Source: an uncultured bacterium (lineage in GTDB: Bacteria > Muiribacteriota > UBA6191 > CAZXTJ01 > CAYOHP01). Taken from it: a stretch of 64,000 bases of DNA. The notes beneath the pieces were generated by a model. That model had not been told where the DNA came from. It saw nothing but the letters and a program-made list of their open reading frames with translations, and did no database searches. Made by a program: the position numbers and the translations under genes. This document shows positions 1 through 64,000 of this stretch, one piece after another. Position 1 is the first letter of the stretch. Every line of letters starts with the position of its first letter. The stretch covers positions 1,821-65,820 of the forward strand of contig CAYOHP010000017.1 in the NCBI GenBank assembly GCA_964403795.1, in the 5' to 3' direction.

Positions 1-1433
1 AGGTCGACCAGCCGGAGCCGGTCGATCTCGACCGGGCGCGGCTCCGAGACCGTGCCGTCGGGGAGTCGGAAACGGAACTCGACCCGGGATCCCGGTGCGA
101 ACCCGTCCGCCTCGACCCTGTGGGTGCGGGTCGGCCGGTCGGAGGCCGCGGCCACTTCCCGCCATTCCCCCCCGCCCGGCTCCCTCACCTCGATGCGACC
201 GATCGAGCGGGCCGTGGTCGTCCACTCGACCGCGAAGCCTGCCAGCCCAGGGACCACCCGGATCTCCTGGGGCACCGAGTTCCCGAAGCCCGGCATGAAG
301 AAGCCGGCGGCCACCAGCACCGCCAGCCCCAGGGCGATCAGCGGCGCCCGCCAGGGACGACCATCCACGGTCTGCACCGGGATCGCCCCGGTCCGGAAGC
401 CTGCCCCCGAGGCGGTGACCGAGCCGGGCCCGGGGAGCCGGCGCGGCTCGCTGGCCCCCAGGGGCCGCGGCGACGGGGTCGCGGCCCTGGCGGGATCGGT
501 CCGGGACCCCATCGGGCCGACCGGTGCCGTGGTCTCGGCCCCGGAACCCGGCCCGGGTGCGCTGCCGGTGGAGCGGGCCACCGGCTGGCCCCGGCGGATC
601 CTCTCCAGGTCCCGCACCAGGTCGGCCGCCCGGGGATAGCGTGCCTCCGGCTCGGTGGCCAGCAGGTTCCCGAGGGTGGCGGCCCAGGCGGGCGGGAGGC
701 CGGGGACCGCATCCTCGATGGGCGGGAAATCCCCGGAGAGGCAACGGGTGGCCACCTCCATGATGTCCTTGCCCCGCTGGGCCTGCTTCCCGGAGAGGGC
801 CTCGTAGAGGATAAGGCCCGTCTGGTAGAGGTCGGAGGCCGGTCCCACTTGGGAACCCCGCACCATCTCCGGCGACATGTAGAGCGGGGTCCCGACCAGG
901 GCCCCGGTGGCCGTCAGCTGGGTCCGGTTGGAGGCGAGTACCAGGCCGAAATCCATGAGGACCGGGTGGGGACCCGGCTTCACGATCACGTTCGAGGGCT
1001 TCAGGTCCCGGTGCACCAGGTCGCGGGTGTGGACGTAGTCGAGGGCCTTGGCGATCCCCAGACCGATCATGAGCGCCTCGGGGAGCGGGAGGGTGCGACC
1101 CCCCTCGAGCAGTTTCTCCAGGTCGGGATGGGCGAGGAAGTCCATGGCGTACCAGGGACGGTCCTCGTGGGTACCGTGTCCGTGCATCCTCACCACGTGG
1201 GGATGATCCAGATCCCGCATGATCTGGACTTCTCGCTCGAAGCGACGCAGGAACTCCGCCTGGGTCGCGACCTCGACCGGGAGGAACTTGACCGCTACCG
1301 GCTCGCCCCGGGCCTCGTCCAGGGCCAGGTAGACCGCCGCCATGCCGCCCTGGCCGACCTTCTTCTCGATCCGGAACCGCCCGGCCACCAGCTGGCCCGG
1401 CAGGGGATCTTGGGCGGCGGGTCCCTCCCGCAT
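1..1433 (-). CDS. Ser/Thr protein kinase (5'-partial; gene continues beyond window start)
   Basis: Minus-strand frame open to the window edge, so it is absent from the ORF track. Translation begins MREGPAAQDPLPGQLVAGRFRIEKKVGQGGMAAVYLA (glycine loop), with VAVK, HRDLKPSNVIV catalytic loop, DFGL, GTPLYMSPE. A TM helix and an extracytoplasmic C-terminal domain follow. Confidence 0.85.
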   Translation of the reverse strand, partial: MREGPAAQDPLPGQLVAGRFRIEKKVGQGGMAAVYLALDEARGEPVAVKFLPVEVATQAEFLRRFEREVQIMRDLDHPHVVRMHGHGTHEDRPWYAMDFLAHPDLEKLLEGGRTLPLPEALMIGLGIAKALDYVHTRDLVHRDLKPSNVIVKPGPHPVLMDFGLVLASNRTQLTATGALVGTPLYMSPEMVRGSQVGPASDLYQTGLILYEALSGKQAQRGKDIMEVATRCLSGDFPPIEDAVPGLPPAWAATLGNLLATEPEARYPRAADLVRDLERIRRGQPVARSTGSAPGPGSGAETTAPVGPMGSRTDPARAATPSPRPLGASEPRRLPGPGSVTASGAGFRTGAIPVQTVDGRPWRAPLIALGLAVLVAAGFFMPGFGNSVPQEIRVVPGLAGFAVEWTTTARSIGRIEVREPGGGEWREVAAASDRPTRTHRVEADGFAPGSRVEFRFRLPDGTVSEPRPVEIDRLRLVD

Positions 1434-1503
1434 GGGGTCCTCCTAGGCGCCTGGGCCAGGGTACCCCCTCGCTGCACCGGGCGCCGAGCCGGTCGAGGTC
1501 CGG

Positions 1504-2421
1504 TCAGGAACCAGGCTCGCCGGTCGCCGGGAGCCCGGACGGGACCGGCGGCTCGGAGGGCGCCGGGAGCTCGGAGGGATCGCAGAGGGTCACGAACAGG
1601 CGGGTACCCGAGACGGCCGCCACGGGCAGCACCAGGAACCCCATGAGCGGCACCATGCAGACCAGGTAGACGGCAGCCCCGAAGCCGAAGACCGCTCCCC
1701 TGCGACGCTGGAGCCAGGCCCGCCGCTGGGTCAGGCTCCAGCCGGCCCTGGACATCGGGAGGTCCAGGAACTCGGCGGCCAGGTACCAGATGGCGAAGTA
1801 GGAGTTGATCACGGTCACCGCCACGCCGCCGATCACCGGGACGATCAGGAGCGGCAGGGTCGCCACGAACAGGGTCGCCACCACCGTGAGCTTGAGGCAG
1901 GCCTGGACCACCGTGCGGGTGGCGTCCTCCATGAGCGCGCCCAGCGAGAACGGTCGCCCCAGGCTGCGCCCCAGTTCCAGGTTCTCGACCTTCTCGGAGA
2001 GGAGATCGAGGAAGGGGGCCGCGATCACGCTGCCGACCGCGGTGAAGGAGAGGGCCCCGACGACCGCCAACAGCAGGAGCGAGAGGAGCCAGACCAGCCA
2101 GCCCAGGAAGGGCCGGAGCACCGGTTCGACCCAGGACAACCACCAGGGGAAGGTGGTGGGCGTGAGCCAGCCGACCAGGACCGGCAGGACGTAGGCCACG
2201 GCCAGCCCGCCCAGGAACACGTAGAGCAACAGGTTCACGATCAGGGGTGCGGCCGCGAACGGCCACAGGTTGCGGTGCCCGAACAGGTACCAGGCGCCGG
2301 CAGGCAGGGCCGACAGACCGGTGGTGGCACTGGCGATCGCCCTCGCTCCCTTGACCACCACGCGTTCCTCCTGCGTCCCGAGGGCGAGCTCGCTCCCCTC
2401 ACCCATCGAATCCTCCCCCAT
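1504..2421 (-). CDS. EI24/CysZ-family integral membrane protein
   Basis: Multi-TM protein with the CysZ/EI24-like pattern (...AAPFLDLLSEKVENLELGR...). Start ambiguous (ATG at 2421 or 2406); the 5' end overlaps the TatD stop. Confidence 0.5.
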   Translation of the reverse strand: MGEDSMGEGSELALGTQEERVVVKGARAIASATTGLSALPAGAWYLFGHRNLWPFAAAPLIVNLLLYVFLGGLAVAYVLPVLVGWLTPTTFPWWLSWVEPVLRPFLGWLVWLLSLLLLAVVGALSFTAVGSVIAAPFLDLLSEKVENLELGRSLGRPFSLGALMEDATRTVVQACLKLTVVATLFVATLPLLIVPVIGGVAVTVINSYFAIWYLAAEFLDLPMSRAGWSLTQRRAWLQRRRGAVFGFGAAVYLVCMVPLMGFLVLPVAAVSGTRLFVTLCDPSELPAPSEPPVPSGLPATGEPGS

Positions 2422-3232
2422 GCCGGGCCGTGGCGTCGATCCCGAACCGCTCCAGGCCGAACAGGGAGATCGCGGTGCGGGTGGTGGCGAGGTCGACCTC
2501 CCGGGGGTCGAGGCCCTTGCACCGGGCGATCAGGTCGCGGGAGAGCCCGAGGTTCGCGGGCTCGTTGCGCTCGCCCCGGACCGGTCCGAGCACCGGGGCA
2601 TCGGTCTCCAGCAACAGTGCCTCCAGGGGGAGACGCTCGATCAGGCGGGCCGCCTGCTCCGAGCGGATCGAGGAAGGCGTGATCGAGAAGCGGTAGCCGT
2701 GGCGCTCCCAGGCCTCGGTGGCGAGCGAGACCTTGCCGTCGAAGGCGTGCATGAGGACCCGTTCGGCTCCGGCCCCGGCCAGCACCTCCAGGGTCCGGCG
2801 GGCCGCCCCCCGGGAGTGGACGTTCAGGGCCAGGCCGAGCTCCCGGGACAGGGCCGCGAACCCGGCGAGGACCTCCTCCTGGCGGGTCCGGCGCTCCGGA
2901 TCCTTGGTGTACCAGTGGTCGAGCCCCACTTCGCCGATCGCCGCCAGACCCGGGGCGGAGGCCCGGATCCGCTCGAAAACCGCCTCGAGATCGCCCCGGG
3001 GGGGCAGAGGCAGCGAGTCGGCGAGGCGGTCGGGGTGGTATCCGAAACAGGGGAGGAGGCGAGGCCAGCGCTCGTCCCGGAGCCCGGCGAGCGATCCGAC
3101 CCGATCGTCGTCACCGGCATCCTCGCCGACCACCAGGATGGCAGCCACTCCGGCCTCCCTGGCCCGGACCAGCACCTCGGTGCGGTCGACCTCGAAGGCC
3201 GGACCGTGGACGTGCGAATGGCAGTCGATCAT
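2399..3232 (-). CDS. tatD: TatD-family metal-dependent hydrolase (DNase)
   Basis: Internal start MIDCHSHVHGPAFEV (HxH motif). TatD-type TIM-barrel hydrolase signatures (GEVGLDHWY..., NVHSRGA..., ETDAPVL). The upstream part of the 349-aa ORF is low-complexity junk. Confidence 0.75.
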   Translation of the reverse strand: MIDCHSHVHGPAFEVDRTEVLVRAREAGVAAILVVGEDAGDDDRVGSLAGLRDERWPRLLPCFGYHPDRLADSLPLPPRGDLEAVFERIRASAPGLAAIGEVGLDHWYTKDPERRTRQEEVLAGFAALSRELGLALNVHSRGAARRTLEVLAGAGAERVLMHAFDGKVSLATEAWERHGYRFSITPSSIRSEQAARLIERLPLEALLLETDAPVLGPVRGERNEPANLGLSRDLIARCKGLDPREVDLATTRTAISLFGLERFGIDATARHGGGFDG

Positions 3233-3359
3233 CCCGGCCCAGGGTACCCCGGGCCATTCCCGGGCCTCCCGGGTGCGAGCGGGTCCATGGCACCCTGGGA
3301 GCGACCCGGAACGAGAGGCTCGAGTGTCCCGTCCCCCCCAGGATCCGTCGCCCCCGGCC

Positions 3360-4739
3360 ATGAGCGGGGCCCGGCTCGACGAACTCCTCGAGGACGAGGA
3401 CATGGAGACCTCCGTGACCCTGGTCCGGAAGTCGACGCCTCCGGCCACCGAGGCTCCGGTCCCGGCTCGCTCGCATCCCCCCGAACCGGCGACGCCCGTG
3501 GCGGAGGACCCGATTCCGACTCCGGTCCCGGCTCCGGCCCAGGCCGCCAGCCCGGAACCGACATCCGGATCCGCTCCCCTCCCGGAGCCCCCGAGCCCGG
3601 CTCCGCCTCCCGAGCCCGCGGCACCGCCGGCGCGGGGACCGATCCGCTCGCCGATCCCCGGCTACGAGGTCCTCGAGGAGCTGGGGCGGGGCGGCATGGC
3701 GATGGTCTTCCGGGCCCGTCAGACTTCGCTCGACCGGCAGGTAGCGCTGAAGGTGCTCTCCCCGCTGCTGGGGGAGGACGAACCCTTCGTCCGCCGATTC
3801 GAGCGGGAGGCGAAGATCCTGGCGGCCCTCGACCACAAGAACGTGGTCCGGGTCTTCGACCGGGGTCGCACCGGTGACCGCTGCTTCTATGCCATGGAAC
3901 TGGTCGACGGTCGGAGCCTGCGGGAGATCCTCGACTCGCGTCAGGGGCCGCTGCCCCCGGCCGAGGCCCTCGGCCTGATGCTGCAGCTCGCCGAGGCCCT
4001 GGCCTACGTCCACTCCCAAGGCGCGCTCCACCGGGACGTGAAGCCCGCCAACCTGCTGGTCACCGAGGACGGGATCGCCAAGCTCGCCGACTTCGGCCTG
4101 GTGGTCGATTCCGACCGGCTCCGCGACAACCTCACCCGCACCGGGGTCGGACTCGGCACCCTCGACTACATGCCGATCGAACAGCGGCAGGACGCCCGCT
4201 CGGTGGACCAGCGGGCCGACGTGTACGCCTTCGGGGTGACCCTGTACGAGACCCTGGTCGGCCACGTCCCTTCGATCGAGTACGCGGCCCCCAGCCGGAA
4301 GATCGAGGGCCTCGACCCGCGGCTCGACACCCTGCTGGACGGATGCCTGGCGATGCGTCCGGAGAACCGCCTGCCTTCGATGGAGCCGGTCCTCGCGGTG
4401 CTGCGGGACCTCGTCCGGTCGCCGGAGGCGGGCCGAGCGGCGCAGGGCAAGGAGCCCGAACCCACCCTGCACATTCCCCTGATCGAAGCCCAGGGAGGTC
4501 TCGAGGGGCCGGGCAAGGCTGGCAGCCTTCCCCCTGCCCGGAACCCGTCCTCACCGCCGGTCCGGCAGGCGGAGACGAAGCCCGCACCCGCGGCGCCTCG
4601 CGCCGAGAACCGGCTCCGCAAGGGGATCGACGAGCCCGCACCGGCAGTGCCTCGAGCATCCGGCAGCATCCAGGGATTGGCAGTGGCCCTGGTGTCGATC
4701 GTGTTGGCCCTGGTCGGGTTCCTGCTGGTCGGACGCTGA
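3360..4739 (+). CDS. Ser/Thr protein kinase, C-terminally membrane-anchored
   Basis: Internal ATG (MSGARLDELLED...) in frame with ORF 2718..4739. Kinase motifs GRGGMAMVFRA, ALKVL, HRDVKPANLLV, DFGL, then a Pro-rich linker and a single C-terminal TM helix (LAVALVSIVLALVGFLLVGR). Divergent from tatD. Confidence 0.8.
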   Translation: MSGARLDELLEDEDMETSVTLVRKSTPPATEAPVPARSHPPEPATPVAEDPIPTPVPAPAQAASPEPTSGSAPLPEPPSPAPPPEPAAPPARGPIRSPIPGYEVLEELGRGGMAMVFRARQTSLDRQVALKVLSPLLGEDEPFVRRFEREAKILAALDHKNVVRVFDRGRTGDRCFYAMELVDGRSLREILDSRQGPLPPAEALGLMLQLAEALAYVHSQGALHRDVKPANLLVTEDGIAKLADFGLVVDSDRLRDNLTRTGVGLGTLDYMPIEQRQDARSVDQRADVYAFGVTLYETLVGHVPSIEYAAPSRKIEGLDPRLDTLLDGCLAMRPENRLPSMEPVLAVLRDLVRSPEAGRAAQGKEPEPTLHIPLIEAQGGLEGPGKAGSLPPARNPSSPPVRQAETKPAPAAPRAENRLRKGIDEPAPAVPRASGSIQGLAVALVSIVLALVGFLLVGR

Positions 4740-4794
4740 GGCGGACCAGGAGGCCGATCGCGGCGACCGGGCGGAGCGCTCGTCCCGGCAGCGA

Positions 4795-6531
4795 CTACTT
4801 CAAGTAGGTGTCGAGGAACGTGATGGTGGCCGCCACCTCGTCCGCCATGAACTTCTCGTCGGGCTCGTGGGCGAGATCCGGGTAGATCTTGATGTCCACC
4901 GTGACCCCGGCGCCCTTCAGCTTGTCGCCGTAGGTCGTGCTCTGCTGGTAGGGGACCACCGGATCCTGCTGTCCGTGGCGGATCAGGTGCGGGGGATCGC
5001 CGCCGTCGACGTAGTCGAAGGGCGAGATGGCTCCCTGGCTCTGGAGGAACTGGGAGGCCAGGTCGGGGGGGAAGCCGCCGCCGCCCCGGTGCTCGGTGAA
5101 GGTGGCGAAGTTGGTCGGTCCGGCCCAGTCGACCACCGCCTGCACCGCAGGCGAGGTCCCGCTGCCGCCGCCCTCGCTGCCGAGCTTGCCCACGTTGCCG
5201 GTGGAGCCGACCGTGGCCGAGAGGTAGCCTCCGGCCGAGGCGCCCACCGCCGCGAACTTGGCGGCATCGAGGTTCCACTTGCCGGCGTTGTCCTTGAGCC
5301 AGCGCACCGCCTTGCGGGCGTCATAGGCAGCCTTGGCGATCTCGGCGACCTTCTCGATCGGGTTCGAGCCGCCCAGGGCGTCGCCGGCCAGCAGGTAGTA
5401 GTTGGCGCTGGCCAGGGCGTAGCCCTTTTCGAGCACCGGGAAGAAGGTCTTCACGTCCTTCTTGTCGCCCCGGTAGAAGCCGCCTCCGTGGAAGAACACG
5501 ATCACCGGGATGGGACCGGCCGGAGGGGTCGAGGGAAGGTAGAGGTCGAGGACCTGGCGGGCGTGGTCGGTGCCGTACTTGAGGTCGGCCCGATCGCCCA
5601 GGCTGGCGGCGGGATCGCTGGCCGGCGGGGTGGTCGGAGGCGGGGTGGTCCCGTCGGGGTTGGTCAGGTCCGGGACGTTCTCGCCACCGCCCGAGGGCGG
5701 GGGTGCATCGCCCTGGGGATCGCCCGATCCTGATCCGGTTCCCGGGGTGCCCTGCCCGTCGGTACCAGTACCGGTACCGGTACCGGTTCCCGTTCCGTCC
5801 CCCTCAGGCCTCGGATTGGAGGCAGAGCCCGGATCTCCAGCCCCTCCGCCCGAAGTCGATCCACCGTTGGCTCCGGCCGCGGCCGCGGCGGCCGCCTTGG
5901 CAGCCTCGTCGGCCGCTCGCTGGGCCGCCTGGACCCGCTCGACCTCCTGGGCCGCGATCGTGGAGGCGGAGCCGGGATCGCCCGCCACCAGCAGGCCCGC
6001 CTCGGCACCGTGGGCGACCATGTAGGCGATGGCGGACGCCGGGACCGAGTCGGCCCGGCTCGAACGCACCATCTGGGTGCCGGGTTCGAGGCTGACGACG
6101 TGACCCGAGTCGTCCCACTGCGTCCCCCGGGACGCTTCCTCGGCCTTCCAGGCATCCCAGAGGGCCCGGAGCGGTCCGGTCACGGCCGCCCAGTTGGAGG
6201 CATCGTGGACCGGTCGGACCGTGGTCCCCGGATCCGCCGAGCCCGGGGTGGTGGAACCCGGGCCCGGTCCCGAGGCGGGGACGGAGGAGGTCGGCTGGGG
6301 TGACGCCACCGGTGACGGGGTCGGGGAAGGCGTGGGGGCCACCGTGGTGGGCGTGGAGGACGTGGGGGCGCCGCCGCTCGACTCGGGCGAAGGGGTGGGA
6401 TTGGGCGTCTGGGCCCAGAGGGAGGCGCCAGGCAGCGCCAGGAGCAGGATTCCGAGCCCCAGGAGCCCGGGGAGTCCCGGGATGAAACCGCTCGCGCCGC
6501 GACCGTTCATGACCCTCCGACCGCTCTCCAC
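4795..6531 (-). CDS. Secreted alpha/beta-hydrolase (fold-3 esterase/lipase-like) with Pro/Thr/Ser-rich linker
   Basis: Signal peptide (GFIPGLPGLLGLGILLLALPGASLWAQ). Long PT/S-rich low-complexity region including a (GT)n repeat. C-terminal catalytic domain with HGGGF oxyanion motif, GASAGG (GxSxG) nucleophile, and later Asp/His. Confidence 0.75.
   Translation of the reverse strand: MESGRRVMNGRGASGFIPGLPGLLGLGILLLALPGASLWAQTPNPTPSPESSGGAPTSSTPTTVAPTPSPTPSPVASPQPTSSVPASGPGPGSTTPGSADPGTTVRPVHDASNWAAVTGPLRALWDAWKAEEASRGTQWDDSGHVVSLEPGTQMVRSSRADSVPASAIAYMVAHGAEAGLLVAGDPGSASTIAAQEVERVQAAQRAADEAAKAAAAAAAGANGGSTSGGGAGDPGSASNPRPEGDGTGTGTGTGTGTDGQGTPGTGSGSGDPQGDAPPPSGGGENVPDLTNPDGTTPPPTTPPASDPAASLGDRADLKYGTDHARQVLDLYLPSTPPAGPIPVIVFFHGGGFYRGDKKDVKTFFPVLEKGYALASANYYLLAGDALGGSNPIEKVAEIAKAAYDARKAVRWLKDNAGKWNLDAAKFAAVGASAGGYLSATVGSTGNVGKLGSEGGGSGTSPAVQAVVDWAGPTNFATFTEHRGGGGFPPDLASQFLQSQGAISPFDYVDGGDPPHLIRHGQQDPVVPYQQSTTYGDKLKGAGVTVDIKIYPDLAHEPDEKFMADEVAATITFLDTYLK
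5761..5790. repeat. Imperfect (GGTACC)5 hexanucleotide microsatellite inside the esterase linker (encodes GTGTGTGTGT)
   Basis: ggtaccagtaccggtaccggtaccggttcc. Contains three KpnI/Acc65I sites. Confidence 0.7.
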
Positions 6532-6571
6532 ATGGTAAGGACGTCGGATCGGGACGGAAGGATAGATCGCT

Positions 6572-7072
6572 TCAGACCAGGACCTTCAGATAGGTCACCT
6601 TGCCGTCCCCCGGCGCATAGTAGTCGACCAGGTGGGCTGCCTCGGAGTAACCGGCCCGGAGATAGAACTGGCGGGTGGAGAGGTACTGGGGTCGACCCGC
6701 GGTGTCGGCGTAGAGGCGGGTTCCTCCCCGGCGCCGGACGTCCTCCTCGACCGCCGCCACGATCCGCTTGCCGAGGCCGGTACCCCGCCGCGAGTCGTCG
6801 ACCACGATCCAGTAGAGGTCCCAGCTCGACTGCGTGGCCGGGACGGGGCCATAGCAGGCATAGCCGACGGTTCCGGTCTCGTCCTCCGCCATCAGGAACC
6901 AGTAGCCGCTCGCCTCCTCCCCGGTGCGCAACGCGGTCTCGGCCAGCTCCAGCGCGATCCCGACCTCCTCGGGGGAGAAGTAGCCGCTCGACTCGACCAG
7001 CCGGCGCAGCGGTCCCAGGTCCCGGGTCTCGACACCTCTCCGGATCCTCAGCTCGCCGGGCACGTCCGCCAT
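6572..7072 (-). CDS. GNAT-family N-acetyltransferase (candidate beta-lysine acetyltransferase)
   Basis: Internal start MADVPGELRIRRG. GNAT core (YWIVVDDSRRGTGLGKRIVAAVEED...LYADTAG). Last gene of the kamA-ddl-ddl operon. The upstream part of the 368-aa ORF is out-of-frame overlap junk. Confidence 0.7.
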   Translation of the reverse strand: MADVPGELRIRRGVETRDLGPLRRLVESSGYFSPEEVGIALELAETALRTGEEASGYWFLMAEDETGTVGYACYGPVPATQSSWDLYWIVVDDSRRGTGLGKRIVAAVEEDVRRRGGTRLYADTAGRPQYLSTRQFYLRAGYSEAAHLVDYYAPGDGKVTYLKVLV

Positions 7073-8043
7073 CCTTCCGCGGCTCCGCCCGGAGCGGTCG
7101 CCGCCTCCACGATCCGACCCACCGCATCCCGGTACGGGATTCCCGCCCTCTCCAGGGCCGCCGCGAACCCGGCATCGGGGGAGAGACAGGGGTTGGTGTT
7201 CAGTTCCAGCACCCACGGGTTCCCCGCCTCGTCCACCCGGAAGTCGACCCGCACGTAGCCGCCCGCCCCGAAGGCCGTCCAGGTCTTCCGGGCCAGCTCG
7301 GCCACCCGGACCAGGAGGGGATGGTCCGCCGACTCCCGGGGAGGCACCCGACAGGTCCGCTGGTACTCGGGGCTGTCCGGATCCCACTTGGCCTTGTAGT
7401 CGACGATCCGGGGTTCTCCCGGTGCGAAGTCCTCGAAGGCGATCTCGGCGATCGGGAGGACCTCGGGACCGGCCGGACCCGCCAACACCGCCACGTTGAA
7501 CTCCCGCCCCTCGATATAGGCCTCGGCCAGGAACTCGCCCCCGAACCGCGCCTCCCGATCGGCCAGGGTCCCCGGCACGTCCCCGGCCTCGACCACCGAC
7601 CCGGCGTCGAGCCCGATCGAGGCATGCTCCCAGACCGATTTCACGATGAAGCGGCCGTCCCGGGTCCCCGGCGTCCACGGCCTGGGGGTCGGGATCCCGG
7701 AGGCCTGCATCCAGCGCTTCGCCAGGCGCTTGTTGGCGGAGAGGAAGGTGGCCTCCGACCCGGAGCCGGTGAACGGCACCCCCAGGCTCTCGAGCACACC
7801 CGGGACCAGGTGGACCAGGGACCCCTTCCCGGAGAGCGACTCCACCAGGTTGAAGACCAGATCGGGTCGGTCCTCCCGCAGCCTGGCGGCGAGCGCTCCC
7901 AGGTCGAGGTCGCAGGGCAGGGCTTCGATCTCCCAGCCGGAGGCGGAGAGGGCTTCGCCCACCGCCTCCACCTGGTCGAGGACGTCGGCCTCGTCGGGGC
8001 TGGCGCCGGCGGCGATCGCCTGATGGGTCAGGAAGCAGCGCAT
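7048..8043 (-). CDS. D-alanine--D-alanine ligase-family ATP-grasp enzyme (paralog 2)
   Basis: Internal start MRCFLTHQ. ATP-grasp and Ddl-like C-terminus (EFNVAVL..., VLELNTNPCLSPDAGFAAALERAGIPY). Overlaps both neighbouring genes, which suggests translational coupling. Confidence 0.7.
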   Translation of the reverse strand: MRCFLTHQAIAAGASPDEADVLDQVEAVGEALSASGWEIEALPCDLDLGALAARLREDRPDLVFNLVESLSGKGSLVHLVPGVLESLGVPFTGSGSEATFLSANKRLAKRWMQASGIPTPRPWTPGTRDGRFIVKSVWEHASIGLDAGSVVEAGDVPGTLADREARFGGEFLAEAYIEGREFNVAVLAGPAGPEVLPIAEIAFEDFAPGEPRIVDYKAKWDPDSPEYQRTCRVPPRESADHPLLVRVAELARKTWTAFGAGGYVRVDFRVDEAGNPWVLELNTNPCLSPDAGFAAALERAGIPYRDAVGRIVEAATAPGGAAEGWRTCPAS

Positions 8044-9041
8044 GCCGAGGTCCGGCACGACCCGTGGGAGCGGACCCTCCGGGCCGCGCTCTCGACGATG
8101 CGACGGATCAGCTCCGGGTACTCCATCCCGGCCAGCCGGGCCAGGATCGAGAGGTCGCTGATGGTGGGGTTCAGCCCTGCCAGGGGATTGGCCTCGATGA
8201 ACGAGGGCTGCCCCCGGTCGTCGCTGCGGACGTCGACCCTGCCCCCGTCCCGGCAGTCGAGCAGGCGGTAGCTCCGCAGCGCCACGTCGGCGGCCTCCAT
8301 GGCCTCGGCGTCGCGGGCCAGCTTGTACTCGACCCGACCCTCGAAGCTCTGCTTGTTCTCGTAGGTATAGCCCTCGGCTTCCGCCTTGCCGGTGAGGGAC
8401 ACCTCGAGGACTCCCACCACCTCGGCCCGGTCGCCGGTGCCGACGATCCCGACCGTGAACTCGCGCCCGGGCAGATAGCGCTCCACCAGCACCGGCTGGC
8501 GGTAGGTGGCGAGGAGATCCTGGACCACCGGCGCCAGGCCGCTCCTCTCCTTGATCAGGGACCGGGCCGAGACCCCCCGGCTGGTCCCCTCGGCCACCGG
8601 CTTCACGAACAGCGGACACGGGAGGTCGATCCGGGCCAGGTCCTCCATGCGGGCGACCAGGCCGAAGGCCGCGGTCGGCACTCCCCCGGCCGCCACCACA
8701 TGCTTGGCGAGCCGCTTGTCGAGGCAGATCGCCAGGGCCAGGGGGTCGGCGAAGGTGTAGGGGATCTCGTAGACGTCGAGGATCGCCGGCACCTGGGACT
8801 CCCGGGCCGCGCCCTCGAGTCCTTCGGCGATGTTGAAGACGAGGTCCCAGCGCTCGCCGGCGGCCAGCCGGGAGACGAGCGCCGGAGCCCGCCCGATCCG
8901 CACCACCTCATGGCCGAGCGACTCGAGAGCCCCGGCGATCCCGTCGATGGTGTCCTCGCGGTCGAACTCGGCGATCCGCTCCTCGTCGAACCCGAGCGCC
9001 CGGTACTCGCTCTTCAGGTCGTAGGTGAACCCGATCCGCAT
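8028..9041 (-). CDS. D-alanine--D-alanine ligase-family ATP-grasp enzyme (paralog 1)
   Basis: 337 aa. MRIGFTYDLKSEY N-terminus. ATP-grasp motifs (NKRLAKHVVAAGGVPTAAF, EFTVGIVGTG, FIEANPLAGLNPTISDLSILARLAGMEYPELI). Confidence 0.75.
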   Translation of the reverse strand: MRIGFTYDLKSEYRALGFDEERIAEFDREDTIDGIAGALESLGHEVVRIGRAPALVSRLAAGERWDLVFNIAEGLEGAARESQVPAILDVYEIPYTFADPLALAICLDKRLAKHVVAAGGVPTAAFGLVARMEDLARIDLPCPLFVKPVAEGTSRGVSARSLIKERSGLAPVVQDLLATYRQPVLVERYLPGREFTVGIVGTGDRAEVVGVLEVSLTGKAEAEGYTYENKQSFEGRVEYKLARDAEAMEAADVALRSYRLLDCRDGGRVDVRSDDRGQPSFIEANPLAGLNPTISDLSILARLAGMEYPELIRRIVESAARRVRSHGSCRTSACAAS

Positions 9042-9066
9042 GGCAGGCCTCCCGATGGGGTCCGGA

Positions 9067-10455
9067 TCAGACGTCGAGCGGGGCCTCGGCGACCGGGTCC
9101 CGGTAGCGGTAGGTGTTGCCCTCGAAGTTCCGGAGCACCCAGTCGTCCCCGTCGCGGCCTTCGACGTAGCGGGGCTGGACCGGGATCTTGCCGCCGCCGC
9201 CGGGGGCGTCGACCGCGTAGGTCCAGACCGCGTACCCGGTGGTGTGGCCCCGGAGCCCCTCGATGATCTCGAGCCCCTTGGAGACCGAGGTCCGGAAGTG
9301 GGCCGACCCGGTGATCGGATCGCACTGGTAGAGGTAGTAGGGACGGACCCGCATCAGGAGCAGCTTGTGGCTGAGCAGCTTGATGGTCTCGACGTCGTCG
9401 TTGACGCCCTTCAGGAGCACCGCATGGGCCCCCATGGGGATCCCGGCGTCGGCGAGCATCTGGCAGGCCCGGAACGACTCGGGGGTGCACTCCTCGGGAT
9501 GGAGGTAGTGGACGCTCATCCACAGCGGATGGTGCTTCCGCAGCATGGCCACCAGCTCGGGGGTGATCCGCTGCGGAAGGACCGCAGGCATCTTGGTGCC
9601 GATGCGGACGAACTCGACGTGCGGGATGGAGCGCAGCTCGGTGAGGATCCAGTCGAGCTTGTCGTCGGACAGCGAGAGCGGGTCGCCGCCCGAGAGCAGC
9701 ACGTCCCGGATGGTCGGGGTGTTGCGGATGTAGTCGATGGCCTTGGAGAGGCGGTCCTTGCTGGCGCTCATCTCGCCCTGGCCGACCACCCGGGAGCGGG
9801 TGCAGTAGCGGCAGTAGGTGCTGCAGAAGTCGAGCACCAGGAAGAGCACCCGGTCGGGGTAGCGATGGACGATTCCATCCACCGGGCTGTCATGGTCCTC
9901 GGAGAGCGGGTCGATGCTCTCGCCGGCCGCATGCAGGAACTCGCCGGTGGAAGGCACCACGGTGCGCCGGATTGGGTGGGCAGGATCCTCGGGGTCCAGC
10001 AGGCTCATGTAATAGGGGGTGATGGCGACCGGGAGATTGGTGGCGCCGCGCTCGGCGGCGGACCGTTCGTCCGGTGAGAGGGTCAGCGCGGCTTCGAGCT
10101 GTTCGAGGCGCTGGTAGCGGTTGCGGACCTGCCACTTCCAGTCGTTCCAGGTGGCATCGTCGACCTGGGGGAAGTGCCGCTGGCGGAATCGCCGGGTCCG
10201 CTCGGTGGTGTCGGCCCTCAGCTCCTGGAGGAGGGGAACCGTCCGTCGGTGGGTAGGGCGGAGAGGGGTGGGAGTCGCCCCGCTGGTGCGGGGCTCGGGA
10301 GCCGGAGGCTCGGTCTCCTCGACGGAACGGGACTTCTGGGGGGCAGCGACATCGGCGGGGGATGGCACCTTGGACGCTCCAAAGATCGAGAGCTCCGCAT
10401 CCGGCGGAGGCGTTTTCGCGACGAGCATTTCGTCGGGTGCGGGAGTTTGTGTCAT
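9067..10455 (-). CDS. kamA: L-lysine 2,3-aminomutase (radical SAM, PLP-dependent) with ~100-aa Pro/Ala-rich N-terminal extension
   Basis: Near-colinear similarity to the recalled Clostridium KamA sequence: WNDWKWQVRNR, ITPYYMSLLDPEDPAHPIRR, DSPVDGIVHRYPDRVLFLVLDFCSTYCRYCTRSR (CxxxCxxC), DVLLSGGDPL, VLPQRITPELVAMLRKHHPLWMSVH, RPYYLYQCD, DAPGGGGK. Confidence 0.9.
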   Translation of the reverse strand: MTQTPAPDEMLVAKTPPPDAELSIFGASKVPSPADVAAPQKSRSVEETEPPAPEPRTSGATPTPLRPTHRRTVPLLQELRADTTERTRRFRQRHFPQVDDATWNDWKWQVRNRYQRLEQLEAALTLSPDERSAAERGATNLPVAITPYYMSLLDPEDPAHPIRRTVVPSTGEFLHAAGESIDPLSEDHDSPVDGIVHRYPDRVLFLVLDFCSTYCRYCTRSRVVGQGEMSASKDRLSKAIDYIRNTPTIRDVLLSGGDPLSLSDDKLDWILTELRSIPHVEFVRIGTKMPAVLPQRITPELVAMLRKHHPLWMSVHYLHPEECTPESFRACQMLADAGIPMGAHAVLLKGVNDDVETIKLLSHKLLLMRVRPYYLYQCDPITGSAHFRTSVSKGLEIIEGLRGHTTGYAVWTYAVDAPGGGGKIPVQPRYVEGRDGDDWVLRNFEGNTYRYRDPVAEAPLDV

Positions 10456-10506
10456 GCATTCGCGACTGTCAACACCCTACGGGACGGAATTCGTGCGATT
10501 AGTCGT

Positions 10507-12864
10507 TCAGCGCGCCCAGGCGCGAAAGCGCGCCAGCTCCTCGGGGGTGAATCCGTGGTCGAGGTTGCGGGCATCGGCCGCGAACCCCAGGAGCCTGGAC
10601 GCAAGTTCGGCGCGCGACGCCGGACGCAGCGTCTCGATCCGGTCCAGCCTCTCCAGGACCGCTGGGCGCAGACCTCGGGTGTCCCGTTCGGCAGCCATCC
10701 GGTGCAGCCGCCGGAGCAGGGCGAGTTCCGAGAGAAGGTCGTCGAGCTCCCCAGGTCGGGACCCGGTAACCCGATCCCAGATCGAGATCTCCCGGGAGTA
10801 CAACCCTTCGAGGTCCAGGGAATCGCGCAGCCAGGCGGTCTCGCTCCGATCCCGAAGGCACATGCGCCGGACCCAGAGTTGCATGGCGATGGTTTCGGCT
10901 TCGCGGCAGGCTCCGAGGCGGCCCGCGAGGTGAGGACCCAGGAGGGTGTCGGGATCCACCGTGGCGAAGGCCCCGAACCAGCCCTCGGGGAGCTGTTCGT
11001 GAGCCACCATCCACAGCGCCACGGTACGCTCCATGTCCGGCTCCCCGGCCCGTAGTCCGGCTCCCAGGGCCACCACGGTCCGGACCTGCGCCCGGTGGGC
11101 GACGGCCAGGTCGGCGGCCGCCCGGGCCCGCCACTCGGGGGCCCGGGCCGCGATCGAGAGGGCCCGGAGCAGCTCCCGGGCCCCGGACTCGCTGAAGGAG
11201 AGCAGCCGGCCGGTTCCCTCCGGAAACCATCGTGCGGGATCGGCCGCGATCCTGGCCTCGACGGCCTCGACCTCGACCCGGATCGTCTCGAGCTCCTCCA
11301 CCACCCGCCCGGACCATCCCGCGAAGGGCCGGTCAAGGTCGAGGACACGGCCCCGCACCGACTTCCGGAGGGCTCGAGCCAGGCCTTCCCCCACCCGGAT
11401 CGGGGCCGGAGCGGGCCCCGCCGCGGCGAGGATCCCGGCCAGCGAGGGGAGACCCTCTCCGACCAGCCTCCGGTCCAGCTCTTCGACCTCCTTCCGGGGG
11501 GAAGGAACCGGACGGGCCGTCGCCGCCCAGCCGACGTACTCGGCCAGGGCCGGCAGCCGGGAGACCGTGAACCCGAAACGCAGGGGATCGGGATCGAGGA
11601 GCGGCGGATCCCGATCGTCCTCCCGGTCGGTGGAAGGCTGGTAGACCCGGCCCGTCCCATCGATCCGCGAGGCCTGGGCCCGGTCGAGGTCTTCCGCCAG
11701 CCGCTCCGCCAGGCCCGGGGGAAGGCCGCCCGCGCGCCCCTGGGCGGCCTCCGGTGGCGGCCTCGTCGGCCCCTCCGGTACGGGGTGGTTCGGCGCCTTC
11801 GGGGAACCCGGGGTCCGGACCAGGGCCAGGGCAGCAAGCGCACCTCCGACCGCGACCAGCACCATCGAGAAGCCGAGGCGCCTCCGGTGGGCAGCCCGCC
11901 GACCCGAGGAGCCGGTGCCCCGGCCCCGGGGAGGCGGGGCGGGCAGCTTGGGAGGCGTCACCCGCTCGGGACGGGTCTGACCGGGGGTCAGCATGGTCCG
12001 GCCCGGGTCGTCCCGAGGGGCAGCTACCGGGGTGGGAAGAGGCGGGACCGAAACCAGGGCAGCCTCGAGGCTCGCTGCGAACGAAGCACCGGACTCGGGG
12101 CGCCGGGCCGGGTCACGGGCCAGGGCCCGGGCCAGCAGGGCGTCGAGCGGGCCCGGGAGACCCGGCCGCAGCCGGGAGGCGGGAGCCGGGTCCGTCCGCA
12201 GCATCTCCTCCAGGGTCTCGTCGGGCGGACCCAGCCGGGGCGGGCGCCCGGTCAGCATCTCGTAGGCGACCGCCCCCAGCGCATGGAGGTCGCAGGCCCG
12301 GGTCGCCCTCCCTCCACCCAGGTACTCCGGCGCCATGTAGGCGGGAGTACCCAGGATCCAGCCTTCCTCCGTGAGGGTTCCACCCTGCTCCGGCCGGGCC
12401 AGACCGAAGTCGAGCAGACGGAGGCTGCCGTCCCGCTCGACCATGACGTTGGCCGGCTTCAGGTCCCGGTGGACCAGGCCGGCGGCGTGGAGGGCGTCCA
12501 GCCCCTCGCCCAGATCGCGGCACCAGGCCACCACCCGACCGAAGTCGGGAAGACCCCGGGCGAGCACCTCTTCGAGCGGCCATCCCGACACGAACTCGTA
12601 GACCAGGGCCAGGTCCCCGGAACGCCTGCGGAACAGACCCAGGAACCGGACCAGTCTCGGGTGGCGGATCGCGGCGAGGAGCTCGGCTTCGCGCCCGATC
12701 CGCGCCGCCTGTTCGGGGGAGACCTCGTGGGGGATCTTGACGGCCACCGGAGCGCCCGTGTCCCGGAGCAAGCCCCGGAAGACCGCGCCGAAGGCACCGC
12801 GACCGACCTCGGCCTCGACCCGGCAGGCCTCCTCGAGGAGCGGGAGACTTCCCGCCGTGGACAT
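10507..12864 (-). CDS. Ser/Thr protein kinase with TM segment and large C-terminal domain
   Basis: Internal start MSTAGSLPLLEEA (M354 of the 1138-aa ORF, in frame). Motifs GRGAFGAVFRG, AVKI, HRDLKPANVMV, DFGL, GTPAYMAPE. A TM helix (MVLVAVGGALAALALV) precedes a ~400-aa domain. The upstream ORF portion is Arg/Gly/Pro junk. Confidence 0.8.
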   Translation of the reverse strand: MSTAGSLPLLEEACRVEAEVGRGAFGAVFRGLLRDTGAPVAVKIPHEVSPEQAARIGREAELLAAIRHPRLVRFLGLFRRRSGDLALVYEFVSGWPLEEVLARGLPDFGRVVAWCRDLGEGLDALHAAGLVHRDLKPANVMVERDGSLRLLDFGLARPEQGGTLTEEGWILGTPAYMAPEYLGGGRATRACDLHALGAVAYEMLTGRPPRLGPPDETLEEMLRTDPAPASRLRPGLPGPLDALLARALARDPARRPESGASFAASLEAALVSVPPLPTPVAAPRDDPGRTMLTPGQTRPERVTPPKLPAPPPRGRGTGSSGRRAAHRRRLGFSMVLVAVGGALAALALVRTPGSPKAPNHPVPEGPTRPPPEAAQGRAGGLPPGLAERLAEDLDRAQASRIDGTGRVYQPSTDREDDRDPPLLDPDPLRFGFTVSRLPALAEYVGWAATARPVPSPRKEVEELDRRLVGEGLPSLAGILAAAGPAPAPIRVGEGLARALRKSVRGRVLDLDRPFAGWSGRVVEELETIRVEVEAVEARIAADPARWFPEGTGRLLSFSESGARELLRALSIAARAPEWRARAAADLAVAHRAQVRTVVALGAGLRAGEPDMERTVALWMVAHEQLPEGWFGAFATVDPDTLLGPHLAGRLGACREAETIAMQLWVRRMCLRDRSETAWLRDSLDLEGLYSREISIWDRVTGSRPGELDDLLSELALLRRLHRMAAERDTRGLRPAVLERLDRIETLRPASRAELASRLLGFAADARNLDHGFTPEELARFRAWAR

Positions 12865-12950
12865 CCCGGCCCTCCCGTCCCTCCCCGCAGTGTGGCTCCC
12901 GGAGGGCGGTGGACGCCAGCGGCGGAAGCGCTCCCGGGAACCGCGGCCGG

Positions 12951-13871
12951 TCAGCCGCCCGATTCCGGGATCCAGCCGGCGAGCGGTTCCCGGTGGGCCA
13001 GCCAGGCCGGGGAGGGAGGTTGGAAGGCGGCCAGGATCCCGCCCACGATGGCGGTCGTGGTGTCCCGGTCGCCCCAGGCCGAGACCATGGTCCAGAGGCC
13101 GTCCTCGAGCGTCCCGGCGTGGCGATGGGCGACCCAGAGCGTGATCGGAACGGTATCGGCAGCCGAGATCCGTTCTCCGTTCCCGAGCCGGGCGACCGCC
13201 GAGGCCACCGGTGCGTCGCGGGGAACGGTAGCGGCGCGGGCGATCCCGTCCCGGACCTCTCCGGGAGGTACCCGGGCCAGGACCTCGGGGAAGAGCCGAG
13301 CCCGGAAGGCCTCGGGATCCTCCCGGCACTGCCAGGCGAGGGCGGTGGCCACGGCCGCGGCGATGGCCCCGGCCACGCCCTCGGGGTGGGCGTGGGTCAC
13401 CCGGGCGCTGGCCTCGGCCTCCGGGACCAGGCGATCCAGGTCGTCGCAGAAGTAGGCGCCGAGCGGGGCCACCCGCATCGCCCCTCCGTTTCCGTAGGAG
13501 CCTCCCCCGCGGAACAGTCCGGTCGAGTGGCGGCGCCAGTCGCCGGACACGGCCACCGCCTGGAGGACCTGGTGGGCACCGGACCCGTAGCCGCGGGCGG
13601 GATCCCGCCGGTAGATGCGCACGAAGCGGTCGGCGAGTTCGTCGGGATCGATCCTTCCCTTCGCGGCCAGCACCTGGAACACGGCACAGCCCATGGCGGT
13701 GTCGTCGGTCCAGCGCCAGGTGCCTGCGGGGAGTTCCCGCCGGGCCACCCGGGCCTCGGCCTGGCCCCGATCGCCGAAGAACCGTTCGCCGAAGGCATCG
13801 CCGACCGAGAGCCCGTCCAGGGCGATCCTGGCCCTTGCCAGACGCTCGGCATGGTCGCTGGGGAGGAGCAT
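12951..13871 (-). CDS. ADP-ribosylglycohydrolase-family protein (DraG-like)
   Basis: Internal start MLLPSDHAERLARARIALDGLSVGDAFGE. DraG/ARH signatures (GTWRWTDDTAMG, GNGGAMRVAPLG). 79 bp upstream of the kinase gene on the same strand. Confidence 0.7.
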   Translation of the reverse strand: MLLPSDHAERLARARIALDGLSVGDAFGERFFGDRGQAEARVARRELPAGTWRWTDDTAMGCAVFQVLAAKGRIDPDELADRFVRIYRRDPARGYGSGAHQVLQAVAVSGDWRRHSTGLFRGGGSYGNGGAMRVAPLGAYFCDDLDRLVPEAEASARVTHAHPEGVAGAIAAAVATALAWQCREDPEAFRARLFPEVLARVPPGEVRDGIARAATVPRDAPVASAVARLGNGERISAADTVPITLWVAHRHAGTLEDGLWTMVSAWGDRDTTTAIVGGILAAFQPPSPAWLAHREPLAGWIPESGG

Positions 13872-14016
13872 CGGAGCCTCCTTCCGGTTCGGGCCTCCAG
13901 GGAGTTTCGTGTAGAGAGTACACCTAGATTGGCCCAGGGCCACTTCCTCGGGATAGTCTCTCGGTCTCCGGCCGCGCCCTTGGGGGAGGCTCCGGTCCCG
14001 AGGGAAGGAACGGTCC

Positions 14017-15984
14017 ATGATCGTCGGCGTGATCGGTTCGGGGTCGATCGGCCCGGACCTGGCTTACGGCTTCGCTTCCGCCCTGGGCCAGAAGCCCGGC
14101 GCCAAGGTCTTCCTGCATGACATCTCCCAGGCTGCACTCGACGCCGGGATGGCCAGGATCCGCGGCTACGTCCAGAAGGGCGTGGCCAAGGGCAAGCTCT
14201 CGCCGAAAGCCGCGGCCGCGGTGGAGGCCGCCCTGGTCCCCACCCTGGCGGTCGGCGATCTGGCCGGATGCGAGTACGTGCTCGAGGCCGCCAGCGAGGA
14301 CCTGGGCGTGAAGCGGAAGATCCTGGCGAGCCTCGAGGCGGTGGTCGGTCCCGACTGCCTGATCGGCTTCGCCACCTCGGGGATCCCCCGCCGACAGATC
14401 GCAGCCGGCGCCCGGAAGCCGGAACGCTGCTTCGTGAACCACCCCTTCTTCCCGGCCTGGCGCTCGCTGCCGATCGAGGTGGTGCCCTCGGGCGACGCCG
14501 CACTCGGGGCAAGGATGCTCTCGACCCTGCGCCGACTCGGGAAGGTCCCGGTGGAGACCGCCGACGTGGAGTGCTTCGCGGCCGACGACATCTTCTGCAA
14601 CTACATCTGCGAGGCGGCCCGCATCGTCGAGGAGGGGCTGGCGACCCCGGCCCAGGTCGATGCCATCGTCGACGGGGCCATCGGGGGCGGCGGACCCTTC
14701 GCGGTGATGGACGGTACCCGCGGCAACCTGCTCACGGTCCACTGCCAGGAACTGATGCGCGAGGCCTCCACCGGATCCCCCTGGTTCAAGGCCCCGGCGA
14801 TCCTCTCGAAGCAGGGCGACAAGCCATGGTTTCCCAAGGGGCAGCCCGCCGACGGCACCCATGACGCGGACTTGGCAGAGCGCGTCATGGACCGGATCCT
14901 GGCGGTGTTGCTGGGCCGCACCGGGTTCGTGGTGGACCGGGGGATCTGTGCGCCCGACGACCTCGACTGGCTGACCCGCATGGCGCTGGGGTTCAGGAAG
15001 GGCCTGCTCTCGGTGGCCGCGGAACTCGGCGCCGCCAGGGTGGCGGATCTCTGTACCCGGTATGCCGGGAACAACCCGGGGTTCGAGGTCCCGGCTTCGA
15101 TCGCCGGGCGCCGGCTCCCGGCCTTCCACCGGAACATCCGGGTGGAGAAGGACGGGGAACTCGCGGTGGTCCGGGTGTTCCGGCCCGAGGTGCGCAACGC
15201 CCTCTCCGGCGAGACCATGGCGGAGATCGACGCCGCCGTCGCCACCTTGGCCGACGACAAGAAGATCCGCGGCATCGTGCTGACGAGCACCGACGGGGCC
15301 TTGGCCGGGGCCGACATCGGGGGCCTGGCCGCCCTTCCCGACCGGGAGTCCTGCCGGCAGATGTGCCGGCGAGGCTACGCGGTGCTGGCCCGGATCGAGG
15401 GGTGCCGCAAGCCGGTGGTGGCTGCGGTCGACGGGCCGGTCCTGGGCGGGGGTGCCGAGATCTCGATGGCCTGCCACGCCCGGGTGGTGGGCAAGTCGCT
15501 GATGCTGGGCCAGCCCGAGGTGAACCTGGGGATCATCCCCGGGTACGGAGGCACCCAGCGGCTGCCTCGCCTGGTCGGGGTGGAGAGGGCATTGGACCTG
15601 CTGCGCACCGCCAGGTCGGTGGGCGCCAAGGAGGCGTGCGCCTGGGGCTGGGCCACAGGGGAACCGGTCGACGACCCGGTGGCCGCGGCCAAGGCGCTCG
15701 TAAGGGAGCACCTGGACGGCCGCGCCAAGCTGGCCCCGGTGGACCCGAGACCGGTGGCGGTCCCCGCCAAGCTCGCCGGGGTCGACCTCGGCCACCACTC
15801 GCGGGCGATCGACGCCATCCTGGTCGACGTGGTGCGCACCGGGCTGGCCCGGCACCTCGCCGACGGGCTCGAGATCGAGGCCGAGGGTTTCGCCCGCTGC
15901 AAGGACACCGTGGACATGGACATCGGGATGAAGAACTTCCTGGCGAACGGGCCGCGCGTCCCCGCGGTCTTCCTGAACGAGTAG
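14017..15984 (+). CDS. Fused 3-hydroxyacyl-CoA dehydrogenase / enoyl-CoA hydratase (HAD-ECH order)
   Basis: N-terminal NAD-binding VIGSGSIG and HAD core (NHPFFP). C-terminal crotonase fold (VVAAVDGPVLGGGAEISMACHARV, QPEVNLGIIPGYGGTQRL). Domain order is reversed relative to FadB/FadJ. Confidence 0.8.
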   Translation: MIVGVIGSGSIGPDLAYGFASALGQKPGAKVFLHDISQAALDAGMARIRGYVQKGVAKGKLSPKAAAAVEAALVPTLAVGDLAGCEYVLEAASEDLGVKRKILASLEAVVGPDCLIGFATSGIPRRQIAAGARKPERCFVNHPFFPAWRSLPIEVVPSGDAALGARMLSTLRRLGKVPVETADVECFAADDIFCNYICEAARIVEEGLATPAQVDAIVDGAIGGGGPFAVMDGTRGNLLTVHCQELMREASTGSPWFKAPAILSKQGDKPWFPKGQPADGTHDADLAERVMDRILAVLLGRTGFVVDRGICAPDDLDWLTRMALGFRKGLLSVAAELGAARVADLCTRYAGNNPGFEVPASIAGRRLPAFHRNIRVEKDGELAVVRVFRPEVRNALSGETMAEIDAAVATLADDKKIRGIVLTSTDGALAGADIGGLAALPDRESCRQMCRRGYAVLARIEGCRKPVVAAVDGPVLGGGAEISMACHARVVGKSLMLGQPEVNLGIIPGYGGTQRLPRLVGVERALDLLRTARSVGAKEACAWGWATGEPVDDPVAAAKALVREHLDGRAKLAPVDPRPVAVPAKLAGVDLGHHSRAIDAILVDVVRTGLARHLADGLEIEAEGFARCKDTVDMDIGMKNFLANGPRVPAVFLNE

Positions 15985-15998
15985 GAGCCGCCCCCATC

Positions 15999-17474
15999 AT
16001 GAAGACCAAGCAGAAGAGCAGGACCAAGGCGAAGGCGACGCCCAAGGCGAAGCCACCGGCGAGGAAGGCTGCCAAGGCCAAGGCGCAGGCGAGGAAGGCG
16101 AAGCCCGCCCCCAAGGCCAGGAAGCCTGCCCCCGCCCCCAAGGCCAAGGCGGTCCCGGCGAAGCCGGCACCCAGGTCAGCGCCCGCGGCGCGATCCCCGG
16201 TCGCCGAGACGATCGTGATCCTCGAGGGGGCGAAGCGCACTCCCCGCGCCGACATCCTGGTGAACAACCGCGATCCGGGGCTGTTCTCCGGGTTCTCGGC
16301 CACCCGGCTCGGCGGGATGGCGATCGCCGGCACCCTGGCCGGGACCCGGCTCGATCCGGGGCGCATCGGGCACGTGATCATGGGCATGGCGTCCCATAGC
16401 CATCGCGATTCGATCTACGGGGCCCAGGGCATGCGCTGGCGGGGCGGGTTGGGGGAGGACGTGCCGGCCCTGACCGTGGCCCGGATCTGCGGCTCCGGTG
16501 CCGAGGCGGTGGCGGTCGGGTCCGAGATGATCCTGGCCGGCCTGCGTCATGACCGATCCCGTCCCTACATGGTGGTGGGCGGCGCCGAGAGCATGCAGTA
16601 CCCGTTCGTGGTCTACGGGCTCCGGGGCAAGAAGGTGGGCGGAACCACCCAGAAGTACGGGCCGGTCGACCCCAAGGGCCTCGAAGCCGGGACCCACCTC
16701 CAGGATTCGCTGCTCATGGGCCTCTACGATCCTTCCTCGGGGATGGCCATGGCCAACACCGCGGAGGAACTGGGGCGGCGGTACCGCATCACCCGGGAAG
16801 AGGCCGACGCCTTCGGCTACCGCTCCCAGGTGCGCGCCAAGCAGGCGCGCGACTCGGGCGCCTTCCTGGAGGAGACGGTCCCGGTCGAGGTGCGTCCCGA
16901 CGGCTCCTCCGAGCCGTTCACGGTGGTGCACGACACCCACATCCTCGAGGACGTGAGCCTGGCGAAGATGGGGCGGCTCCCGGCCGCCTTCGAGCCGGGC
17001 GGGATCGTGACCGCCGGCAACGCCAGCGCAGTGGTCGACGGCGCCGCCGCCATGGTGATCGGACGGCTGTCGGATGCGACCCGCGACGGGGCCAAGCCCC
17101 TGGCGAGGATCGCCGGGATCGGGGTCGCCGCCTGCGAGGCGAAGATCATGGGCTGGGGACCGGTGCCGGCCACCCGGATCGCGCTGGCCTCGGCGGGGAT
17201 CTCGGGTGGGGACATCGACCGGGTCGAACTGAACGAGGCTTTCGCCCCCCAGGCGCTGGCCTGCATCCGCGATTTCGAGACCATGGGGATCGATCCCGAG
17301 AAGGTGAACCCGGAAGGTGGGGCCATCGCCCTGGGACACCCGCTCGGCGCCACCGGTGCGATCCTGACGCTGACCTGCGCCTACGGGCTGCGCCGCCGGC
17401 GCCAGCGCTACGGCCTGGTCACCATGTGCATCGGCGGAGGCCAGGGCATCTCGCTGGTGCTGGAGGCGATGTAG
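15999..17474 (+). CDS. Acetyl-CoA acetyltransferase / 3-ketoacyl-CoA thiolase with ~65-aa Lys/Ala/Pro-rich (histone H1-like) N-terminal tail
   Basis: Internal ATG (MKTKQKSRTKAKATPKAKPPARKAAKAKA...), in frame with no stop before the thiolase core. Thiolase motifs (ARICGSGAEAV, NASAVVDGAAAMV, GHPLGATGA, CIGGGQGISLVLE). 15 bp downstream of the HAD/ECH gene. Confidence 0.8.
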   Translation: MKTKQKSRTKAKATPKAKPPARKAAKAKAQARKAKPAPKARKPAPAPKAKAVPAKPAPRSAPAARSPVAETIVILEGAKRTPRADILVNNRDPGLFSGFSATRLGGMAIAGTLAGTRLDPGRIGHVIMGMASHSHRDSIYGAQGMRWRGGLGEDVPALTVARICGSGAEAVAVGSEMILAGLRHDRSRPYMVVGGAESMQYPFVVYGLRGKKVGGTTQKYGPVDPKGLEAGTHLQDSLLMGLYDPSSGMAMANTAEELGRRYRITREEADAFGYRSQVRAKQARDSGAFLEETVPVEVRPDGSSEPFTVVHDTHILEDVSLAKMGRLPAAFEPGGIVTAGNASAVVDGAAAMVIGRLSDATRDGAKPLARIAGIGVAACEAKIMGWGPVPATRIALASAGISGGDIDRVELNEAFAPQALACIRDFETMGIDPEKVNPEGGAIALGHPLGATGAILTLTCAYGLRRRRQRYGLVTMCIGGGQGISLVLEAM

Positions 17475-17483
17475 GGGTCGAGC

Positions 17484-19058
17484 TCAGCGCGAGTGCAGGG
17501 ACTCGAAGGTCTCCTGGGCGGGATGGGGGATGACCCCGAGGTCCTCGCTCCGGCACAGGGTCTCGCAGGCCGGCGGGTCGAGCGACAGGTCGCGACGGTA
17601 GAGGTTGCGGTGGTAGATGCCCCGGATCACGTCGAGCAGGAACTGCTGGTCGGCGCCCGGCACGCTCTTCAGGCGCAGCGGGTCGATGGGTGCGCCCACG
17701 AACACGTCGACCGCCATGGGCCGGTCCTTGGAGGGCTCGTCCTCGGTGGCCTCCCACCCGATGGCGGTGTCCACGATGGTGATCGGGACGATGTAGACCG
17801 GCTCCTCCGAGACCTCGGCGGTGATCACGTCGATCCCGACCCTGAGCGGCCGGGTCTCGCCCTGGGGGGTGGGGACGTTGCCCTCGGGGAAGAGCGCCAG
17901 GTTGCGACCCTGACGGATCGCCTCGATGGCCTCCGCCACCGCGTCGACCTTGGTGCCGTCGGGATGCTTGCCGCCCACCGCGATCACCGTGGGATCGGCG
18001 ACCAGCTTCTTCTGGAGCCACTTCGGCATGGCCCGCACCGCCCACATGAACGAATAGGTGCCGGGGACCACCGCGGCCATGGTCATGGCGTCCTCGATGG
18101 TCGCCCGATGGGAGAGGGCGAAGACGATGGGAGCGTCGGTCGGGATCCCCTCTTGCCCGTGGACCCGGAGCTTCAGCCCCGCCGCCCAGCGGTAGGACTT
18201 CGAGAAGAAACGCACCAGGTCGTTGGTCTGGTCCGGAGCGTGGTCCTTGGCCCAGAACGGGCGCAGGAAGAGGTGCACGAAGAGGCGCGTCATGGCCGGC
18301 AGCGAGAGGGCGTTGATCTTCACCGCCCGGGCCTTGTCCTTGAGGCCCCGGAAGAAGTTCCCCACCCGGTGCCCGAAGGGCAGCTTGGGGGCGAGCCCGA
18401 ACTTCCGCTCGTAGCGCAGCAGCAGCTCGTCGAGATCGGCAGCCAGGAACCAGAGTTCCTTGGCCTCCTCGGAGCGGGTGTGGAAGGGGTCGGCGGGATC
18501 GGCCAGCCGCTCCCGGTAGGTCCTCTCCTCGGTCTCGAGGCGGGCGAAGGCCCTGGAGAACTCCTGGCGGTGCTTCTCCTTGGTGACCAGGGGGAGCAGC
18601 GCCTCGCGCCGCTCCAGCGCCCCCAGGATCGCGCCGTAGGTGCGGAGGTGGATCTCGTCCCGCTGGTAGGCGTCGTAGGCCGCGAAGTACTCGGCGAGCG
18701 CCTTCTTCATGCCCGCGAAGTTCGGTGCCGCGGCCTCGAACACCGCCCGCTTGGCTTCGGGCAGGGCGGATGCGCCCCCGGCGAGCAGCGCTTGGCGCTC
18801 GCCGGGGTCCAGGGGCACCCGGTGCAGGTCCTGCATGTGGCGCACGAACTCGGGGAGCCGGGGGATGACCGCCAGGGCCTTGGGACCGACCTTGGTCTGG
18901 AGACCCTTGACCGACTCGGAGAGCCCGGCGAGTTCGGCGCGGCGAGCGGGGAGGTCGACCGGCACCACCTCGGCGGCCCGGAGGCTCGAGAGGGCGAGGA
19001 CCAGGGCGAGGGGGAAGGCGGCGAGGCCGCGTGCCGGGACGGGCGGGGCGAGGCGCAA
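17484..19058 (-). CDS. Secreted protein with C-terminal lysophospholipid acyltransferase (PlsC/LPLAT-like) domain
   Basis: Signal peptide (MRLAPPVPARGLAAFPLALVLALSSLRAAEV). C-terminal ALSHRATIEDA (Hx5D variant of HX4D) and FPEGN motif. Convergent with the thiolase with only a 9-bp gap. Confidence 0.55.
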   Translation of the reverse strand: MRLAPPVPARGLAAFPLALVLALSSLRAAEVVPVDLPARRAELAGLSESVKGLQTKVGPKALAVIPRLPEFVRHMQDLHRVPLDPGERQALLAGGASALPEAKRAVFEAAAPNFAGMKKALAEYFAAYDAYQRDEIHLRTYGAILGALERREALLPLVTKEKHRQEFSRAFARLETEERTYRERLADPADPFHTRSEEAKELWFLAADLDELLLRYERKFGLAPKLPFGHRVGNFFRGLKDKARAVKINALSLPAMTRLFVHLFLRPFWAKDHAPDQTNDLVRFFSKSYRWAAGLKLRVHGQEGIPTDAPIVFALSHRATIEDAMTMAAVVPGTYSFMWAVRAMPKWLQKKLVADPTVIAVGGKHPDGTKVDAVAEAIEAIRQGRNLALFPEGNVPTPQGETRPLRVGIDVITAEVSEEPVYIVPITIVDTAIGWEATEDEPSKDRPMAVDVFVGAPIDPLRLKSVPGADQQFLLDVIRGIYHRNLYRRDLSLDPPACETLCRSEDLGVIPHPAQETFESLHSR

Positions 19059-19114
19059 GGCGGGCTCCGTTTCGCTCGGACGACGGCCCCACAGTACCAG
19101 TCCGGCGTGGTGGC

Positions 19115-20365
19115 ATGGAGGCCTTCCCCGTGGACAACCTGACCCACAGCCTGGCCGGGATCGCGCTCGCCGAACTGGCGTTGCTGGCCCGTCGCGACCC
19201 CGAGGCAGCGGGTCGTGATCGCCCCTGGCTCTGGGCAGCCTCGATCCTCGGGAACAACGTCCCGGACCACGACGTGTTCTGGTCGCACTTCCTGGGCGGG
19301 CGGCTCGGCTATCTGCTCCACCATCGCGGGCACACGCATACCGTGGTGGCCGGCCTGCTCCATGGGTTGGTGCTGGTGGCGGGGCTGGCAGCCTGGGGTC
19401 GCCGGCGCGGCGCGGCCGTTCCGATGGCGGCCTTCGGGCTCGCCCTGGTCGGTCCCCAGCTCCACCTCTGGATGGACGGGTGGAACCTCTACGGGGTCCA
19501 CCCCTGGTGGCCGTGGGATCCTTCGTGGAGGTACGGCGACCGCGTCTTCGTGGTCGAGCCCTGGCTCTGGGTCTTCCTCATGCCGGCCGCGGCCGCCACT
19601 CCGCCCATGGCGGGATGGGGTCGGAGGCTGCTGCTGGCGGCCTTCGCAGGCGGCGTGGCGGTGGCGCTGGCGACCGGCCTGGTTCCCCTCCCCCTGCTCC
19701 TCGGGCTGGTCGCGGCGCTCTCTGGGTGGTGGCGCTTCCTCCCTGGCCTGGGCCGGGCCGCCATGCCGGTGGCGGTGGCCGCCTCGCTGGTCCTGGTCCT
19801 CGGCCTCGGTGTGGTTTCGGAGCGGGCCAAGGCGAGGGTGCGGGGCGTACTCCCCGATCCGGTCCACGACGTCCTGGTCTCGCCCGGACCCGCGGATCCG
19901 ACATGCTGGATGGTCATGGCGGTGGAAGCCGGTCCCGGCACCGATCTGTACCGGGTCCGGCGAGGCCTGTGGTCCTCCCTCGGTTCCGGCGTCGAGCGCT
20001 GCACGGGCCGCCTTCCCACGGCCTCGACCGCGCCGCTCTCGCCGGTGACGCTCCCGGGCGCGCCCGATCTCCTCTGGGACCGGGAGTTCACGGGGTCGCG
20101 GGCCGCGCTGCGCGAACTGGCCCGGGACGACTGCCGATTCCGGGCCATGCTCGAGTTCGTGCGGATCCCGTACTGGCACACCCGGCCCGACGGTTCCCGG
20201 GTCTACGGGGATCTGCGCTTCGATCGGGGACCCGAGATCGGCTTCGCGGAGTTCGAGGCCGGACCGAACCCGGGGGACTGCTCCGACCTGGTGGTCCCGG
20301 GGTGGCCTCCCCCGGTAGGCCCGCTCCTGGTGGAGCCGGGGGAATCGCCGGGGTCCGGCGGGTAG
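19115..20365 (+). CDS. Membrane-bound metal-dependent hydrolase (YdjM/DUF457-like) with C-terminal extension
   Basis: Internal start MEAFPVDNLTHSLAG. HRGHTHT motif and multiple TM helices. Confidence 0.55.
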   Translation: MEAFPVDNLTHSLAGIALAELALLARRDPEAAGRDRPWLWAASILGNNVPDHDVFWSHFLGGRLGYLLHHRGHTHTVVAGLLHGLVLVAGLAAWGRRRGAAVPMAAFGLALVGPQLHLWMDGWNLYGVHPWWPWDPSWRYGDRVFVVEPWLWVFLMPAAAATPPMAGWGRRLLLAAFAGGVAVALATGLVPLPLLLGLVAALSGWWRFLPGLGRAAMPVAVAASLVLVLGLGVVSERAKARVRGVLPDPVHDVLVSPGPADPTCWMVMAVEAGPGTDLYRVRRGLWSSLGSGVERCTGRLPTASTAPLSPVTLPGAPDLLWDREFTGSRAALRELARDDCRFRAMLEFVRIPYWHTRPDGSRVYGDLRFDRGPEIGFAEFEAGPNPGDCSDLVVPGWPPPVGPLLVEPGESPGSGG

Positions 20366-20524
20366 GCGCCGAAGCGGGCACGCGCCGAATCAGTTCGGAC
20401 TCAAGATTGATTCGGGAGACCCTTCGGTCGCAGCGTCCGGGGCCCCGATGCGTGGTGGCACGCGCCTTGCCAGGTACGGCCTCGCTCCCTGCCCGACCGG
20501 CGGGAACGTACTCCTGGAGGCTCC

Positions 20525-21529
20525 ATGCGCATGTCCACCGCCGTCGGCGCCGGCGCCGTGATCCTGTCCCTCGCCCTGGTTCCCCTCGCGATCCAGCGGA
20601 TCGCCACCTTCCCGGCCGTGGTCGCCCACGTGGAGGCCGAGTGCCTGCCGGTCCCGGAGCCGAACTGGGACGGAGAGCAGGAGTTCCTGGCCTTCTGGAA
20701 GGCGCTGCCCGAGGACGGGTCCACGATGCCGGGTTTCCACGCCGCCCTGCTCGAGGGCGAGGCCGGTCCGGTCCGGGTCGCGGAGGCCCGGTCCTACCTG
20801 GAACTGCGGGAGCGGGAGGGGCTCTGGTACAGGTCAGGACCGAGCGACGACCCGCCGGGCAGGGACCCGGTGCTGGCGCGCCCGATCCCGGCGGGGATCC
20901 TCTGGACCTGGCCGAGCCCGACCCGGCGCAGCCCGGTCGGTGTCGCCTGGCAACTGGGTGCGGAGGCCGCCGCCTTGTTCCTGGCCGGGCGCGGCCGGGA
21001 GGGACTCGACGCCCTCGAAGTGGCCTATCGCTTCACCCGGATCGTGGGTCGCGGCCAGCATTCCACCCGCGACATGCTGCTGGTCCTGGGCGGGATCGAC
21101 GCCGCCCACCACCTCGATCGCCTGGTGCAAGTGCTGCTGCGCACCGACCTGGTGGCGGAGGACGAGCTGGGGCGCCTCCACTCGATCCTGGAGGACGACG
21201 CCACCCTCCGGGTCCGGCCCCATCACTGGCTGGATCGTGACCTCGAGTTCCGGCGCCGCGCCATCCGGCTGGTGGGGAGCTGGCTCGGACCCTTCGCCCC
21301 GATCGGGGACTGGTACTGGGGCGACTCGAACAGGCGGATCGCCACCATCCGGTACCGGTTCGCACAAGGGAACCCCATGGAGCGGAGCGAGCTCGCCGGC
21401 GCCCATCCGGTCTTCGCCTTCTTCCTCCCGAACCATGGCATGGCGCTGCGCTCCGAGGCGAGCGCGACCCGGATGCGGGACCGGATGCTCGCCACCCTGG
21501 TCCACCGCCGGCTGGCGCCGGGTAGGTGA
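20525..21529 (+). CDS. Hypothetical protein (N-terminal signal/TM anchor)
   Basis: 334-aa ORF with balanced composition (W/Y/F/H present) and hydrophobic N-terminus. The antisense ORF is Arg/Gly/Pro junk. No recognised motif. Confidence 0.4.
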   Translation: MRMSTAVGAGAVILSLALVPLAIQRIATFPAVVAHVEAECLPVPEPNWDGEQEFLAFWKALPEDGSTMPGFHAALLEGEAGPVRVAEARSYLELREREGLWYRSGPSDDPPGRDPVLARPIPAGILWTWPSPTRRSPVGVAWQLGAEAAALFLAGRGREGLDALEVAYRFTRIVGRGQHSTRDMLLVLGGIDAAHHLDRLVQVLLRTDLVAEDELGRLHSILEDDATLRVRPHHWLDRDLEFRRRAIRLVGSWLGPFAPIGDWYWGDSNRRIATIRYRFAQGNPMERSELAGAHPVFAFFLPNHGMALRSEASATRMRDRMLATLVHRRLAPGR

Positions 21530-21597
21530 CCTCGTGACCCCACCCCCTGGGCCGGCTCCGGCAGGCCCGGGGGCCTCTGCTACCTTGGGTCCCGACC

Positions 21598-22921
<1,324 letters not shown>

Positions 22922-22947
<26 letters not shown>

Positions 22948-24946
22948 GGTCGCGGCGCGCCGGGCGCGACTTCCCCTGGCCGCTCTGGACCGCCAGGAAG
23001 TGCGCGGTCCGGGCCTCGAGATCGGCCGACGAGGCTCCGCTCCTGAGTCGCGAGCCCCGGGAGGCGCGGAGCAGGGCCACGGCCAGCCCGGCCTGCTCGG
23101 CCCGCACCGGGGGAGCGCCCAGGATCCGGACGGGATCGAGGTAGGCGAGCTCCCCCAGCACCAGCTCGGGCCGACGATCGAGCTCGGAGGCGACCAGGGT
23201 CGCCACCCGGGATGCGTCGGTCTCGCCCGCCTCGACCGCCCGCGCCGCCCGGTAACAGGCCGACGCCAGGAAGCGACTCACCGGCTCCAGGGCTCGCGCC
23301 AGTTCGATCCGTCCCTGGCGGGTGGCCGCCAGGGTCCTGTGCTCCCTCAAGCCCAAGGTCAAGGGATTGCCGATCCCGCTCCCGACCGAGGAGGGACCCG
23401 GCCACCGGTCGGCGTCGAGTCCGTAGCCCTCGGCGAGCCGTCGCTCCACCGCCGCCAGCTCCTCCCGGGATCTCTGCAGGGCGTCGAGGGCACCCCCGGA
23501 CCAACCCCTGAGGAGGGTTCCCGCCACCAGTCCGGGATGGCCGGCCTGGTCGTCGGTGGTGGCCAGGGTGGCCCCGGTCGGCAGCGGCTCGACGAAGGCG
23601 AGCAGGGGATGTCCGAGGCCCGCCCAGGCCAACTCCTGGTCCACCTCCCGGAGGAGTTCGCGGGTCTCCCTGGCCAGCCGTTCCGGGCGTCCCCCCTCGC
23701 CGAGCCAGACATGGAATGCGACGATCGGGGGGGAACCGGCCAGGATGGATTCCCGCTCGGCGGGATCGAGTTCCGGGGGCCCGGGCGTAGCCGAGAGCCA
23801 ATCCCGGATCCCGCTCGCCAGTTCGAGGATCCTCTTGTCCTCGCCTTCATGCCGGGCGTCGATCGGGGCCTTGGGATCAGGGGCCGCCGCGGCCGTACCC
23901 GGAGCGCCAGGGTCCACCCACGACCAGGCCACCAGGCCGGCGAGCGCGAGGACCGCCAGCAGCGAGGAGACCTCGAGGGCACGCCATGGGGCGCGGCGCG
24001 TGGTGCGGAGCCCGGCCGAGCGCATGGGGACGCTGCGGGCCGATCGAAGGTCGCCTGGATCCCGAGTCCCGTGGTCGGATGCCCGGTCGCCACGACAGGC
24101 TTTCTCCAACAGCTCCCGGGCGATCCCGGCGTCCCGGGGCCGGTCCTCCCTCTCCTTCTCCAGGAGCGTCGCCACCCATGAGGCCAGACCGGGAGGGATT
24201 CGGGGGTCGACCCGATCGAGACGCGGCGGGACCAGGACGGCGTGGTTCTCGAACACCCGGTCGATGCGATCGCTGCGGAAGGGATTGGCGCCGGTCAGGA
24301 GCTCGTAGACGATCACTCCCAGCGCATAGAGATCGTCGCGGGGATCGGGTTCGGCTCCGGTGGCCTGCTCCGGGGAGGCGTAGGCCGGGGTCCCGAGGAA
24401 GCAGCCGCTGGCCGTGAGTCCGGTCTCGTCGGAGACATGGGAGAGCCCGAAGTCGATCAGCTGGACCGACCCGTCGGGGAGCACCAGGACATTGGCCGGC
24501 TTCAGGTCGCGGTGGACCACTCCTTCGCGGTGGGCAGCCCGGAGGCCGGACAGCAGCTCCTCGGCCAGACGTCGGACCGCCTCGATCTCCCAGGGTCCGT
24601 TCCCGAGGAGGGTATCGAGCGATCGTCCTCCCGAATCCGGGTAGGCCAGGAAGAGGACCGCTCCTTCCGCCCCGTAGTCGAGGATGCTCACGATGTTGGG
24701 GTGCTGGAGACGGGCGAGCACCCTGGCCTCGCGCAGGAACCGGGCGGCGAGCCGGGTCTCGCGGTCCTCGGAGACCTTCACGACCTTCAGGATCACGGAC
24801 CGGTCGAGGTTCGCCTGGCGGGCCCGATAGACCCGGGATGCCGCCCCCGTCCCCACCGGTACCAGGTCGAGGTACCTTCCCCGGATCCCGGTCGGCAACC
24901 CGCTCTGCTGCGCCTCGGCCAGGGCGTACCCGGATTCCCCGGTCAT
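22922..24946 (-). CDS. Ser/Thr protein kinase with TM helix and C-terminal extracytoplasmic domain
   Basis: Internal start MTGESGYALAEA, in frame with the 934-aa ORF. Motifs VGTGAASRVYRA, HRDLKPANVLV, DFGL, GTPAYASPE. TM helix (LLAVLALAGLVAWSW). 3' end overlaps the convergent sigma-54 activator gene by ~26 bp. Start overlaps the epimerase stop (ATGA). Confidence 0.8.
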
Positions 24947-25944
24947 GGCGGGATCCCCTGCCGGGAGGCCGGTGCCTCCCGCGGCACCGGTCCGGGGAGC
25001 CGGCCCGACCAGGCCAGGAAGCGCCGGACCCCCTCCTCGAACCCGACCCTCGGCCGGTACCCGTAGCGCGCCTCGGCCCGGTCGAGCGAGGCCCAGGTGA
25101 TCCCGGGCTCGAACGGACGTCCCGGCGAGGCCGTCACCGTCGCCTTGCGTCCGAGCAGCTCCTCGAGCACGGCCACCACGCGGGCCAGGGCGATGGGCCG
25201 ACCCGCACCGAGGTTCACGATCTCGAACCCTCCGGAGCCGTCCAGGATCCGCAACAGTCCGTCGACCGCGTCGTCCACATAGGTGTAGTCCCGCGCCGAT
25301 CCGGGATCGAAGAGCTCGATCGCCTGGCCCCGGACGATGGCCTCGGTGAAGCGGGCGATCGCCATGTCGGGACGCTGGCGGGGTCCGTAGACCGTGAACA
25401 GGCGGGCGCAGCAGAGGGAGAGCCCGCTCGGCGACGAGACCTCGCGGGCGACCCGCTCGGCGTCCCGCTTGGAAACGGCGTACGGCGAGAGCGGCCGATC
25501 GACCGGGAGCTCCTCCTCGAGCCGAGCACCTCCGGCGTCGCCGTAGACACTCGAGGACGAGGCATGGACCAGGCGCTCCACCCCGACCTCGACCGCCGCC
25601 TCGAACACGTTGCGGGCGCCCTCCAGGTTGACCGCCGCGCAGCCAGCGGGATCGAGGAAGCTGGCCGCCACCCCGGGTCGCGCCGCCAGGTGGACCACCC
25701 GCTCGGGCCGCCAGCGACGGAACCACTCGAAGAGCGGCTCCCGGTCACGGATGTCGAGTCGGACGAGTTCGAATCGGGGATGGGTCTGGAGGTCCGCGAG
25801 GTTGGACTCGAGGCGCGGCCTCTCCCCGGGAGGATCGAAGGCGTCCAGGCAGGCGACCCGATCGCCGCCGGACAGCAGGCGCAGGCAGAGGTGGCTCCCC
25901 ACGAAGCCCGCCCCGCCGGTCACCAGGATCCTCCGGCATCGCAT
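24943..25944 (-). CDS. NAD-dependent epimerase/dehydratase (GalE / UDP-sugar epimerase family)
   Basis: MRCRRILVTGGAGFVGSHL Rossmann motif. YAVSK (YxxxK) catalytic dyad. 333 aa. Confidence 0.8.
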   Translation of the reverse strand: MRCRRILVTGGAGFVGSHLCLRLLSGGDRVACLDAFDPPGERPRLESNLADLQTHPRFELVRLDIRDREPLFEWFRRWRPERVVHLAARPGVAASFLDPAGCAAVNLEGARNVFEAAVEVGVERLVHASSSSVYGDAGGARLEEELPVDRPLSPYAVSKRDAERVAREVSSPSGLSLCCARLFTVYGPRQRPDMAIARFTEAIVRGQAIELFDPGSARDYTYVDDAVDGLLRILDGSGGFEIVNLGAGRPIALARVVAVLEELLGRKATVTASPGRPFEPGITWASLDRAEARYGYRPRVGFEEGVRRFLAWSGRLPGPVPREAPASRQGIPP

Positions 25945-25971
25945 GGTTAGGCTCCCGATCCGCCGTCCGCC

Positions 25972-27873
25972 TCAGACCGCGGCCGCCAGGACCGCATCCT
26001 CGGCCGCGGCCTCGAAGCGATGGAGCAGGGCCGGGGAAGCCAGGGCGAGCGGCACCCAGCTCCCGTCCAGTTCCGCCATCCAGCCCCGCCGGACCGCCTC
26101 GGCGTAGGCCTGGCGCGAGGTCCGCGCCACCGGTCGCCGGACCAGGAGCCGACCGGCCTCTTCCGCCGAGAGGTCGATCCGCTCGGGTCCGAGGCCGAGG
26201 CCCCGGGTGTCGAGGAGCCGGAAGCCGGCTCCCTGCGCTTCGATCCGGAGCGTCGGAGGCTCGGCCCGGCTCCGGGCCCAGAGCGCCCTCCAGCTGGCCA
26301 CGGCCTGGCCGAGTTCCAGCATCAGCGGGCGGTTGCCGGGATCCAGCGCCGCGCTCGGGTAGGTACCGGTGAAGTGGTAGGCGATCCGGTCCACCGGGGA
26401 ACCGGGCGGGAACACGTCCCGGTACGACGCCAGGGGAGCCAGGCCGCTCACGCCATGCTCCTCGGCCCGGTCGAAATAGGGCGAGAAGCGGCTGACCATC
26501 ACCGGGACGATGGCCGGTGGCGGGAGGTGCCGGAGCCGAGGCACCAGTGCGAGGGTCTCCCGGTAGAACTCCACGAGGTCGTTGGGGAAGGCGACCAGCA
26601 GGTTCCAGTGCATGGCGATGCCGTAGGCCGAGGCGTAGCGCAGCGCCGCCACGTTCTGGGAGGCCGTCACCCCCTTGTCCATGAGGCGGAGCAGGCCCGA
26701 GGAGATGGCCTCGATCCCCGGCTGGATCGCGGTCACCCCGGCCTCCCGGAGCAGCCGCACCTTCTCCAGGGTGAGGTTCGACTTCTGCTCGTACCCGATC
26801 TCGAGCCCCGGGAGCTCCCCGGCTAGGCGCGGCAACAGGGTGCGGAAGTACTGGTGCGGCATGATGTTGTCGGTCATGGCGATGCGCCGGGTGGGGCTCG
26901 CGGAGACCAGCGTGCGGAGTTCGTGGACGACCTTGTCGGGGGACTTCTGGCGGAACCCCATCCCCTCGCCGTTCAGTCCGCAGAAGGTGCAGTGGCGCTT
27001 CTGCCCCCACCAGCAGCCCCGGCTCGATTCGTAGGGGATCCAGAGCTGCCCGGTCCTCGCCGCCTCGCTCCCGGGCAGGAGCCGCTCCAGGGCCCCGTGG
27101 AACTCCGAGAAGTCGGTGGTGGGGAGGGCCTCGAGATCGCGGCACGGCTCCCCGACCAGGATCCTCGGCGAAGGCTCGCCCCGGGCGCGCCGGGCGAGGA
27201 AGTCGGTGAAGGTGGCCTCGCTCTCCCCCGAGAAGACGTGATCGACCCAGGGCGCCACCGCCGCGATCCCCTCGCCCATGGCGGCTTCGCAGTTGGCACC
27301 CCCGATCAGGGTGAGGATCCCGGGACGGCGTCGCTTCACTTCCCGGAGCAGCGCCAGCGAGGCCCCGGTCTGTTCGAAGGTCGAGGTGCAGCCGACCACC
27401 TCGGGGTCGCCGGCGAGGATCGCGTCGACCGCCCCCGGGATCCAGGCGTGGGCCCGGGCCTCGAGGTCAAGGAGCAGGGACCGGGCCTGGTCGGGAGCCA
27501 CCACCCTGCCTCCCTCCCGGGCCAGCCAGGCCACGAACTCGGCCAGGATGCGTTCGCCCCCGTCGGCGCCCAGGGGCGGGAGGTCATGGGCCGCCCGGGC
27601 GAAGAGCCGCTCGCCGGCCAGCCAGGCCAGCGCCATGTGCTCGAAGTTGGCGTACTGGCGTTCGCCCAGACGGGCGGCCAGGGAGAGGTTGGCGTACTCG
27701 ATCCGGACCCGGTGGCCGGCGGCCCGGGCACAGGCCTGGAGGACATGCACTCCCAGCGAGGGGCGATCCAGGCTCCCGAAGGGCGGGACCACCAGGACGA
27801 CGGGAGCGGATCCGGGCCCGGGCCGCGAAGCCGCCGGCTGGATCCGGTCGGAAGGCATGCCGCGAGGGTACAC
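25972..27873 (-). CDS. B12-binding-domain radical SAM protein with non-canonical CX7CX2C cluster motif
   Basis: N-terminal cobalamin-binding-like Rossmann region. SRGCWWGQKRHCTFCGL in place of CxxxCxxC. Radical-SAM core follows. 633 aa. Confidence 0.7.
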   Translation of the reverse strand: MYPRGMPSDRIQPAASRPGPGSAPVVLVVPPFGSLDRPSLGVHVLQACARAAGHRVRIEYANLSLAARLGERQYANFEHMALAWLAGERLFARAAHDLPPLGADGGERILAEFVAWLAREGGRVVAPDQARSLLLDLEARAHAWIPGAVDAILAGDPEVVGCTSTFEQTGASLALLREVKRRRPGILTLIGGANCEAAMGEGIAAVAPWVDHVFSGESEATFTDFLARRARGEPSPRILVGEPCRDLEALPTTDFSEFHGALERLLPGSEAARTGQLWIPYESSRGCWWGQKRHCTFCGLNGEGMGFRQKSPDKVVHELRTLVSASPTRRIAMTDNIMPHQYFRTLLPRLAGELPGLEIGYEQKSNLTLEKVRLLREAGVTAIQPGIEAISSGLLRLMDKGVTASQNVAALRYASAYGIAMHWNLLVAFPNDLVEFYRETLALVPRLRHLPPPAIVPVMVSRFSPYFDRAEEHGVSGLAPLASYRDVFPPGSPVDRIAYHFTGTYPSAALDPGNRPLMLELGQAVASWRALWARSRAEPPTLRIEAQGAGFRLLDTRGLGLGPERIDLSAEEAGRLLVRRPVARTSRQAYAEAVRRGWMAELDGSWVPLALASPALLHRFEAAAEDAVLAAAV

Positions 27874-27910
27874 GAGGGCCGGCTCCCGGGACCGGATCCG
27901 AGCGGCCGGA

Positions 27911-28372
27911 TCAGCCCGGTTCGGGTGACGCTGCGCCCAGCTCCCACTCCAGGTTGCGCTTCACTCCCGCATCCATGCGGATGAGCCGCGCCCAGCCGGG
28001 ACGGAACACCCAGAACCTGTGCCCGGCAGCCGCCGCGACCATGGGAGCGGCCATCGGGAAGCGCGAGAGGTAGAGCCTCGTCAGCTCCGCCTGCCGATCC
28101 GGCGGAGCCTCGGCGCGACCGGAGAGCTGGACCCCCCGGATCGAGGCGACACCCGGGTCGGACTCCGCGATCGCCACCCCGGCACGCGGCTCGCCGACCA
28201 GATCGCGCGAGTGCCGGGTCGAGTCGGCGCTGATCCACACGAGTTCGAGACTGCCGGCGGCCCGGGCGAAGAACAGGGACGCGGCATGGGGACCGGCTCC
28301 GCTCCAGGTCGAGAGGTGGAGCACATGGTGGCGGTCGAGGTACTCGTGGAGAGGTTGCAGGTCGTCCGCCAT
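27911..28372 (-). CDS. Pyridoxamine 5'-phosphate oxidase-like FMN-binding split-barrel protein
   Basis: Internal start MADDLQPLHEYLDRHHVLHLSTWSGAGPHAASLFFA. PNPOx/general-stress-protein-26 fold pattern. ~153 aa. The upstream part of the 488-aa ORF is junk. Confidence 0.55.
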   Translation of the reverse strand: MADDLQPLHEYLDRHHVLHLSTWSGAGPHAASLFFARAAGSLELVWISADSTRHSRDLVGEPRAGVAIAESDPGVASIRGVQLSGRAEAPPDRQAELTRLYLSRFPMAAPMVAAAAGHRFWVFRPGWARLIRMDAGVKRNLEWELGAASPEPG

Positions 28373-28389
28373 GGCGCCGGATCCGGGTC

Positions 28390-29409
28390 TCAGCGTTGAC
28401 CGAGCGTGCCGGAGTCGGTCCCGTGGGACCCGGGTCGGGTCGCGGGCACTGTGCCCACCGGCGCACCGCCGGGCTGGAGCCCGGCCGCCTGCCTGGCGAG
28501 CCAGTCCTGGCGAGCCTTGGCCACCTTGGCCCGGACCCTCCGGATCCACTCGTTGTCCAGGGTGTTCAGGCGCCGGAGCAGCTCCGCCAGGTCGGCGGGC
28601 GGATCGAGTCCGAGGATCCCCCGGTACATCTGGAGTTTCAGCCAGTCCCGGCCTGCTTCCTGCCAGTGGACGTAGGCCGGGCCACTGATCCCGCTCGACT
28701 GGAACATGGCCTCGTCGTAGACGCTGGCGTACCCGAACCGGATCCTCAAGATCCGCTGGTCCCAGCCGCTCTGGGTATCGGCCGGGGGGAGGAAGAGGGT
28801 GCTGCCCCAGCGGGCGGCCTCGGCGGCATCCCTCGGCTTCCCCCCTGCGAACACGGTGTTGTAGAGCACCAGGTCGTCGACGGCCTCGAAGACCTGCATG
28901 ATCGACTTGCCCATGAAGTAGCCGCAGACCTCGTCGGCCTTCATCCGGGGATAGCGGGCCAGACCCAGGAAGCGGTGGTTGGGATCGTGGTAGAGGTCGG
29001 CCCAGATCGACTGCATGGAGTCGTAGTGGATCCGTTCCGGGGTGCCGGCGGCGGCCGTCTCGCTGGCCATGACGTCGTTGTCGGCATGGGTGAGCTCGTG
29101 GATCAGGGTCGCGATCTGGGTCGTCTCGAGGGCGAACTTGATGCGCTGGGTGCCTTCCACCCGCATGGTGGGGGGGATGTAGACATTGTCTGTGAGGTAT
29201 CCGTAGGAGGCCTCGGCGACGTCGGACGACGCCTGGAAGAAGAGCTCGATCTTCGCTACCAGGCGTCTCAGGTACTCGGTCTTCAAGCCGATCGACTCGA
29301 GCCGGGTGTAGAACTCGGCCGGATCGGCCTCGTCGCCGGCCCTGGCACCGGAACCCAAGGCCAGGAGTCCTGCACACACCAAGGCCTGGACCCGACGGAG
29401 CGAACCCAT
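28390..29409 (-). CDS. Secreted hypothetical protein with HExxH (HELTH) zinc-metallopeptidase-like motif
   Basis: Internal start MGSLRRVQALVCAGLLALGSGARAG (signal peptide). HELTHADND motif. Realistic composition. Confidence 0.5.
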   Translation of the reverse strand: MGSLRRVQALVCAGLLALGSGARAGDEADPAEFYTRLESIGLKTEYLRRLVAKIELFFQASSDVAEASYGYLTDNVYIPPTMRVEGTQRIKFALETTQIATLIHELTHADNDVMASETAAAGTPERIHYDSMQSIWADLYHDPNHRFLGLARYPRMKADEVCGYFMGKSIMQVFEAVDDLVLYNTVFAGGKPRDAAEAARWGSTLFLPPADTQSGWDQRILRIRFGYASVYDEAMFQSSGISGPAYVHWQEAGRDWLKLQMYRGILGLDPPADLAELLRRLNTLDNEWIRRVRAKVAKARQDWLARQAAGLQPGGAPVGTVPATRPGSHGTDSGTLGQR

Positions 29410-29487
29410 GGAGACCTCCCGAGGGACGCAGCGAGTGTAGCGTTCCGGAGGCCGCATCCGATCACGGGTTCGCCGACGTGAGGCGAC

Positions 29488-31872
29488 TCACCGTCGGGCC
29501 AGGCGCAGCTCCACCAGCAGGGGCAGGTGGTCCGAAGCCAGCCGGGTCAGGCGGTTCCTGGGTACCTCGACGGCCACCACCTCGACCTCCGGCGACACGA
29601 AGACGTGGTCGATGCGTCGCACCGGCAGGGCCGCGGTCCAGGTCGGCAGCGGGCGGTGACCCGAGAGGCCGACCTGGACGTCCCGGAGCCGGCGGGGAGG
29701 CCGTCCCGCCAGCATTCCCGGCTTCATGGCGTTGAAATCCCCGGCCAGGACCAGGGGTGCCTCGGCCTGCGGATCCCCCAGCCACTCCGGGCCGAGCAGG
29801 GCCTCGGCCTGGACCCGGCACTCCTCGGGGTGGAGCCCGAAGTGGGTGTTCAGGAGCTGGACCCTGGCCCCGTCGACGTCGAGCTCCACCCAGACCGCAC
29901 CCCGCGGCTCGCTCCTCGCCCCGGGGCGACGTCGGGGCAGGGCACCGGCCCGGACCAGCCGCATCGGGAAGCGGCTGATCACGGCATTGCCGTACTCCTC
30001 CTCCTCGATCCGGAAGCTGGCATGGAAGTGATGGAACATGGCCAGCCGGTCGGCGATCTCCCGGGCCTGGTGCAGGCCATTGCTGCGGGACCGGCCCACG
30101 TCGAGTTCCTGGAGGGCGATCACATCGGGATCGAGCGAGGAGAGCACCCGGGCGATGCGATCGCTGGAGACCCTGCCGTCGCTGCCGCGGCAGCCGTGGG
30201 CGTTGTAGGTGACGATCCGCAGCGTCTCGGGTCTGCGCTCGCCGGTCCGGGGCGGAGGCGGACGGGAGGGAGCCAGGCGGGAGAGATGGGCCAGGGCCTC
30301 CTCCCGGAGGTCACCGGCGCGCAGGACCCGCCCCGGATCCCGGTGCAGCAGGCACCCGGGGGGCAGCATCGCGAAGGCCAGGGTCTCCTCCGGGGAGAAC
30401 CCGGCATGCGAACCATGCTCGGCCGCGAAGGTGACGGGTGCGACGCCCGGAGCCCACCCGGAGAGGACCAGCTCCCCGGCATCGGGATGCCGCACCAGCG
30501 CGGCCAGGTCGCCCGGGACCGCGGTACCGAAGGGGTGGTCGGCACCCAGTACCGGGAGCGGATCAGCTTCGAGATCGAAGACCCCGGCGCGGGATCGCAC
30601 CCGGATGCGGTCCTCCCCATCCCGCCAGAGGACCTGGGGGATCGCGAACTCCTCCACCAGCCGCGCCGCCACCTGCTCCCGCGCCCCGGGGGCCAGCGAG
30701 GGCTCCGGGTGGACATGTCCCAGTGGCCCCAGGGCCGCCAGGGTGAACCCAGGGCCGGTCTCGGCCTGGTCCTCGTCCTGGCCGAGGAGGCGGGCCATCC
30801 AACCCACCCCGCTCCACAGCACCCGCCCCGTCTCGGAACCCCGGTGGACCCCGGAACCCGGTGCCCTCGGGGCCTGGGAGAGCGCTTCCTCCACGGCCTC
30901 GGCCAGGGTCCGGCCGGCGACCAGCGGGTAGGGACGGGCGTCGTCCTGGCCGTGGTCGGAGTGGATCCAGACCTCGTAGTCGCGCCGGGCCGAGCGCCAG
31001 GCGCTCTTGGCCAGGCGTGCCACCGCATGGTCGATGGCCCCGAGGCTCCACTGGGCGAAGCGCGACCCGGGCCCGCGTCGGTGGGCCTGCTCGTCGAACC
31101 CGATCAGGTTCACGTGGACCACCGGGAGACCGCGAGCCAGGTCCATCCGGGCCGAGCGCACCGTGAACTCGCGCATCGCCACGCACAGGAGCGCCCTCGC
31201 CAGCACGAAGCGCAGCTCGGCGCCCGCGTCATGGCCCTCCCGGACGCCGTGCAGGGCATCCCAGAGCCCGACCAGCAGTTCCACCACGACCATGCCCGCG
31301 GTCCGTAGCGCCACCAGGCCATGGACCAGGACCAGGGCCAACAGCCGCAGCGGGGACAGCGCGGTCAGCAGGGACCCGAAGCCGAAGGAGGCCGCGCACA
31401 GGTGCGGCTCGGCGGCGCCGCCGGTGAATACGTCGCCATAGGCGGATCCGCCCGCCAGCAGGCCTTCCCTGCCGTCCGCGAGTCGGACCTCGACCCGGGC
31501 CGCGGTGGCCGGCAGGTACATCTTCTCCAGCGCCCCGGTGTCATGGTCCCGGAACCCGAAGCCCGGGACCGCGGTGCGGACCCCGTAGAAGAGTTCGCCC
31601 TGGAAGGCCGGGGTCGAGGCCGGGCACCCGCTGTAGAGGCTGTGCAAGCGGTAGCCGTCGCGCTGGAGCAGGCGGGCCGTGAAGGGCATCCGTCCCTCTC
31701 CCAGCGCCCTTTCCAGATGCGTCTTCCCGAGTCCGTCGATCTGGATCACCAGCAGGCCCGGCTCGATCCCGCTGCCGGGATCGCGCGGCAATCCCAGGAG
31801 CGCCACCATCCATTCGCTGGGATCGAGGAGCCGGACCAGCCTGCGGACCTGGGCCTCGAGCCGGGCGAGCAT
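29488..31872 (-). CDS. Two-domain membrane protein: type I phosphodiesterase/nucleotide pyrophosphatase (AlkP-superfamily) domain + endonuclease/exonuclease/phosphatase (EEP) domain
   Basis: N-terminal region LLVIQIDGLGKTH...SGCPASTPAFQGELFYG...VWIHSDHGQDD (PF01663-like). Hydrophobic segments. C-terminal EEP (LRIVTYNAHGCRG, DVIALQELD, SDHLPLLVEL). Confidence 0.65.
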   Translation of the reverse strand: MLARLEAQVRRLVRLLDPSEWMVALLGLPRDPGSGIEPGLLVIQIDGLGKTHLERALGEGRMPFTARLLQRDGYRLHSLYSGCPASTPAFQGELFYGVRTAVPGFGFRDHDTGALEKMYLPATAARVEVRLADGREGLLAGGSAYGDVFTGGAAEPHLCAASFGFGSLLTALSPLRLLALVLVHGLVALRTAGMVVVELLVGLWDALHGVREGHDAGAELRFVLARALLCVAMREFTVRSARMDLARGLPVVHVNLIGFDEQAHRRGPGSRFAQWSLGAIDHAVARLAKSAWRSARRDYEVWIHSDHGQDDARPYPLVAGRTLAEAVEEALSQAPRAPGSGVHRGSETGRVLWSGVGWMARLLGQDEDQAETGPGFTLAALGPLGHVHPEPSLAPGAREQVAARLVEEFAIPQVLWRDGEDRIRVRSRAGVFDLEADPLPVLGADHPFGTAVPGDLAALVRHPDAGELVLSGWAPGVAPVTFAAEHGSHAGFSPEETLAFAMLPPGCLLHRDPGRVLRAGDLREEALAHLSRLAPSRPPPPRTGERRPETLRIVTYNAHGCRGSDGRVSSDRIARVLSSLDPDVIALQELDVGRSRSNGLHQAREIADRLAMFHHFHASFRIEEEEYGNAVISRFPMRLVRAGALPRRRPGARSEPRGAVWVELDVDGARVQLLNTHFGLHPEECRVQAEALLGPEWLGDPQAEAPLVLAGDFNAMKPGMLAGRPPRRLRDVQVGLSGHRPLPTWTAALPVRRIDHVFVSPEVEVVAVEVPRNRLTRLASDHLPLLVELRLARR

Positions 31873-31875
31873 GGC

Positions 31876-33219
31876 TCAATCCCTCCGGTCCGGGACGGTT
31901 CCGGCATCGCCGGGGGAGCCGCGCTCGGCGTCCGTACCGGAGATCCCCAGGACTCCCGAGAGGGCGCTGGCGGTGGCCGCCGCCATGTTCCCCCAGAGCT
32001 CGAACTCGGCCTCCGCTCCGCGCAGGAGCACGTCCCAGAGGCCTTCCTCCTCGGGGTCGCGCAGGAAGCGATGGGCCTCCACCAAGGACCCGTAGCAGGC
32101 CAGGGCACGGTCGGCCGTGGCCTCCACCGAGAACTCCCGGGCCGTCGCCCGCGCCGCTTCCCGGAGCCCTTGTCGGGCTTCCTCGGGAGCCGCCAGCATC
32201 GCCAGGAGCGCCTGGGTCATGGCCTCGGGCGCGCTCGCCGCCGGGAGCAGCCTTCCGTTCTCCCCATCCCGCACCACCTCGCGCACCCCATGGGCGTCGA
32301 GGGCCACCACCGGCGTCCCGGCCGCCATCGCCTCGGTCAGGACCATGCCCTGGGTCTCCGAGAACGAGGAGAACGCGAAGACATCGGCAGCCGCGTAGGC
32401 ATCGGCCAGCTCCCCGCCGCGGAGCACGCCGAGATGGTGGTAGCGGTCCGCCACGCCCGCCTCCCCCAGGATGCGCTCGACCTCCGGGAGCGAGGATCCT
32501 TCCCCGACGAGCACGAAGCGGGCGTCCCGTCGCCGGGCCAGGCAGGCGGCCACCGCCCTGGCCAGGAAGCCGAGGTTCTTCTCGGGCGCCAACCTCCCCA
32601 CATGGGCGATCACCGGGACGGTCGCCGGCAGGCCCATCTCGCGCCGGAACCGCGCCCGGTCTCCGGCCCCGAACACGGACAGGTCGACCCCCGTCGGCAC
32701 CACCTCGATGGGACGCCGCACGCCGCCTGCCGCGAGATCCCGGGCCACGCTGGCGCTGGGTGCGAAGACCAGGTCGGAGAGGTTGGCGTAGCCGCGGGTC
32801 AGGTCGCGCACGAAGACCCCCAGCGCCTCCGAGTCGCCCGGTGCGTAGTGGGTGTAGTGCTCGAAACGGGTGTGGTGAGTGAAGACCAGCGGCAGGTCGC
32901 GACGGCCCGCCAGGCGCAGGGCCGCGTCCCCGAGCAGGAACGGGTGGTGGGAGTGGACCAGATCGGGCGCGAAGTCCCCGAGCGCCAGGTCCAGGTACCC
33001 GGGCACCGGGAGCGAGAGCGAGAAGCTCGAGTCGAAGACGTCGGGGATCGCCGGGAAGCGGATCACGTCGGTCTCGTCGCCCGGGTCGCCGGGGTACTCG
33101 GGGGCCAGTACCACGACCCTGTGCCCGCGCCGGCGGTACTCGCGGGTGAAGCGGTCGACCGAGTTCGCCACCCCCCCGACGTGCGGAAGGTAGGTGTTGG
33201 TGACCATGAGCAGGTTCAT
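31876..33219 (-). CDS. Glycosyltransferase family 4 (GT-B fold)
   Basis: Internal start MNLLMVTNTYLPHVGGVANSV. GT4 C-terminal E-x7-E region (FSSFSETQGMVLTEAMAAGTPVVA). 4-bp overlap with the upstream glycoside hydrolase gene. Confidence 0.75.
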   Translation of the reverse strand: MNLLMVTNTYLPHVGGVANSVDRFTREYRRRGHRVVVLAPEYPGDPGDETDVIRFPAIPDVFDSSFSLSLPVPGYLDLALGDFAPDLVHSHHPFLLGDAALRLAGRRDLPLVFTHHTRFEHYTHYAPGDSEALGVFVRDLTRGYANLSDLVFAPSASVARDLAAGGVRRPIEVVPTGVDLSVFGAGDRARFRREMGLPATVPVIAHVGRLAPEKNLGFLARAVAACLARRRDARFVLVGEGSSLPEVERILGEAGVADRYHHLGVLRGGELADAYAAADVFAFSSFSETQGMVLTEAMAAGTPVVALDAHGVREVVRDGENGRLLPAASAPEAMTQALLAMLAAPEEARQGLREAARATAREFSVEATADRALACYGSLVEAHRFLRDPEEEGLWDVLLRGAEAEFELWGNMAAATASALSGVLGISGTDAERGSPGDAGTVPDRRD

Positions 33220-35537
33220 CCGCCAGGCTCCCGTATCGCCTCGACCTCGCCGACCGCCAGCTCGACCTCGAGGGGGTGGTGCCCGGGGAGAACCACCCGG
33301 GCCCGCTCCCCGGCCGCCTCCCGGAGCCCGGACCAGCGCACCCGGGTGGACCCGAGCCCCGCCTCGACCTCGACCGAGAGGGCACCGTAGGGCGTGGCGG
33401 TGGGACCGAAGGCGAGCCGGGTCCCTGGCCGCGTCCACTCTTCGCGGAGGCCGGCGCCGAGCCGCAGCCCGTCGGGCTCCTCGATCACGAACAGGGCCCG
33501 CATCATGAGCACCCACTCGGCCGAGGCCCAGGCGTGGTGGCCGTCCCCCATGCAGCCCCCCAGGGTCCGGGGATGGGCGGCCTCGGGCCACTGCCCGGTG
33601 GGCGAAGCCAGCGCCGCCACCGCGTCGACCAGGGGAAGCGCGCGGAGATCTCCGGCCCGGAGCAGGGCCTCGGCCATGTGCAGGGTGAGGTAGGCATTGA
33701 GACCGGAGTGGATCATGTCCTGGAAGAAGAGACCCTTCACCATGCAGTGGTCGAGCAGGTACCCGAGGGTGGCGATCAGGCGCGGGTCGTCGGGAGGATA
33801 GAGACCGAGCGGATACCAGGCGGCCAGGGAGCCGATGGCCCCCGCGTCCATCCGCCGCCCCGGTGCGGCGGGGACTCCCGGCCTTCCCCCTCGGGCTGCG
33901 ACCTTGGCCAGGGCGCGATCGACGGCCGAGCGGAACCGTCTCGCCTCCTCGGCGAACCGGGCTGCGCCGGTGCGGTCCCCATGCACCGCCAGCAACCAGG
34001 CGGCGGCGTCGAGACCCGCCACGCCCCAGAAGTCGTCCCAGAAGTAGTGGTCGTTGGGGCCCAGGTGCTCGGCGCTGAAGCCGGCCGGGAGGAGCCCCGC
34101 GTGGGGCTCGGGGAGGTCGTCGGGGAGGCGCTTGCCCACGATCCAGTCGCCGGCCTGCCGCACCGAGTCGAGGAGCGGGGCGTCGAGCCGGGCACCCGAG
34201 AGTTCGACGTGGCGGCGCAGGATCCACAGCGCCTCGCCGTTCGAATCCCACTCGCCCTCCTGGGAGAGGAAGTAACCGTCCCGCCCCTGGCGCTCCGGGA
34301 AGCGCTTGAGGCCGCGGGCCACCCGGTCGTCGTGGCCGAGCACCGCGAGGGCGTGGAGCAGGAAGGCCGAGTCGCGGAACCAGAAGCGCCGGTAGGTGTA
34401 GGGACCCGGGTAGGCCTCGCCCGGGGAGAGCAGCACCAGGGTCCGCTCGGCGGCGGTGAAGAGCTCGACGAAGCGGGGATCGGGGACCTCGAGACGACAG
34501 CGTCCGAGGCGGGGCGAGGCCCAGGATCCGAGGGTGAACCCGGGCTCGGGGGCCTCGTCCCGGGGCAGCACCACCGAGGCCTCCAGGCTGCGTTCGGACC
34601 CCGGAGCCAGCCGGAACATGGCAGCTGCGGTGGCGAGGCCCACCGGGCACTCGACCGAGGTCCGCTCCCGCGGGTCGGCGAGGTGGAGGTAGACGTCGCC
34701 GGAGCGGTAGTCGGAGGCCTCGTGGCGTTCGACCGGCTCCGAGAAGCGGACCTCGACCGCGTCGTCGACCGACCAGGCGCGCCGGTCGTCGGCCAGCCGC
34801 ACCGAGTGGACGAAGCTCACGCCCTCGGGATTGGCGGGCCGGAGCGCGACCACCAGCCAGCCGGCGGCTTCGGATCCCGCGGTGACGCGCAACCGGAACC
34901 TGGCTTCGGTCCCGGAGGCCTCGACCCACCCCCGGGTGGCGAGCCGGCGGGTCGCGTCATGGGTGCGGGTGACCACCGCCATCCCGGGGTCGGTCTCCAG
35001 CCGCTGCTCGGCCGCCGCGGCCCGGGAGGGGAGCAGGATCCCTGCATCGTCCTGCACCCAGGCGTCGAGCGACCAGCCGTCGTAGAGCGGGGTCGCCAGG
35101 CCCCGGGGATCCAGGATCGGGTAGAGCGGGCAGTCGGGCAGGCCGACCGCGGTCCAGTTGCGGTGGGTCAGGTTCACGTGGGTGATCGAGAAGGCCCGGG
35201 GCACGAACGACTCGTCCTCGGGATCGAACTGGCGCTCGACCCAGTACGGCCAGACCCAGTCGAGGTTGTGCTGGATCGCCTTGGTGTTCACGAGGCCCCG
35301 GGCGTGGAACACCACCCCGGCCCGGAGCAGCTCGATCGGCTCGCGGACCTCGCTCGGCTGGGCGAAGCCCTCGAGGCGGGCGAGCAGGGCCACCGGATCC
35401 AGGAACCCGTGCGACTCGGCCAGCTTCCGCAGCAGCCAGCGCCACGGCATGAAGCGTCGCCACGCCACCGTCGCCTCCCATGGGAGGGTATACCTCCGGG
35501 CCGCTCCCTGGCGGATCACGCGCAGTCTGGACTCCAT
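33216..35537 (-). CDS. (alpha/alpha)6-barrel glycoside hydrolase (GDE_C / GH15-GH63-like)
   Basis: Internal start MESRLRVIRQ. ~773 aa with six-hairpin glycosidase-like regions (DGYFLSQEGEWDSNGEALWIL, GLFFQDMIHSGLNAY). The exact GH family is not assignable by eye. Confidence 0.55.
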   Translation of the reverse strand: MESRLRVIRQGAARRYTLPWEATVAWRRFMPWRWLLRKLAESHGFLDPVALLARLEGFAQPSEVREPIELLRAGVVFHARGLVNTKAIQHNLDWVWPYWVERQFDPEDESFVPRAFSITHVNLTHRNWTAVGLPDCPLYPILDPRGLATPLYDGWSLDAWVQDDAGILLPSRAAAAEQRLETDPGMAVVTRTHDATRRLATRGWVEASGTEARFRLRVTAGSEAAGWLVVALRPANPEGVSFVHSVRLADDRRAWSVDDAVEVRFSEPVERHEASDYRSGDVYLHLADPRERTSVECPVGLATAAAMFRLAPGSERSLEASVVLPRDEAPEPGFTLGSWASPRLGRCRLEVPDPRFVELFTAAERTLVLLSPGEAYPGPYTYRRFWFRDSAFLLHALAVLGHDDRVARGLKRFPERQGRDGYFLSQEGEWDSNGEALWILRRHVELSGARLDAPLLDSVRQAGDWIVGKRLPDDLPEPHAGLLPAGFSAEHLGPNDHYFWDDFWGVAGLDAAAWLLAVHGDRTGAARFAEEARRFRSAVDRALAKVAARGGRPGVPAAPGRRMDAGAIGSLAAWYPLGLYPPDDPRLIATLGYLLDHCMVKGLFFQDMIHSGLNAYLTLHMAEALLRAGDLRALPLVDAVAALASPTGQWPEAAHPRTLGGCMGDGHHAWASAEWVLMMRALFVIEEPDGLRLGAGLREEWTRPGTRLAFGPTATPYGALSVEVEAGLGSTRVRWSGLREAAGERARVVLPGHHPLEVELAVGEVEAIREPGG

Positions 35538-35655
35538 CTTGATTCCCGAGTCCAGGGGGAAGGCGGCCAAGCCGCGCCCGGAGCGGCTCTCCCCGGTCGG
35601 CACGGGCCGTGCGTGGCCCCAGGGCGGAAGGGGCCCAGGCCCCGCGGAGGTCACC

Positions 35656-37125
35656 GTGCCGTTTCGTCCGTTCCATCCCCGGACCGTTCCCCTGCGGGTC
35701 GGGGCCCTGCTCCTGGCCTGCGTGGGACCGGTCACCGCCGAGCGCCACCTCATGCTCGCCAACCAGGGTCGGGAACCTCTCTGCGTGGAGGGGACGAGCG
35801 TGCGGGGAGGCGTCGCCCCCGGCGCCTGGCAGGAACCCTCGGGGGGACGCCCCCGGCCCGACCTGGAATGCCGCTACCTGGTCGAGCCGGGGGAACGGAT
35901 CGAGTTCCTGCGCACCAACTGGGACCAGGGCGTCCCCGACGGCTCCTCCTCGTGGTTCTCGACCCGGGTCCGGAGCGTCGACGGCGAGCGGATCGAACTC
36001 GCCCACAAGCTGGACGGCGAGACCATCGGCAGCAACCTCTGGCGCCGGGTCGGAGGCTCGACCTGGGTCGACGACGACGCCCCCCGGACCCACGCCTGGG
36101 TGAGGCGGGACGGGGCGGCGCCGATCGAGGTGGTGGTGGACGGGCGGCGGGTCGAGTACCGCTTCGGAGCGGTCCGGCCAGTGCCGGCGACGACGGATCC
36201 CGAGGGCTTCCGGGTGCTGGCCTTCAATGCCGCGCTGCTGCCGGCCGGGGGCACCGGGGTCGAGGCCCGCGCCGCCCGATTGGCCGAGGTGCTCGGTGGC
36301 CATGACGCCCTGGTGCTCTCGGAGCTCTTCGCCGACGACGCCCGGGAGCGGCTGCTCCGCGATCTCTCGCCCGAGTACCCCTGGCAGACCTCGGTGCTGG
36401 AGGACGACGATCCCCTGGCCCAGGACGGCGGGGTGGTGATCGTCTCCCGCTGGCCCATCCTCCACCAGGCGGAGCACTTCTACACGGGAGGAGTGGGCAC
36501 CGATTCCCTCTCGGCCAAGGGCGCCATGGTGGCTTCGATCCGAGGACCACAGGGGATCCTCCACCTGGTGGGGACCCACACCCAGTCCGACGCCGACGGC
36601 TGGGCCGATTCGGTGATCGACGGGATCGCCTTCCCCGGAGTCTTCACCCGGCCTGCGCCTGCCGCGGTGCGGGACCGCCAGTTCCGGTCGCTGGAGGCGT
36701 TCCTGGCCGGCCTCGGCCTGCCGGAGGACGAGCCCCTGGTGATCGCCGGGGACCTGAACGTGGCCAGGGCCTCGACCCGGGAGTTCGAGGCCATGCTCAG
36801 AACCCTCGGGGCGGTCGAGCCGGCGGGCGACCGGGAGGGACCGACCTGGGATCCGGGCAACGAGCTCGTCGCCGACGGGGACCGGCCGGCCCGCCTGGAC
36901 TACCTGCTGGTCTCGCTCCGCCACCGGGGCATCGACCCCGCGGCCTCCCGGACCGAGGTGGTCCGGCTCAGGTCCCCGACGCCCTGGGACGGGTCGCGGA
37001 CCGACCTCTCGGACCACTACGCGGTGTCGACCCGGCTTCAGTTCGCAGGGGGGAAGTCGGCCGCCGCGTTCCCGGCTGGCCCGGAGGGAGCCGACTCGGG
37101 CGGCTTCCTCGGGCAGGGGGAATAG
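35656..37125 (+). CDS. Secreted endonuclease/exonuclease/phosphatase-family protein (sphingomyelinase/phosphodiesterase-like)
   Basis: Putative GTG start giving signal peptide MPFRPFHPRTVPLRVGALLLACVGPVTA. EEP motifs (FRVLAFNAAL, VLSELF, GTHTQSD, IAGDLNVARAS, LSDHYAVS). Divergent from the glycan operon. Start uncertain (alternative upstream ATG at ~35449). Confidence 0.6.
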   Translation: MPFRPFHPRTVPLRVGALLLACVGPVTAERHLMLANQGREPLCVEGTSVRGGVAPGAWQEPSGGRPRPDLECRYLVEPGERIEFLRTNWDQGVPDGSSSWFSTRVRSVDGERIELAHKLDGETIGSNLWRRVGGSTWVDDDAPRTHAWVRRDGAAPIEVVVDGRRVEYRFGAVRPVPATTDPEGFRVLAFNAALLPAGGTGVEARAARLAEVLGGHDALVLSELFADDARERLLRDLSPEYPWQTSVLEDDDPLAQDGGVVIVSRWPILHQAEHFYTGGVGTDSLSAKGAMVASIRGPQGILHLVGTHTQSDADGWADSVIDGIAFPGVFTRPAPAAVRDRQFRSLEAFLAGLGLPEDEPLVIAGDLNVARASTREFEAMLRTLGAVEPAGDREGPTWDPGNELVADGDRPARLDYLLVSLRHRGIDPAASRTEVVRLRSPTPWDGSRTDLSDHYAVSTRLQFAGGKSAAAFPAGPEGADSGGFLGQGE

Positions 37126-37132
37126 CGACGGG

Positions 37133-38029
37133 TTACAGATCCAAGCGCCAGTTGGCGAGGATCCCGAACTGGAGGAGGGCGACGTCCCGGGCGAGCTGGG
37201 CGTTCTGCTTCCAGTGGCCGTCGACGTACTCGCGACCCCAGGCCTCGGCGGTCTGGCCGCCGGCGAGCGGCGGGCGCACCCAGAGGTCGTAGACCAGCAC
37301 GTCGCCCGGCGCGAGCCCCAGGGTGTTCAGGGTCCGCTGGGGGGGCTGGCCGGGACGGCGCAGGTCCATCCAGCGCACCTTGGCGGGATCGGCCCAGGCG
37401 GCGTTGGAGATGAGACCCACGCCCGCGTGGTTGGGCGTCAGCCACTCGAGCTCGACCACGCCCTCGCCCACCACCGAGAGGTCCTGGACCCGGATCCGCT
37501 GGTCGGCGAGGTGGACGAGCGCGGGATCGGCCAGGGCCAGGTCCACGAGCTTCAGGAGGAGCTGCTGATGATCGCCGCAGATCCCCCAGCCCCGGCGCAC
37601 GATCAGCCGGTAGTCGTTCTCCTTCGAGGTGAAGCCCTGGGCGATGGCGCCGGGAGCCCGGCGGGCTCCCTGGACGAACCCTGCGTTGGAGGCATAGGGG
37701 GTGTCGCTCACCCAGCGCCGGGTCAACTCGCCCAGCAGGTCCTCCATGGTGATGTCCTGGGGGTCCGGGGCCTGGCTCCGGAGCTGCCAGGCGACCAGGC
37801 GCACGAACCGGCGCAGGACGTCGTCCACTTCCTGGTCGGTGAGGGCCTTGCCGGTGGGCCAGAAGGCCCGGGCGTCGCGACCCGGCCAGACCGGACCCTG
37901 GGCCCGGAGCGCCGGGGCGGCCGGCAGGCCGTCGTCGGGATCCTGGCCGAGGGCCTGGGCCGGGAGGTTCGCCGGATGGGAGGCGAGCAGGAGGGCGAGC
38001 CCTCCGAACACCAGGCGCGTCCAGACCAT
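37133..38029 (-). CDS. Hypothetical secreted protein
   Basis: Signal peptide (MVWTRLVFGGLALLLASHPANLPAQA). Normal amino-acid composition. Convergent with the EEP gene with a 7-bp gap. Confidence 0.45.
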   Translation of the reverse strand: MVWTRLVFGGLALLLASHPANLPAQALGQDPDDGLPAAPALRAQGPVWPGRDARAFWPTGKALTDQEVDDVLRRFVRLVAWQLRSQAPDPQDITMEDLLGELTRRWVSDTPYASNAGFVQGARRAPGAIAQGFTSKENDYRLIVRRGWGICGDHQQLLLKLVDLALADPALVHLADQRIRVQDLSVVGEGVVELEWLTPNHAGVGLISNAAWADPAKVRWMDLRRPGQPPQRTLNTLGLAPGDVLVYDLWVRPPLAGGQTAEAWGREYVDGHWKQNAQLARDVALLQFGILANWRLDL

Positions 38030-38164
38030 CGGGACCTCCCTTCCATGGATACGCCGAAGGGCGTAGCGGGGTTGCGGGCCGGCCCTCCGGACGCGCAGCG
38101 CCCCCGGGGCCCGGCTCGGGGCCGGATCCGGGGGCGCTGCGTCGGGGGCGGAGACCCTTGGGCC

Positions 38165-38896
38165 TCAGGTCCTCTCGTTCTGGACCTCCTCGAGGCGGCG
38201 GTACAGGAGCTGGAAGCGCTCCTCGTCGTTGTAGCCGAGCCGCTCGGCCTCGTCGGCCACCATCTGGATCAACGGCCGGTACATCTCGCCGAAGCGCTCG
38301 GTCTGGAACCGGATGAAGTCGGCCTTGGGGACGGTCTCGCCGGCCCCGGAGAGTCCGGTGTCCCGGGCTGCGGCATTGGTGATGTCCTCGAGCATCTCCT
38401 CCCGCTCCTTGGCGGTGAGCGACCGGCCGAGCTGGCGCTCCCGCTCGGCGATCCGCTCCCGGGCACGCCGCATCGCGCCCTGCAGGTCCTCGGGCACGCC
38501 GTTGACCCGGACGAGGGCCTCGCACTCCGAGAGCACCTGGCGGCTGCCGGCCTCGGCGGCCTCGATCAGGCACTCCTTGGTGGGGATCCGGACGCCGTCC
38601 CTGGGGCTCAGGCGATCCGGGTCGGTGAACCCGTTGGCGGCCGCCAGCAGGTCGACCAGACCACCCTGGCCCCAGAGAGGCAGATCGGTGCGGCCGATGT
38701 CCCGGCGGACCTTCTGGGCGATCTCGCCCAGGGTGTCGCCCCGCATCACCAGGGCGCCGTTGCCCACGGCCTCTCCGCCCTCGATCTGGTCGGAGGACAC
38801 GAAGGCCGGAGCCGAAGTGATGCGTCCGGGATCGACCGGGGCGGTGCCCAGGCCGCAGTCCATGCCCATCCCGAGCAGGTTGGCGTCGCCTTCCGT
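38165..38896. repeat. Segmental duplication copy A (3' ~730 bp of LysM gene A)
   Basis: Nucleotide-level similarity to 39800..~40531 visible by eye (e.g. gaagcgctcctcgtcgttgtagcc / gaagcgctcgtcgtcgttgtaacc; gccgaagcgctcggtctggaaccggatgaagtcggccttggg). Extent approximate. Confidence 0.6.
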
Positions 38897-39448
38897 GCAC
38901 TCGATCTTGCTCTCGTCGTCGGCCAGGGCCGAGGCCACGTTGCGGGTGCTGCGGGCCCGTTCGACGAGGCTCTTGAACCGGTCGCCGCGAAGAAGTTCTT
39001 CCGGTGTGGCCGGGTTCTGGATCGCTCCGTCGAGTCGCTCGTAGATCTTCTGCATCGGGCAGCCCATCTCCTTGCAGAACCAGATCGCGTGGACCTTGGC
39101 AGCGATCTCCTCCCGGAGCGCCTCGGCCCGACGCTTGGTAGCCGTGTAGGTCTGGGTGGCAACGGAGAACCGCGTCTCGTTGGCCCCGAGAGCCCGGCAG
39201 GAGTCGCCCCGTCCCTGGCCCTGGAGACAGCTCTTGGCTGCCTCCTGGAGGGCGAGCGCGGCCGCCATCTGGTCGCTGCGGGCGGCTTCGAGGGCCGTCA
39301 CCATCTCGTCCACCTGTTCCCGCTCCGCCCTCCCGGGATCGGTGCGGATCGCCCAGACGCTGGTGGCCGGGCCGGACCAGAGGGCGAGGGCAAGGCCCAG
39401 GCGGGCCAGCCGGAGGGTATTGCTGCGGACCGTCTCGATGTTTCGCAC
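38165..39448 (-). CDS. Secreted Cys-containing LysM-domain protein (paralog A)
   Basis: Putative GTG start (MRNIETVRSNTLRLARLGLALALWSGPATSVWA signal peptide). LysM-like motif (MRGDTLGEIAQKV...LPLWGQGGLVDLLAAANGFTDPDRLSPRDGVRIP). C-terminal ~240 aa are ~70-80% identical to the downstream paralog. Confidence 0.65.
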   Translation of the reverse strand: MRNIETVRSNTLRLARLGLALALWSGPATSVWAIRTDPGRAEREQVDEMVTALEAARSDQMAAALALQEAAKSCLQGQGRGDSCRALGANETRFSVATQTYTATKRRAEALREEIAAKVHAIWFCKEMGCPMQKIYERLDGAIQNPATPEELLRGDRFKSLVERARSTRNVASALADDESKIECTEGDANLLGMGMDCGLGTAPVDPGRITSAPAFVSSDQIEGGEAVGNGALVMRGDTLGEIAQKVRRDIGRTDLPLWGQGGLVDLLAAANGFTDPDRLSPRDGVRIPTKECLIEAAEAGSRQVLSECEALVRVNGVPEDLQGAMRRARERIAERERQLGRSLTAKEREEMLEDITNAAARDTGLSGAGETVPKADFIRFQTERFGEMYRPLIQMVADEAERLGYNDEERFQLLYRRLEEVQNERT

Positions 39449-39501
39449 GATGGGTTCCTTCCTGCTCCGAGGTGTCGGATCGGCCCGACGTAATCGGACA
39501 A

Positions 39502-39517
39502 AGCAACGCCCGTGCCA
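39502..39517 (-). promoter_or_regulatory. Sigma-54 (RpoN) -24/-12 promoter upstream of LysM gene A
   Basis: Minus-strand sequence TGGCACGGGCGTTGCT matches TGGCACG-N4-TTGCW at every constrained position. ~55-70 bp upstream of the GTG start. Coordinates may be off by 1-2. Confidence 0.65.
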
Positions 39518-39637
39518 GGCACCCACGGGCCACCACCATGACCATGAAGATCCGCTTCTGGAGCGGATCCACGCAGAGCGTCCCCGCATGCAGGAGGCGC
39601 CCTGGCCGGTGAGACGCAGGAGCGGTCCCGGCGCACC

Positions 39638-39652
39638 GGAGTCTCAAACTCC
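39638..39652. promoter_or_regulatory. Conserved inverted-repeat element (GGAGTCTCAAACTCC), candidate enhancer-binding-protein site ~125 bp upstream of sigma-54 promoter A
   Basis: Perfect IR GGAGT-N5-ACTCC. The 13-mer CGGAGTCTCAAAC recurs at the same distance upstream of promoter B. Confidence 0.4.
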
Positions 39653-39799
39653 GTCGCGACGTATCCCCGACATGCAAACCGCCGCCCCCGGGGGCGGACC
39701 CGGGGGCGGCGGCGGGCGTGCGGGCGATGGGAGGTGCCGGTCCTCTCTCCGGCATCGGTGGGAAGGGCTAGGGATCGAGGTAGCGAACCCGGGGGCCTC

Positions 39800-40531
39800 T
39801 CAGTCGGTGCTGGCTTCCCGCATGCGGCGCTCCAAGTGGAGGAAGCGCTCGTCGTCGTTGTAACCCCGGGCCTCGGCCTCGTCGGCGACCTGGGTGATCA
39901 GGTCCTTCCAGGCTTCGCCGAAGCGCTCGGTCTGGTTCCGGATGAAGTCGGCCTTGGGTACCGAGCTCAGCCCGGCGAAGTCGTTGGCCGGGCTGGCCGC
40001 CACGTTGGCGGCGTCCTCGAGCATCTCGACCCGCTCCTTGTCGGTGAGCTTGCGGCCCAGCCGGGCCTCGGCCTCGACGATCCGCTCCCGGGCCCGCCGC
40101 ATGGCGGCCTGGAGGTTCTCGGGCACGCCCTGGACCCGCACCAGCTCCTCGCACTCCGAGAGGACCTGACGGCTCCCCGCCTCGGCGGCTTCGACCAGGC
40201 ACTCCTTGGTGGGGATCCGGATCCCGTCCTTGGGGTTCAGGCGATCCGGATTGGTGACCCCGTTGGCGGCCGCCAGCAGGTCGACCAGGCCACCGTTGCC
40301 CCAGAGCGGCAGGTCGGGGCGGCCGAGCTGGCGGCGCACCGCCTGGGCGATGTGGCCCAGCGTGTCGCCCTTCATCACGGTGGCGCCGTTGCCGAGCGCC
40401 TCGGTGGTCGCCAGGGCGGAGGTGGGCACGAACTCGGGAGCCGTGCGATCCGGCACGTGGTGGGCGAGGCGGCCCACCTCGCCGCAATCGATGCCCATCC
40501 CGAGCAGGCTGGCATCGCCCTGCTGGCAGCG
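39800..40531. repeat. Segmental duplication copy B (3' ~730 bp of LysM gene B)
   Basis: See copy A. Extent approximate. Confidence 0.6.
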
Positions 40532-41713
40532 GATGCTCCCAGAGTTCCCGGCCAGCACGCTGTCGACGGCCCGCTGCCGGCGGCCCTGGGCCTCGACGTC
40601 GTCGGCGATGCCATCGGCGATCTCGCCGACCTCGTCGAAGCCGGGATTCCCGGTCACGACTCGCTCCGGCTCGACATCCGGGGCGATCCGCAGGGCCTCG
40701 TCCTCGGGCTTCATGTTCCCCGCCAGACAGCGCTCCTGGAACCGATTGCATTCGGTGGCCCTTCCGGGACCGTTGCGGAGGAAGCCCACGATGTCGTGTC
40801 GCACCACTGCGGGCTCCATGCCGCTCCGGACCTCGGGATCGCAGATCGCGCGGAACGCATTGGATGGGTCGTTCCCCCAGGCCGCGCAGGCCTCCTCGAA
40901 GGTGAGCACCGGGGGCATCTCGGCGGCGCGCAGGGCGACGTTGGTCTTCTCGCGGTAGACGCCGACATAGAAGTCGGTCAGGCCGTCCTTGCAGGTCGCG
41001 TCGTCCGGGTAATTCCGGCACTTCACGATCGCATCGCCGAGCTGGGTGGGAGTGGCGCTCCGGGCCCAGTTCCGGCGAGCCTCCAGGGCCGCCTCGGCCT
41101 CCCGCTGGGCGGCCAGGGCCGCCATCGAGGCCGCGTCGGCGGCCCGCACCCGGGCCTGCTGGGCCCGGGTCACCGCGGCGTCGACCCCGGAGACCAGCCG
41201 ACGGTGCTCGTCGAGGGCATCTCCCAGGCCGGCCTCGACCTCGCCGACGTAGCCCCGGTAGCCGGTCTTGTTCGCTTCGCAGTTCGACTCCCGGACTCCG
41301 AAGGTGATGCCGTTCAGGAAGGCCCCGACGATGTCCGTGGCCTGGCAGGACTCGGCGAGGGCCCGCTCCACCCGGACCCCGAGCTCGGTCACGGCCTCCC
41401 TGGCATAGGCCACCGCCGCCTGGTGGCTCTCCTCGGCTCTTCGATAGGTGGCGACCGCATCATCGAGGCCGCGGCACGCATTCGCCTCGCCGGAAGCCAT
41501 GGCGCAGGCCTCGGCCAAGGACCTCACCCGGTCGGCAGCGCCTCCCAGGCGGATCCTCTCCGACTCGAGCGCCCCGATCCTCTGGAAGGCCTCGAATCGG
41601 ACGTCCTCCACGTGGGGCATGTCGGCGAAGTTCCCGCCCGACACCGGCGACCACGGCAACACCCCGAGCGCCATCCCCAGCACCGCCGCATTCAACCCGT
41701 AGCGTCCCGCCAT
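39800..41713 (-). CDS. Secreted Cys-rich LysM-domain protein (paralog B)
   Basis: 637 aa. N-terminal hydrophobic signal. Same LysM-containing C-terminal module (MKGDTLGHIAQAV...LPLWGNGGLVDLLAAANGVTNPDRLNPKDGIRIP). Confidence 0.65.
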   Translation of the reverse strand: MAGRYGLNAAVLGMALGVLPWSPVSGGNFADMPHVEDVRFEAFQRIGALESERIRLGGAADRVRSLAEACAMASGEANACRGLDDAVATYRRAEESHQAAVAYAREAVTELGVRVERALAESCQATDIVGAFLNGITFGVRESNCEANKTGYRGYVGEVEAGLGDALDEHRRLVSGVDAAVTRAQQARVRAADAASMAALAAQREAEAALEARRNWARSATPTQLGDAIVKCRNYPDDATCKDGLTDFYVGVYREKTNVALRAAEMPPVLTFEEACAAWGNDPSNAFRAICDPEVRSGMEPAVVRHDIVGFLRNGPGRATECNRFQERCLAGNMKPEDEALRIAPDVEPERVVTGNPGFDEVGEIADGIADDVEAQGRRQRAVDSVLAGNSGSIRCQQGDASLLGMGIDCGEVGRLAHHVPDRTAPEFVPTSALATTEALGNGATVMKGDTLGHIAQAVRRQLGRPDLPLWGNGGLVDLLAAANGVTNPDRLNPKDGIRIPTKECLVEAAEAGSRQVLSECEELVRVQGVPENLQAAMRRARERIVEAEARLGRKLTDKERVEMLEDAANVAASPANDFAGLSSVPKADFIRNQTERFGEAWKDLITQVADEAEARGYNDDERFLHLERRMREASTD

Positions 41714-41760
41714 GTCCCTGCCTCCGTGACGTCGGGTCCGCCCCCGACGGGACCCGGAGA

Positions 41761-41776
41761 TGCAACCCCCGTGCCA
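41761..41776 (-). promoter_or_regulatory. Sigma-54 (RpoN) -24/-12 promoter upstream of LysM gene B
   Basis: Minus-strand sequence TGGCACGGGGGTTGCA matches TGGCACG-N4-TTGCW exactly. ~50-65 bp upstream of the start at 41713. Confidence 0.65.
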
Positions 41777-41892
41777 GCCGACCAGGTACCTCGGAGCCTC
41801 CCGCCCAAACCAGCTCCGGCAGCCGATCCTGGCCTCCGGTTCCGACCACGGGGTGTTCCCCGGATCTCACCCCGACCGGGATCGTCGCGGCG

Positions 41893-41917
41893 GAGTCTCA
41901 AACCAGTGTCCGACTCC
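41893..41917. promoter_or_regulatory. Conserved inverted-repeat element (GGAGTCTCAAAC...GACTCC), candidate enhancer-binding-protein site ~120 bp upstream of sigma-54 promoter B
   Basis: Shares the CGGAGTCTCAAAC 13-mer with element A. IR half-sites GGAGTC / GACTCC with a 14-bp spacer. Confidence 0.4.
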
Positions 41918-42038
41918 CGGACACCCCCGCACCGGTCGAGCGAGGCGGGCCGCCTGATCCATCCCGGGCCAGGGACGCGGCTCCCGGCCTTCCCCCGGTG
42001 CAACTGGTAGCATCGCCCCCCCACCGCGAGGAGTCCCC

Positions 42039-43055
42039 GTGATCGAGGTCGAGGCACTGAGGAAGACGTTCCGGGTCCACCGCAAGGATCCGGGGTTCTG
42101 GGGATCGGTGCGCTCGCTCTTCTCCCGGGAGACGATCGAGAAGCCGGCCGTGAAGGACGTCTCGTTCCGGGTCGAGGAGGGCGAGATCGTCGGGCTGGTG
42201 GGCGCCAACGGGGCGGGCAAGACCACCCTGGTCAAGATGCTCGCCGGGATCATCCATCCCTCGGGAGGCGACGCCCGGGTGCTGGGGCACAGGCCCTGGG
42301 AACGGCACGACGAGTTCCGCCACCAGATCGCCCTGATCATGGGCCAGAAGGCCCAGCTCTGGTGGGACCTGCCGGCCGCCGACGGGTTCCTGCTGCTGAA
42401 GGAGGTCTACCGGATCGACGAGACCCGCTACCGGGAGACCCTCGCCTACCTGACCGAGGTCCTCGGGGTCGGCGCCGAACTGAACATCCAGATCCGGCGG
42501 CTGTCGCTGGGCGAGCGCATGAAGATGGAGCTGATCGCGGCCCTGCTCCATGCGCCCCGGGTGGTCTACCTCGACGAGCCGACCATCGGGCTCGACCTCA
42601 CCGCCCAGCGGGCGATCCGGGACTTCCTGCTCGCCTACCGGGAGGAGCACCGCCCGGCGATGCTCCTGACCAGCCACTACATGGAGGACATCCAGCGCCT
42701 CTGCAAGCGGATCCTCATCCTGCGCGACGGCGAGCTGGTCTACGACGGGGCGCTCTCCGAGGTGGTGCGGCGCTACGCTCCGGACCGGCTGGTCACGGTC
42801 CACCTGGCGCGCGACCGGGAGGACGGCCGGGCCGGGCTCGACCTGGCAGCCTTCGGCGAGGTGGTGGCCTCGGACGCCGACCAGCTCCGCCTGCGGGTGG
42901 CGCGGGAGCGGGTGCCCGAGGTCTCCTCGGCGCTCCTGGCGCGCCTCGCAGTGGTCGACCTCCAGATCGCCGAGGACGACGTGGGGTCCATCATCGAGCG
43001 GATCATGGGGGCCCGGGGCGGGATGCCGGCGGCCGCCGGACCGGGCGCGTCATGA
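42039..43055 (+). CDS. ABC transporter ATP-binding protein
   Basis: GTG start. Walker A GANGAGKTT, ABC signature LSLGERMKMELIAALL, Walker B VVYLDEPTIGLD, H-loop SHYM. Confidence 0.85.
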   Translation: MIEVEALRKTFRVHRKDPGFWGSVRSLFSRETIEKPAVKDVSFRVEEGEIVGLVGANGAGKTTLVKMLAGIIHPSGGDARVLGHRPWERHDEFRHQIALIMGQKAQLWWDLPAADGFLLLKEVYRIDETRYRETLAYLTEVLGVGAELNIQIRRLSLGERMKMELIAALLHAPRVVYLDEPTIGLDLTAQRAIRDFLLAYREEHRPAMLLTSHYMEDIQRLCKRILILRDGELVYDGALSEVVRRYAPDRLVTVHLARDREDGRAGLDLAAFGEVVASDADQLRLRVARERVPEVSSALLARLAVVDLQIAEDDVGSIIERIMGARGGMPAAAGPGAS

Positions 43056-43864
43056 CGCCGTCGCTCTTCTTCTCGGTGCTCTCGCTGGAGGCCCGCACCC
43101 GCATGAGCTACCGGGTCGACTTCTGGCTGCGCACGGTGCTGGCACTGCTGGCCGAGCTGGGAGCCTTCGTGTTCCTGGCCTGGGCGCTGTTCGCCGAGAC
43201 CGGGGCCAGCGAGATCCGCGGCTTCACCCAGGGCGGGCTGGTCCTCTACTACGCGGCGGTGATGCTGCTCGGCAAGCTGGTCGCCGGGGCCGACCTCGGG
43301 AGCGACGTGTCCCAGGACATCTACGGCGGCGGCCTCACCCGCTACCTGATGTTCCCCCGGGCCTACGTCCCCTTCAAGTACGCCCAGCAGCTCGGCGGCC
43401 AGACCCCGGCGGTGTTCCAGGCCGCGATCTTCGGGATCCTGCTCTTCGCCGTGGGCGACCGGATCGGGGCGACCCCGCCGGGTCCCGCGGCCCTCGCCAT
43501 GACGCTCCTCTCGCTGGCGCTGGGGAACCTCATCTACTTCCTGCTGCGCCTGCCACTGGAGATGGTCGCTTTCTGGCACGACAACGTCTGGAGCCTGGTG
43601 GTGCTGCTGCGCAACGTGAGCCGCATCCTGGGAGGCGCCACCCTGCCGCTCGCCATGTTCCCGGGCGCGGTCGCCGACATCCTCTGGTGGCTGCCCTTCC
43701 GCCTGGTCTACGAGGTCCCGGTGGCCTGCCTGCTGGGTCGCATCACGCCCGGGGAGTGGCTCGCCTCGCTGGGGCTCGCAGCGGCCTGGATCGCGGTGCT
43801 CGCCCTGACCACCCTGGCGGTGTGGCGACGCGGGACGCTCCAGTACACCGGAGTCGGGATCTAG
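43052..43864 (+). CDS. ABC-2-type transporter permease
   Basis: ATGA overlap with the ATPase stop. ~6 TM helices. 270 aa. Confidence 0.65.
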   Translation: MTPSLFFSVLSLEARTRMSYRVDFWLRTVLALLAELGAFVFLAWALFAETGASEIRGFTQGGLVLYYAAVMLLGKLVAGADLGSDVSQDIYGGGLTRYLMFPRAYVPFKYAQQLGGQTPAVFQAAIFGILLFAVGDRIGATPPGPAALAMTLLSLALGNLIYFLLRLPLEMVAFWHDNVWSLVVLLRNVSRILGGATLPLAMFPGAVADILWWLPFRLVYEVPVACLLGRITPGEWLASLGLAAAWIAVLALTTLAVWRRGTLQYTGVGI

Positions 43865-43866
43865 CC

Positions 43867-44655
43867 ATGACGCGCTACCTCCGGCTCTACCTCCACTTCC
43901 TGCGCTTCTCGTTCTCCCGGGCCATGGAGTTCCGCTTCGACTTCGGATTCCGGATCGTGATGGACGTGGTCTGGTACCTGAACAACCTGGCCCTCTACGG
44001 GGTGCTCTACCGGCACACCTCGCTGCTCGGGGGCTGGAACGAGGACCAGTCGCTGGTCTTCCTCGGCACGCTGTTCCTGGCCGACGCCCTGAACATGACG
44101 ATCTTCGCCAACAACATGTGGTGGTTCCCGATCTTCGTGAACCAGGGCGACCTCGACTACTACCTGGTGCGCCCGGTCTCGTCGCTGTTCTTCCTTTCGT
44201 TCCGCGACTTCGCGGCCAACTCGTTCGTGAACCTCTTGATGACCTTCGGGTTCATGGCCTGGGCACTGGCCCGCTATCCCGGCGAACTGGGCGCCGTGAA
44301 CCTGGCGATCTGGGCGGTGATGCTGGCCGGCGGGGTGATCCTCCACTGGCTGGTGGAGCTCTGCTTCCTGATCCCGGTCTTCTGGCTCCACCAGGGCACG
44401 GGTCTCCGCGACATCGCCTGGAGCCTGAACCGCTACTCGCAGTACCCCGACGGCATCTACACCGGCTGGATGCGGCGGATCGTGGTCTCGCTGCTGCCGT
44501 TCGCGCTGATGGCCTCGTTCCCGTGCCGGGCGCTGTTCTCGTCCGACCCGTGGCCGGTGTTGCTGCACACCACGGTGGTGGTGGCCGGGTTCTCGATCTT
44601 CGTGGCCTGGCTCTGGGACCGGGGACTGCGCTCCTACTCGTCGGCGTCGTCGTAG
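43867..44655 (+). CDS. ABC-2-type transporter permease (second subunit)
   Basis: Internal ATG (MTRYLRLYLHF) 2 bp after the previous stop. Multi-TM. 262 aa. Confidence 0.65.
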   Translation: MTRYLRLYLHFLRFSFSRAMEFRFDFGFRIVMDVVWYLNNLALYGVLYRHTSLLGGWNEDQSLVFLGTLFLADALNMTIFANNMWWFPIFVNQGDLDYYLVRPVSSLFFLSFRDFAANSFVNLLMTFGFMAWALARYPGELGAVNLAIWAVMLAGGVILHWLVELCFLIPVFWLHQGTGLRDIAWSLNRYSQYPDGIYTGWMRRIVVSLLPFALMASFPCRALFSSDPWPVLLHTTVVVAGFSIFVAWLWDRGLRSYSSASS

Positions 44656-44669
44656 CGCGGGGTCCGGGC

Positions 44670-46193
44670 TCACTTCCCGGCCGGCACCTCCGGGTCGCGC
44701 CGACCGCCTGGGCGAGCCAGGCAGTCGATCACGGACTGGCAGAGTTCGGTCAGGCGGTAGGGCTTCCGAAGGATCTGGCTGGAGGTCCTCAGGATGAGCT
44801 GCTCCGTCTCGGGATCATCGGCTCCCCCGGTCGAGAACAGGAAGCGGGGCGTACCGTCACCCAGCGCCGAGGCGACGGTACGGTAGAGTCCCAGGCCATC
44901 CATCCTGGGCATGCGCAGGTCGCAGACCACCAGGTCGTAGGGGACCGCCAGGATCCTCCGGAACGCCTCCACCCCGTCGTGGACCGCGTCGAGGCGCTCC
45001 AGACCCATCTCGGAGAGCGCCCTCCGGGCCAGGTCGAGGAATTCGATCTGGTCGTCGACCACCAGGACCCTCGACCCGCGCGGCGCCCGCCCACCGGAGC
45101 CGGGCGCCGGTCCCTCGGACTCCCTGGGGAAGTCGGCGCCGGGCACGGATACCGGGAGGGGAACCCGGAGCTGGACCCTGGCGCCACCCAGGTCGCCCTC
45201 GCCGACCTCGAGCCGGCCTCCGTGGGCGGCTGCGGTGGCCGCAGCCATGGCCAGGCCCAACCCGGTCCCCTTGCCGGGGGCCTTGGTGGTGAAGAAGGCC
45301 TCCGTCACCCGATCCCGGATCTCGGGAGCGATTCCCGGACCGTCGTCCGAGACCGACAGGAGGGCCTGGCGATCCGGCAGTACCGAGAGTTCGACGCGGA
45401 TCCGTCCCAGTCCTCCGACCTCCTGGATCGCATCGCGGGCGTTGGCCATCAGGTTCAGGACCATCTGCATCAGGGCATCGCGATCCATCGGCAGCACCAC
45501 GTTGTGGACCGGCTCTTCCCACTCGATCTCCACGCCCTCCCGGCGGTACATCGGAGCCATCAGTCCGACCGCATCCGAGACCGGCTCCCGCAGGTCCCCG
45601 GGCACGAAGTCGGTGGCAGGACGCCGGACCGCGTGCAGGAGTCGGGCGACGATCACCCGGCAATGGTCGGCAGCGGCCCCGATCTTCTCCACCGCTTCCA
45701 GGTCCGCATGGGCGAGGACCGTTCCCCGGAGCACATCGGTGTATCCGAGGATGATGGCCAGCGGATTGTTCAGGTCATGGGCGACCCCTCCGAGGACCTG
45801 GCCGATGAGGCGCAGGCGCTCGGTGTCGGCGAGGCGCTCCTCGAGATCGAGCTCCGTCCTGAGGTCGGCGAACGAGTGCACGGTGCGCTCGTCGTCGATC
45901 ACGCTCGCCGACCATCGCACCGGGATCCGTTCCCCCGAGGCGTGCCTCAGGTGGATGACCCTCAACCGGGTCATGGAGGTCCGGGCCTTGTAGGCCCTTC
46001 CCTTTGGATCCCCGGGACTCCCTTGGCTCGACAGCATCTCGGGGAGCCGAACTCCTTGGAGATCCACCTCGGACCGGCCGGAGAGCTTCTGGAGAGCCGG
46101 ATTGGTGACCAGGATCCGGCTCTCCCGGTCCACCACGGCGACGCCCTCCCGAAGGCTGCAGAAGGCACTCGCCAAGTGCCCGGAGTCTTTCAT
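44670..46193 (-). CDS. Hybrid sensor histidine kinase / response regulator (PAS-HisKA-HATPase-REC)
   Basis: PAS (VAVVDRESRILVTNPAL). H-box VAHDLNNPLAII. HATPase G-boxes (DDGPGI, GTGLGLAM). C-terminal receiver (RVLVVDDQ...DLVVCDLRMPRMDG). Confidence 0.85.
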   Translation of the reverse strand: MKDSGHLASAFCSLREGVAVVDRESRILVTNPALQKLSGRSEVDLQGVRLPEMLSSQGSPGDPKGRAYKARTSMTRLRVIHLRHASGERIPVRWSASVIDDERTVHSFADLRTELDLEERLADTERLRLIGQVLGGVAHDLNNPLAIILGYTDVLRGTVLAHADLEAVEKIGAAADHCRVIVARLLHAVRRPATDFVPGDLREPVSDAVGLMAPMYRREGVEIEWEEPVHNVVLPMDRDALMQMVLNLMANARDAIQEVGGLGRIRVELSVLPDRQALLSVSDDGPGIAPEIRDRVTEAFFTTKAPGKGTGLGLAMAAATAAAHGGRLEVGEGDLGGARVQLRVPLPVSVPGADFPRESEGPAPGSGGRAPRGSRVLVVDDQIEFLDLARRALSEMGLERLDAVHDGVEAFRRILAVPYDLVVCDLRMPRMDGLGLYRTVASALGDGTPRFLFSTGGADDPETEQLILRTSSQILRKPYRLTELCQSVIDCLARPGGRRDPEVPAGK

Positions 46194-46341
46194 CTTCCGT
46201 CCTTCCGGGATCGCGGGACCCGGAGGCCTCGTCCCCTACATTGTCCACCTCTGGTCCCTTCTCCGGAAGGTGAGAACGCCTACTCGTGTGCGCGTGGCGC
46301 TCCGGCAGGACGGAGTCCAGGGAAAGGGGCGGACGCCGTCC

Positions 46342-47811
46342 TCACGCCGGGAGGACGCGGACCCCGTCCTCCGGGACGGCGGTCAGGCGAGCCAGGTTGT
46401 CGGGACTGGTGCGGACCGTGAAGGTCACACCCTCGGCCCCATAGGCCTCGGCGATCACCCGCACCGCGGCCCTCACCCGGCCCACCGCTCCCTGGCTGGC
46501 GAAGGGCACGAACACCTGCCGCTCCACCATGTCGCGCTCGAAGTGGCGGCGGATCCGCTCCGAGAGGCGGGCCACGTCGCCGGGTACGAAGACCGAGAGG
46601 ATCTCGGCCTCCGGGTCGGCGGCGGCCAGCCCCGCCCGCGCCCCGGGATCGAGCCGGTCCGCCTTGTTCAGGACCAGGATCCGCGGCAGGGAGTCGGCGC
46701 CCACCTCGGAGAGGGTCTCCCGCACCACTTCGAGATGGTTGCGGAAGGCCGGATCGGAGGCGTCGGCCATGACCAGGAGGAGCGAGGCGTTCCTGGCCTC
46801 CTCGAGGGTCGACCGGAAACAGGCCACCAGCGCGTGGGGGAGGTTCCGGATGAAACCCACCGTGTCGGTCACCAGGATCCTCGGCACCGATTCCGGCTGG
46901 AGCGGTCGCACCGTGGTGTCGAGGGTCGCGAAGAGCTTGTCCTGGACCAGGACCTCGCTGCCGGTCAGCGCCCGCATCATCGAGGACTTGCCGGCGTTGG
47001 TGTAGCCGACCAGCGCTACCGTGTCGCCGTCGGCGCGCCGCTCCCGGCGCCGACCGTCCTCGGCGGCCACGGTCTCGAGCTCGACCTCGATCTCGCGGAC
47101 CCGGTCGCGGATCCGGCGCCGGTCGAGCTCGGCCTTCGATTCGCCCACGCCCTTGGCCCCGATCCCGCCGCCGCTGCGCTCGCTGCGCCCGGTCTCCCGC
47201 ATGCGGGGCGCCAGGTAGCGCAGGCGCGCCGCCTCGACCTGGAGCTTGGCGGCCCGGCTGCGGGCGTGGCGGCCGAAGATCTGGATGATGACCGCGGGCC
47301 GGTCGAGGACCTCGGCACCGGTGGCCGACTCGAGGTTCCGCATCTGGGTCGGGGAGAGCTCGCAGTCGAAGATCACCAGGCCCGGGCGCGGCGAGCCGGC
47401 CGGGCCCTCGGGGCGGGCCTCGGGGGGTGGCTCCCGGCCTTCCTCCGACGGACCGACGGCTTCGGCTTCGACTTCGGCGGCCTCGGCCTGGGCCCGGAGC
47501 TTGGCCTTGTGGGGGCGCGGCCGGGCCTTGGGCGCCACCTTGCCGCTGCCGCCCGTCAGCTCCGCCAGCTCCCGGAGCTTGCCCTCGCCCAGGATGGTCG
47601 GACCGGTCAGGTTGGGGCGGGGCTGGACCATGGTGGCGACGGTGGGATGGCCCAGGGTCTCGACCAGGCGGGTCAGTTCGGCGAGCGACTCGGCGACCTC
47701 GGCGTCGCTATGGCCGGGCAGTCGGATCCCGACCAGGACGGCAGAAGGGACCTCGGGACGGGTGGTCGGCACGGGGACACGCGATCCTCTCGACCGGGCC
47801 GCCGGCCGCAC
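46342..47811 (-). CDS. hflX: GTPase HflX (with low-complexity insert)
   Basis: HflX N-domain. G-domain (VALVGYTNAGKSSMMRALTG G1, DTVGF, LNKADR G4). N-terminal start may lie slightly downstream of the listed ATG. Confidence 0.8.
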   Translation of the reverse strand: MRPAARSRGSRVPVPTTRPEVPSAVLVGIRLPGHSDAEVAESLAELTRLVETLGHPTVATMVQPRPNLTGPTILGEGKLRELAELTGGSGKVAPKARPRPHKAKLRAQAEAAEVEAEAVGPSEEGREPPPEARPEGPAGSPRPGLVIFDCELSPTQMRNLESATGAEVLDRPAVIIQIFGRHARSRAAKLQVEAARLRYLAPRMRETGRSERSGGGIGAKGVGESKAELDRRRIRDRVREIEVELETVAAEDGRRRERRADGDTVALVGYTNAGKSSMMRALTGSEVLVQDKLFATLDTTVRPLQPESVPRILVTDTVGFIRNLPHALVACFRSTLEEARNASLLLVMADASDPAFRNHLEVVRETLSEVGADSLPRILVLNKADRLDPGARAGLAAADPEAEILSVFVPGDVARLSERIRRHFERDMVERQVFVPFASQGAVGRVRAAVRVIAEAYGAEGVTFTVRTSPDNLARLTAVPEDGVRVLPA

Positions 47812-47847
47812 GGACGGGGCGCGGCGCTCCGGGAAAACCTCACGGCT

Positions 47848-48330
47848 TCAGCGTACCGCAGGGGAAGGACGGGAAGGTGGGTCCCGGAGCGTTTCGCCCG
47901 GGAGTCCCGCGGAAGTGGAGAGCCGCTCGAGGGCCTCGTGCAGCCAGGCCACCGAGACCCGGGTGGGACCGCAGGGGATCGGCTCATGCGTCCCGTCGGG
48001 GCGGGTGCGGGCGAAGAGGAGGGTGAGGCGGCCGGGGGACGGACGCGCCTGGCAGGCCGCTCCCGGGATGGGCGGAGCCAGGTCGAGATACGGGAGGGCA
48101 GGGTTCGGCCCCTTGAAGACCCGGCGGACCACGAAGCGGGAGGGCGCCAGCGGTTCCGAGGGTACCGAGGGGTTCTCCATGGTGAAGCCCTCGACCACCA
48201 GGTCGGCGCGGGCGAAGTCGGGAGCCGGGTCGAAGGGGGCGTCGCAGGCGCAGGCCCGGGCGCGGCCCGCGGCCAACGGCCCGAGGGCGAGGGAGAGGGC
48301 GAGGGCGAGGGCGAGCCGGACGAAACGCAT
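47848..48330 (-). CDS. Small hypothetical secreted protein
   Basis: Internal start MRFVRLALALALSLALGPLAAGRARA (signal peptide encoded by a (GAGGGC)n hexanucleotide run). ~160 aa. Confidence 0.4.
   Translation of the reverse strand: MRFVRLALALALSLALGPLAAGRARACACDAPFDPAPDFARADLVVEGFTMENPSVPSEPLAPSRFVVRRVFKGPNPALPYLDLAPPIPGAACQARPSPGRLTLLFARTRPDGTHEPIPCGPTRVSVAWLHEALERLSTSAGLPGETLRDPPSRPSPAVR
48283..48316. repeat. (GAGGGC)n hexanucleotide run encoding the Leu/Ala-rich signal peptide of a small secreted protein
   Basis: gagggcgagggagagggcgagggcgagggcgagc. Confidence 0.5.
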
Positions 48331-48478
48331 GGAGGTTCCCCGGGCTCCGCATCGGCGGGTCCCATCCGGACCATCGGCGGACCCGGATCGGGGGATGAGG
48401 GGCGGTCGCGATGCGAGCTGGACCTTTGAACCTCGGGTCAGGTCCGACCGTCTCTGCCTGTGGAGACGGAGGACCCCG

Positions 48479-49297
48479 ATGGGCCGACCCGAGGGCAAAC
48501 ACGGCGAACCGGAGAGCGCGGGGGTCGAGAGCGCGATCCCTCCCTATGCCTGGCTGGGACGCCCGCCCGGCGAGTGGTCACCGGTGGAACTCCCGGGCAT
48601 GGCCCTGCAGGTACTCCTCCGTTGGCCGCTCACCTGGTTGGTGGTGGCGGCGGGATCCGCCCTGGTATGGGGCTTCGTCCTCGCCCTTTCGGTCCCGATC
48701 TGCCGCTCCCCCGACCCCTTCGTGCCGTCGCTGGTGGGCTTCTTCCTGGCACTCGCCGTCACCGGCACCTGGATCCGCCTCGGGGACGAGGCCCTGGCCT
48801 GGGGGCCGGGGGCGAGCCGGGCCCGGGCCATGGCGCCGGACTTCTCCCGATGGCTCCCGATGTTCGGGGTCGCCCTGATCCTCGCTCTCTCCGGTGGGGT
48901 CCTCTACCTCGCCGGCCTCGGTGCCTTCCACCTGACGGGCAGCCGCCCCGCCGGTTGGCTGGTCCTGGCCGGAGGTGCCGTGGCGATGTTCCGGCTGGGT
49001 TCCATGGCGCTCCACGAGATCCTGGTGCGGGGAGCCGGGCCCCTCGCCGCCCTGTCCGGTTCGTGGCGCCTGACCCGCTCCTCGGCGAGCGGACTCCTCC
49101 TGGCCGCGGTGCTCTACGGAACGGTGGCTGGGTTGTGCCGGGCCCTGCTCGGCTTCGTGGGGAGCGCCACCGCCAATCAACTCGGTCCGGTCGCCACGGT
49201 CCCGGCCATCACCCTCACCCTGCTGCTCCCGGTCTGGGCCAGCCTGGTCTGGACCGCCGCCTACGTCTCCGCAAGGTCGCGGGAGGAGTTCCCTTGA
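48479..49297 (+). CDS. Hypothetical integral membrane protein
   Basis: Internal ATG (MGRPEGKHGEPESAG) in frame with ORF 47246..49297. ~6 hydrophobic helices. Stop overlaps the next gene start (TTGA). Confidence 0.45.
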   Translation: MGRPEGKHGEPESAGVESAIPPYAWLGRPPGEWSPVELPGMALQVLLRWPLTWLVVAAGSALVWGFVLALSVPICRSPDPFVPSLVGFFLALAVTGTWIRLGDEALAWGPGASRARAMAPDFSRWLPMFGVALILALSGGVLYLAGLGAFHLTGSRPAGWLVLAGGAVAMFRLGSMALHEILVRGAGPLAALSGSWRLTRSSASGLLLAAVLYGTVAGLCRALLGFVGSATANQLGPVATVPAITLTLLLPVWASLVWTAAYVSARSREEFP

Positions 49298-49821
49298 GGC
49301 TGTGCCGACTGCTCACCATCGTTGCCTTCCTGCTCTCGGTCGGTGCCGGCTCCGTCGAGGCCTGCTGCCGCCCGGTGCGCCGCGGGTGCTTCGCCAACCA
49401 GAAGACGATCGCGGGCGCGATCGAGATGTACAACCTCGACTTCAACCAGGCCGTCGACGTGATCCCGTGGGAGGTCCTGAAGCAGTACGGCTACCTCCAA
49501 TCGATCCCCGACGATCCCGGGGAGGGGCCCGGGAGCCGGGAGAACTACCTGCTCGTCGACGGCAGGGTCTTCTGCCTCCGACACGGGACGATCCAGGGAT
49601 CCGGCAATCCCCGCCAGGACCTGAGGGACCTCGGCGTCACGGATCCCGCGCTGCTGGGCCGGGCGGCGACCGAGGCGGCCGGCAGGTTCCCCGACGATCC
49701 TCCCCGGCCCGGCCAGGTCGCCTTCCTTCCCGCGGCGGCCGCCTGGTTCGCCCTGATCGCGGTCTCGCCGCTCCACGCCTACGCCCTGCCGCTCCGGGAC
49801 CCGTTGGGGACCGGGCCCTGA
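49294..49821 (+). CDS. Secreted protein with GspG-like pseudopilin globular fold but Sec-type (not prepilin) signal
   Basis: TTG start preceded by GGGAGGAG Shine-Dalgarno 5-6 bp upstream. MRLCRLLTIVAFLLSVGAGSVEA signal. NQKTIAGAIEMYNLDFNQ...LKQYGYLQSIPDDPGEG resembles pseudopilin signatures (xRTIATALEMYxxDNG...GYL...P.DPWG). Confidence 0.45.
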   Translation: MRLCRLLTIVAFLLSVGAGSVEACCRPVRRGCFANQKTIAGAIEMYNLDFNQAVDVIPWEVLKQYGYLQSIPDDPGEGPGSRENYLLVDGRVFCLRHGTIQGSGNPRQDLRDLGVTDPALLGRAATEAAGRFPDDPPRPGQVAFLPAAAAWFALIAVSPLHAYALPLRDPLGTGP

Positions 49822-50901
49822 TCAGGCCGCTCTTCGATGCGGGTTCCTGCGGGCTCCCCGGTGCGGCTCGTCGCGCCGAGCGATGCCCCGGGTGAGGCGC
49901 CCCAGCAGGTCGGCACCGGTGACCACCCGTCGGATCGGACCCCAGAGCAGGATCAGATCCTGATCGACCAGGTCGCCGCCCCCGCCGCGCCGGCGCGCCC
50001 GGAGCCTTTCCAGGACCTTGCCGAGCGGCGTCGCCGGATCCCTCACCAGGATCGGCTCGTGGAAGCACCGCGCCAGGTCGGCGCGTGGTCCGCCGAAGAG
50101 CACCCCGCGCAGGAAGCGGTGGGCGTCGAGCGCCAGGCGCGGCTCGCCCTGGGGATCGGTGAGCACCAGCCACTTCACCCCGGGGGCCGCCACGCTCTGC
50201 AGGAAGGGATCGTCAGGAGCCGGGCTCCACTTCGGGAGCACAGGACGCCCCCGGCGGATCGGGAGGGCCAGGACGCTGCCGGTCTCGAGGGGCGTGCCCA
50301 GTTCATGGAGGGGGAGGTCGTCGATGTCCAGGAAGTTCATGGCGCCCCGCCCCTCGACCGGCCCCACCTCCGAATCCGGGTGATGCATGTGGTGGTGGAG
50401 CAGGCGACGGAGTGCTCCCTCGCTCCAGGTCTTCACCTCCTCCGGTCCCAGCAGCCGGTCCAGCAGCCAGGCCGTGGGACGGACCACCGGGAAGAGCAGC
50501 ACGCCATAGACGTCCACCAGCGGCGCCAGCCTGGAGGCCACGCCCAGGGCATGCCGGGAGACATAGGCCTGGGGCAGGAGTTCCCCCAGGAAGGCGATGG
50601 CGAGCGTCGAGACGACGAAGGCCCCGGCCCCGCCGAGCAGCGAGCCTGCGAGCACGGTGAGTGCGCAGTTCACGGTGACATTGCCCCAGAGGATGGTGGC
50701 GAGCAGCCCATGGGGATCACGCCGGATGGCCAACACCCGCGCCGCCCTGGGGTCGCCTTCCGCGGCATCAGCCTCGAGGCGGATCCGGTTCACCCCGAAG
50801 AACGCCAGGTTGGCTCCCGAGAACATCGCCGACTGGCCCAGGCAGACGGCGAAGCCGGCCAACTGCCACTCGAACACGGTCCTCAGCCCCTCGCTCCGCA
50901 T
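49822..50901 (-). CDS. CNNM/DUF21 + CBS-pair transporter-associated protein (CorC/HlyC family)
   Basis: Internal start MRSEGLRTVFEWQLAGFAV. DUF21 TM domain (MFSGANLAFFGVNRIRLE...ILWGNVTVN) and CBS region. Abuts the convergent upstream gene (TGATCA). Confidence 0.65.
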   Translation of the reverse strand: MRSEGLRTVFEWQLAGFAVCLGQSAMFSGANLAFFGVNRIRLEADAAEGDPRAARVLAIRRDPHGLLATILWGNVTVNCALTVLAGSLLGGAGAFVVSTLAIAFLGELLPQAYVSRHALGVASRLAPLVDVYGVLLFPVVRPTAWLLDRLLGPEEVKTWSEGALRRLLHHHMHHPDSEVGPVEGRGAMNFLDIDDLPLHELGTPLETGSVLALPIRRGRPVLPKWSPAPDDPFLQSVAAPGVKWLVLTDPQGEPRLALDAHRFLRGVLFGGPRADLARCFHEPILVRDPATPLGKVLERLRARRRGGGGDLVDQDLILLWGPIRRVVTGADLLGRLTRGIARRDEPHRGARRNPHRRAA

Positions 50902-51086
50902 GGAATCTAGGTCCGGAGCGAGGGCTCGCCAACCCGGGTGAGAAACCGCGCCCCACGGCCCGCTGGGGTCGCACCCGGTCTCGGAGCCCATGGTCTCGCG
51001 AGACCGCGTCGGGGACCGACACACCGGGCGATGCGGCTGGGGATCGATCTGGCCCGGTATGTGCGAAGGCCAGCTGCGGAGGCCTC

Positions 51087-51941
51087 ATGTCGTTCCGAAC
51101 TCCCCGCATCCTTCGCCGCCGGCCGATGCTCCTGTCCGTCCTCTTCGTCTCGATCGGGCTGACCACGCCGCCCCGCTCCCTCCGGGCGGCCCCGGCCGGA
51201 CCGGAACCCGGAGGCCAGAGCGGTTTCCTCGGGCAGGAGGAGGGACCGGGTCTGCCTTCCGGACCGCTCCCGGGGCCTTCCGGCCCCGAACTCCGCGAGG
51301 CGCCCCTCCCGGCGCTGCGGGAAGTCCCCTCTCCCGCGCTCCGGGTCGTGGCAGGGCCGCCGGCACTCTCCGGGGACCTGGATCCCGACGGCTTCGTCTT
51401 CTCTTCGGAGTGGCCCAAGCGTATCCCGCTCGGGTCGGGTGGAGGCGGCGAGTCCTGGAGGGGATCGCCGAGGCCCGCGGTCTCGCAGGGCTTCCATCGC
51501 GGCCTGCTCCACTGGAGCTTCCTGCGCGGCCTGGACGACCACTCGCAGGCCAGTCCCTCGCTGGGAGAGGTCGAGGCCGACCTGTCGCGCCGGCGTGCCG
51601 GAGGCGAGCGGCTGGTCTCCACGCTGTACCGGGCCATGTGCGAATGGTCGGCTGCCCGCGACGGCCTGGCCGCCGCGGAGGGTCGGGATACCGAGGCTCG
51701 CCAGGCCGTCTGGAGACGATGGGTGGAAGAACTGGATGTCGAGATCGTGGCCCTCCGGGCGCTCGGGGCCCGGCTGGCGCCTTCCCGTAGCGCGGCGCTC
51801 CCCATGCACGAGGCCGCAGGCCGGATCTACGGAGCGAGCCCCGCGGGGAGCGTCGAGGAGGGCACCGCCCTGCGCTGGGTCGAGGAGCTGGAGACGGATC
51901 TCCGCGCCTACGGATTCGGCCCCGAGTCTCCGAGACCCTGA
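51087..51941 (+). CDS. Hypothetical secreted protein (Pro-rich N-terminal region)
   Basis: Signal-like MLLSVLFVSIGLTTPPRSLRAAPAG. Realistic downstream composition. The alternative long minus ORF here is Arg/Gly/Pro junk. Confidence 0.35.
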   Translation: MSFRTPRILRRRPMLLSVLFVSIGLTTPPRSLRAAPAGPEPGGQSGFLGQEEGPGLPSGPLPGPSGPELREAPLPALREVPSPALRVVAGPPALSGDLDPDGFVFSSEWPKRIPLGSGGGGESWRGSPRPAVSQGFHRGLLHWSFLRGLDDHSQASPSLGEVEADLSRRRAGGERLVSTLYRAMCEWSAARDGLAAAEGRDTEARQAVWRRWVEELDVEIVALRALGARLAPSRSAALPMHEAAGRIYGASPAGSVEEGTALRWVEELETDLRAYGFGPESPRP

Positions 51942-51962
51942 GCCGGTGCAACGGCAAGGCCC

Positions 51963-52646
51963 GTGTCTGGGGTGGGCGTGCCTCCGAGGTCTCCCCCCCG
52001 CTCCGCCACTCGCCGAGGCCAGAGCCGCTGTCTGGTTTGCGGTACCGGCGTCGGGCACCGGGACTCCGTCGCATGCCGGCGCTGCGAGACCCCGGTCCAC
52101 CCGGAATGCTGGAGCTACGCGGGTGTCTGCCCCGTCTACGGATGCCGGTCGCGGGAGCGGATCGAGGCTGGCCCGGGAGTCCCATCCCACCCCGTGACCG
52201 CGGCTCCCGCGGATCGAGGTCCTGGGCAGCGGGTGCCCGACTGGACCGACATGGGAGTCTGGGTACGCGACTGCGTGCTCGTGATCGTCCGGTTCGCCAT
52301 GATGCTGGGCCTGGTCCTGGCCATCCAGATGGAGATCGGGACGATCCGGGAGCCGACCCTCTGGTCGGTGGGCCTCCTCGTGACGTCGATCGGGTACGCA
52401 GCCGGGTACTCGTCCCGGTTCGCCATCCCGGAGAACTCGACCGGGGAGGGCGAACGCCATGGGGCCGCCTGGCTTCTCGGGTTCCTCATCGAGGCCGCAG
52501 TGGTGGCAGCGAGTTCCGTGGCCTGCATCCCGGTGGGAACGATAGGTCTGGCCTGCGTGCTCCATGGCGCAATGCCGGATCTCGAATGCACGGCAGCGAT
52601 CTGCGGCGCGCCCTATCAGCTGGGCCACAGGTTGGCCTGGGGCTGA
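51963..52646 (+). CDS. Hypothetical membrane protein with N-terminal Cys-rich zinc-ribbon-like motif
   Basis: CLVCGTGVGHRDSVACRRCETPVHPECWSYAGVCPVYGC (CxxC...CxxC...H..C) followed by ~4 TM helices. Confidence 0.4.
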   Translation: MSGVGVPPRSPPRSATRRGQSRCLVCGTGVGHRDSVACRRCETPVHPECWSYAGVCPVYGCRSRERIEAGPGVPSHPVTAAPADRGPGQRVPDWTDMGVWVRDCVLVIVRFAMMLGLVLAIQMEIGTIREPTLWSVGLLVTSIGYAAGYSSRFAIPENSTGEGERHGAAWLLGFLIEAAVVAASSVACIPVGTIGLACVLHGAMPDLECTAAICGAPYQLGHRLAWG

Positions 52647-52690
52647 GGGGGGCGTTACTCCAGCGAACCGGCCCGCGGCACGCCCGGACG

Positions 52691-53998
52691 CTATTCCTCC
52701 GGCTCGGCCTCTCCCCCGCCGCGCATGACGGTGAGCCGGCGGTACAAGGTCGCCCTGCCGATCCCCAGCATCCGGGCAGCCCGGTTGCGATTGCCGCCGC
52801 AGCGGTCCAGGGCGACCTCGATCTCGGCGTCGGTGAGCGAGGCCGTCCGTTCCCGCTGGGCACGCATGATCTCCCCGGCCTCGCGACTCCATCCGGTCCT
52901 CGGGGCCGAACCGATCCTGAGGTCCCGCGCCCGGAGGATCCCATCGAGGGATACCGCCGCCGCGCCCCGGAGCACATAGGCCAGCTCCCGGATGTTCCCG
53001 GGCCAGGCATGGGCCCGCATGGCGTCCTTGGCATCGTCGGCCAGCGAGATCCCGGCCGGCAGGAACTCCCGGGCCAGGAGGAAGAGGTCGTCGCCCCGGG
53101 CCCGCAGGGGAGGGACGTCGAGGACCACCGCGCTCAGCCGGAAGAAGAGATCGGCCCGGAACGTCCCCTCGGCGACCCGGGCCGCCAGGTCCCGGTGGGA
53201 GGCGCTCACCACCCTCACCCGGACCCGCAGCGTCCCGGTGCTGCCCAGGGGCCGCACCTCCCCTTCCTGCAGGGCCCGCAGCAACTGGGACTGGATCGCC
53301 GCCGGCAGCTCCCCGATCTCGTCCAGGAAGAGGGTGCCGCCGTCCGCCGCCACGAAGGCTCCCTGGCGGGCCGCTCCCGCCCCCGTGTAGGCGCCCTCGA
53401 CGTGTCCGAACAACTCGCTCCGGGCGGTCTCGGGATCCGAGAGCTGGGTGCAGTCCACGACCTGGTAGGGACCTTCGGGATCCCGCCCGAGGCGATGGAT
53501 GGCGCGGGCCAGGAGTTCCTTGCCGGTCCCCGTCTCGCCCTGGAGCAGCAGGGGGAGGTCGAGCGGCGCCACCTTCTCGACCAGCGAGAGCAGGTCGGCG
53601 AGCGCTCGGCTGTTGCCGATCACCCCCGCGAAGCTCTCCCTCCGGGGGGGCGTGACCGGGAGGTGGTCCGTCCGGGAGCGCAGCACGAAGGCACTCGATC
53701 CAAGGCGCACGGTCTGATCCGGGGCCAGGTCGGCATCGCGGACCCTGACCTTCTCGACGAAGGTCCCGGACCGGGACTCGAGATCGACGACCCGGTATCC
53801 GGTACCGGAGGGTTCGAGGCGCAGGTGCTCGCGCGAGACCGAAGGATCCCGGAACACCAGGTCCGCGGTCTCGGAACGTCCCAGGATCACAGGCTGGTCC
53901 GTGAGGGCCCGTTCGAGTCCGGCCTCGGGCCCCTCGGTCACGACCAGGACCATCCGTTCGAGCCGCAGGGCGACCCCCTGGGCCGAGGTGGTCAGCAT
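52691..53998 (-). CDS. Sigma-54-dependent transcriptional activator with N-terminal FHA domain (paralog 2)
   Basis: Internal start MLTTSAQGVALRLERMVLVV (alternative ATG 54 bp upstream). FHA (VILGRSETADLVFRDPSVSREHLRLEPSGTGYRVVDLESRSGTFV). AAA+ (GETGTGKE, ELFGHVEGAYTGA, DLFFRLSAV). HTH (AARMLGIGRATLYRRL). Confidence 0.9.
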   Translation of the reverse strand: MLTTSAQGVALRLERMVLVVTEGPEAGLERALTDQPVILGRSETADLVFRDPSVSREHLRLEPSGTGYRVVDLESRSGTFVEKVRVRDADLAPDQTVRLGSSAFVLRSRTDHLPVTPPRRESFAGVIGNSRALADLLSLVEKVAPLDLPLLLQGETGTGKELLARAIHRLGRDPEGPYQVVDCTQLSDPETARSELFGHVEGAYTGAGAARQGAFVAADGGTLFLDEIGELPAAIQSQLLRALQEGEVRPLGSTGTLRVRVRVVSASHRDLAARVAEGTFRADLFFRLSAVVLDVPPLRARGDDLFLLAREFLPAGISLADDAKDAMRAHAWPGNIRELAYVLRGAAAVSLDGILRARDLRIGSAPRTGWSREAGEIMRAQRERTASLTDAEIEVALDRCGGNRNRAARMLGIGRATLYRRLTVMRGGGEAEPEE

Positions 53999-54099
53999 GC
54001 TGCGGGTGGTGGATTCGCTCACCCCGCCATTGCACCAGAGGGCCGGTGCCATCGCAATTCCGCTCTGCCGCGTCCCAGGTCGCCCGTACACTCGTCCCG

Positions 54100-56148
54100 A
54101 TGACAGGTCCCGATCCCGACCCGCGCTACGGACGTCGCTACCAGGCGATCCGCCTGGTCGGGAAGGGCGCCAACGGCGAGGTCTACGAGGCCCTCGACAC
54201 CCGCCTGGAACGGAGGGTGGCGGTGAAGGTCTTCGGGGCGAGCCCCGACTTCGACGCCGGTCGGCAGCGCTTCACCCGGGAGGCAAGGCTGCTCGGTTCC
54301 CACCCGCACCCCGCGATCGTCGCGGTCCTCGATGTGGACATGGAGTCGGATCCGCCCTTCCTGGTGCTGGCCTGGATGCCGGGGGGAGACCTGGCGGACC
54401 TGCTGCGCCTGAGCGGTGCCCTGCCGGCGGCCGAGGTGGTCCGGATCGGTGCCCGTCTGGCCTCCGCCCTCGCCCACCTCCACGGGCTCGGGATCCTGCA
54501 CCGGGACGTGAAGCTCGAGAACGTCCTGCGGGACGAGGCCGGGGAGGTCGCGCTCGCCGACCTGGGCCTCGCCGCCGGTGAGGGCATGGCGCCCCTGACC
54601 AAGACGGGATTCCTGGTAGGGACGCCCCGCTACATGGCGCCCGAGCTCGCCCACGAGGGGGTCTACTCGGCGGCCTCCGACCTCTTCGCCCTGGGTGTGG
54701 TCCTGGCGGAACTGGGGACCGGGCAGCGGCGGAGCGTCTCGGCGCCCGACCGGGATCGGGAATCCGAGGACCTGGCGGGGAGCCTCGAGCCGGCGTCGCT
54801 CCGGACCCTGGTCCGCAGCCTCCTCCACAGCCAACCGGGATGGAGACCGGCCAGCGCCAGGGAAATCGCGGAACGCCTGGACGCGATCGGGAGCGAGCTC
54901 TCGGGCGCACCCGTGGGACGCGTCCCGACCTCCACCCTCGAGGACGCGACCAGCGAGGTCCCCGGATCCACGGTGGTGGCACCCGGGAGGCCATCTGCGG
55001 TCGCGGGGCAGGAAGCCGGGTGGTCTGCCGTGCGCCGCCGGGCGGCAGGCGCGGCGGTCGGCGCCCTGGTGGCGCTGCTGGCGATGTCATGGGCGAGGAT
55101 CCGACCCGTCCTCGGTGGCGATCCCGGTTCCGGGGATCCCCGACCCGGGTCGACGAACGTCCCTGCCCCGCCACCCGGGCCGGGAGCCGCGGAAGCGCTG
55201 GCGAAGGCCATGGCGCCTCGTCGCAGGTGTCTGCTCGAGAGCTGGGACCGGACCGACCCGGCGGCCCTGGAGGGACTCGCCGCCCGGATCGAGCGGGTCG
55301 CCGACCAGGAGTGCTTCCAGAGACGAGGGGAACTCCGGGAGATCCTCGCCCGCGCCCTCGACGGAGGCCGTGACGGCGCCACGGCCCCGGTCCTGGAAGC
55401 CTCGGCTCCCTGGTTCGAGGCTGCCGAGCAGGTGCGCCTGCTCACCATGGACCTCGGGACATGGAACCTGGAGCGCTTCGACCGTCGGGACGAGTTCCTG
55501 GCGATGACCGAACGCCTGGAGCAGGTCCAGGACCTGGATCGGCAGCTCGCTTCCGAGATCCTGGTGCCGCGGTTCTCGGAACGGGCGGGCCTGCTCGACC
55601 TGGCGATGCTCGCAGAGGCCCGGCGCACCGATCTGCTCCCGGGGTTCGACGACGTGCTACTGGCGCGGCGCCTGGCCGCCGGGCTCCGGGACGGGGGGGA
55701 GGTCGCAGGCGTCGACGCAGCCGGCACCGCGCTCGCCCGGCTGCTCGACCACGCGCTCCAGCGGGCCCAGACCGACGCCCTGGGACCCGGCCGGCCGCTG
55801 CCCCTGGAACACCTCGATCTCCTGGTCGGCCTGGCGATCCGTCCCGGGAGCCCGGATCGCCACCGGGTCTCGTTCCTCGACCACACCCTCGCCCTGGCGG
55901 CCCACTACGTCTTCATGAGCGCGTTCCGGGACGTGGTCCCTGCGGTACGCGCCGCCGAGCTGGCCCAGCGGCTCCTGGACCGGATCGAGCAGGATGGCGG
56001 TCGCGCCCGCTTCGGCTACCGCCTCCCTGAGGAAGGCTGGTGGGGGCCGCGGCAGCCGGCCTCGAACGCCACCAACCCGGCCGTGGCGGCGCTGCGGTCC
56101 CGCATCCTCTCGCTGCTCGGGCCGGAGGCGTCCCCGACCGGGAGGTGA
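54100..56148 (+). CDS. Ser/Thr protein kinase with TM helix and C-terminal domain
   Basis: Internal start MTGPDPDPRYGRRYQAIRLVGKGANGEVYEA (ORF begins at a GTG 54 bp upstream). HRDVKLENVL, DLGLA, GTPRYMAPE. TM (AAVGALVALLAMSWA). Divergent from the FHA sigma-54 activator with a ~100-bp intergenic region. Confidence 0.8.
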   Translation: MTGPDPDPRYGRRYQAIRLVGKGANGEVYEALDTRLERRVAVKVFGASPDFDAGRQRFTREARLLGSHPHPAIVAVLDVDMESDPPFLVLAWMPGGDLADLLRLSGALPAAEVVRIGARLASALAHLHGLGILHRDVKLENVLRDEAGEVALADLGLAAGEGMAPLTKTGFLVGTPRYMAPELAHEGVYSAASDLFALGVVLAELGTGQRRSVSAPDRDRESEDLAGSLEPASLRTLVRSLLHSQPGWRPASAREIAERLDAIGSELSGAPVGRVPTSTLEDATSEVPGSTVVAPGRPSAVAGQEAGWSAVRRRAAGAAVGALVALLAMSWARIRPVLGGDPGSGDPRPGSTNVPAPPPGPGAAEALAKAMAPRRRCLLESWDRTDPAALEGLAARIERVADQECFQRRGELREILARALDGGRDGATAPVLEASAPWFEAAEQVRLLTMDLGTWNLERFDRRDEFLAMTERLEQVQDLDRQLASEILVPRFSERAGLLDLAMLAEARRTDLLPGFDDVLLARRLAAGLRDGGEVAGVDAAGTALARLLDHALQRAQTDALGPGRPLPLEHLDLLVGLAIRPGSPDRHRVSFLDHTLALAAHYVFMSAFRDVVPAVRAAELAQRLLDRIEQDGGRARFGYRLPEEGWWGPRQPASNATNPAVAALRSRILSLLGPEASPTGR

Positions 56149-56241
56149 TCCGGGGGCGACCAGGAGGGTCGGACCCGACTCCGGAGGCCTCCCTGGCACC
56201 GCGCCCGGATGCGGGCTACCCTCGAAGGGGAGGTCGTGACG

Positions 56242-56775
56242 ATGCCCCTGCATCCCGGTCGCTGCCTGTTCCTCGCCTGCCTCCTGATGGTGCCTGCAGG
56301 CGCACTCCGGGCCGAACCGCCCCTGCCGTCCGACGAGCGCCTCGCCCTGATGGAGGAGGCTGCCGCCCCCCTCGACGGGGTCTGGACCGGTGAGTTCCGC
56401 CAGTTCGACCCGGGACGGTTCATGGGCTACCCGATGCGCATGGAGGTCACCAGCCGGACCGAGCCCGATGGACGGGTGCGGATCGAGGGAACCCTCCACT
56501 GGCCCACCCTGCGGGATGGTGTGACCTCGCTCTCGGGATCCCGGCGCGGCAACATGCTGCGTTTCACCGAACCGGAACTCCTGCAGGGCTCCGAGCTGGT
56601 GCTCCTCGGCGACTACCAGGCCTCGTTCCGGACCCCTGACCGGATCGAGGGTGTCTGGGTGCATCCGGACCGGAATGCCCGGGACGGCTTCGGGACCTTC
56701 GTGCTCGAGCGCAGCTCCCTGGCCCGGACCTGGCAAGTGCAGGAGCCGGGCTGGCTGGAGGCTCCGGGACGCTGA
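56242..56775 (+). CDS. Small hypothetical secreted protein
   Basis: Internal start MPLHPGRCLFLACLLMVPAGALRA (signal peptide). ~177 aa with balanced composition. Confidence 0.45.
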   Translation: MPLHPGRCLFLACLLMVPAGALRAEPPLPSDERLALMEEAAAPLDGVWTGEFRQFDPGRFMGYPMRMEVTSRTEPDGRVRIEGTLHWPTLRDGVTSLSGSRRGNMLRFTEPELLQGSELVLLGDYQASFRTPDRIEGVWVHPDRNARDGFGTFVLERSSLARTWQVQEPGWLEAPGR

Positions 56776-56793
56776 AGGGTCGTCGCCGGCCGG

Positions 56794-58179
56794 CTACCCG
56801 ACGCCGAGATCGAGTCGATCCGCCAGTTCCTCCAGCGAGGGGTGGAGGATCCGGCCGTCCCCCAGCGATCCGGCCTCGGCCGGGAGGTTCCGGGTGAGGC
56901 GCTTCAAGCCGTAGAAGCCGTTCATGGCCGCCGAGAGCACCTGGCCGCCACGGGAAAGCTGCCTCGCCCCTCGTACCAGGCGCGCCGCCACCCTCCCGGG
57001 CGAGAACGTCCGATCCCACAGTTCCCGGTGGGCCCGTAGCAGCTCGTCCGGCGTCATCCGCGCCGGCGTGAAGGCCACGTTGTAGCCGTTGTAGTGGTCC
57101 CAGCCGAGCTCCGGGCGGAGCCGACCCGAACCGAGCCATTCCTGGTAGATGCGGGTCCCCCGGAAGGGCGTGAGGATGCTGAGGAAGGGCACGTCGAACT
57201 CGAGCTCCTGGAGCTGGTCCGCCATCCGCACGATGCTCTCCGGCGTCTGGCAGTCGAAGCCCGCGATGAATCCGGCCATGACGCAGATGCCCCGGTCATG
57301 GAGGCGCTCCACCGCCTCGCCGTAGGCGGCCACCCGGTTCTGGCGCTTGGTCACGCTCTCGAGGGCATCCTCCTCGAAGCTCTCGATCCCGAGGAAGATG
57401 CCGGCACAGCCGGAAGCCTCCATGAGATCGAGCAGCTCGGGATCCCTCACGATGTCGATGCTGGCCTGGGTGAGCCACCACCGGTCGAGGCCCCGGAGCT
57501 CGCGCAGGAGGTCCTTGGCCCAGGCGCGCTGGACCAGCAGGTTGTCGTCCCAGAACCAGACCAGTCGCTCCTGCCACCAGTGGGGGAAGTGCGACCCGGC
57601 GACGTCCCGCACCACCTCCTCGACCGGCCGGACCCGGAAGCCCGGGTTCAGGTCGGGCACGGTGCAGAACCCGCAGGTGAAGGGGCAGCCCCGGGTCGCC
57701 TGCAGGACCCGCGGCACCATGAAGGCCGGCTCGAGCAGGTCGTAGCGGGGCGTGGGGAGGCCGGCCAGTTCCGGGGCACCACCCCGGTAGACCCGGTCCG
57801 GGGTCCCGGCCGAGAAGTCCTCCACCACCCGAGGCCAGATCGCATCGGCCTCGCCGGTCACCACCGCGTCGAAGTGCTGGAGGGCCTCGTCCACCCAGTA
57901 GGTGACATGGGGGCCGCCGGCCACCACCGGGACACCCAGGGCCCGGTAGGCGTCGGCGACCTCGTAGGCCCGGCGGGCGAAACCGGAGAAGAAGCTGATC
58001 GCCACCAGATCGGGCCAGCCGTCCACGGGTACCGGGCGCACCTGTTCATGGACCAGATCGACTTCGTGCTCGCGGGGCGTCAGCGCTGCCAGGTGCATGC
58101 CCGTCACCGGGGGAACCATGTGCCAGGCATGCCCCCGGAGGTAGCGGGGCAGGTAGCTGACCACGATGCGGATCCTCAC
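56794..58179 (-). CDS. B12-binding-domain radical SAM protein (canonical CxxxCxxC)
   Basis: Putative GTG start (MRIRIVVSYLPRYL, Rossmann strand of the B12 domain). Radical-SAM motif ATRGCPFTCGFCTV. Upstream ORF portion is junk. Alternative ATG starts lie 60-80 bp downstream. Confidence 0.7.
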   Translation of the reverse strand: MRIRIVVSYLPRYLRGHAWHMVPPVTGMHLAALTPREHEVDLVHEQVRPVPVDGWPDLVAISFFSGFARRAYEVADAYRALGVPVVAGGPHVTYWVDEALQHFDAVVTGEADAIWPRVVEDFSAGTPDRVYRGGAPELAGLPTPRYDLLEPAFMVPRVLQATRGCPFTCGFCTVPDLNPGFRVRPVEEVVRDVAGSHFPHWWQERLVWFWDDNLLVQRAWAKDLLRELRGLDRWWLTQASIDIVRDPELLDLMEASGCAGIFLGIESFEEDALESVTKRQNRVAAYGEAVERLHDRGICVMAGFIAGFDCQTPESIVRMADQLQELEFDVPFLSILTPFRGTRIYQEWLGSGRLRPELGWDHYNGYNVAFTPARMTPDELLRAHRELWDRTFSPGRVAARLVRGARQLSRGGQVLSAAMNGFYGLKRLTRNLPAEAGSLGDGRILHPSLEELADRLDLGVG

Positions 58180-58299
58180 GAGGCGCCTCCCTCGGTCCCT
58201 GCGAAGGTAGCCCGGCCCCTGCTCCCGGAGACGCCGGGCACCGGCGGCGGCACCCACCGGATACACTCGGAGGGGTCGGATCCCCGCACCGGAACCTCC

Positions 58300-59139
58300 A
58301 TGCTCGCGATCTACGCGTTCCTCTCGGTCGTCGCCATCTCGCTCCTGATCCTCAGGGTCGGGACCATCGCCCTCATGCTGACCGGCCTCTCGGAGGACCT
58401 CGCTGCCTTCCAGGCACTCTCGGCCTTCACCGGGACGGGCTTCACGACCTCCGAGGCCGAGTCGATGATGAGCCATCCCGGGCGTCGCAGGATCGTCCGC
58501 GACCTGATGATCCTCGGGAACATGGGAGTCGTCTCGGCCGTCTCGACCGCGATCCTGACGGTGGGCTCGCTCGCAAGCTCCCAGCAGGGGGAGCAGTCCC
58601 TGATGGTGCTCCTCTGCGGCCTCGGCCTGATCTCGGCGACCAGTTTCCACCCGAAGTTGCGGCGGGCCATCTCGATTCCCATCCAGAAGTCCCTCGAGGC
58701 GCTCACGGACCTCGAACTCAAGGACTACGCGGACCTGCTCCAGGTCGAGGGCGGCTACCGGGTAGCCGAGCTGCGGATCGGCGCCGACCACTGGGCCTGC
58801 GGGAAGACCCTGCTGCAGCTCCGCCTCGCCGACGAAGGCGTCTGGATCCTGGGGATCCGCCGGGCCGACGGACGCTATCTCGGGGTCCCGGTGCCGACGA
58901 CCGCCGTCCTGGCCGAAGACCACCTGATCGTCTACGGGAAGGCCCAGGAACTCGCCGACCTGGCCCACCGCAAGCAGGGCCCCGAAGGGGACGCCGAGCA
59001 CCGCGCCGCCAAGATCCGGGCAGACCGGATCGAAGCGGCCGAGATCCTGGAGGACCGCCTGGCATTGGAGGCTCCGGAACCCGCGGATCCGGAGGGTCCG
59101 CGCGGGGATCCCCCCGGGAACCCTTCTCAGGGCTCGTAG
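58300..59139 (+). CDS. 2-TM ion-channel-like membrane protein with C-terminal RCK_C (TrkA-C) domain
   Basis: Internal ATG (MLAIYAFLSVVAISLL) with GGAGGGG upstream. TM1 - pore-like segment ALSAFTGTGFTTSE - TM2 - RCK_C (YRVAELRIGADHWACGKTLLQLRL...HLIVYG). Confidence 0.55.
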   Translation: MLAIYAFLSVVAISLLILRVGTIALMLTGLSEDLAAFQALSAFTGTGFTTSEAESMMSHPGRRRIVRDLMILGNMGVVSAVSTAILTVGSLASSQQGEQSLMVLLCGLGLISATSFHPKLRRAISIPIQKSLEALTDLELKDYADLLQVEGGYRVAELRIGADHWACGKTLLQLRLADEGVWILGIRRADGRYLGVPVPTTAVLAEDHLIVYGKAQELADLAHRKQGPEGDAEHRAAKIRADRIEAAEILEDRLALEAPEPADPEGPRGDPPGNPSQGS

Positions 59140-59230
59140 CCGGTCTTCGACCTGCCGAGGGGGATCTGCCGATGAGGACCACCGGCTCCCGGATCCCCGG
59201 GTACTCTGGCCCCCGACCCAGGAAGGCTCC

Positions 59231-60199
59231 ATGCGACACCCGTCCTCGTTCCTCGTGCTGGTCCTCGCTTCGGGGCTGGGGCTGGCGTCGGCCGGATGGG
59301 CCGGAGACCCGGCGAATGCCCCTGGACGCACCTTCGCCCCGCCCACGGTGTTTCCCCAGCCCTCGGTCGAGGCGCTCCCCACCATGCGGTCGGCGGCCGG
59401 CGAGCTGGTGGCCCGTGCCAAGGTGACCCTCCCTCCCGGGGCCTACATGCGTCCCCCGGGAGAGGAGCTCTCGCCCCTGGTGGTGCAACCCGCACCGGGA
59501 CCCGGCATCGAGTGGGGGACCATAGAGTTGGAACCGGTCCGATCCCGTCCTCCCCGGGGCAACGCGGTCTTCGACGCGCTGGTGGGAGAGTTCGAGGTGA
59601 GGGTTCGCTCCAGGGCCCCTGCTCCCCCGGTCGCGACCTGGTCGCCTGGACTGGCGCTCCGGGGCGCGATCGAGCTGGCCGGGGGAGTCTGCATTCCCCT
59701 CTCTCGCGAGGTCCTGGCACCGGCAGGAGACTCCTCGGCTCCCTCCCCGGGCAGCGCCCGCGAAGGTCGCCTCCGGGTGGAGGCCGGGCAGCCCGACGCC
59801 CGTACCCGGATCCTCCCGGGCGAGCGCATGATGATCGGGGCCGCGGCCGTGACCGAGCTTCCTGCGGGCAGCTACCACCTGGTGATCGACGCTCCCCACC
59901 GCCATCCGGAGCGTCGCCAGGTCACCGTGGAGCCAGGGCGCGAGACCGTGGTCACGACCTCCCTGGCACCGGCACGGCCGGCGCACCTCCTGCTCTCGGT
60001 CTTCCCCGAGGGCGCCCGGGTAGAGGAAGGCGGGAAGCTGCTCGGCATCTCGGGCCCCCACCTCGTCCTGACCCTGGAGCCCGGGTTCCACGTGCTCGAA
60101 CTCCGACTGCCCGGGCACCGGGAGGTCTTTCCCAGCTTCGAGCTGCGCTCCGGCGAGCGCCGGCGGGCGCTCCACCGACTCATCCCCGAATCGAGGTAG
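59231..60199 (+). CDS. Secreted PEGA-domain protein
   Basis: Signal peptide (MRHPSSFLVLVLASGLGLASAGWAG). C-terminal PEGA-like beta-sandwich (LLLSVFPEGARVEEGGKLLG...GFHVLELRLPGH), preceded by a similar repeat. Confidence 0.55.
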   Translation: MRHPSSFLVLVLASGLGLASAGWAGDPANAPGRTFAPPTVFPQPSVEALPTMRSAAGELVARAKVTLPPGAYMRPPGEELSPLVVQPAPGPGIEWGTIELEPVRSRPPRGNAVFDALVGEFEVRVRSRAPAPPVATWSPGLALRGAIELAGGVCIPLSREVLAPAGDSSAPSPGSAREGRLRVEAGQPDARTRILPGERMMIGAAAVTELPAGSYHLVIDAPHRHPERRQVTVEPGRETVVTTSLAPARPAHLLLSVFPEGARVEEGGKLLGISGPHLVLTLEPGFHVLELRLPGHREVFPSFELRSGERRRALHRLIPESR

Positions 60200-60275
60200 C
60201 GGCCGGCGGCAGCGGCCGCCCGAGTCGTCTCCGGAGCGTGTACGCTCGACCAGGCCGAATCCGAGGGGGCATGGC

Positions 60276-62033
60276 ATGAGGACCCACGAGACGAGCGAGG
60301 CCTGGTTCCAGGGATCCGACGGGGCCCGCCTCTTCTACCGCATGTGGAAGCCCCGGGAGCCGAGCAACCGGGCCGTGTTCCTGTTCCATCGGGGGCACGA
60401 GCACTCGGGTCGGCTGATGGAGCTGGCCGAGGACCTGGAGCTGGACGGGTTCTGGATCTTCGCCTGGGACCAGCGGGGCCACGGCCGCTCTCCGGGCGAC
60501 CGGGGCTACGCCGACAGCCTGTCCCAGGTGGTCGCCGACCTCGACCGCTTCGTCGCCCACGTGGGCGCGACCCACGGCATCCCGATCGAGGAGACGGCGG
60601 TGGTCGCCTACAGCGTGGCCAGCGTGATCGTCTCGGCCTGGGTGCATGACTACGCACCCCGGATCCGCGCCATGGTGCTCGCCGCCCCGGCGCTACGGGT
60701 CAAGCTCTACGTGCCCTTCGCCCTGCCCCTGCTCCGCCTCCAGAGGTGGCTCCTGGGTCCTGCGGCCCGGGTCGACAGCTACGTGAAGTCGCGGATGCTG
60801 ACCAGCGACCCCGAGAAGGCCCGCGAGTACGACGCCGATCCCCTGATCGCCCGGGCCATCGCCACCAACCTGTTGATCGACCTCTTCGACACCTCGACCC
60901 GGCTGATGGCAGATGCCGGCGCCATCCGGGTCCCGACCCTGCTCCTGACCGCGGGCTCCGACTGGGTGGTGGAGACCGAGCCCCAGCGCAGGCTGTTCGA
61001 GGGTTTGGGATCCCGCATCAAGGAGCACGAGGTCTATCCCTCCTTCCACCACGCCATCTTCCACGAGAAGCAACGCCACCTCCCGGTGGAGCGGACCCGG
61101 CGCTTCCTGTTCGAGGCCTTCGCCTCCCCTCCCGAGGACGAGTCCGACCTGCTCGAGGCGGACCGCCATGGCTACACCCGCGACGAGTTCGAGCGCCTGA
61201 ACCGCCAGCTCCGTCCCACCGACCCCAAGGCCTGGTGGTTCGCCCTGGGTCGGCTCTTCCTCGATACCGTGGGGCGGCTCTCCGACGGGGTCCGGATCGG
61301 ATGGGCCAGCGGCTTCGATTCGGGCGAGATGCTGGACTACGTCTACGAGGACCGGGCCTCGGGGCTCGGGACCGCAGGCCGCCTTCTGGACCGGGTCTAC
61401 CTCGACCAGATCGGGTGGGAGGGGATCCGGATCCGCCGGCGACACCTGGCCGCCCGGGTGAGGACCGCCATCGACGAGGCGCTGGCGGCACGCGGCAAGG
61501 CCCACGTCGTCGACGTGGCGGCCGGTCCCGGCCGGTACCTGATCGAGCTCTCCCGGGAACTCGGCGAGGCGCCGGTCACCATGCTCTGTCGCGACTGGAG
61601 CGAGACCGCGGTCCAGGCCGGCCGTGTCCTGGCCCGCCGGCAGGGCGCTACCCGGGTCGCCCACGCCCGGGGCGACGCCTTCGACCCCGACTCCCTGGCC
61701 GCCCTCGATCCCCGGCCCGACGTGGCCGTGATCTCCGGGCTGTTCGAACTCTTCCCCGAGAACGCCCCGATCCGCCGGTGCCTGGCGGGACTCCGCAGGG
61801 CCCTGCCCCAGGGCGGGACGCTGGTCTACACCAACCAGCCCTGGCACCCGCAGGTGGAGGACATCGCCCGGATGCTGGTGAACCGGGAGGGCAAGGCCTG
61901 GATCATGCGCCGGCGCACCCAGGCGGAGATGGATGCCCTGGTCCGGGAGGCCGGCTTCGAGAAGCAGGGAATGGACGTCGATCCCTGGGGGATCTTCACC
62001 GTCTCCCGGGCGGTCCTCCGCTCGCCGCAGTGA
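60276..62033 (+). CDS. Bifunctional alpha/beta-hydrolase (lysophospholipase/MGL-like) / class I SAM-dependent methyltransferase
   Basis: N-terminal region (FLFHRGHEHSGR, VVAYSVAS GxSxG-like nucleophile elbow, PTLLLTAGSDWVV). C-terminal SAM-methyltransferase fold (HVVDVAAGPGRYL motif I, DVAVISGLFE). Confidence 0.7.
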   Translation: MRTHETSEAWFQGSDGARLFYRMWKPREPSNRAVFLFHRGHEHSGRLMELAEDLELDGFWIFAWDQRGHGRSPGDRGYADSLSQVVADLDRFVAHVGATHGIPIEETAVVAYSVASVIVSAWVHDYAPRIRAMVLAAPALRVKLYVPFALPLLRLQRWLLGPAARVDSYVKSRMLTSDPEKAREYDADPLIARAIATNLLIDLFDTSTRLMADAGAIRVPTLLLTAGSDWVVETEPQRRLFEGLGSRIKEHEVYPSFHHAIFHEKQRHLPVERTRRFLFEAFASPPEDESDLLEADRHGYTRDEFERLNRQLRPTDPKAWWFALGRLFLDTVGRLSDGVRIGWASGFDSGEMLDYVYEDRASGLGTAGRLLDRVYLDQIGWEGIRIRRRHLAARVRTAIDEALAARGKAHVVDVAAGPGRYLIELSRELGEAPVTMLCRDWSETAVQAGRVLARRQGATRVAHARGDAFDPDSLAALDPRPDVAVISGLFELFPENAPIRRCLAGLRRALPQGGTLVYTNQPWHPQVEDIARMLVNREGKAWIMRRRTQAEMDALVREAGFEKQGMDVDPWGIFTVSRAVLRSPQ

Positions 62034-63340
62034 GTCCGCCCCCCGGCCCGGCCCGGTCGCTCCCGGCAGCCACCGGCTGGATGCTGGCGTGCTCCGTCTG
62101 GTTCATGCTGGCCTACAACGCCTGCACCTGGATCACGTCGCGCCGGAGCGACGTCGGCACCTGGTTCTTCGAATGGGAACTCTCGATCCCGTTCGTGCCG
62201 GCCATGATCGTCCCCTACTGGTCGCTCGACCTCCTGTTCGTGGCCGGCTTCTTCGTGTGCCGGAGCCGCGACGAGGTCGCGGTGCTCGGCAAGCGACTGG
62301 CCCTGGCGACCCTGGCGGCCTCCGTCGGCTTCCTCCTCTTCCCCCTCCGGCTCGGCTTCCCGAGACCCCCGGTCGAGGGCTTCTACGGGATGCTCTTCGA
62401 CTTGCTCCGCAGCTTCGACGCTCCCTTCAACCTCTGCCCTTCGCTGCACATCGCGCTCCGCACCCTCCTCGCCGACACCTATGCCCGCCATACCCGGGGA
62501 GCGCTCCGGGTCGCGGTCCATCTGTGGTTCTCGCTGATCGGGTTCTCGACGCTGCTCACCTGGCAGCACCACCTGATCGACGTGGCCGGCGGGTTCGTAC
62601 TGGCGACGCTGTGCTTCTACGCGGTGAGGGAACGGCCCTCGACAGGGGTGGTGCCGAATCCCAGGATCGCCCTCTGGTACGGCCTGGCGCTCGTCGCCTG
62701 TCTCGGGGCCGCCCGAGCCACGGGCGGACCGGTCGGCCTGCTGCTGCTCTGGCCGGCCCTCTGCTTCGGGCTCCTGGTGGCCGGGTACCTGCGCCTCGGT
62801 CCATGGGTCTACGGCAAGACCGGCCCGGAGATCCCCCTGGCACCGCGACTGGTGATGGCACCATGCCGCCTCGGACAGGAGCTGTCACGACGCTGGTACG
62901 CGAAGGAGTGCCGGCCCTGGGACCCGGTCGCCCCGGGGATCTGGATCGGACGCCAGCTCGACGACGCCGAGGCCGCCGCGGCAGTGGCCCAGGGGGTCAC
63001 CGCGGTCCTCGACCTCACCGCCGAGTTCCAGGCTCCGGGGCCCTTCGCGGCGCTTCCCCGGCTCGACCTGCCGGTCCTCGACCTCACTCGCCCCTCCCGC
63101 GCCGAGCTCGAGGCCGGGCTCGCCTTCCTCGCCGAACACGCGCCCCGGGGCACCGTCTACGTGCACTGCAAGATCGGCTACTCGCGCTCGGCCGCCATGG
63201 TGGGCGCATGGCTGATCCGCTCCGGGGCGGTCCGGGATGCCGAGGCCGCAGTGGCCCGCCTCCGGGAGGTGCGGCCCACGATCGTGGTGCGACCGGAGGC
63301 CTGGGACGCACTCCGCGAGATCGCTGCCTCGGGGCGCTGA
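62030..63340 (+). CDS. PAP2 (type-2 phosphatidic-acid-phosphatase) membrane domain fused to dual-specificity protein-phosphatase (CX5R) domain
   Basis: GTG start overlapping the upstream stop (GTGA), or ATG 51 bp downstream. PAP2 motifs (CPSLHIA, LTWQHHLIDV). 6 TM helices. C-terminal VHCKIGYSRSAAMV = HCxxGxxRS phosphatase P-loop. Confidence 0.65.
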   Translation: MSPPPGPARSLPAATGWMLACSVWFMLAYNACTWITSRRSDVGTWFFEWELSIPFVPAMIVPYWSLDLLFVAGFFVCRSRDEVAVLGKRLALATLAASVGFLLFPLRLGFPRPPVEGFYGMLFDLLRSFDAPFNLCPSLHIALRTLLADTYARHTRGALRVAVHLWFSLIGFSTLLTWQHHLIDVAGGFVLATLCFYAVRERPSTGVVPNPRIALWYGLALVACLGAARATGGPVGLLLLWPALCFGLLVAGYLRLGPWVYGKTGPEIPLAPRLVMAPCRLGQELSRRWYAKECRPWDPVAPGIWIGRQLDDAEAAAAVAQGVTAVLDLTAEFQAPGPFAALPRLDLPVLDLTRPSRAELEAGLAFLAEHAPRGTVYVHCKIGYSRSAAMVGAWLIRSGAVRDAEAAVARLREVRPTIVVRPEAWDALREIAASGR

Positions 63341-63344
63341 GAGA

Positions 63345-63986
63345 TCACTCCCAGGCCGGGAACTTGCCCTCTTCCGCCAGGCGGGCCATGCGCTCGCCGA
63401 GCTCGGCCATGAAGCCTTCCTTGGTACCGGTCCACGAGAATGGTTCCCCCACGAAGACGTCGCAGAAGAACGGCACCAACAGGGCCTCTCCCTTGGGCAG
63501 GGCCTTCCCCAGCCCGTGCATGAAGACGGGATAGACCGGGACCTCGGGGAAGGTCTCGGCCAGGAAGGCGACTCCGCTCTTCAGCGGCTTGGCGCGCTCC
63601 GGATCCCCACGGGTCCCCTCCGGGAAGAAGATCACGATGCGGTCCTCGGCCAGGGCATCGAGCACCGGGGCCAGGATCTCCTGGCGGGACTTCCCGCCGG
63701 ATCGGTCCAGCGGGATGATCCCCAGGATCGTGCGCGAGAACCAGGACAGCAACGCATTCCGGAAGAAGTAGTCGGCGGCCCCGACCGGACGCACCATCGG
63801 CAACCGTCGGGTCGGGAAGAGGCTCATCAGCACCAGGGCATCGAGGTGGCTGTTGTGGTTGGCGACCACCAGGGCCGGACCTCGGGAAGGCAGGCGGCGA
63901 CGATGGCGCACGTTCACTCCCAGCGCCAGGGCCAGGAAGGGGCGCACCACCAGGCTGAAGAAGAGACGGCGCAGGAAGTGGTTCAC
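63345..63986 (-). CDS. plsC: 1-acyl-sn-glycerol-3-phosphate acyltransferase (PlsC/LPLAT family)
   Basis: NHNSHLDA (HX4D), FPEGTR, LAETFPEVPVYPVF motifs. 213 aa. Confidence 0.8.
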   Translation of the reverse strand: MNHFLRRLFFSLVVRPFLALALGVNVRHRRRLPSRGPALVVANHNSHLDALVLMSLFPTRRLPMVRPVGAADYFFRNALLSWFSRTILGIIPLDRSGGKSRQEILAPVLDALAEDRIVIFFPEGTRGDPERAKPLKSGVAFLAETFPEVPVYPVFMHGLGKALPKGEALLVPFFCDVFVGEPFSWTGTKEGFMAELGERMARLAEEGKFPAWE

Positions 63987-64000
63987 GGGGTCCAGGGCAG

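What the first reader, a model, noticed from the sequence alone, without database searches (positions are those of the whole stretch)
6572..13871. Lysine 2,3-aminomutase + two tandem D-Ala-D-Ala-ligase-like ATP-grasp enzymes + GNAT acetyltransferase: candidate novel beta-lysine peptide / compatible-solute pathway, preceded by a Ser/Thr kinase and an ADP-ribosylglycohydrolase
A genuine KamA (near-colinear with the recalled Clostridium lysine 2,3-aminomutase sequence, CxxxCxxC plus PLP region) makes beta-lysine. It is followed on the same strand, with overlapping or tightly spaced reading frames (8043/8028 and 7072/7048 overlaps), by two paralogous Ddl-family ATP-grasp ligases and a GNAT. Known KamA+GNAT pairs (archaeal ablA/ablB for N-epsilon-acetyl-beta-lysine; Bacillus kamA-yodP) contain no ATP-grasp ligases. 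Ddl-family ATP-grasp enzymes include L-amino-acid ligases (BacD-type). The gene order therefore predicts ligation of beta-lysine into a di- or tri-peptide, or onto an acceptor, followed by N-acetylation. I do not recognise such a product as described. The KamA carries an unusual ~100-aa Pro/Ala-rich N-terminal extension. A membrane Ser/Thr kinase and a DraG-like ADP-ribosylglycohydrolase lie immediately upstream in the same orientation, which hints at post-translational control.
Basis: partly seen in the sequence, partly recalled or inferred. Interest (0 to 1): 0.78.

Follow-up and report, generated by a model that had tools for sequence, protein, structure and literature searches.

The report
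Widespread uncharacterised beta-lysine ligase gene cassette
Four tightly packed genes (a lysine 2,3-aminomutase, two ligases that look like D-Ala-D-Ala ligase but are not, and an acetyltransferase) form a cassette that recurs in more than ten bacterial phyla and probably makes an undescribed small acetylated beta-lysine amide; the kinase and ADP-ribosylglycohydrolase next to it are only neighbours.

Summary
On the minus strand lie KamA (9067-10455), two Ddl-fold ATP-grasp ligases (AG1 8028-9041, AG2 7048-8043) and a 166-aa GNAT (6572-7072), with the stated overlaps.

- **KamA:** it keeps every known determinant of lysine 2,3-aminomutase.
- **Ligases:** both keep the ATP/Mg catalytic residues. 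Both score far below the Ddl cut-offs and have remodelled substrate pockets.
- **Conservation:** among 80 loci holding an AG1 relative, KamA lies upstream in 62/72, AG2 downstream in 64/74 and the GNAT in 52/64. These loci come from many phyla.
- **Fusions:** natural KamA-AG1, AG1-AG2 and AG2-GNAT fusion proteins exist.
- **Accessory gene:** about a quarter of cassettes add a GNAT fused to an acetylpolyamine-amidohydrolase-like deacetylase.
- **Neighbours:** the kinase, ADP-ribosylglycohydrolase and esterase are not conserved with the cassette.
- **N-terminal extension:** the "~100-aa" KamA extension is probably about 57 aa. It carries a conserved acidic E-P-P motif.

Best reading: a self-contained cytoplasmic pathway. 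Lysine becomes beta-lysine, two ATP-dependent amide ligations follow, and the product is N-acetylated. The product and its role are unknown; a compatible solute or a polyamine-like metabolite is a guess. I found no description of the cassette in the searchable literature.

The parts
9067..10455 (-). KamA, an L-lysine 2,3-aminomutase (radical SAM and PLP). The ORF runs from ATG 10455; the probable true start is GTG 10368, giving 433 aa.
   Evidence: Gapless alignment to 2A5H, E=2.6e-146. C211/C215/C218, R220, D379, D416 and K423 correspond to C125/C129/C132, R134, D293, D330 and K337, and are conserved in 60-61 of 62 cassette KamAs. NCBIfam: KamA family 349.7 bits against a 199.2 cut-off; AblA 503.5 against 525.4.
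10303..10320 (-). Conserved acidic E-P-P motif (EETEPP, residues 46-51) in the KamA N-terminal tail. Its function is unknown.
   Evidence: E49 is present in 53/62, P50 in 56/62 and P51 in 55/62 cassette KamAs from several phyla. The tail is absent from 2A5H.
8028..9041 (-). AG1, a Ddl-fold ATP-grasp ligase. It is the partner most tightly tied to KamA and is the presumed beta-lysine ligase.
7048..8043 (-). AG2, a second Ddl-fold ATP-grasp ligase, 28% identical to AG1. It forms a functional module with the GNAT.
6572..7072 (-). Small GNAT N-acetyltransferase. It belongs to the family of PDB 2R7H and is not AblB-type.
   Evidence: PF00583 1.3e-11. 2R7H at E=6.5e-40. 2R7H matches the cassette GNAT in 62 loci at 43-55% identity. 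No AblB-type NCBIfam hit at E<=0.01. Present in 52/64 loci with enough flank.

Best explanation
The four genes form a self-contained, horizontally widespread biosynthetic cassette for a small cytoplasmic molecule built on beta-lysine.

**Step 1 (well supported by sequence).** KamA isomerises L-lysine to (3S)-beta-lysine.

**Step 2 (inferred from linkage).** AG1 is a Ddl-fold ATP-grasp enzyme that activates a carboxylate as an acyl phosphate. It joins beta-lysine to a second amino compound through an amide bond. The invariant Asp in its second-substrate loop suggests that this partner also carries an extra ammonium group, for example lysine or another beta-lysine. The logic would be the same as PylB/PylC in pyrrolysine synthesis.

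**Step 3 (inferred).** AG2 and the GNAT work as one module. AG2 makes a second ATP-dependent amide bond, and the GNAT acetylates a free primary amine, most plausibly the epsilon-amine of a beta-lysyl unit.

**Step 4 (accessory, in about a quarter of cassettes).** A GNAT fused to an acetylpolyamine-amidohydrolase-type deacetylase removes or exchanges that acetyl group, either for turnover or as protect/deprotect chemistry.

The product is predicted to be an N-acetylated beta-lysine di- or tri-amide that stays inside the cell. Its role is my preferred guess only: a charge-balanced compatible solute, a stress metabolite or a polyamine-like molecule. The upstream kinase and ADP-ribosylglycohydrolase are not part of the system.
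For: **KamA identity.** All lysine-specific, SAM-cluster and PLP residues are conserved in the window copy and in 60-61 of 62 cassette copies.

**The ligases are active but are not Ddl.**
- K97, K144, E180, E187, K215, R255, D257, E270 and N272 are kept in both families.
- Both score far below the curated cut-offs.
- The pockets are remodelled, with invariant AG1 D296 and AG2 W220, C286 and D290.

**Linkage.**
- KamA-AG1-AG2-GNAT keeps this order with median gaps of about 50 nt. Counts are 62/72, 64/74 and 52/64, and all four genes are present in 44/59 loci with both flanks.
- The loci come from Desulfobacterota, Myxococcota, Planctomycetota, Acidobacteriota, Gamma- and Alphaproteobacteria, Bacillota, Bacteroidota, Spirochaetota, WOR-3 and Verrucomicrobiota/Kiritimatiellia.

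**Fusion proteins (Rosetta stones).**
- KamA-AG1: P0261.
- AG1-AG2: many representatives of 640-730 aa, for example P0241.
- AG2-GNAT: P0186, P0193, P0212, P0222.

**Minimal versions.** KamA+AG1-only cassettes occur in WOR-3, Bacillota, KSB3 and Kiritimatiellia. In WOR-3 a Peptidase_S58 gene sits next to them. From my own knowledge this is the DmpA/BapA family, which includes beta-aminopeptidases.

**Accessory deacetylase.** The GNAT-deacetylase fusion occurs in 21 loci. Its deacetylase half is closest to acetylpolyamine amidohydrolases (6PHR, E=7.5e-71).

**Consistent with an intracellular small molecule.**
- No transporter, NRPS/PKS, precursor peptide or target-protein gene recurs beside the cassette.
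- None of the four enzymes has a transmembrane segment.
Against: - No enzyme was assayed and no product is known. Substrate assignments for AG1, AG2 and the GNAT rest on linkage and a few residues.
- The alignment of the Ddl N-terminal Glu15 region is ambiguous. AG1 E25 and AG2 D17 may be its equivalents, so the first-substrate site cannot be read.
- Planctomycetota often have AG1-AG2-GNAT without an adjacent KamA (6-8 loci). A beta-lysine supply there is assumed, not shown.
- Carriers come from freshwater, groundwater and soil as well as marine samples. This weakens a purely osmotic role.
- Polyamine biosynthesis genes adjoin the cassette in only three related Desulfobacterota loci.
- Fusions seen in metagenome gene calls could in part be read-through artefacts, although they are numerous and have in-frame linkers.
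Confidence: 0.55

Rival explanations
1. Polyamine-conjugate variant. One or both ligases attach beta-lysine to a polyamine (putrescine, cadaverine or spermidine) or build a polyamine-like cation. Acetylation and deacetylation then regulate its charge, as with acetylpolyamines.
For: - The accessory deacetylase is closest to acetylpolyamine amidohydrolases.
- AG2 has lost the Ser281/Leu282 carboxylate clamp (A291/G292), so its nucleophile may lack an alpha-carboxylate.
- Carboxyspermidine dehydrogenase, carboxyspermidine decarboxylase, arginine decarboxylase and (in L089) an arginase-family gene lie beside the cassette in L089, L017 and L045.
Against: The polyamine-gene adjacency is confined to three Desulfobacterota loci and could be inherited synteny. 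Epsilon-acetyl-beta-lysine itself resembles acetylputrescine, so the deacetylase does not require a polyamine substrate.
Confidence: 0.15
2. Protein or peptide modification. The ligases add beta-lysine or a short tail to a protein, in the manner of EF-P beta-lysylation, RimK or LysX/LysW.
For: - ATP-grasp enzymes of other clades do modify proteins.
- N-epsilon-(beta-lysyl)-lysine is a known protein modification on EF-P (own knowledge).
Against: - No carrier-protein, target-protein or precursor-peptide gene recurs beside the cassette.
- No efp gene lies in any of 89 loci or in the window.
- KamA scores below the EpmB cut-off, 240 against 369 bits.
Confidence: 0.1
3. Exported secondary metabolite, such as an antibiotic or siderophore, or a cell-envelope building block. 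Acetylation would serve as self-protection, as with streptothricin acetyltransferases.
For: - Beta-lysine occurs in several antibiotics (streptothricin, viomycin, negamycin; own knowledge).
- Paired acetylation and deacetylation can be a pro-drug logic.
- LysE- or MarC-type exporters lie near the cassette in two loci.
Against: - No transporter, resistance, regulator, NRPS or mur gene recurs with it.
- AG1 is 52-65% identical across more than ten phyla, which fits a conserved physiological function better than a specialised antibiotic.
- No homologue was found on any of 72,556 plasmids.
Confidence: 0.1
4. Ordinary N-epsilon-acetyl-beta-lysine synthesis (an AblA/AblB equivalent), with two peptidoglycan D-Ala-D-Ala ligases lying in between by chance.
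For: KamA scores close to the AblA model (503.5 against a 525.4 cut-off), and a GNAT is present.
Against: - The ligases fail the Ddl cut-offs and lack Tyr216 and Leu282.
- They are co-conserved and fused with KamA and the GNAT.
- The GNAT gives no AblB-type hit.
- KamA+AG1 cassettes without any GNAT exist.
Confidence: 0.04

Closest known systems
[quoted passage not shown]
   Same: A lysine 2,3-aminomutase of the same subfamily (score just under the AblA cut-off) is followed in the operon by a GNAT acetyltransferase. The product is probably an acetylated beta-lysine derivative.
   Different: Two ATP-grasp ligases are interposed and are co-conserved and fused with both partners. The GNAT is a 166-aa protein of the 2R7H family with no AblB-type match. 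The product must contain at least one extra amide bond.
D-Ala-D-Ala / D-Ala-D-Lac ligases (DdlA, DdlB, VanA)
   Different: Both ligases score below all curated Ddl/Van cut-offs. Tyr216, Leu282 and, in AG2, Ser150, Gly276 and Ser281 are replaced. The genomic context is KamA and a GNAT rather than mur/ftsQ.
PylB/PylC of pyrrolysine biosynthesis (own knowledge; PylC structure 4FFL appears)
   Same: A radical-SAM enzyme rearranges lysine, and an adjacent ATP-grasp ligase couples the rearranged diamino acid to another amine (the N-epsilon of a second lysine in Pyl). This is the closest match in pathway logic to KamA+AG1.
NAGGN synthesis (Ngg bifunctional GNAT + ATP-grasp enzyme, with AsnO) for the dipeptide osmolyte N-acetylglutaminylglutamine amide (own knowledge)
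   Same: An acetyltransferase domain and an ATP-grasp ligase act together, sometimes in one polypeptide, to make an N-acetylated dipeptide that stays in the cytoplasm.
   Different: The building block differs (beta-lysine rather than glutamine). No amidotransferase partner recurs. Homology of AG2 or the GNAT to Ngg was not shown.
L-amino-acid ligases (BacD/YwfE, BL00235, RizA, TabS) and carnosine synthase
   Same: These are stand-alone ATP-grasp enzymes that make di- or oligopeptides from free amino acids. Carnosine synthase uses a beta-amino acid.
EpmA/EpmB beta-lysylation of EF-P
   Same: A KamA-family aminomutase supplies beta-lysine, which is then joined by an amide bond to a lysine epsilon-amine.
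   Different: The ligase there is a lysyl-tRNA-synthetase paralogue acting on a protein. Here KamA fails the EpmB cut-off, and no efp or epmA gene is nearby.

Membership tests
Lysine 2,3-aminomutase (KamA/AblA) | CxxxCxxC radical-SAM cluster motif | tested here: met
   C211, C215 and C218 align with C125, C129 and C132 of 2A5H. Conserved in 60/62 cassette KamAs.
Lysine 2,3-aminomutase (KamA/AblA) | PLP Schiff-base lysine (K337), plus the lysine-binding residues R134, D293 and D330 that distinguish it from glutamate and arginine 2,3-aminomutases (roles from own knowledge of the 2A5H literature) | tested here: met
   K423, R220, D379 and D416 are present and conserved in 60-61 of 62. Glu- and Arg-aminomutase models score lower and far below their cut-offs, 422/650 and 376/600.
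Lysine 2,3-aminomutase (KamA/AblA) | Curated NCBIfam score cut-offs | tested here: inconclusive
   KamA family TIGR00238: 349.7 bits, above the 199.2 cut-off (met). AblA equivalog TIGR03820: 503.5 bits, below the 525.4 cut-off (narrowly missed).
Lysine 2,3-aminomutase (KamA/AblA) | Catalytic conversion of L-lysine to beta-lysine | not testable with these tools
   Requires an anaerobic enzyme assay.
D-Ala-D-Ala / D-Ala-D-X ligase (Ddl/Van) | Curated NCBIfam cut-offs for Ddl or Van models | tested here: not met
   AG1's best score is 151.7 bits and AG2's is 129.5 bits against a 243 cut-off. All Van models are far below cut-off.
D-Ala-D-Ala / D-Ala-D-X ligase (Ddl/Van) | ATP-grasp fold with ATP/Mg residues (DdlB K97, K144, E180, E187, K215, R255, D257, E270, N272) | tested here: met
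D-Ala-D-Ala / D-Ala-D-X ligase (Ddl/Van) | D-Ala pocket residues S150, Y216, S281 and L282 (and E15) | tested here: not met
   - Y216 becomes E/A/Q in AG1 and W in AG2.
- L282 becomes D (79/79) in AG1 and G in AG2.
- S150 becomes T in AG1 and A in AG2.
- S281 is kept in AG1 only.
- The E15 position is ambiguous in the alignment; AG1 E25 and AG2 D17 are possible equivalents.
D-Ala-D-Ala / D-Ala-D-X ligase (Ddl/Van) | Cell-wall gene context (mur/ftsQ, or a van operon) | tested here: not met
   The recurrent neighbours are KamA, the paralogous ligase, the GNAT and the GNAT-deacetylase only.
AblA/AblB N-epsilon-acetyl-beta-lysine pathway | AblB-type beta-lysine acetyltransferase next to the aminomutase, in a two-gene unit | tested here: not met
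   The GNAT's NCBIfam hits at E<=0.01 are only RimI, AAC(6'), ArsN2 and PRK03624, all far below cut-off, with no AblB model. Two ligases separate KamA from the GNAT.
PylB/PylC/PylD pyrrolysine pathway | Radical-SAM lysine-rearranging enzyme adjacent to an ATP-grasp ligase | tested here: met
   KamA-AG1 adjacency in 62/72 loci, plus the fusion P0261. This is a likeness of logic only.
PylB/PylC/PylD pyrrolysine pathway | PylB-type mutase, PylC orthology, PylD dehydrogenase, pylS/pylT | tested here: not met
NAGGN-type GNAT + ATP-grasp dipeptide-osmolyte synthase | Acetyltransferase and ATP-grasp ligase coupled or fused | tested here: met
   AG2-GNAT fusions of 504-514 aa. The genes overlap by 25 nt in the window.
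NAGGN-type GNAT + ATP-grasp dipeptide-osmolyte synthase | AsnO-type amidotransferase partner; sequence homology to Ngg | tested here: inconclusive
   No amidotransferase is among the recurrent neighbours. Homology to Ngg was not tested directly.
EpmA/EpmB EF-P beta-lysylation | EpmB equivalog score; efp or epmA nearby | tested here: not met
   EpmB model 240.1 bits, below the 369.3 cut-off. No efp homologue in the window or in 89 loci.

The most novel reading that the evidence does not exclude
KamA+AG1 works like PylB+PylC. A radical-SAM lysine isomerase and an ATP-grasp ligase together make an isopeptide of beta-lysine, for example N-epsilon-(beta-lysyl)-lysine or a beta-lysyl-beta-lysine. 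AG2 and the GNAT then extend and acetylate it. This would define a previously unrecognised class of beta-lysine-derived cytoplasmic metabolites present in more than ten bacterial phyla, with its own acetylation/deacetylation cycle.
Probability: 0.45. Interest if true: 0.75.

Novelty: new variant of a known kind. Interest (0 to 1): 0.62.

Why it matters
As far as I know, beta-lysine in free-living microbes is known as the precursor of one osmolyte, as a fermentation intermediate, as an antibiotic building block and as the EF-P modification. A conserved cassette that couples beta-lysine synthesis to two dedicated amide ligases and an acetyltransferase points to a further, undescribed beta-lysine metabolite. 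It is found from sulfate reducers and syntrophs to Planctomycetota, Acidobacteriota and Bacteroidota.

Identifying the product would have three consequences:
- It would assign function to two large families now annotated as "D-alanine--D-alanine ligase" (801 clusters at 50% identity match AG1 at E<=1e-30) and correct that annotation.
- It would give a substrate to the orphan structure 2R7H.
- It would add ATP-grasp enzymes that accept a beta-amino acid to the biocatalysis toolbox.

Tried and rejected
- **Regulatory link to the kinase or ADP-ribosylglycohydrolase.** A tblastn search of both proteins against 80 loci gave no co-occurrence. One ADP-ribosylglycohydrolase lies 5.5 kb away in L088. 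Rejected.
- **Riboswitch or other cis-RNA before the cassette.** Rfam found none in the window or in 8 loci.
- **Promoter and terminator scan of 6300-14100.** Nothing was found. Only a lone TTGACA lies at 10472-10467.
- **EF-P link.** No efp gene is near any locus.
- **Plasmid carriage.** No AG1 homologue was found in PLSDB.
- **GNAT half of the GNAT-deacetylase fusion as a paralogue of the small GNAT.** No similarity was found.
- **Other recurrent neighbours (transporters, peptidases, amidotransferases).** All-against-all clustering found none beyond lineage-specific synteny. The minor accessories are a CxxCxxCC (PF03692) protein in 6 loci plus one fusion, and Peptidase_S58 in 3 WOR-3 loci.
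- **Literature.** Ten full-text searches found no paper describing KamA together with ATP-grasp or Ddl-like ligases. My first searches missed "2,3-aminomutase" because of word-start matching, so I repeated them with "3-aminomutase". The hits concerned ablA/ablB, negamycin and a Myxococcus operon of two KAM-like genes; none describes this cassette.
- **The 2009 Iyer/Aravind survey of ATP-grasp amidoligases (PMC3268129).** It may have noted this neighbourhood, but the paper is not held.
- **AFDB fold search for named cultured carriers.** The library was unavailable.

Full report
**What is in the window**

The region is about 72% G+C, so raw ORF lists are full of shadow frames. Third-position GC analysis picks one frame per stretch. 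Together with start-site inspection, it gives these minus-strand genes:

| Gene | Coordinates | Length |
|---|---|---|
| GNAT | 6572-7072 | 166 aa |
| AG2 | 7048-8043 | 331 aa |
| AG1 | 8028-9041 | 337 aa |
| KamA | 9067-10455 | 462-aa ORF |
| Ser/Thr kinase | 10507-12864 | 785 aa |
| ADP-ribosylglycohydrolase | 12951-13871 | 306 aa |

- A secreted BD-FAE esterase (4795-6531) lies downstream. A FadB-like gene and a thiolase lie beyond, on the plus strand.
- Pfam confirms every domain call.
- The identical cassette sits on two Logan metagenome contigs.
- Abundant Ser/Thr kinases, an FHA-sigma54 activator and best matches to Polyangiaceae loci suggest Myxococcota.

**KamA**

- It aligns without a gap to Clostridium subterminale lysine 2,3-aminomutase (2A5H) over 368 residues, E=2.6e-146.
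- The three cluster cysteines, the PLP lysine (K337) and the three lysine-binding residues (R134, D293, D330; roles from my knowledge of the 2A5H literature) are all present. They are conserved in 60-61 of 62 KamAs from equivalent cassettes.
- NCBIfam places it in the KamA family (349.7 bits, cut-off 199.2). It falls just under the AblA equivalog cut-off (503.5 against 525.4) and well below the glutamate, arginine and EpmB models.

The "~100-aa" N-terminal extension needs correcting:
- GC3 falls upstream of about 10350.
- In 41 of 62 aligned sequences a Met aligns at window residue 37.
- A GGAG lies 8 nt before a GTG at 10368. Starting there gives 433 aa, against a homologue median of 434.
- The real tail is about 57 aa. 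It is variable except for an acidic run ending in E-P-P, which is conserved across phyla. The function of that motif is unexplained.

**The two ligases**

- I verified my E. coli DdlB reference sequence against 2DLN/1IOV and mapped it onto 79 AG1 and 61 AG2 sequences.
- The ATP and Mg residues are retained in both families, so both should be active acyl-phosphate-forming ligases.

They are not D-Ala-D-Ala ligases:
- They score 152 and 130 bits against a 243-bit cut-off and fail every Van model.
- Tyr216 is replaced by E/A/Q in AG1 and by an invariant Trp in AG2.
- Leu282 is an invariant Asp in AG1 and a Gly in AG2.
- AG2 also replaces Ser150, Gly276 (with an invariant Cys) and Ser281, and has an invariant Asp290 in the same loop.
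- The Glu15 region aligns ambiguously. AG1 E25 and AG2 D17 are invariant and may be its equivalents.

An acidic residue in the second-substrate loop of both enzymes fits nucleophiles that carry an extra ammonium group. That is an inference. No other Ddl homologue lies in the window.

**Conservation**

- AG1 has thousands of relatives. The top 120 are 55-68% identical to it, and 801 clusters at 50% identity match at E<=1e-30.
- A scan of one genome per species returned at least 393 loci, of which the best 80 were fetched.
- Mapping the window's seven proteins onto those loci gave the following counts, each among loci with enough flank:
  - KamA lies directly upstream of AG1 in 62 of 72.
  - AG2 lies directly downstream in 64 of 74.
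  - The GNAT is present in 52 of 64.
  - All four genes are present in 44 of 59.
- Median intergenic gaps are about 50 nt.
- By record title, the carriers are Desulfobacterota (including Desulfovibrio, Desulfopila, Smithella and Syntrophaceae), Myxococcota, Bdellovibrionales, Planctomycetota, Acidobacteriota, Gamma- and Alphaproteobacteria, Bacillota, Bacteroidota, Spirochaetaceae, WOR-3, Kiritimatiellia, Verrucomicrobia and Lentisphaerae.
- Their samples are groundwater, lakes, fens, soils, bioreactors, hot springs and marine sites.
- The kinase, the ADP-ribosylglycohydrolase and the esterase accompany the cassette in none of these loci.

**Modularity and fusions**

- All-against-all clustering of neighbouring ORFs found only one further recurrent partner. 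It is a ~580-aa protein with an N-terminal GNAT and a C-terminal histone-deacetylase-family domain. It sits inside or at the end of the cassette in 21 loci from several phyla.
- Its deacetylase half is closest to bacterial acetylpolyamine amidohydrolases (6PHR, E=7.5e-71; 3Q9B).
- Its GNAT half is unrelated to the small GNAT.
- Natural fusion proteins link every adjacent pair:
  - KamA-AG1: P0261, 746 aa, with an in-frame linker.
  - AG1-AG2, in both orders: many representatives of 640-730 aa.
  - AG2-GNAT: 504-514 aa.
- Some lineages have only KamA+AG1: WOR-3, one Bacillota MAG, KSB3 and Kiritimatiellia.
- In three WOR-3 loci a Peptidase_S58 gene converges on AG1. From my knowledge, that family includes the beta-aminopeptidases DmpA and BapA.
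- A CxxCxxCC (PF03692) protein sits between KamA and AG1 in six loci and is fused to AG1 in P0250.
- The pattern defines two modules, KamA+AG1 and AG2+GNAT. AG1 is the enzyme that takes beta-lysine.

**The GNAT**

- It has no AblB-type match.
- It matches PDB 2R7H at E=6.5e-40. That entry is a structural-genomics deposit named "putative D-alanine N-acetyltransferase".
- 2R7H matches the cassette GNAT in 62 loci at 43-55% identity. It is therefore a member of this family, and its name probably reflects the misannotated Ddl neighbours.

**Mechanism**

The best-supported reading has four steps.
1. Lysine is converted to beta-lysine by KamA. This is strongly supported.
2. AG1 joins beta-lysine by an amide bond to a second amine- or carboxyl-bearing partner. 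This is inferred from linkage, fusions and the minimal cassettes.
3. AG2 makes a second amide bond and the GNAT acetylates a primary amine. This is inferred from fusions.
4. Where the accessory gene is present, an acetylpolyamine-amidohydrolase-type domain deacetylates.

Two further points bear on this reading. Epsilon-acetyl-beta-lysine has the N-C4-N skeleton of acetylputrescine, so that deacetylase family suits an epsilon-acetyl-beta-lysyl group. No transporter, NRPS/PKS, precursor-peptide, carrier-protein or target gene recurs, and all four enzymes lack transmembrane segments. This argues for a small intracellular product.

The closest pathway logic I know is PylB/PylC, a radical-SAM lysine mutase plus an ATP-grasp ligase that couples the product to the N-epsilon of a second lysine. 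The closest match in architecture for the second module is the GNAT+ATP-grasp enzyme of NAGGN synthesis. Both comparisons rest on my own knowledge and are analogies, not membership.

**Rivals**

- *Polyamine conjugate.* Polyamine biosynthesis genes are adjacent in three Desulfobacterota loci, and AG2 has lost the carboxylate clamp. This is a variant of the main reading and cannot be excluded.
- *Protein modification.* This is disfavoured by the Ddl-clade placement and by the absence of any target gene or efp.
- *Exported antibiotic or siderophore.* This is disfavoured by the absence of transport or resistance genes, by high conservation across phyla and by the absence from plasmids.
- *Plain AblA/AblB with bystander Ddl genes.* This is contradicted by the data.

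**Novelty**

- Ten literature searches and several papers read gave no description of this cassette.
- The 2009 survey of ATP-grasp amidoligases by Iyer and colleagues may have noted the neighbourhood computationally. I could not read it.
- The enzyme families are all known. The combination and the implied product are not, so I rate it a new variant of a known kind.
- The finding is not specific to this window. It is one copy of a widespread, experimentally untouched pathway whose ligases are routinely misannotated as D-alanine--D-alanine ligase.

Noticed in passing
window 10303-10320 (-), and the KamA N-termini in L003-L082: Cassette-type KamAs share a disordered N-terminal tail of about 50-60 aa. 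Its only conserved feature is an acidic run ending in E-P-P (EETEPP in the window). Two Bacillota loci (L034, L051) lack it. It may be a docking motif; no function is known.
   Followed up: partly
L045:9607-11355, L011:10049-11809 and 19 other loci: A ~580-aa fusion of a GNAT domain with an acetylpolyamine-amidohydrolase-like deacetylase is embedded in about a quarter of the cassettes. An acetyltransferase and a deacetylase in one polypeptide is unusual in itself. The window copy lacks this gene.
   Followed up: partly
L020:1636-2784, L022:8962-10230, L056:4221-5567: In WOR-3 genomes the minimal KamA+AG1 pair is followed by a convergent Peptidase_S58 gene (the DmpA/BapA family, which includes beta-aminopeptidases). 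This hints that the AG1 product has an N-terminal beta-amino acid.
   Followed up: no
L021:1646-2176, also L026, L049, L065, L086 and L087; fusion protein P0250: A CxxCxxCC (PF03692) putative Zn/Fe-binding protein lies between KamA and AG1 in six loci and is fused to AG1 in P0250. Its role is unknown.
   Followed up: no
L089:11957-16978, L017:8637-11358, L045:11366-15575: A spermidine-type polyamine gene set lies directly beside the cassette, on the opposite strand, in three Desulfobacterota loci: carboxyspermidine decarboxylase, carboxyspermidine dehydrogenase and arginine decarboxylase, plus an arginase-family gene (agmatinase-like) in L089.
   Followed up: partly
window 10507-12864 (-) and 12951-13871 (-): A membrane Ser/Thr kinase (kinase domain, one transmembrane segment at residues 331-349, then about 430 aa with no Pfam match) and an ADP-ribosylglycohydrolase lie upstream on the same strand. 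They are not conserved with the cassette. An ADP-ribosylglycohydrolase also lies 5.5 kb upstream of KamA in L088, probably by chance.
   Followed up: yes
window 4795-6531 (-): An esterase of the BD-FAE / alpha-beta-hydrolase type, with a signal-peptide-like N-terminus and a linker of about 300 aa rich in Pro, Thr, Ser and Gly, lies directly downstream of the GNAT. It is specific to this organism's locus.
   Followed up: no
L054:5596-7998: An 800-aa ORF combines a divergent KamA (47% identity) with a divergent AG1-like ligase (38%). It lies immediately upstream of a standard AG1-AG2 pair, so this may be a duplicated, fused second copy of the first module.
   Followed up: no
PDB 2R7H: The orphan structural-genomics entry "putative D-alanine N-acetyltransferase of GNAT family" belongs to this cassette's GNAT family. 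Its name probably derives from the neighbouring ligases being misannotated as Ddl.
   Followed up: partly
window 21598-22947 (+), 25972-27873 (-), 2718-4739 (+): Elsewhere in the window there are an FHA-domain sigma-54 activator, a B12-binding radical-SAM protein and a second Ser/Thr kinase. This gene content is consistent with a myxobacterium-like genome.
   Followed up: no

Follow-up and report, generated by a model that had tools for sequence, protein, structure and literature searches.

A packed string of genes around a radical-SAM enzyme

The locus described here raises the question of whether a radical-SAM protein (rSAM) with a predicted B12-binding domain, encoded within a tightly packed string of genes several of which concern glycans, acts on the glycoconjugate of its neighbours or only lies next to them. 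GC3 frame analysis of the window, by which we mean the whole 64-kb stretch of DNA that was analysed, delimited eight consecutive co-directional genes on the minus strand (22922-35537, 12.6 kb; Table 1). Two 4-bp ATGA overlaps were read directly in the sequence, one at 33216-33219, where the GT4 start overlaps the stop of the gene before it, and one at 24943-24946, where the stop of the SDR gene overlaps the kinase start, and the remaining intergenic gaps were 3, 78 (or 30), 17, 52 (or 37) and 27 nt. The first-pass annotation of this DNA had described the packing correctly, and its domain calls agreed with the Pfam and NCBIfam assignments (kinase, epimerase, Radical_SAM with B12-binding, PNPOx_N, Exo_endo_phos with Phosphodiest, and GT4). 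Consensus scans, which are weak at 72% GC, revealed no internal promoter or terminator within the string; with no gap above 78 nt and no internal terminator found, the rSAM gene may be co-transcribed with the glycan genes.

Table 1. Genes of the minus-strand string and the convergent and divergent genes beside it (window positions)
Gene product	Position	Strand	Assignment or remark
FHA-domain σ54 enhancer-binding protein	21598-22947	+	Pfam FHA, Sigma54_activat, HTH_8
Ser/Thr kinase	22922-24946	-	Pfam Pkinase
SDR epimerase/dehydratase	24943-25944	-	PF01370
B12/radical-SAM protein	25972-27858	-	alternative GTG start 27873
PNPOx-like protein	27911-28372	-	PF01243
Secreted HExxH protein	28390-29409	-	alternative start 29457
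Phosphodiest+EEP fusion	29488-31872	-	PF01663 + PF03372
GT4 glycosyltransferase	31876-33219	-	Pfam Glyco_transf_4 + Glycos_transf_1
(α/α)6 protein, ~773 aa	33216-35537	-	start uncertain: ATG 35537; database copy from 35603
EEP-family lipoprotein, divergent	35656-37125	+	PF03372; GTG start 35656, GGAG before start

Family and motif of the radical-SAM protein

Comparison of the rSAM protein with NCBIfam gave a match of 523 bits (E 1e-156) to TIGR03975, "RiPP maturation radical SAM C-methyltransferase", for which the curated cutoff is 281.85 bits, with residues 20-567 aligned to model positions 1-553 of 606. More than 4200 homologs were found and every name given by the source was that of this family. 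The models of sugar, lipid and phosphonate class B methylases scored only 31-44 bits against cutoffs of 360-650 (TIGR04072 lipid rSAM, 44 against 360; PhpK, 41 against 600; HpnJ, 38 against 578; HpnR, 31 against 650), and the HMM assignment is RiPP-type. The B12-binding domain PF02310 scored slightly under its gathering score (31.1 bits against 32.1; E 2.3e-7), and this N-terminal region falls inside the TIGR03975 match. The open reading frame is intact, with a GC3 of 0.92.

The predicted [4Fe-4S] ligands are C282, C290 and C293 of the motif CWWGQKRHCTFC (C282-X7-C290-X2-C293; codons at nt 26980-27015 on the minus strand), and SRGCWWGQKRHCTFCG was confirmed in the protein, which has seven cysteines in total. 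Among the best 120 of the more than 4200 homologs, CWWGxxxHCTFC was present in all 120 and CX3CX2C in none, and the three cysteines were each 100% conserved, forming an invariant triad. The CX7CX2C spacing reported in the first-pass annotation was therefore real, but it is not the oddity it had been taken for: the TIGR03975 family takes in PoyB/PoyC, the bottromycin methyltransferases and MpcB, for all of which CX7CX2C has been described (PMC5682303, PMC11285071, bioRxiv 10.1101/2024.01.23.576971), and the motif is the norm and a published hallmark of the family. Judged by its sequence, the rSAM protein is an ordinary class B (predicted cobalamin-dependent) member of the known TIGR03975/PoyC/MpcB family. 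That family is well characterised, and its function bears no relation to the neighbouring genes, an outcome that the first-pass annotation itself had named as one that would tell against its reading. We know of no characterised enzyme from the exact clade of this protein.

Relatives of the radical-SAM protein and the search for a precursor

We compared 77 loci that encode relatives of the rSAM protein, the closest being locus L036 (61% identity), as the contig of a 63%-identical homolog lay outside the locus set. GH-like, GT4, NPP-EEP, PNPOx-like, HExxH and epimerase genes were found in none of the 77, and a kinase was the sole neighbour of the window rSAM gene that recurred in any of them. 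An NHLP-clan precursor peptide adjoined the rSAM gene in at least 19 of the 77 loci, mostly directly upstream, with I/V-rich cores such as RPGIVIEIRISIRF. A contig that encodes relatives of 50% identity (L001/L083) also bears a CefA RiPP precursor, next to which stand more TIGR03975 paralogs. The closest relative, at L036, had no visible precursor either.

No recognisable precursor was found in the window. An NHLP-type HMM built from the precursors of 12 relatives gave a best E of 7.3 against the 64 kb, none of the 223 window ORFs of 30-130 aa matched NCBIfam, no Cys-repeat or I/V-rich tails were seen, and the intergenic gaps held no small ORF of high GC3. Nor did the 64 kb contain a protease/transporter pair or any other RiPP gene. 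RiPP precursors often lie far from their tailoring genes.

Through the common TIGR03975 model the window protein resembles PoyC and PoyB, the polytheonamide Cβ-methyltransferases, in its predicted B12-binding N-terminus, radical-SAM core, C-terminal extension and CX7CX2C motif, although the Poy enzymes adjoin the NHLP-type precursor PoyA and tailoring genes, which have no counterpart within the 64 kb. MpcB of the clavusporin pathway (Streptomyces clavuligerus) is likewise a B12-rSAM with CX7CX2C; it β-methylates Val, Ile, Thr and Pro of a short hydrophobic peptide, and cores beside relatives of the window enzyme, for example GIVIEIRISIRF, contain many β-branched residues as well. Besides its 39-aa precursor, the mpc operon encodes an S9 peptidase, a transporter and a DUF5825 partner, and no gene for any of the four adjoins the window rSAM gene. 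Two-gene cassettes of an NHLP-clan precursor and a TIGR03975 enzyme occur in Acidobacteriota/Terriglobia metagenomes (L007, L016, L045-L049, L055 and others), and their enzymes share 41-47% identity, equal length and the same motif with the window protein; the 65-85-aa precursor stands beside the rSAM gene, mostly directly upstream, whereas in the window the PNPOx-like gene occupies that place. Elsewhere in the window, an S9-family hydrolase is encoded at 4795-6531, about 20 kb from the rSAM gene, and no link between the two was made.

The glycan module

The (α/α)6 protein had no match in Pfam, in NCBIfam (even at E <=10) or among PDB sequences. Its AlphaFold (AF2) model (pLDDT 78.6, pTM 0.83) was matched by Foldseek to GH94, GH15 and GH65 enzymes at E 1e-14 to 1e-9. 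To GH94 phosphorylases and to GH15 glucodextranase and glucoamylase the probability was 1.0, with E 3e-14 to 1e-9 and a TM of about 0.5, and sequence identity to the structural matches was 9-14%. The model suggests a β-sandwich plus (α/α)6 barrel of the GH15/GH94/GH65 type, so that the six-hairpin fold named in the first-pass annotation stands, while assignment to a defined glycoside hydrolase family failed at the sequence level. More than 4000 homologs of this uncharacterised family were found, at 53-59% identity and across phyla. The best NCBIfam matches of the GT4 protein were MshA, GlcN-PG synthase and MGlcDAG synthase, all under cutoff. The third gene encodes a predicted membrane protein in which a Phosphodiest domain of the alkaline-phosphatase superfamily is fused to an EEP domain.

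These three genes were adjacent and in the same order in three other, unrelated genomes (L037, L038 and L085; Kineobactrum, Methylomarinovum and a metagenome contig), and all three (3/3) carried the module without the rSAM gene. The ATGA-type overlap between the GH-like and GT4 genes was kept in L037 and L038, and in L085 the gap was 3 nt. The window GT4 shared 52-56% identity with its syntenic counterparts in L037 and L038, and the Phosphodiest/EEP fusion 46-48% with that in L037; in L038 two separate genes take its place. The gammaproteobacterial arrangement (Kineobactrum salinum CP048711, Methylomarinovum tepidoasis AP024718) has the same GH-like/GT4/NPP-EEP order at 46-58% identity, preceded by a VTT(DedA) gene. 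The window module lacks this upstream gene (tblastn with two VTT proteins, best E about 1) and has in its stead the divergent lipoprotein gene at the start of the string, which the first-pass annotation had rightly recognised as EEP-family. That protein has a lipobox (LLAC) and is sphingomyelinase-like (TIGR03395, sphingomyelin phosphodiesterase, E 2.9e-33, under cutoff). A keyword literature search gave no match for a function of the module. Its genes look like a widely conserved membrane glycoconjugate/glycolipid module, and the glycoconjugate theme of the first-pass annotation is supported for these first three genes (GH15/GH94-like fold, GT4, AlkP-type plus EEP phosphodiesterase).

The remaining genes of the string

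The HExxH (zincin-like) protein belongs to a rare family, with 17 homologs found. H104, E105, H108 and E160 were invariant in the 14 homologs aligned, all of which have a signal peptide. Three homolog loci (L080-L082) had neither an rSAM gene nor the glycan module, and their contexts were unrelated; the gene is rare and independently placed. The PNPOx-like protein is a YhbP-like FMN-binding split barrel (PF01243, 32 bits against a cutoff of 28.1; PRK03467, E 1.7e-11, under cutoff) and might serve as electron donor for the rSAM enzyme. The SDR protein is an NAD-dependent epimerase/dehydratase (PF01370, E 2.3e-55) with no equivalog-level match in NCBIfam.

The kinase (Pkinase, E 1.3e-42) has one TM segment and an uncharacterised C-terminal domain of about 350 aa, and the 3' end of its gene runs 26 nt into the convergent FHA-σ54 activator gene. 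Such a pairing is seen twice in the window, the second FHA-EBP/STK pair lying at 52691-56148, and perfect σ54 consensus sites were found at 20456(+), 39503(-) and 41762(-). The convergent activator is the more plausible signalling partner of the kinase.

Weighing the explanations

On the first-pass reading, the eight genes form one pathway in which the B12-rSAM enzyme acts, by C-methylation or rearrangement, on a sugar or lipid moiety of the GT4/SDR/phosphodiesterase glycoconjugate. The co-directional, overlapping layout, the lack of a precursor peptide in the window and the SDR gene directly downstream of the rSAM gene all speak for it, as does the fact that class B rSAM enzymes include sugar, lipid and phosphonate methylases. 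We nevertheless regard it as very unlikely: the protein scored 523 bits to the RiPP family and at most 44 to the lipid, hopanoid and phosphonate models, the glycan module and the rSAM gene were never together outside the window in the 3 genomes and 77 loci compared, and the rare HExxH gene parts the two halves. The same low standing falls to the idea that the enzyme was left behind when its RiPP cluster was lost or moved, and now has no substrate. The lack of any RiPP gene within 64 kb and the different neighbours in every relative examined would fit, but the intact reading frame with its high GC3, the retention of all family-invariant cysteines and the full-length model match argue against decay, and distant precursors are common.

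Slightly less improbable, though still unlikely, is that the enzyme belongs to a kinase-coupled, precursor-less subtype that acts with the receptor kinase on a protein or under its control. A Ser/Thr kinase gene abuts the rSAM gene in L036, and an orthologous kinase of about 800 aa (STK-TM-TPR) is encoded directly upstream and co-directionally in eight loci (L006, L008, L023, L043, L051, L052, L057, L078). Seven of these eight rSAM proteins fall in one clade, a TPPY/FSGSGN methyltransferase-like gene comes next in at least four of the loci (L008, L043, L051, L078), and no precursor was found in the eight. However, the window kinase has only its catalytic domain in common with those kinases, the SDR gene lies between it and the rSAM gene, and the FHA-σ54 activator is the more obvious partner. 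With five STK genes among about 52 in the window, proximity of a kinase gene to the rSAM gene is also expected by chance.

We consider it on the whole probable that units of separate function, co-directional and tightly packed by happenstance, make up the string as a mosaic in which an "orphan" RiPP-type C-methyltransferase stands beside a separate glycan module. In this mosaic the (α/α)6, GT4 and Phosphodiest/EEP proteins would form the membrane glycoconjugate/glycolipid module, and the gene of the secreted HExxH protein would be a rare one, placed independently of the others. By analogy with characterised members, the CX7CX2C-bound [4Fe-4S] cluster of the rSAM enzyme would cleave SAM reductively to a 5'-deoxyadenosyl radical, which would take a hydrogen from an sp3 carbon that is not activated; in a peptide this is typically Cβ of Val, Ile, Thr or Pro. 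The resulting substrate radical would then be methylated by methylcobalamin, and the cobalamin would be re-methylated by a second SAM; the PoyC reaction is reported to yield 5'-dA plus SAH. The peptide or protein substrate would be encoded outside the 64-kb window. The SDR and receptor kinase, translationally coupled, would make up the last unit, with the kinase signalling to the convergent FHA-σ54 activator. The rSAM enzyme would, on this mosaic explanation, simply adjoin a separate, widely conserved sugar/lipid module.

Layout of the gene string

Since the G+C content of the window was 72%, genes were called by third-position GC and frame analysis, which placed eight consecutive genes on the minus strand between 22922 and 35537 (Table). 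The first-pass annotation had described the same eight-gene string and read it as a single glycan operon. The string itself was borne out, with both ATGA overlaps present in the sequence and the remaining intergenic gaps measuring 3–78 nt, and nearly all of the domain calls were confirmed by Pfam and NCBIfam; the descriptive part of that reading is supported and its functional inference is not. Scans of the string for σ70 promoters and intrinsic terminators were uninformative, and a σ54 consensus search returned no site upstream of the operon. A σ54-like site with two mismatches (CGGCAC-N5-CGTGC, GG/GC core kept) was located 44 nt 5' of the point at which the divergent sphingomyelinase-like lipoprotein gene begins with GTG.

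Table. Coordinates of features in the window and in comparison loci (L handles) from other genomes and metagenomes
Feature	Coordinates	Strand	Remark
Receptor Ser/Thr kinase	22922-24946	(-)	
SDR epimerase/dehydratase	24943-25944	(-)	
B12/radical-SAM protein	25972-27858	(-)	
PNPOx-like protein	27911-28372	(-)	
Secreted HExxH protein	28390-29409	(-)	
Phosphodiest+EEP fusion	29488-31872	(-)	
GT4	31876-33219	(-)	
GH-like protein	33216-35537	(-)	773 aa
Divergent EEP gene	35656 (GTG start)	(+)	lipobox; sphingomyelinase-like
σ54-like site	35598-35612	(+)	
Ser/Thr kinases	3-1433; 2718-4739; 10507-12864; 22922-24946; 54100-56148		
FHA-σ54 enhancer-binding protein/kinase pair	21598-24946		convergent
FHA-σ54 enhancer-binding protein/kinase pair	52691-56148		divergent
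Perfect σ54 consensus TGGCAC-N5-TTGC	20456-20470	(+)	upstream of gene 20525-21529
Perfect σ54 consensus TGGCAC-N5-TTGC	39503-39517	(-)	upstream of secreted protein 38165-39448
Perfect σ54 consensus TGGCAC-N5-TTGC	41762-41776	(-)	upstream of secreted protein 39800-41713
Lysine 2,3-aminomutase-like gene	9067-10428	(-)	second radical-SAM gene
D-Ala-D-Ala-ligase-type ATP-grasp genes	8028-9041; 7048-8058	(-)	
GNAT acetyltransferase	6572-7072	(-)	
GH-like protein, Kineobactrum salinum (L037)	10001-12253		
GH-like protein, Methylomarinovum tepidoasis (L038)	10001-12211		
GH-like protein, metagenome contig (L085)	7001-9244		
Region of the 71%-identical HExxH homolog (L080)	10001-11910		
Short NHLP-clan precursor (L007)	9706-9942		
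Short NHLP-clan precursor (L055)	7633-7953		
Short NHLP-clan precursor (L034)	11777-11989		
Large RiPP-like cluster (L083)	2350-9959		
STK-TM-TPR/radical-SAM order (L006)	7450-12400		
STK-TM-TPR/radical-SAM order (L008)	7454-12515		

Family assignment of the radical-SAM protein

The radical-SAM protein matched the NCBIfam model TIGR03975 with 523 bits (E 1e-156, cutoff 281.85) and reached only 31–44 bits against the lipid, hopanoid and phosphonate B12-radical-SAM models (cutoffs 360–650), which places it in a known RiPP C-methyltransferase family. Three of its seven cysteines, C282, C290 and C293 (CWWGQKRHCTFC), were invariant in 120 homologs, none of which carried a CX3CX2C motif; the triad is genuine and not an artefact of alignment. 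The CX7CX2C spacing had been regarded as a strange feature of this protein and proved to be diagnostic of its family, which numbers thousands of members. It has been published as a hallmark of PoyB/PoyC and of the bottromycin methyltransferases (PMC5682303; PMC11285071), is likewise described in the clavusporin-pathway enzyme MpcB (bioRxiv 10.1101/2024.01.23.576971), and appears as a CX7CX2C megacluster at RadicalSAM.org (PMC9477430); as a published family hallmark the motif is thus neither new nor unexplained. NCBI already uses the name "RiPP maturation radical SAM C-methyltransferase" for the family, and every annotated plasmid-borne homolog bears this name too. A PDB sequence search gave no match, and scans of genome and metagenome contigs gave no relative above about 50% identity. 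The window protein is a further member of this known enzyme family, located inside a mosaic gene string.

By homology, the [4Fe-4S] cluster bound by the CX7CX2C motif would generate a 5'-deoxyadenosyl radical, this radical would abstract hydrogen at an unactivated sp3 carbon, after which methylcobalamin would give a methyl group to the substrate. For PoyC, 5'-dA was made together with SAH (PMC5682303). That the PNPOx-like flavoprotein acts as reductant for the enzyme is speculation.

Neighbourhoods of radical-SAM relatives

We compared 77 loci containing relatives of the radical-SAM protein (genomes supplied 34, metagenomes 41 and exact look-ups two). At no fewer than 19 of them an ORF of 65–85 aa was found beside the radical-SAM gene, in most cases directly upstream; its product combines a conserved leader with a short core at the C-terminus that has many β-branched residues (for example RPGIVIEIRISIRF, KIGISITITIRF, VSIRIRVCVGVTF and GIIAVLIGL). 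The leaders matched NHLP-clan models (TIGR04509, NF038399 and TIGR03793) below threshold, and two loci (L014 and L054) contained classical NHLP precursors. Short NHLP-clan precursors by a TIGR03975 gene were noted at L007, L016, L049, L069 and L055, and further at L045-L048, L059/L060/L065, L013/L063 and L034. Amphipathic β-branched-rich precursor ends included GIVIEIRISIRF, KIGISITITIRF, HIHINIVISISAD and VSIRIRVCVGVTF, and these cores are reminiscent of clavusporin-type surfactant peptides.

Relatives of 50% identity occurred on one contig with several TIGR03975 paralogs. On this contig, in the large RiPP-like cluster of L083, two tandem TIGR03975 B12-radical-SAM paralogs directly adjoin a 560-aa "Cys-every-fifth" CefA RiPP precursor (GCAAEGCxADGC...) and its neighbouring TIGR04463 radical-SAM/SPASM maturase; at a distance of a few kb there is a third TIGR03975 paralog, along with genes for a 2OG-Fe(II) oxygenase and a ThiF-like protein. 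At L036, which holds a 61%-identical relative, there is an overlap between the start of the radical-SAM gene and a gene for a 2OG-Fe(II) oxygenase. The genomic context of the TIGR03975 relatives was consistently that of peptide maturation.

A precursor for the window enzyme was sought in several ways. An HMM built from the precursors of twelve relatives found nothing in the six-frame translation of the window (best E 7.3), the intergenic gaps held no small high-GC3 ORF, and neither I/V/T-rich or alternating C-terminal tails (regex) nor CefA-like Cys repeats were present in the window. None of the 223 window ORFs of 30–130 aa matched an NCBIfam model at E ≤ 0.01, and Pfam revealed no other RiPP machinery in about 45 of the ~52 window genes. 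Within the window the radical-SAM protein is consequently an orphan.

Glycan module and HExxH protein

Sequence searches of Pfam, NCBIfam and the PDB gave nothing for the 773-aa GH-like protein. An AlphaFold model built from 38 homologs (pLDDT 78.6, pTM 0.83) retrieved GH94 phosphorylases and GH15 glucodextranase and glucoamylase in Foldseek (E 1e-14 to 1e-9), so that the earlier label of six-hairpin glycosidase is right for the predicted fold only and not for sequence membership. The family, about 750 aa in length and without a Pfam model, has more than 4000 homologs at 53–59% identity in Gammaproteobacteria, Nitrospinota and others. In Kineobactrum salinum, Methylomarinovum tepidoasis and a 122-kb metagenome contig the GH-like gene is followed by an orthologous GT4 and then by Phosphodiest/EEP (fused in two, split in one). 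A VTT/DedA gene lies upstream of the module in these three other genomes examined, and none of the other five genes of the window string was found at the module there. The 328-aa gene following the module of L085 was considered as an HExxH homolog and rejected as unrelated. The nearest families to the GT4, all below cutoff, were MshA, GlcN-PG synthase and MGlcDAG synthase, and a literature search on the GH-like/GT4/EEP module returned nothing relevant. The probable role of this module is to build or remodel a glycolipid or phosphoglycan of the membrane.

The call of a secreted HExxH protein held, with the motif (H104, E105, H108) and a signal peptide kept in all 14 aligned homologs. The family is very rare (17 detectable homologs among 5.8 billion cluster representatives), has an invariant gluzincin-like H-E-x-x-H...E signature and gave no match in a PDB sequence search. 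A 71%-identical homolog was translationally coupled to an adjoining class I, UbiE-type methyltransferase and the Elusimicrobia copies adjoin an NlpC/P60 gene; both the radical-SAM gene and the glycan module were absent from these contexts.

Kinases and σ54 signalling

At eight loci of Acidobacteriota-type contigs (L006, L008, L043, L078, L051, L052, L057 and L023) the gene directly upstream of the radical-SAM gene encodes an STK-TM-TPR protein, about 800 aa long and orthologous between the loci, and seven of the eight enzymes fall in one clade. A TPPY/FSGSGN methyltransferase-like gene product of about 220 aa follows in at least four (L008, L043, L051, L078), and no precursor peptide was detected in the STK-TM-TPR/radical-SAM loci. 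In some lineages, these peptide methylases are fixed beside receptor kinases and not beside precursors. L036 has a convergent kinase. That the window kinase has its C-terminal domain in common with the kinases adjacent to radical-SAM genes elsewhere was considered and rejected, as the catalytic domain alone aligned. Given this, and with five Ser/Thr kinases in about 52 window genes, proximity of kinase and radical-SAM gene carries little weight for the window.

For the kinase of the string, a role as one half of a signalling pair (STK to FHA-EBP) is more plausible, because its 3' end overlaps a convergent FHA-domain σ54 activator by 26 nt, the pairing recurs at 52691-56148, and three perfect σ54 sites lie nearby. 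Such an arrangement is typical of Myxococcota. One perfect σ54 site lies upstream of a gene that precedes the FHA-σ54 activator, and the other two upstream of paralogous secreted proteins (weak LysM match). Elsewhere in the window, the aminomutase-like gene and the ATP-grasp and acetyltransferase genes after it (6572-10428) may form a β-lysine-derived metabolite or osmolyte cluster.

One pathway or a mosaic

The reading of radical-SAM and glycan genes as a single pathway was contradicted from both sides, the module occurring without the radical-SAM gene in three genomes and the glycan genes being lacking at all 77 relative loci. There, tblastn with the window neighbours as queries gave no homolog of the PNPOx-like, HExxH, NPP/EEP and GH-like proteins or of the epimerase, and the one GT4 (1/77) was unrelated and about 5 kb away. 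By comparative context, the eight-gene string does not read as one pathway. For the radical-SAM enzyme we lean towards a peptide or protein substrate whose gene lies elsewhere. The window protein groups with its 61%-identical relative in a small clade for which no precursor peptide was detectable, and this clade might have been recruited out of RiPP maturation, its C-methylation now directed at a non-RiPP substrate, either a folded protein with the adjacent receptor kinase or a glycolipid or phosphoglycan of the co-directional GT4/SDR/phosphodiesterase genes; we regard such a recruitment as quite improbable.

Comparative synteny divides the apparent operon into independent units, a caution that tight co-directional packing at 72% GC does not prove a shared pathway. 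The radical-SAM case is of little weight as a discovery, and the GH-like family may mark an uncharacterised, widespread membrane glycoconjugate pathway.

Follow-up and report, generated by a model that had tools for sequence, protein, structure and literature searches.

Opening of a sigma-54 promoter requires an ATP-hydrolysing enhancer-binding protein. The closest described counterparts of the two genes analysed here, A and B, are the NtrC/glnAp2-type and Nla28 systems. Both genes lie in the window, by which we mean the whole 64,000-nucleotide stretch of bacterial DNA that was analysed. Their promoters have the same TGGCACG-N4-TTGC(T/A) core as those systems. Like them, A and B have several short half-sites per promoter, located about 100 bp or more upstream, and their genome has genes for activators with AAA+ and Fis-type HTH domains. 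Nla28 of Myxococcus xanthus is an enhancer-binding protein that recognises tandem half-sites (PMC9765219), and its targets carry clusters of short tandem units, as does the A/B family. The units themselves differ, being CT(C/G)CG(C/G)AG for Nla28 (PMC9765219) and (T)GAGAC(T)C with a 9-bp period in the A/B family.

The regulation of A and B is a bacterial gene switch of a usual type, acting on a rare, uncharacterised protein family. It leaves the understanding of sigma-54 promoters unchanged; what it contributes is annotation, together with the definition of an enhancer motif that is new and of a small family of orphan proteins. We describe a testable and well supported cis-regulatory code (TGGCACG-N4-NNGC with (T)GAGAC(T)C at −92 to −150) for a family that is unnamed in databases. 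This gives the lineage, which is known from metagenomes only, a candidate regulon, and offers the hypothesis that cell-envelope proteins come under sigma-54 control through Ser/Thr-kinase/FHA signalling. In M. xanthus, sigma-54 activators that have FHA domains and are coupled to Ser/Thr kinases were reportedly described by Jelsbak, Givskov and Kaiser in 2005. As in those systems, FHA-AAA+-HTH activators are present: the window has two, and a Pkinase gene lies divergent to one of them. Here, however, the link from activator to A/B promoters is a candidate. Taken as a whole, the explanation that we consider probable is that A and B are separately transcribed genes of an exported family, with predicted sigma-54 promoters, a GAGAC enhancer and an old duplication behind them.

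Probable transcription units and sigma-54-type promoters

Both genes are on the minus strand. Gene B (39800-41713) is an open reading frame of 637 aa with a GC3 of 0.92, and its product is identical to a protein in public data (P0001). Gene A (38165-39448) starts with GTG and encodes 427 aa; an independent gene call in public data has identical ends for this DNA, and the product is P0010 by sequence. The intergenic spacers measure 351 and 325 bp, as the earlier note had them; it had also called them the longest in the window, where a crude ORF map contains at least one larger gap (516 bp, 27874-28389). Each gene is followed by a hairpin on its own strand. That at 39679-39716 (−), which is G+C-rich and runs into UUUG, lies 3' of B and upstream of the A enhancer (−52.7 kcal/mol, z = −3.5), and that at 38094-38141 (−), with a perfect 14-bp stem, lies downstream of A (−62.2 kcal/mol, z = −4.3). 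Both are likely terminators. Such strong hairpins would end the transcript behind each gene, and if the one between B and A does so, then A and B are separate transcription units.

Each gene is preceded by a −24/−12 element from which it would be read. The element of B, TGGCACGGGGGTTGCA, occupies 41761-41776 (−), and the ATG follows the C of its −12 GC at a distance of 48 nt, and that of A, TGGCACGGGCGTTGCT, occupies 39502-39517 (−), with 54 nt from the same base to the GTG. The exact TGGCACG-N4-TTGCW matches reported before each gene are indeed there. In the 64-kb window there are exactly two matches to the 16-mer TGGCACGNNNNTTGCW, upstream of A and of B, and 100 shuffles gave none. Both matches are on the sense strand of their genes, with GG and GC exactly 10 nt apart. 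A search for sigma-70-like promoters in 37000-42300 gave none.

The element is also conserved across the family. We compared 11 family promoters, namely those of A and B and those of the nine relatives for which DNA was fetched (L002-L010; source genomes of 56-76% G+C). All 11 have TGGCACG and a GC at the 10-nt spacing, 34-61 nt ahead of the start codon, where such a match has a chance expectation of about 1.5e-3 per promoter. None of the nine relatives departs from TGGCACG or from the GC dinucleotide (TGGCACG-N4-NNGC). Because of this comparison with relatives, the prediction that A and B each have a sigma-54-type promoter is a strong one.

Upstream GAGAC units

A 13-mer, CGGAGTCTCAAAC, is shared by the two upstream regions, as previously noted for a position some 120-125 bp further upstream. 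It occurs exactly twice in the window (39637-39649 and 41891-41903), also when one mismatch is allowed, against an expectation of 0.05. Its GAGACTC core is located 128 nt (A) and 123 nt (B) upstream of the T of TGGCAC. Within the 13-mer lies the distal unit of each promoter, TGAGACTCC, which has two occurrences in the window, one per upstream region: at 41892-41900 (−) in B, inside GGAGTC-N14-GACTCC, and at 39638-39646 (−) in A, inside the palindrome CGGAGT-N5-ACTCCG. The inverted repeats described earlier are thus present. What is conserved among relatives is instead the unit (T)GAGAC(T)C, mostly as a direct 9-bp tandem.

Note that both promoters also have a second unit, which the earlier note had missed, 31 bp downstream of the distal one. 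In B, this proximal unit is TGAGATCC (41862-41869, −; position −92), in the same orientation as the distal unit. In A, it is an inverted TGAGAC (39610-39615, +; GTCTCA on the gene strand, position −98). These second units are weaker, and neither window promoter has the 9-bp tandem arrangement usual in relatives.

GAGAC-type units are found at −92 to −150 in all 11 family promoters. The relatives have one to six units between these positions, and their arrays of two to six units are mostly 9-bp tandem repeats (L002-L005, L007-L010). The proximal unit of eight of the nine falls within −92 to −105, that of L008 at −113. The only 7- and 8-mers common to at least five of six upstream regions were GAGACTC and TGAGACTC. 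The enhancer-site geometry proposed earlier stands, as repeated units at the usual distance of about 80-150 bp upstream of the −24 element that are conserved in all nine relatives. In both L007 and L010, an unrelated neighbour gene of about 250 aa carries a TGGCACG promoter and a GAGAC cluster of its own; its counterpart in L009 has TGGCATG-N4-TTGC and a single GAGAC unit. The 5-mer GAGAC/GTCTC by itself is frequent, at about 2.5 per kb.

We infer that the GAGAC units, with centres 92-130 bp upstream of the −24 element, are a putative enhancer bound by a sigma-54 activator. An activator oligomer on these units, which in the window number two per promoter and stand three helical turns (31 bp) apart, would reach the closed promoter complex by looping and turn A and B on together. 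The arrays could instead bind another kind of protein (a winged-helix response regulator, a repressor or an architectural protein), with the true enhancer elsewhere or absent. Direct repeats with a period of 9-11 bp are typical of OmpR/PhoB-type regulators, and Fis-type HTH activators more often bind dyads; furthermore, none of the nine family contigs carries an activator gene. Against this, the arrays always accompany a −24/−12 promoter at the usual enhancer distance, they recur at the sigma-54 promoters of the unrelated neighbour genes, and nothing else is conserved upstream. Tandem half-sites are, moreover, documented for Nla28. We regard another regulator as improbable and retain the putative sigma-54 enhancer, noting that we could match (T)GAGAC(T)C repeated every 9 bp to no described enhancer.

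Candidate activators

Two proteins with FHA, Sigma54_activat and HTH_8 domains are encoded in the window, as had been claimed and as Pfam bears out. Activator 1 is at 21598-22947 (+). Activator 2, with FHA, AAA+ Sigma54_activat and HTH_8 domains, is at 52691-54052 (−; open reading frame to 54091), where the public gene call is of 453 aa (P0027). The best homologues have 49-55% identity, and the named homologues of activator 2 are mostly from Myxococcota metagenome-assembled genomes. Divergent from it is a Ser/Thr kinase gene (Pkinase, 54046-56148), and kinase genes also flank the orthologous A/B-family loci L002 and L003.

Activator 2 is the best lead for the A/B activator, because similar sites adjoin it and two of its orthologues; we put it forward as possible. 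About 1.7 kb from it is a candidate third site (50978-51065, +), in which GGTCTC-N9-GGTCTCGCGAGACC (50978-51004) is followed by a weaker −24/−12-like TGGCCCGGTATGTGCG (51050-51065), an imperfect promoter match with the enhancer closer than usual. TGGCCCGGTATGTGCG stands 21 nt before an open reading frame (51087-51941; 284 aa) with a signal-peptide-like N-terminus. In L011 and L012, genes adjoining activator 2 orthologues have sigma-54 promoters with GAGAC-type units upstream. Given how common GAGAC is, the evidence from these activator-2 loci (one to four units) is weak and post hoc.

Were activator 2 the regulator, a pathway from kinase to FHA-activator to sigma-54 would control A and B. A wider and likewise possible reading is that GAGAC arrays with sigma-54 promoters mark a regulon specific to one lineage, a Myxococcota-like clade that is uncultured and G+C-rich, in which the kinase would act through the FHA domain of activator 2 on exported envelope proteins. 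Its members would be A, B and about 10 relatives (an undescribed family of peptidoglycan-binding coiled-coil proteins), the family of about 250 aa in L007, L009 and L010, and the open reading frame at 51087-51941.

Activator 1, rather than activator 2 or an activator outside the window, is a very unlikely cognate. It shares the window and the FHA-AAA+-HTH_8 architecture, and its operon is preceded by a sigma-54 site that has a single GAGACCC 34-40 nt upstream. Its own upstream region, however, has a different dyad (GAATCA-N15-TGATTC), its recognition helix reads SMGTLRRRL against SRATLYRRL in the activator-2 orthogroup, and the two activators are 39% identical.

Duplication history and protein family

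A and B are tandem paralogues with similar 3' parts, in agreement with the earlier note. BLASTP aligns them at 62% identity across 268 C-terminal residues (E = 4e-105), and their nucleotide identity is 73% over 259 aligned codons, rising to 87-88% in the central 60. The segmental duplication had been called recent, a description that the divergence contradicts. That a recent event carried gene, promoter and site together, with the common motifs reflecting recency and not function, would suit two adjacent genes on the same strand that are sisters in a neighbour-joining tree (182 of 200 bootstraps) and share so similar a central stretch. We nevertheless find it scarcely credible. A and B are 63% identical in amino acids, barely above the 54-61% between B and the orthologues of other organisms, with dS of about 0.43 and a third-position identity of 68%. 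Upstream, they align only at the −24/−12 element, at the 13-mer and, over a short distance, close to the ribosome-binding site, and the regulatory motifs are conserved in distant relatives too.

Judged from sequence, the duplication is old and lineage-specific, and A is a copy of B with an internal deletion rather than with a diverged N-terminus. Divergence of the N-terminal parts had been proposed; the first ~120 residues are weakly homologous (26% identity, E = 0.007), with a C-x4-G-x4-C hairpin in both proteins, and what A lacks is the central part of B. After the old duplication, this central region would have been lost from A, with promoter and enhancer retained because of selection rather than recency. 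The least probable alternative of all, that the sigma-54 matches are fortuitous and the real promoters sigma-70 or ECF-type, can appeal to the GG and GC words that G+C-rich DNA yields and to 22 weaker GG-N10-GC sites in the window (score 18-20 of 21), but it runs against the shuffles, the fixed position in all 11 promoters and the lack of a sigma-70-like site in the region searched.

The family is very small: a search of 1.84 billion representatives yields 11 proteins at E < 1e-10. Full-length orthologues of B are 42-46% identical to it. On the evidence of AF2 models and Pfam, B comprises a signal-peptide-like N-terminus, long coiled-coil helices, a Cys-containing linker, a LysM-like domain and a C-terminal helical module. 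The module common to A and B spans about nt 38165-38960 in A, and its helical C-terminal part has no recognisable fold relative. B is Cys-rich, as had been stated, with 14 Cys against 8 in A; full-length relatives have 10-16, five of them 14, and the Cys positions are conserved. The coiled-coil helices of the family would contain disulfides. The N-termini of relatives are hydrophobic with Ala-x-Ala-like motifs, as judged by eye. A and B are presumably exported proteins and probably bind the cell wall.

The LysM assignment made earlier is supported as a match, to a domain that is divergent and marginal in Pfam score on the full-length proteins. LysM (PF01476) scores 21.2 bits on B and 16.8 on A against a gathering threshold of 20.9, and 23.1 bits on the isolated B module; it matches 9 of 12 family C-terminal modules at E ≤ 0.1 (best E = 1.2e-5). 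LysM proteins make up six of the eight matches with E up to 1 in a PDB sequence search (E-values 0.05-0.9), whose alignment contains the LysM-like pattern GDTL..IA ... N...P..I..G..I.IP. The identity of the domain, at aa 445-501 of B (nt 40211-40381) and about nt 38582-38746 in A, as a divergent LysM is plausible. AF2 models it with a putative beta-alpha-alpha-beta unit (pLDDT above 90), which it may share with LysM proteins such as SafA, Ecp6, CEBiP and 6q40. Unlike in those proteins, a 10-14-residue insertion separates the two helices in the A/B family, and the domain is a single one, set between the coiled-coil N-terminal part and the helical C-terminal module.

Genes A and B and the age of their duplication

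Genes A (38165–39448, minus strand; 427 amino acids, GTG start) and B (39800–41713, minus strand; 637 amino acids) are paralogues. Both open reading frames (ORFs) carry strong coding signatures (GC3 of 0.91 to 0.92) in a window of 72% G+C, and their ends agree with those of a public gene call made independently on identical DNA. The two products align over 268 C-terminal residues at 62% identity (BLASTP, E = 4e-105), with a second, weak match in the N-terminal ~110 residues (26%, E = 0.007). Gene A is without the middle region, what it keeps being the N-terminal hairpin together with the C-terminal module; a relative of 485 amino acids (P0008) is an independent case of this type of deletion. 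The core observation of the earlier note, which had been made from the sequence alone, is confirmed, since the A/B similarity, the promoter 16-mer, the upstream 13-mer, the inverted repeats and the two activators are all present. The ranking of the spacers upstream of A and B as the longest in the window stays tentative, as a crude GC3-based ORF map leaves a gap of 516 bp elsewhere (27874–28389).

The proposal that this was a recent segmental duplication is not supported. The 259 codons that align are 73% identical in nucleotides (68% at third positions), with a dS of ~0.43 and a dN/dS of ~0.7. A and B are 63% identical, compared with 54 to 61% between B and the orthologues of other organisms, and a neighbour-joining tree of C-terminal modules joins them as sisters (182 of 200 bootstraps). 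Their upstream regions align at the −24/−12 element, at the 13-mer and at a short stretch near the ribosome-binding site, and nowhere else. These comparisons indicate that the duplication is old and lineage-specific, and that the motifs common to A and B are retained rather than just young.

Probable sigma-54 promoters and a repeated candidate enhancer word

The sigma-54 reading of these two genes is supported and sharpened by our analysis, as promoter and enhancer elements recur across relatives. The sequence TGGCACGNNNNTTGCW, which follows the TGGCACG-N4-TTGCW pattern reported before each gene, occurs in the window only at 39502–39517 and 41761–41776, both on the minus strand, and in none of 100 shuffles. 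We fetched the DNA around nine relatives (loci L002 to L010, 56 to 76% G+C). All nine have TGGCACG with a correctly spaced NNGC(A/T/G) 34 to 61 nt upstream of the start codon: TGGCACGGAACTCGCA (L002), TGGCACGGATCTCGCT (L003), TGGCACGGAACTGGCT (L004), TGGCACGGATCTCGCA (L005), TGGCACGTCCTTCGCA (L006), TGGCACGCTCTCTGCA (L007), TGGCACGTTTCCTGCA (L008), TGGCACGCCTCGTGCG (L009) and TGGCACGCTAAGTGCT (L010). By chance alone, a 100-nt stretch would contain such a match with a probability of ~1.5e-3 per promoter. The sequence around A and B yielded no sigma-70-like site. A strong hairpin lies downstream of each gene, at 39679–39716 for B (z = −3.5, with UUUG after it) and at 38094–38141 for A (z = −4.3). 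It is thus most likely that A and B are transcribed as separate sigma-54 units. Rfam had no match in the window, and thus no known riboswitch or leader lies in the long spacers. Small 5'-UTR hairpins common to A and B were rejected because shuffled sequences fold just as stably (z = −0.7 and +0.1).

The shared upstream 13-mer, CGGAGTCTCAAAC, was found once per gene (39637–39649 and 41891–41903) and nowhere else in the window, also when one mismatch is tolerated. GAGACTC and TGAGACTC were the only 7- or 8-mers to recur in at least five of the first six upstream regions, and the window's two copies of TGAGACTCC both lie upstream of A or B. The resulting putative enhancer unit, (T)GAGAC(T)C, is repeated in relatives, usually head-to-tail with a 9-bp period, as in the arrays of L003 (TGAGACTCGCGAGACTC), L008 (GAGACTTCTGAGACTTCGGAGACC), L007 (GAGACTCCTGAGACTCCTGAGACCC plus inverted copies) and L010 (four forward and two inverted units). 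Counted from the T of TGGCAC, all family units lie within −92 to −150, the proximal one at −92 to −113. Each window promoter has one perfect distal unit, equivalent to the 13-mer (−128 in A, −123 in B), and, exactly 31 bp downstream of it, a weaker proximal unit, which for A is TGAGAC in inverted orientation (−98) and for B is TGAGATCC (−92). The GGAGT...ACTCC inverted repeats previously described around the 13-mer do exist at both sites; however, they are local to the window and are not the conserved feature. Every sequence-level membership test run places the A/B arrangement among sigma-54 promoters with an upstream enhancer, and it would work as they do. The Myxococcus activator Nla28 also has short half-sites arranged in tandem, placed upstream of promoters of the form TGGCACG-N4-TTGC(T/A); its half-site sequence differs from (T)GAGAC(T)C (PMC9765219).

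The same elements are found at other genes. An unrelated gene of ~250 codons lies directly upstream of the LysM–coiled-coil gene in three loci (L007 3892–4650; L009 472–1227; L010 1942–2691). Those of L007 and L010 have their own TGGCACG promoter and GAGAC cluster, and the L009 counterpart has TGGCATG-N4-TTGC with one GAGAC unit. Their products are 34 to 38% identical, match nothing in Pfam or NCBIfam and have no homologue in the window. A weaker version of the GAGAC and sigma-54 pairing precedes a 420-aa gene of L006; the neighbour genes in L006 and L007 bear no relation to A or to a 298-aa ORF downstream of A. This recurrence at unrelated genes looks like the regulon of one activator. A scan of metagenome DNA (JGI) with the pattern GAGACYNNNGAGACYC-N78-108-TGGCACG-N6-GC gave 18 matches, about the estimated chance number, most of them within coding sequence and none adjoining a family member, so the regulon was not extended further. 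The sole plausible match (L016, 993–1129, on a contig of 62% G+C) has a tandem GAGACTGTCGAGACCC ~100 bp upstream of a perfect GTGGCACGCCTGTTGCT, before a membrane-protein-like ORF. The enhancer word may be in use beyond the lineage of the family.

What is new here is the enhancer word (T)GAGAC(T)C, arranged in 9-bp arrays, and its strict tie to a tiny orphan family of putative exported LysM-like coiled-coil proteins, whose hosts are uncultured and mostly G+C-rich bacteria. Kinase/FHA input to A/B-type promoters, also new, is possible.

An orphan family with a predicted LysM-like domain

The informative search for this family was the exhaustive HMM search rather than the word-indexed ones: it returned 11 proteins at E < 1e-10 from 1.84 billion cluster representatives. 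Word-indexed searching of 5.8 billion proteins found four relatives of B (42 to 46% identity, 630 to 642 amino acids), and a word-indexed homologue search with the C-terminal profile found only two proteins. No relative was detected in 185,579 species genomes, scanned once with protein A and once with the alignment of the family, or in a protein-based metagenome scan, and neither A nor B matched NCBIfam or PHROGs.

Every member begins with a hydrophobic, signal-peptide-like segment, followed by a helical hairpin with C-x4-G-x4-C, a variable coiled-coil or Cys-containing middle and a C-terminal module of ~260 residues, which is the conserved part. B and five full-length relatives have 14 cysteines (range 10 to 16), at positions conserved in the family alignment, which would fit disulfide-bonded exported proteins.

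Pfam LysM scores are marginal for the full-length proteins, at 21.2 bits for B and 16.8 bits for A against a cut-off of 20.9; of the C-terminal modules taken in isolation, 9 of 12 match (best E = 1.2e-5). LysM proteins top a profile search of PDB sequences (6q40, Ecp6, SafA, CEBiP and a chitinase LysM), with E-values of only 0.05 to 0.9. An AF2 model of the module (mean pLDDT 71.7) exceeds 90 across residues 68–150, which form strand-helix-insert-helix-strand and then helices. Taking these results together, we call this a predicted divergent LysM-like domain with an insertion of 10 to 14 residues; the remainder of the module is without a known fold relative.

Candidate activators and genomic surroundings

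As had been noted, the window encodes two FHA + Sigma54_activat + HTH_8 proteins, activator 1 (21598–22947, plus strand) and activator 2 (52691–54091, minus strand). None of the nine family contigs carries an activator gene.

Activator 1 lies directly 3' of a 334-aa ORF that matches nothing in Pfam or NCBIfam and starts 54 nt after a near-consensus sigma-54 site (TGGCACGCGCCTTGCC, 20456–20471, plus strand). The two genes possibly form an autoregulated operon (20387–21529 and 21598–22947). Upstream of the site are a dyad, GAATCA-N15-TGATTC (20387–20413), which differs from the GAGAC unit, and a single GAGACCC (20416–20422).

Activator 2 is divergent from a Ser/Thr kinase gene. About 1.7 kb from activator 2 lies GGTCTC-N9-GGTCTCGCGAGACC (50978–51004), followed by a weaker −24/−12-like site (51050–51065) and then by a 284-aa ORF (51087–51941) whose start resembles a signal peptide. 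The best homologues of activator 2 are 49 to 55% identical, and named ones (37 to 45%) are mostly from Myxococcota, with some from Planctomycetota. In two loci with activator-2 orthologues, the adjoining gene has a sigma-54 promoter with GAGAC-type units upstream: GGTCTC-N17-GAGACC in L011, and TGAGATcagccTGAGACgacttTGAGAG...GGAGACCC in L012, whose metagenome is also the source of L003 and L005. This orthogroup has a conserved HTH recognition helix, unlike the one in activator 1. Because GAGAC/GTCTC occurs ~2.5 times per kb, activator 2 is a lead and not a result, a tentative and rather doubtful candidate for the cognate activator of A and B.

Next after the 284-aa ORF is a Cys-rich 227-aa ORF (51963–52646), 43% identical over 67 amino acids to an L012 protein (5578–6372) that has a precomputed Pfam Prok-RING_1 match and is encoded near an activator-2 orthologue. 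The 298-aa ORF (37133–38029), whose start resembles a signal peptide, is found 135 bp downstream of A, past A's hairpin. Pfam, NCBIfam and PHROGs gave nothing for it, and among the fetched loci its only homologue is in L001, identical in DNA to the window.

The B-type gene adjoins a divergent BD-FAE/alpha-beta hydrolase gene in L002, L004 and L005, and is followed by a small ORF of 128 to 130 amino acids and Ser/Thr kinase gene(s) in L002 and L003. The window's own BD-FAE hydrolase (4795–6531) adjoins a kinase (2718–4739), 35 kb from A and B, and its N-terminal part is 47% identical to the product of the sigma-54-driven 420-aa gene of L006. Ser/Thr kinase genes are strikingly frequent near LysM–coiled-coil and FHA-activator loci (54046–56148 and 2718–4739 in the window; L002, L003, L011 and L012), and in L011 three stand consecutively before the activator gene.
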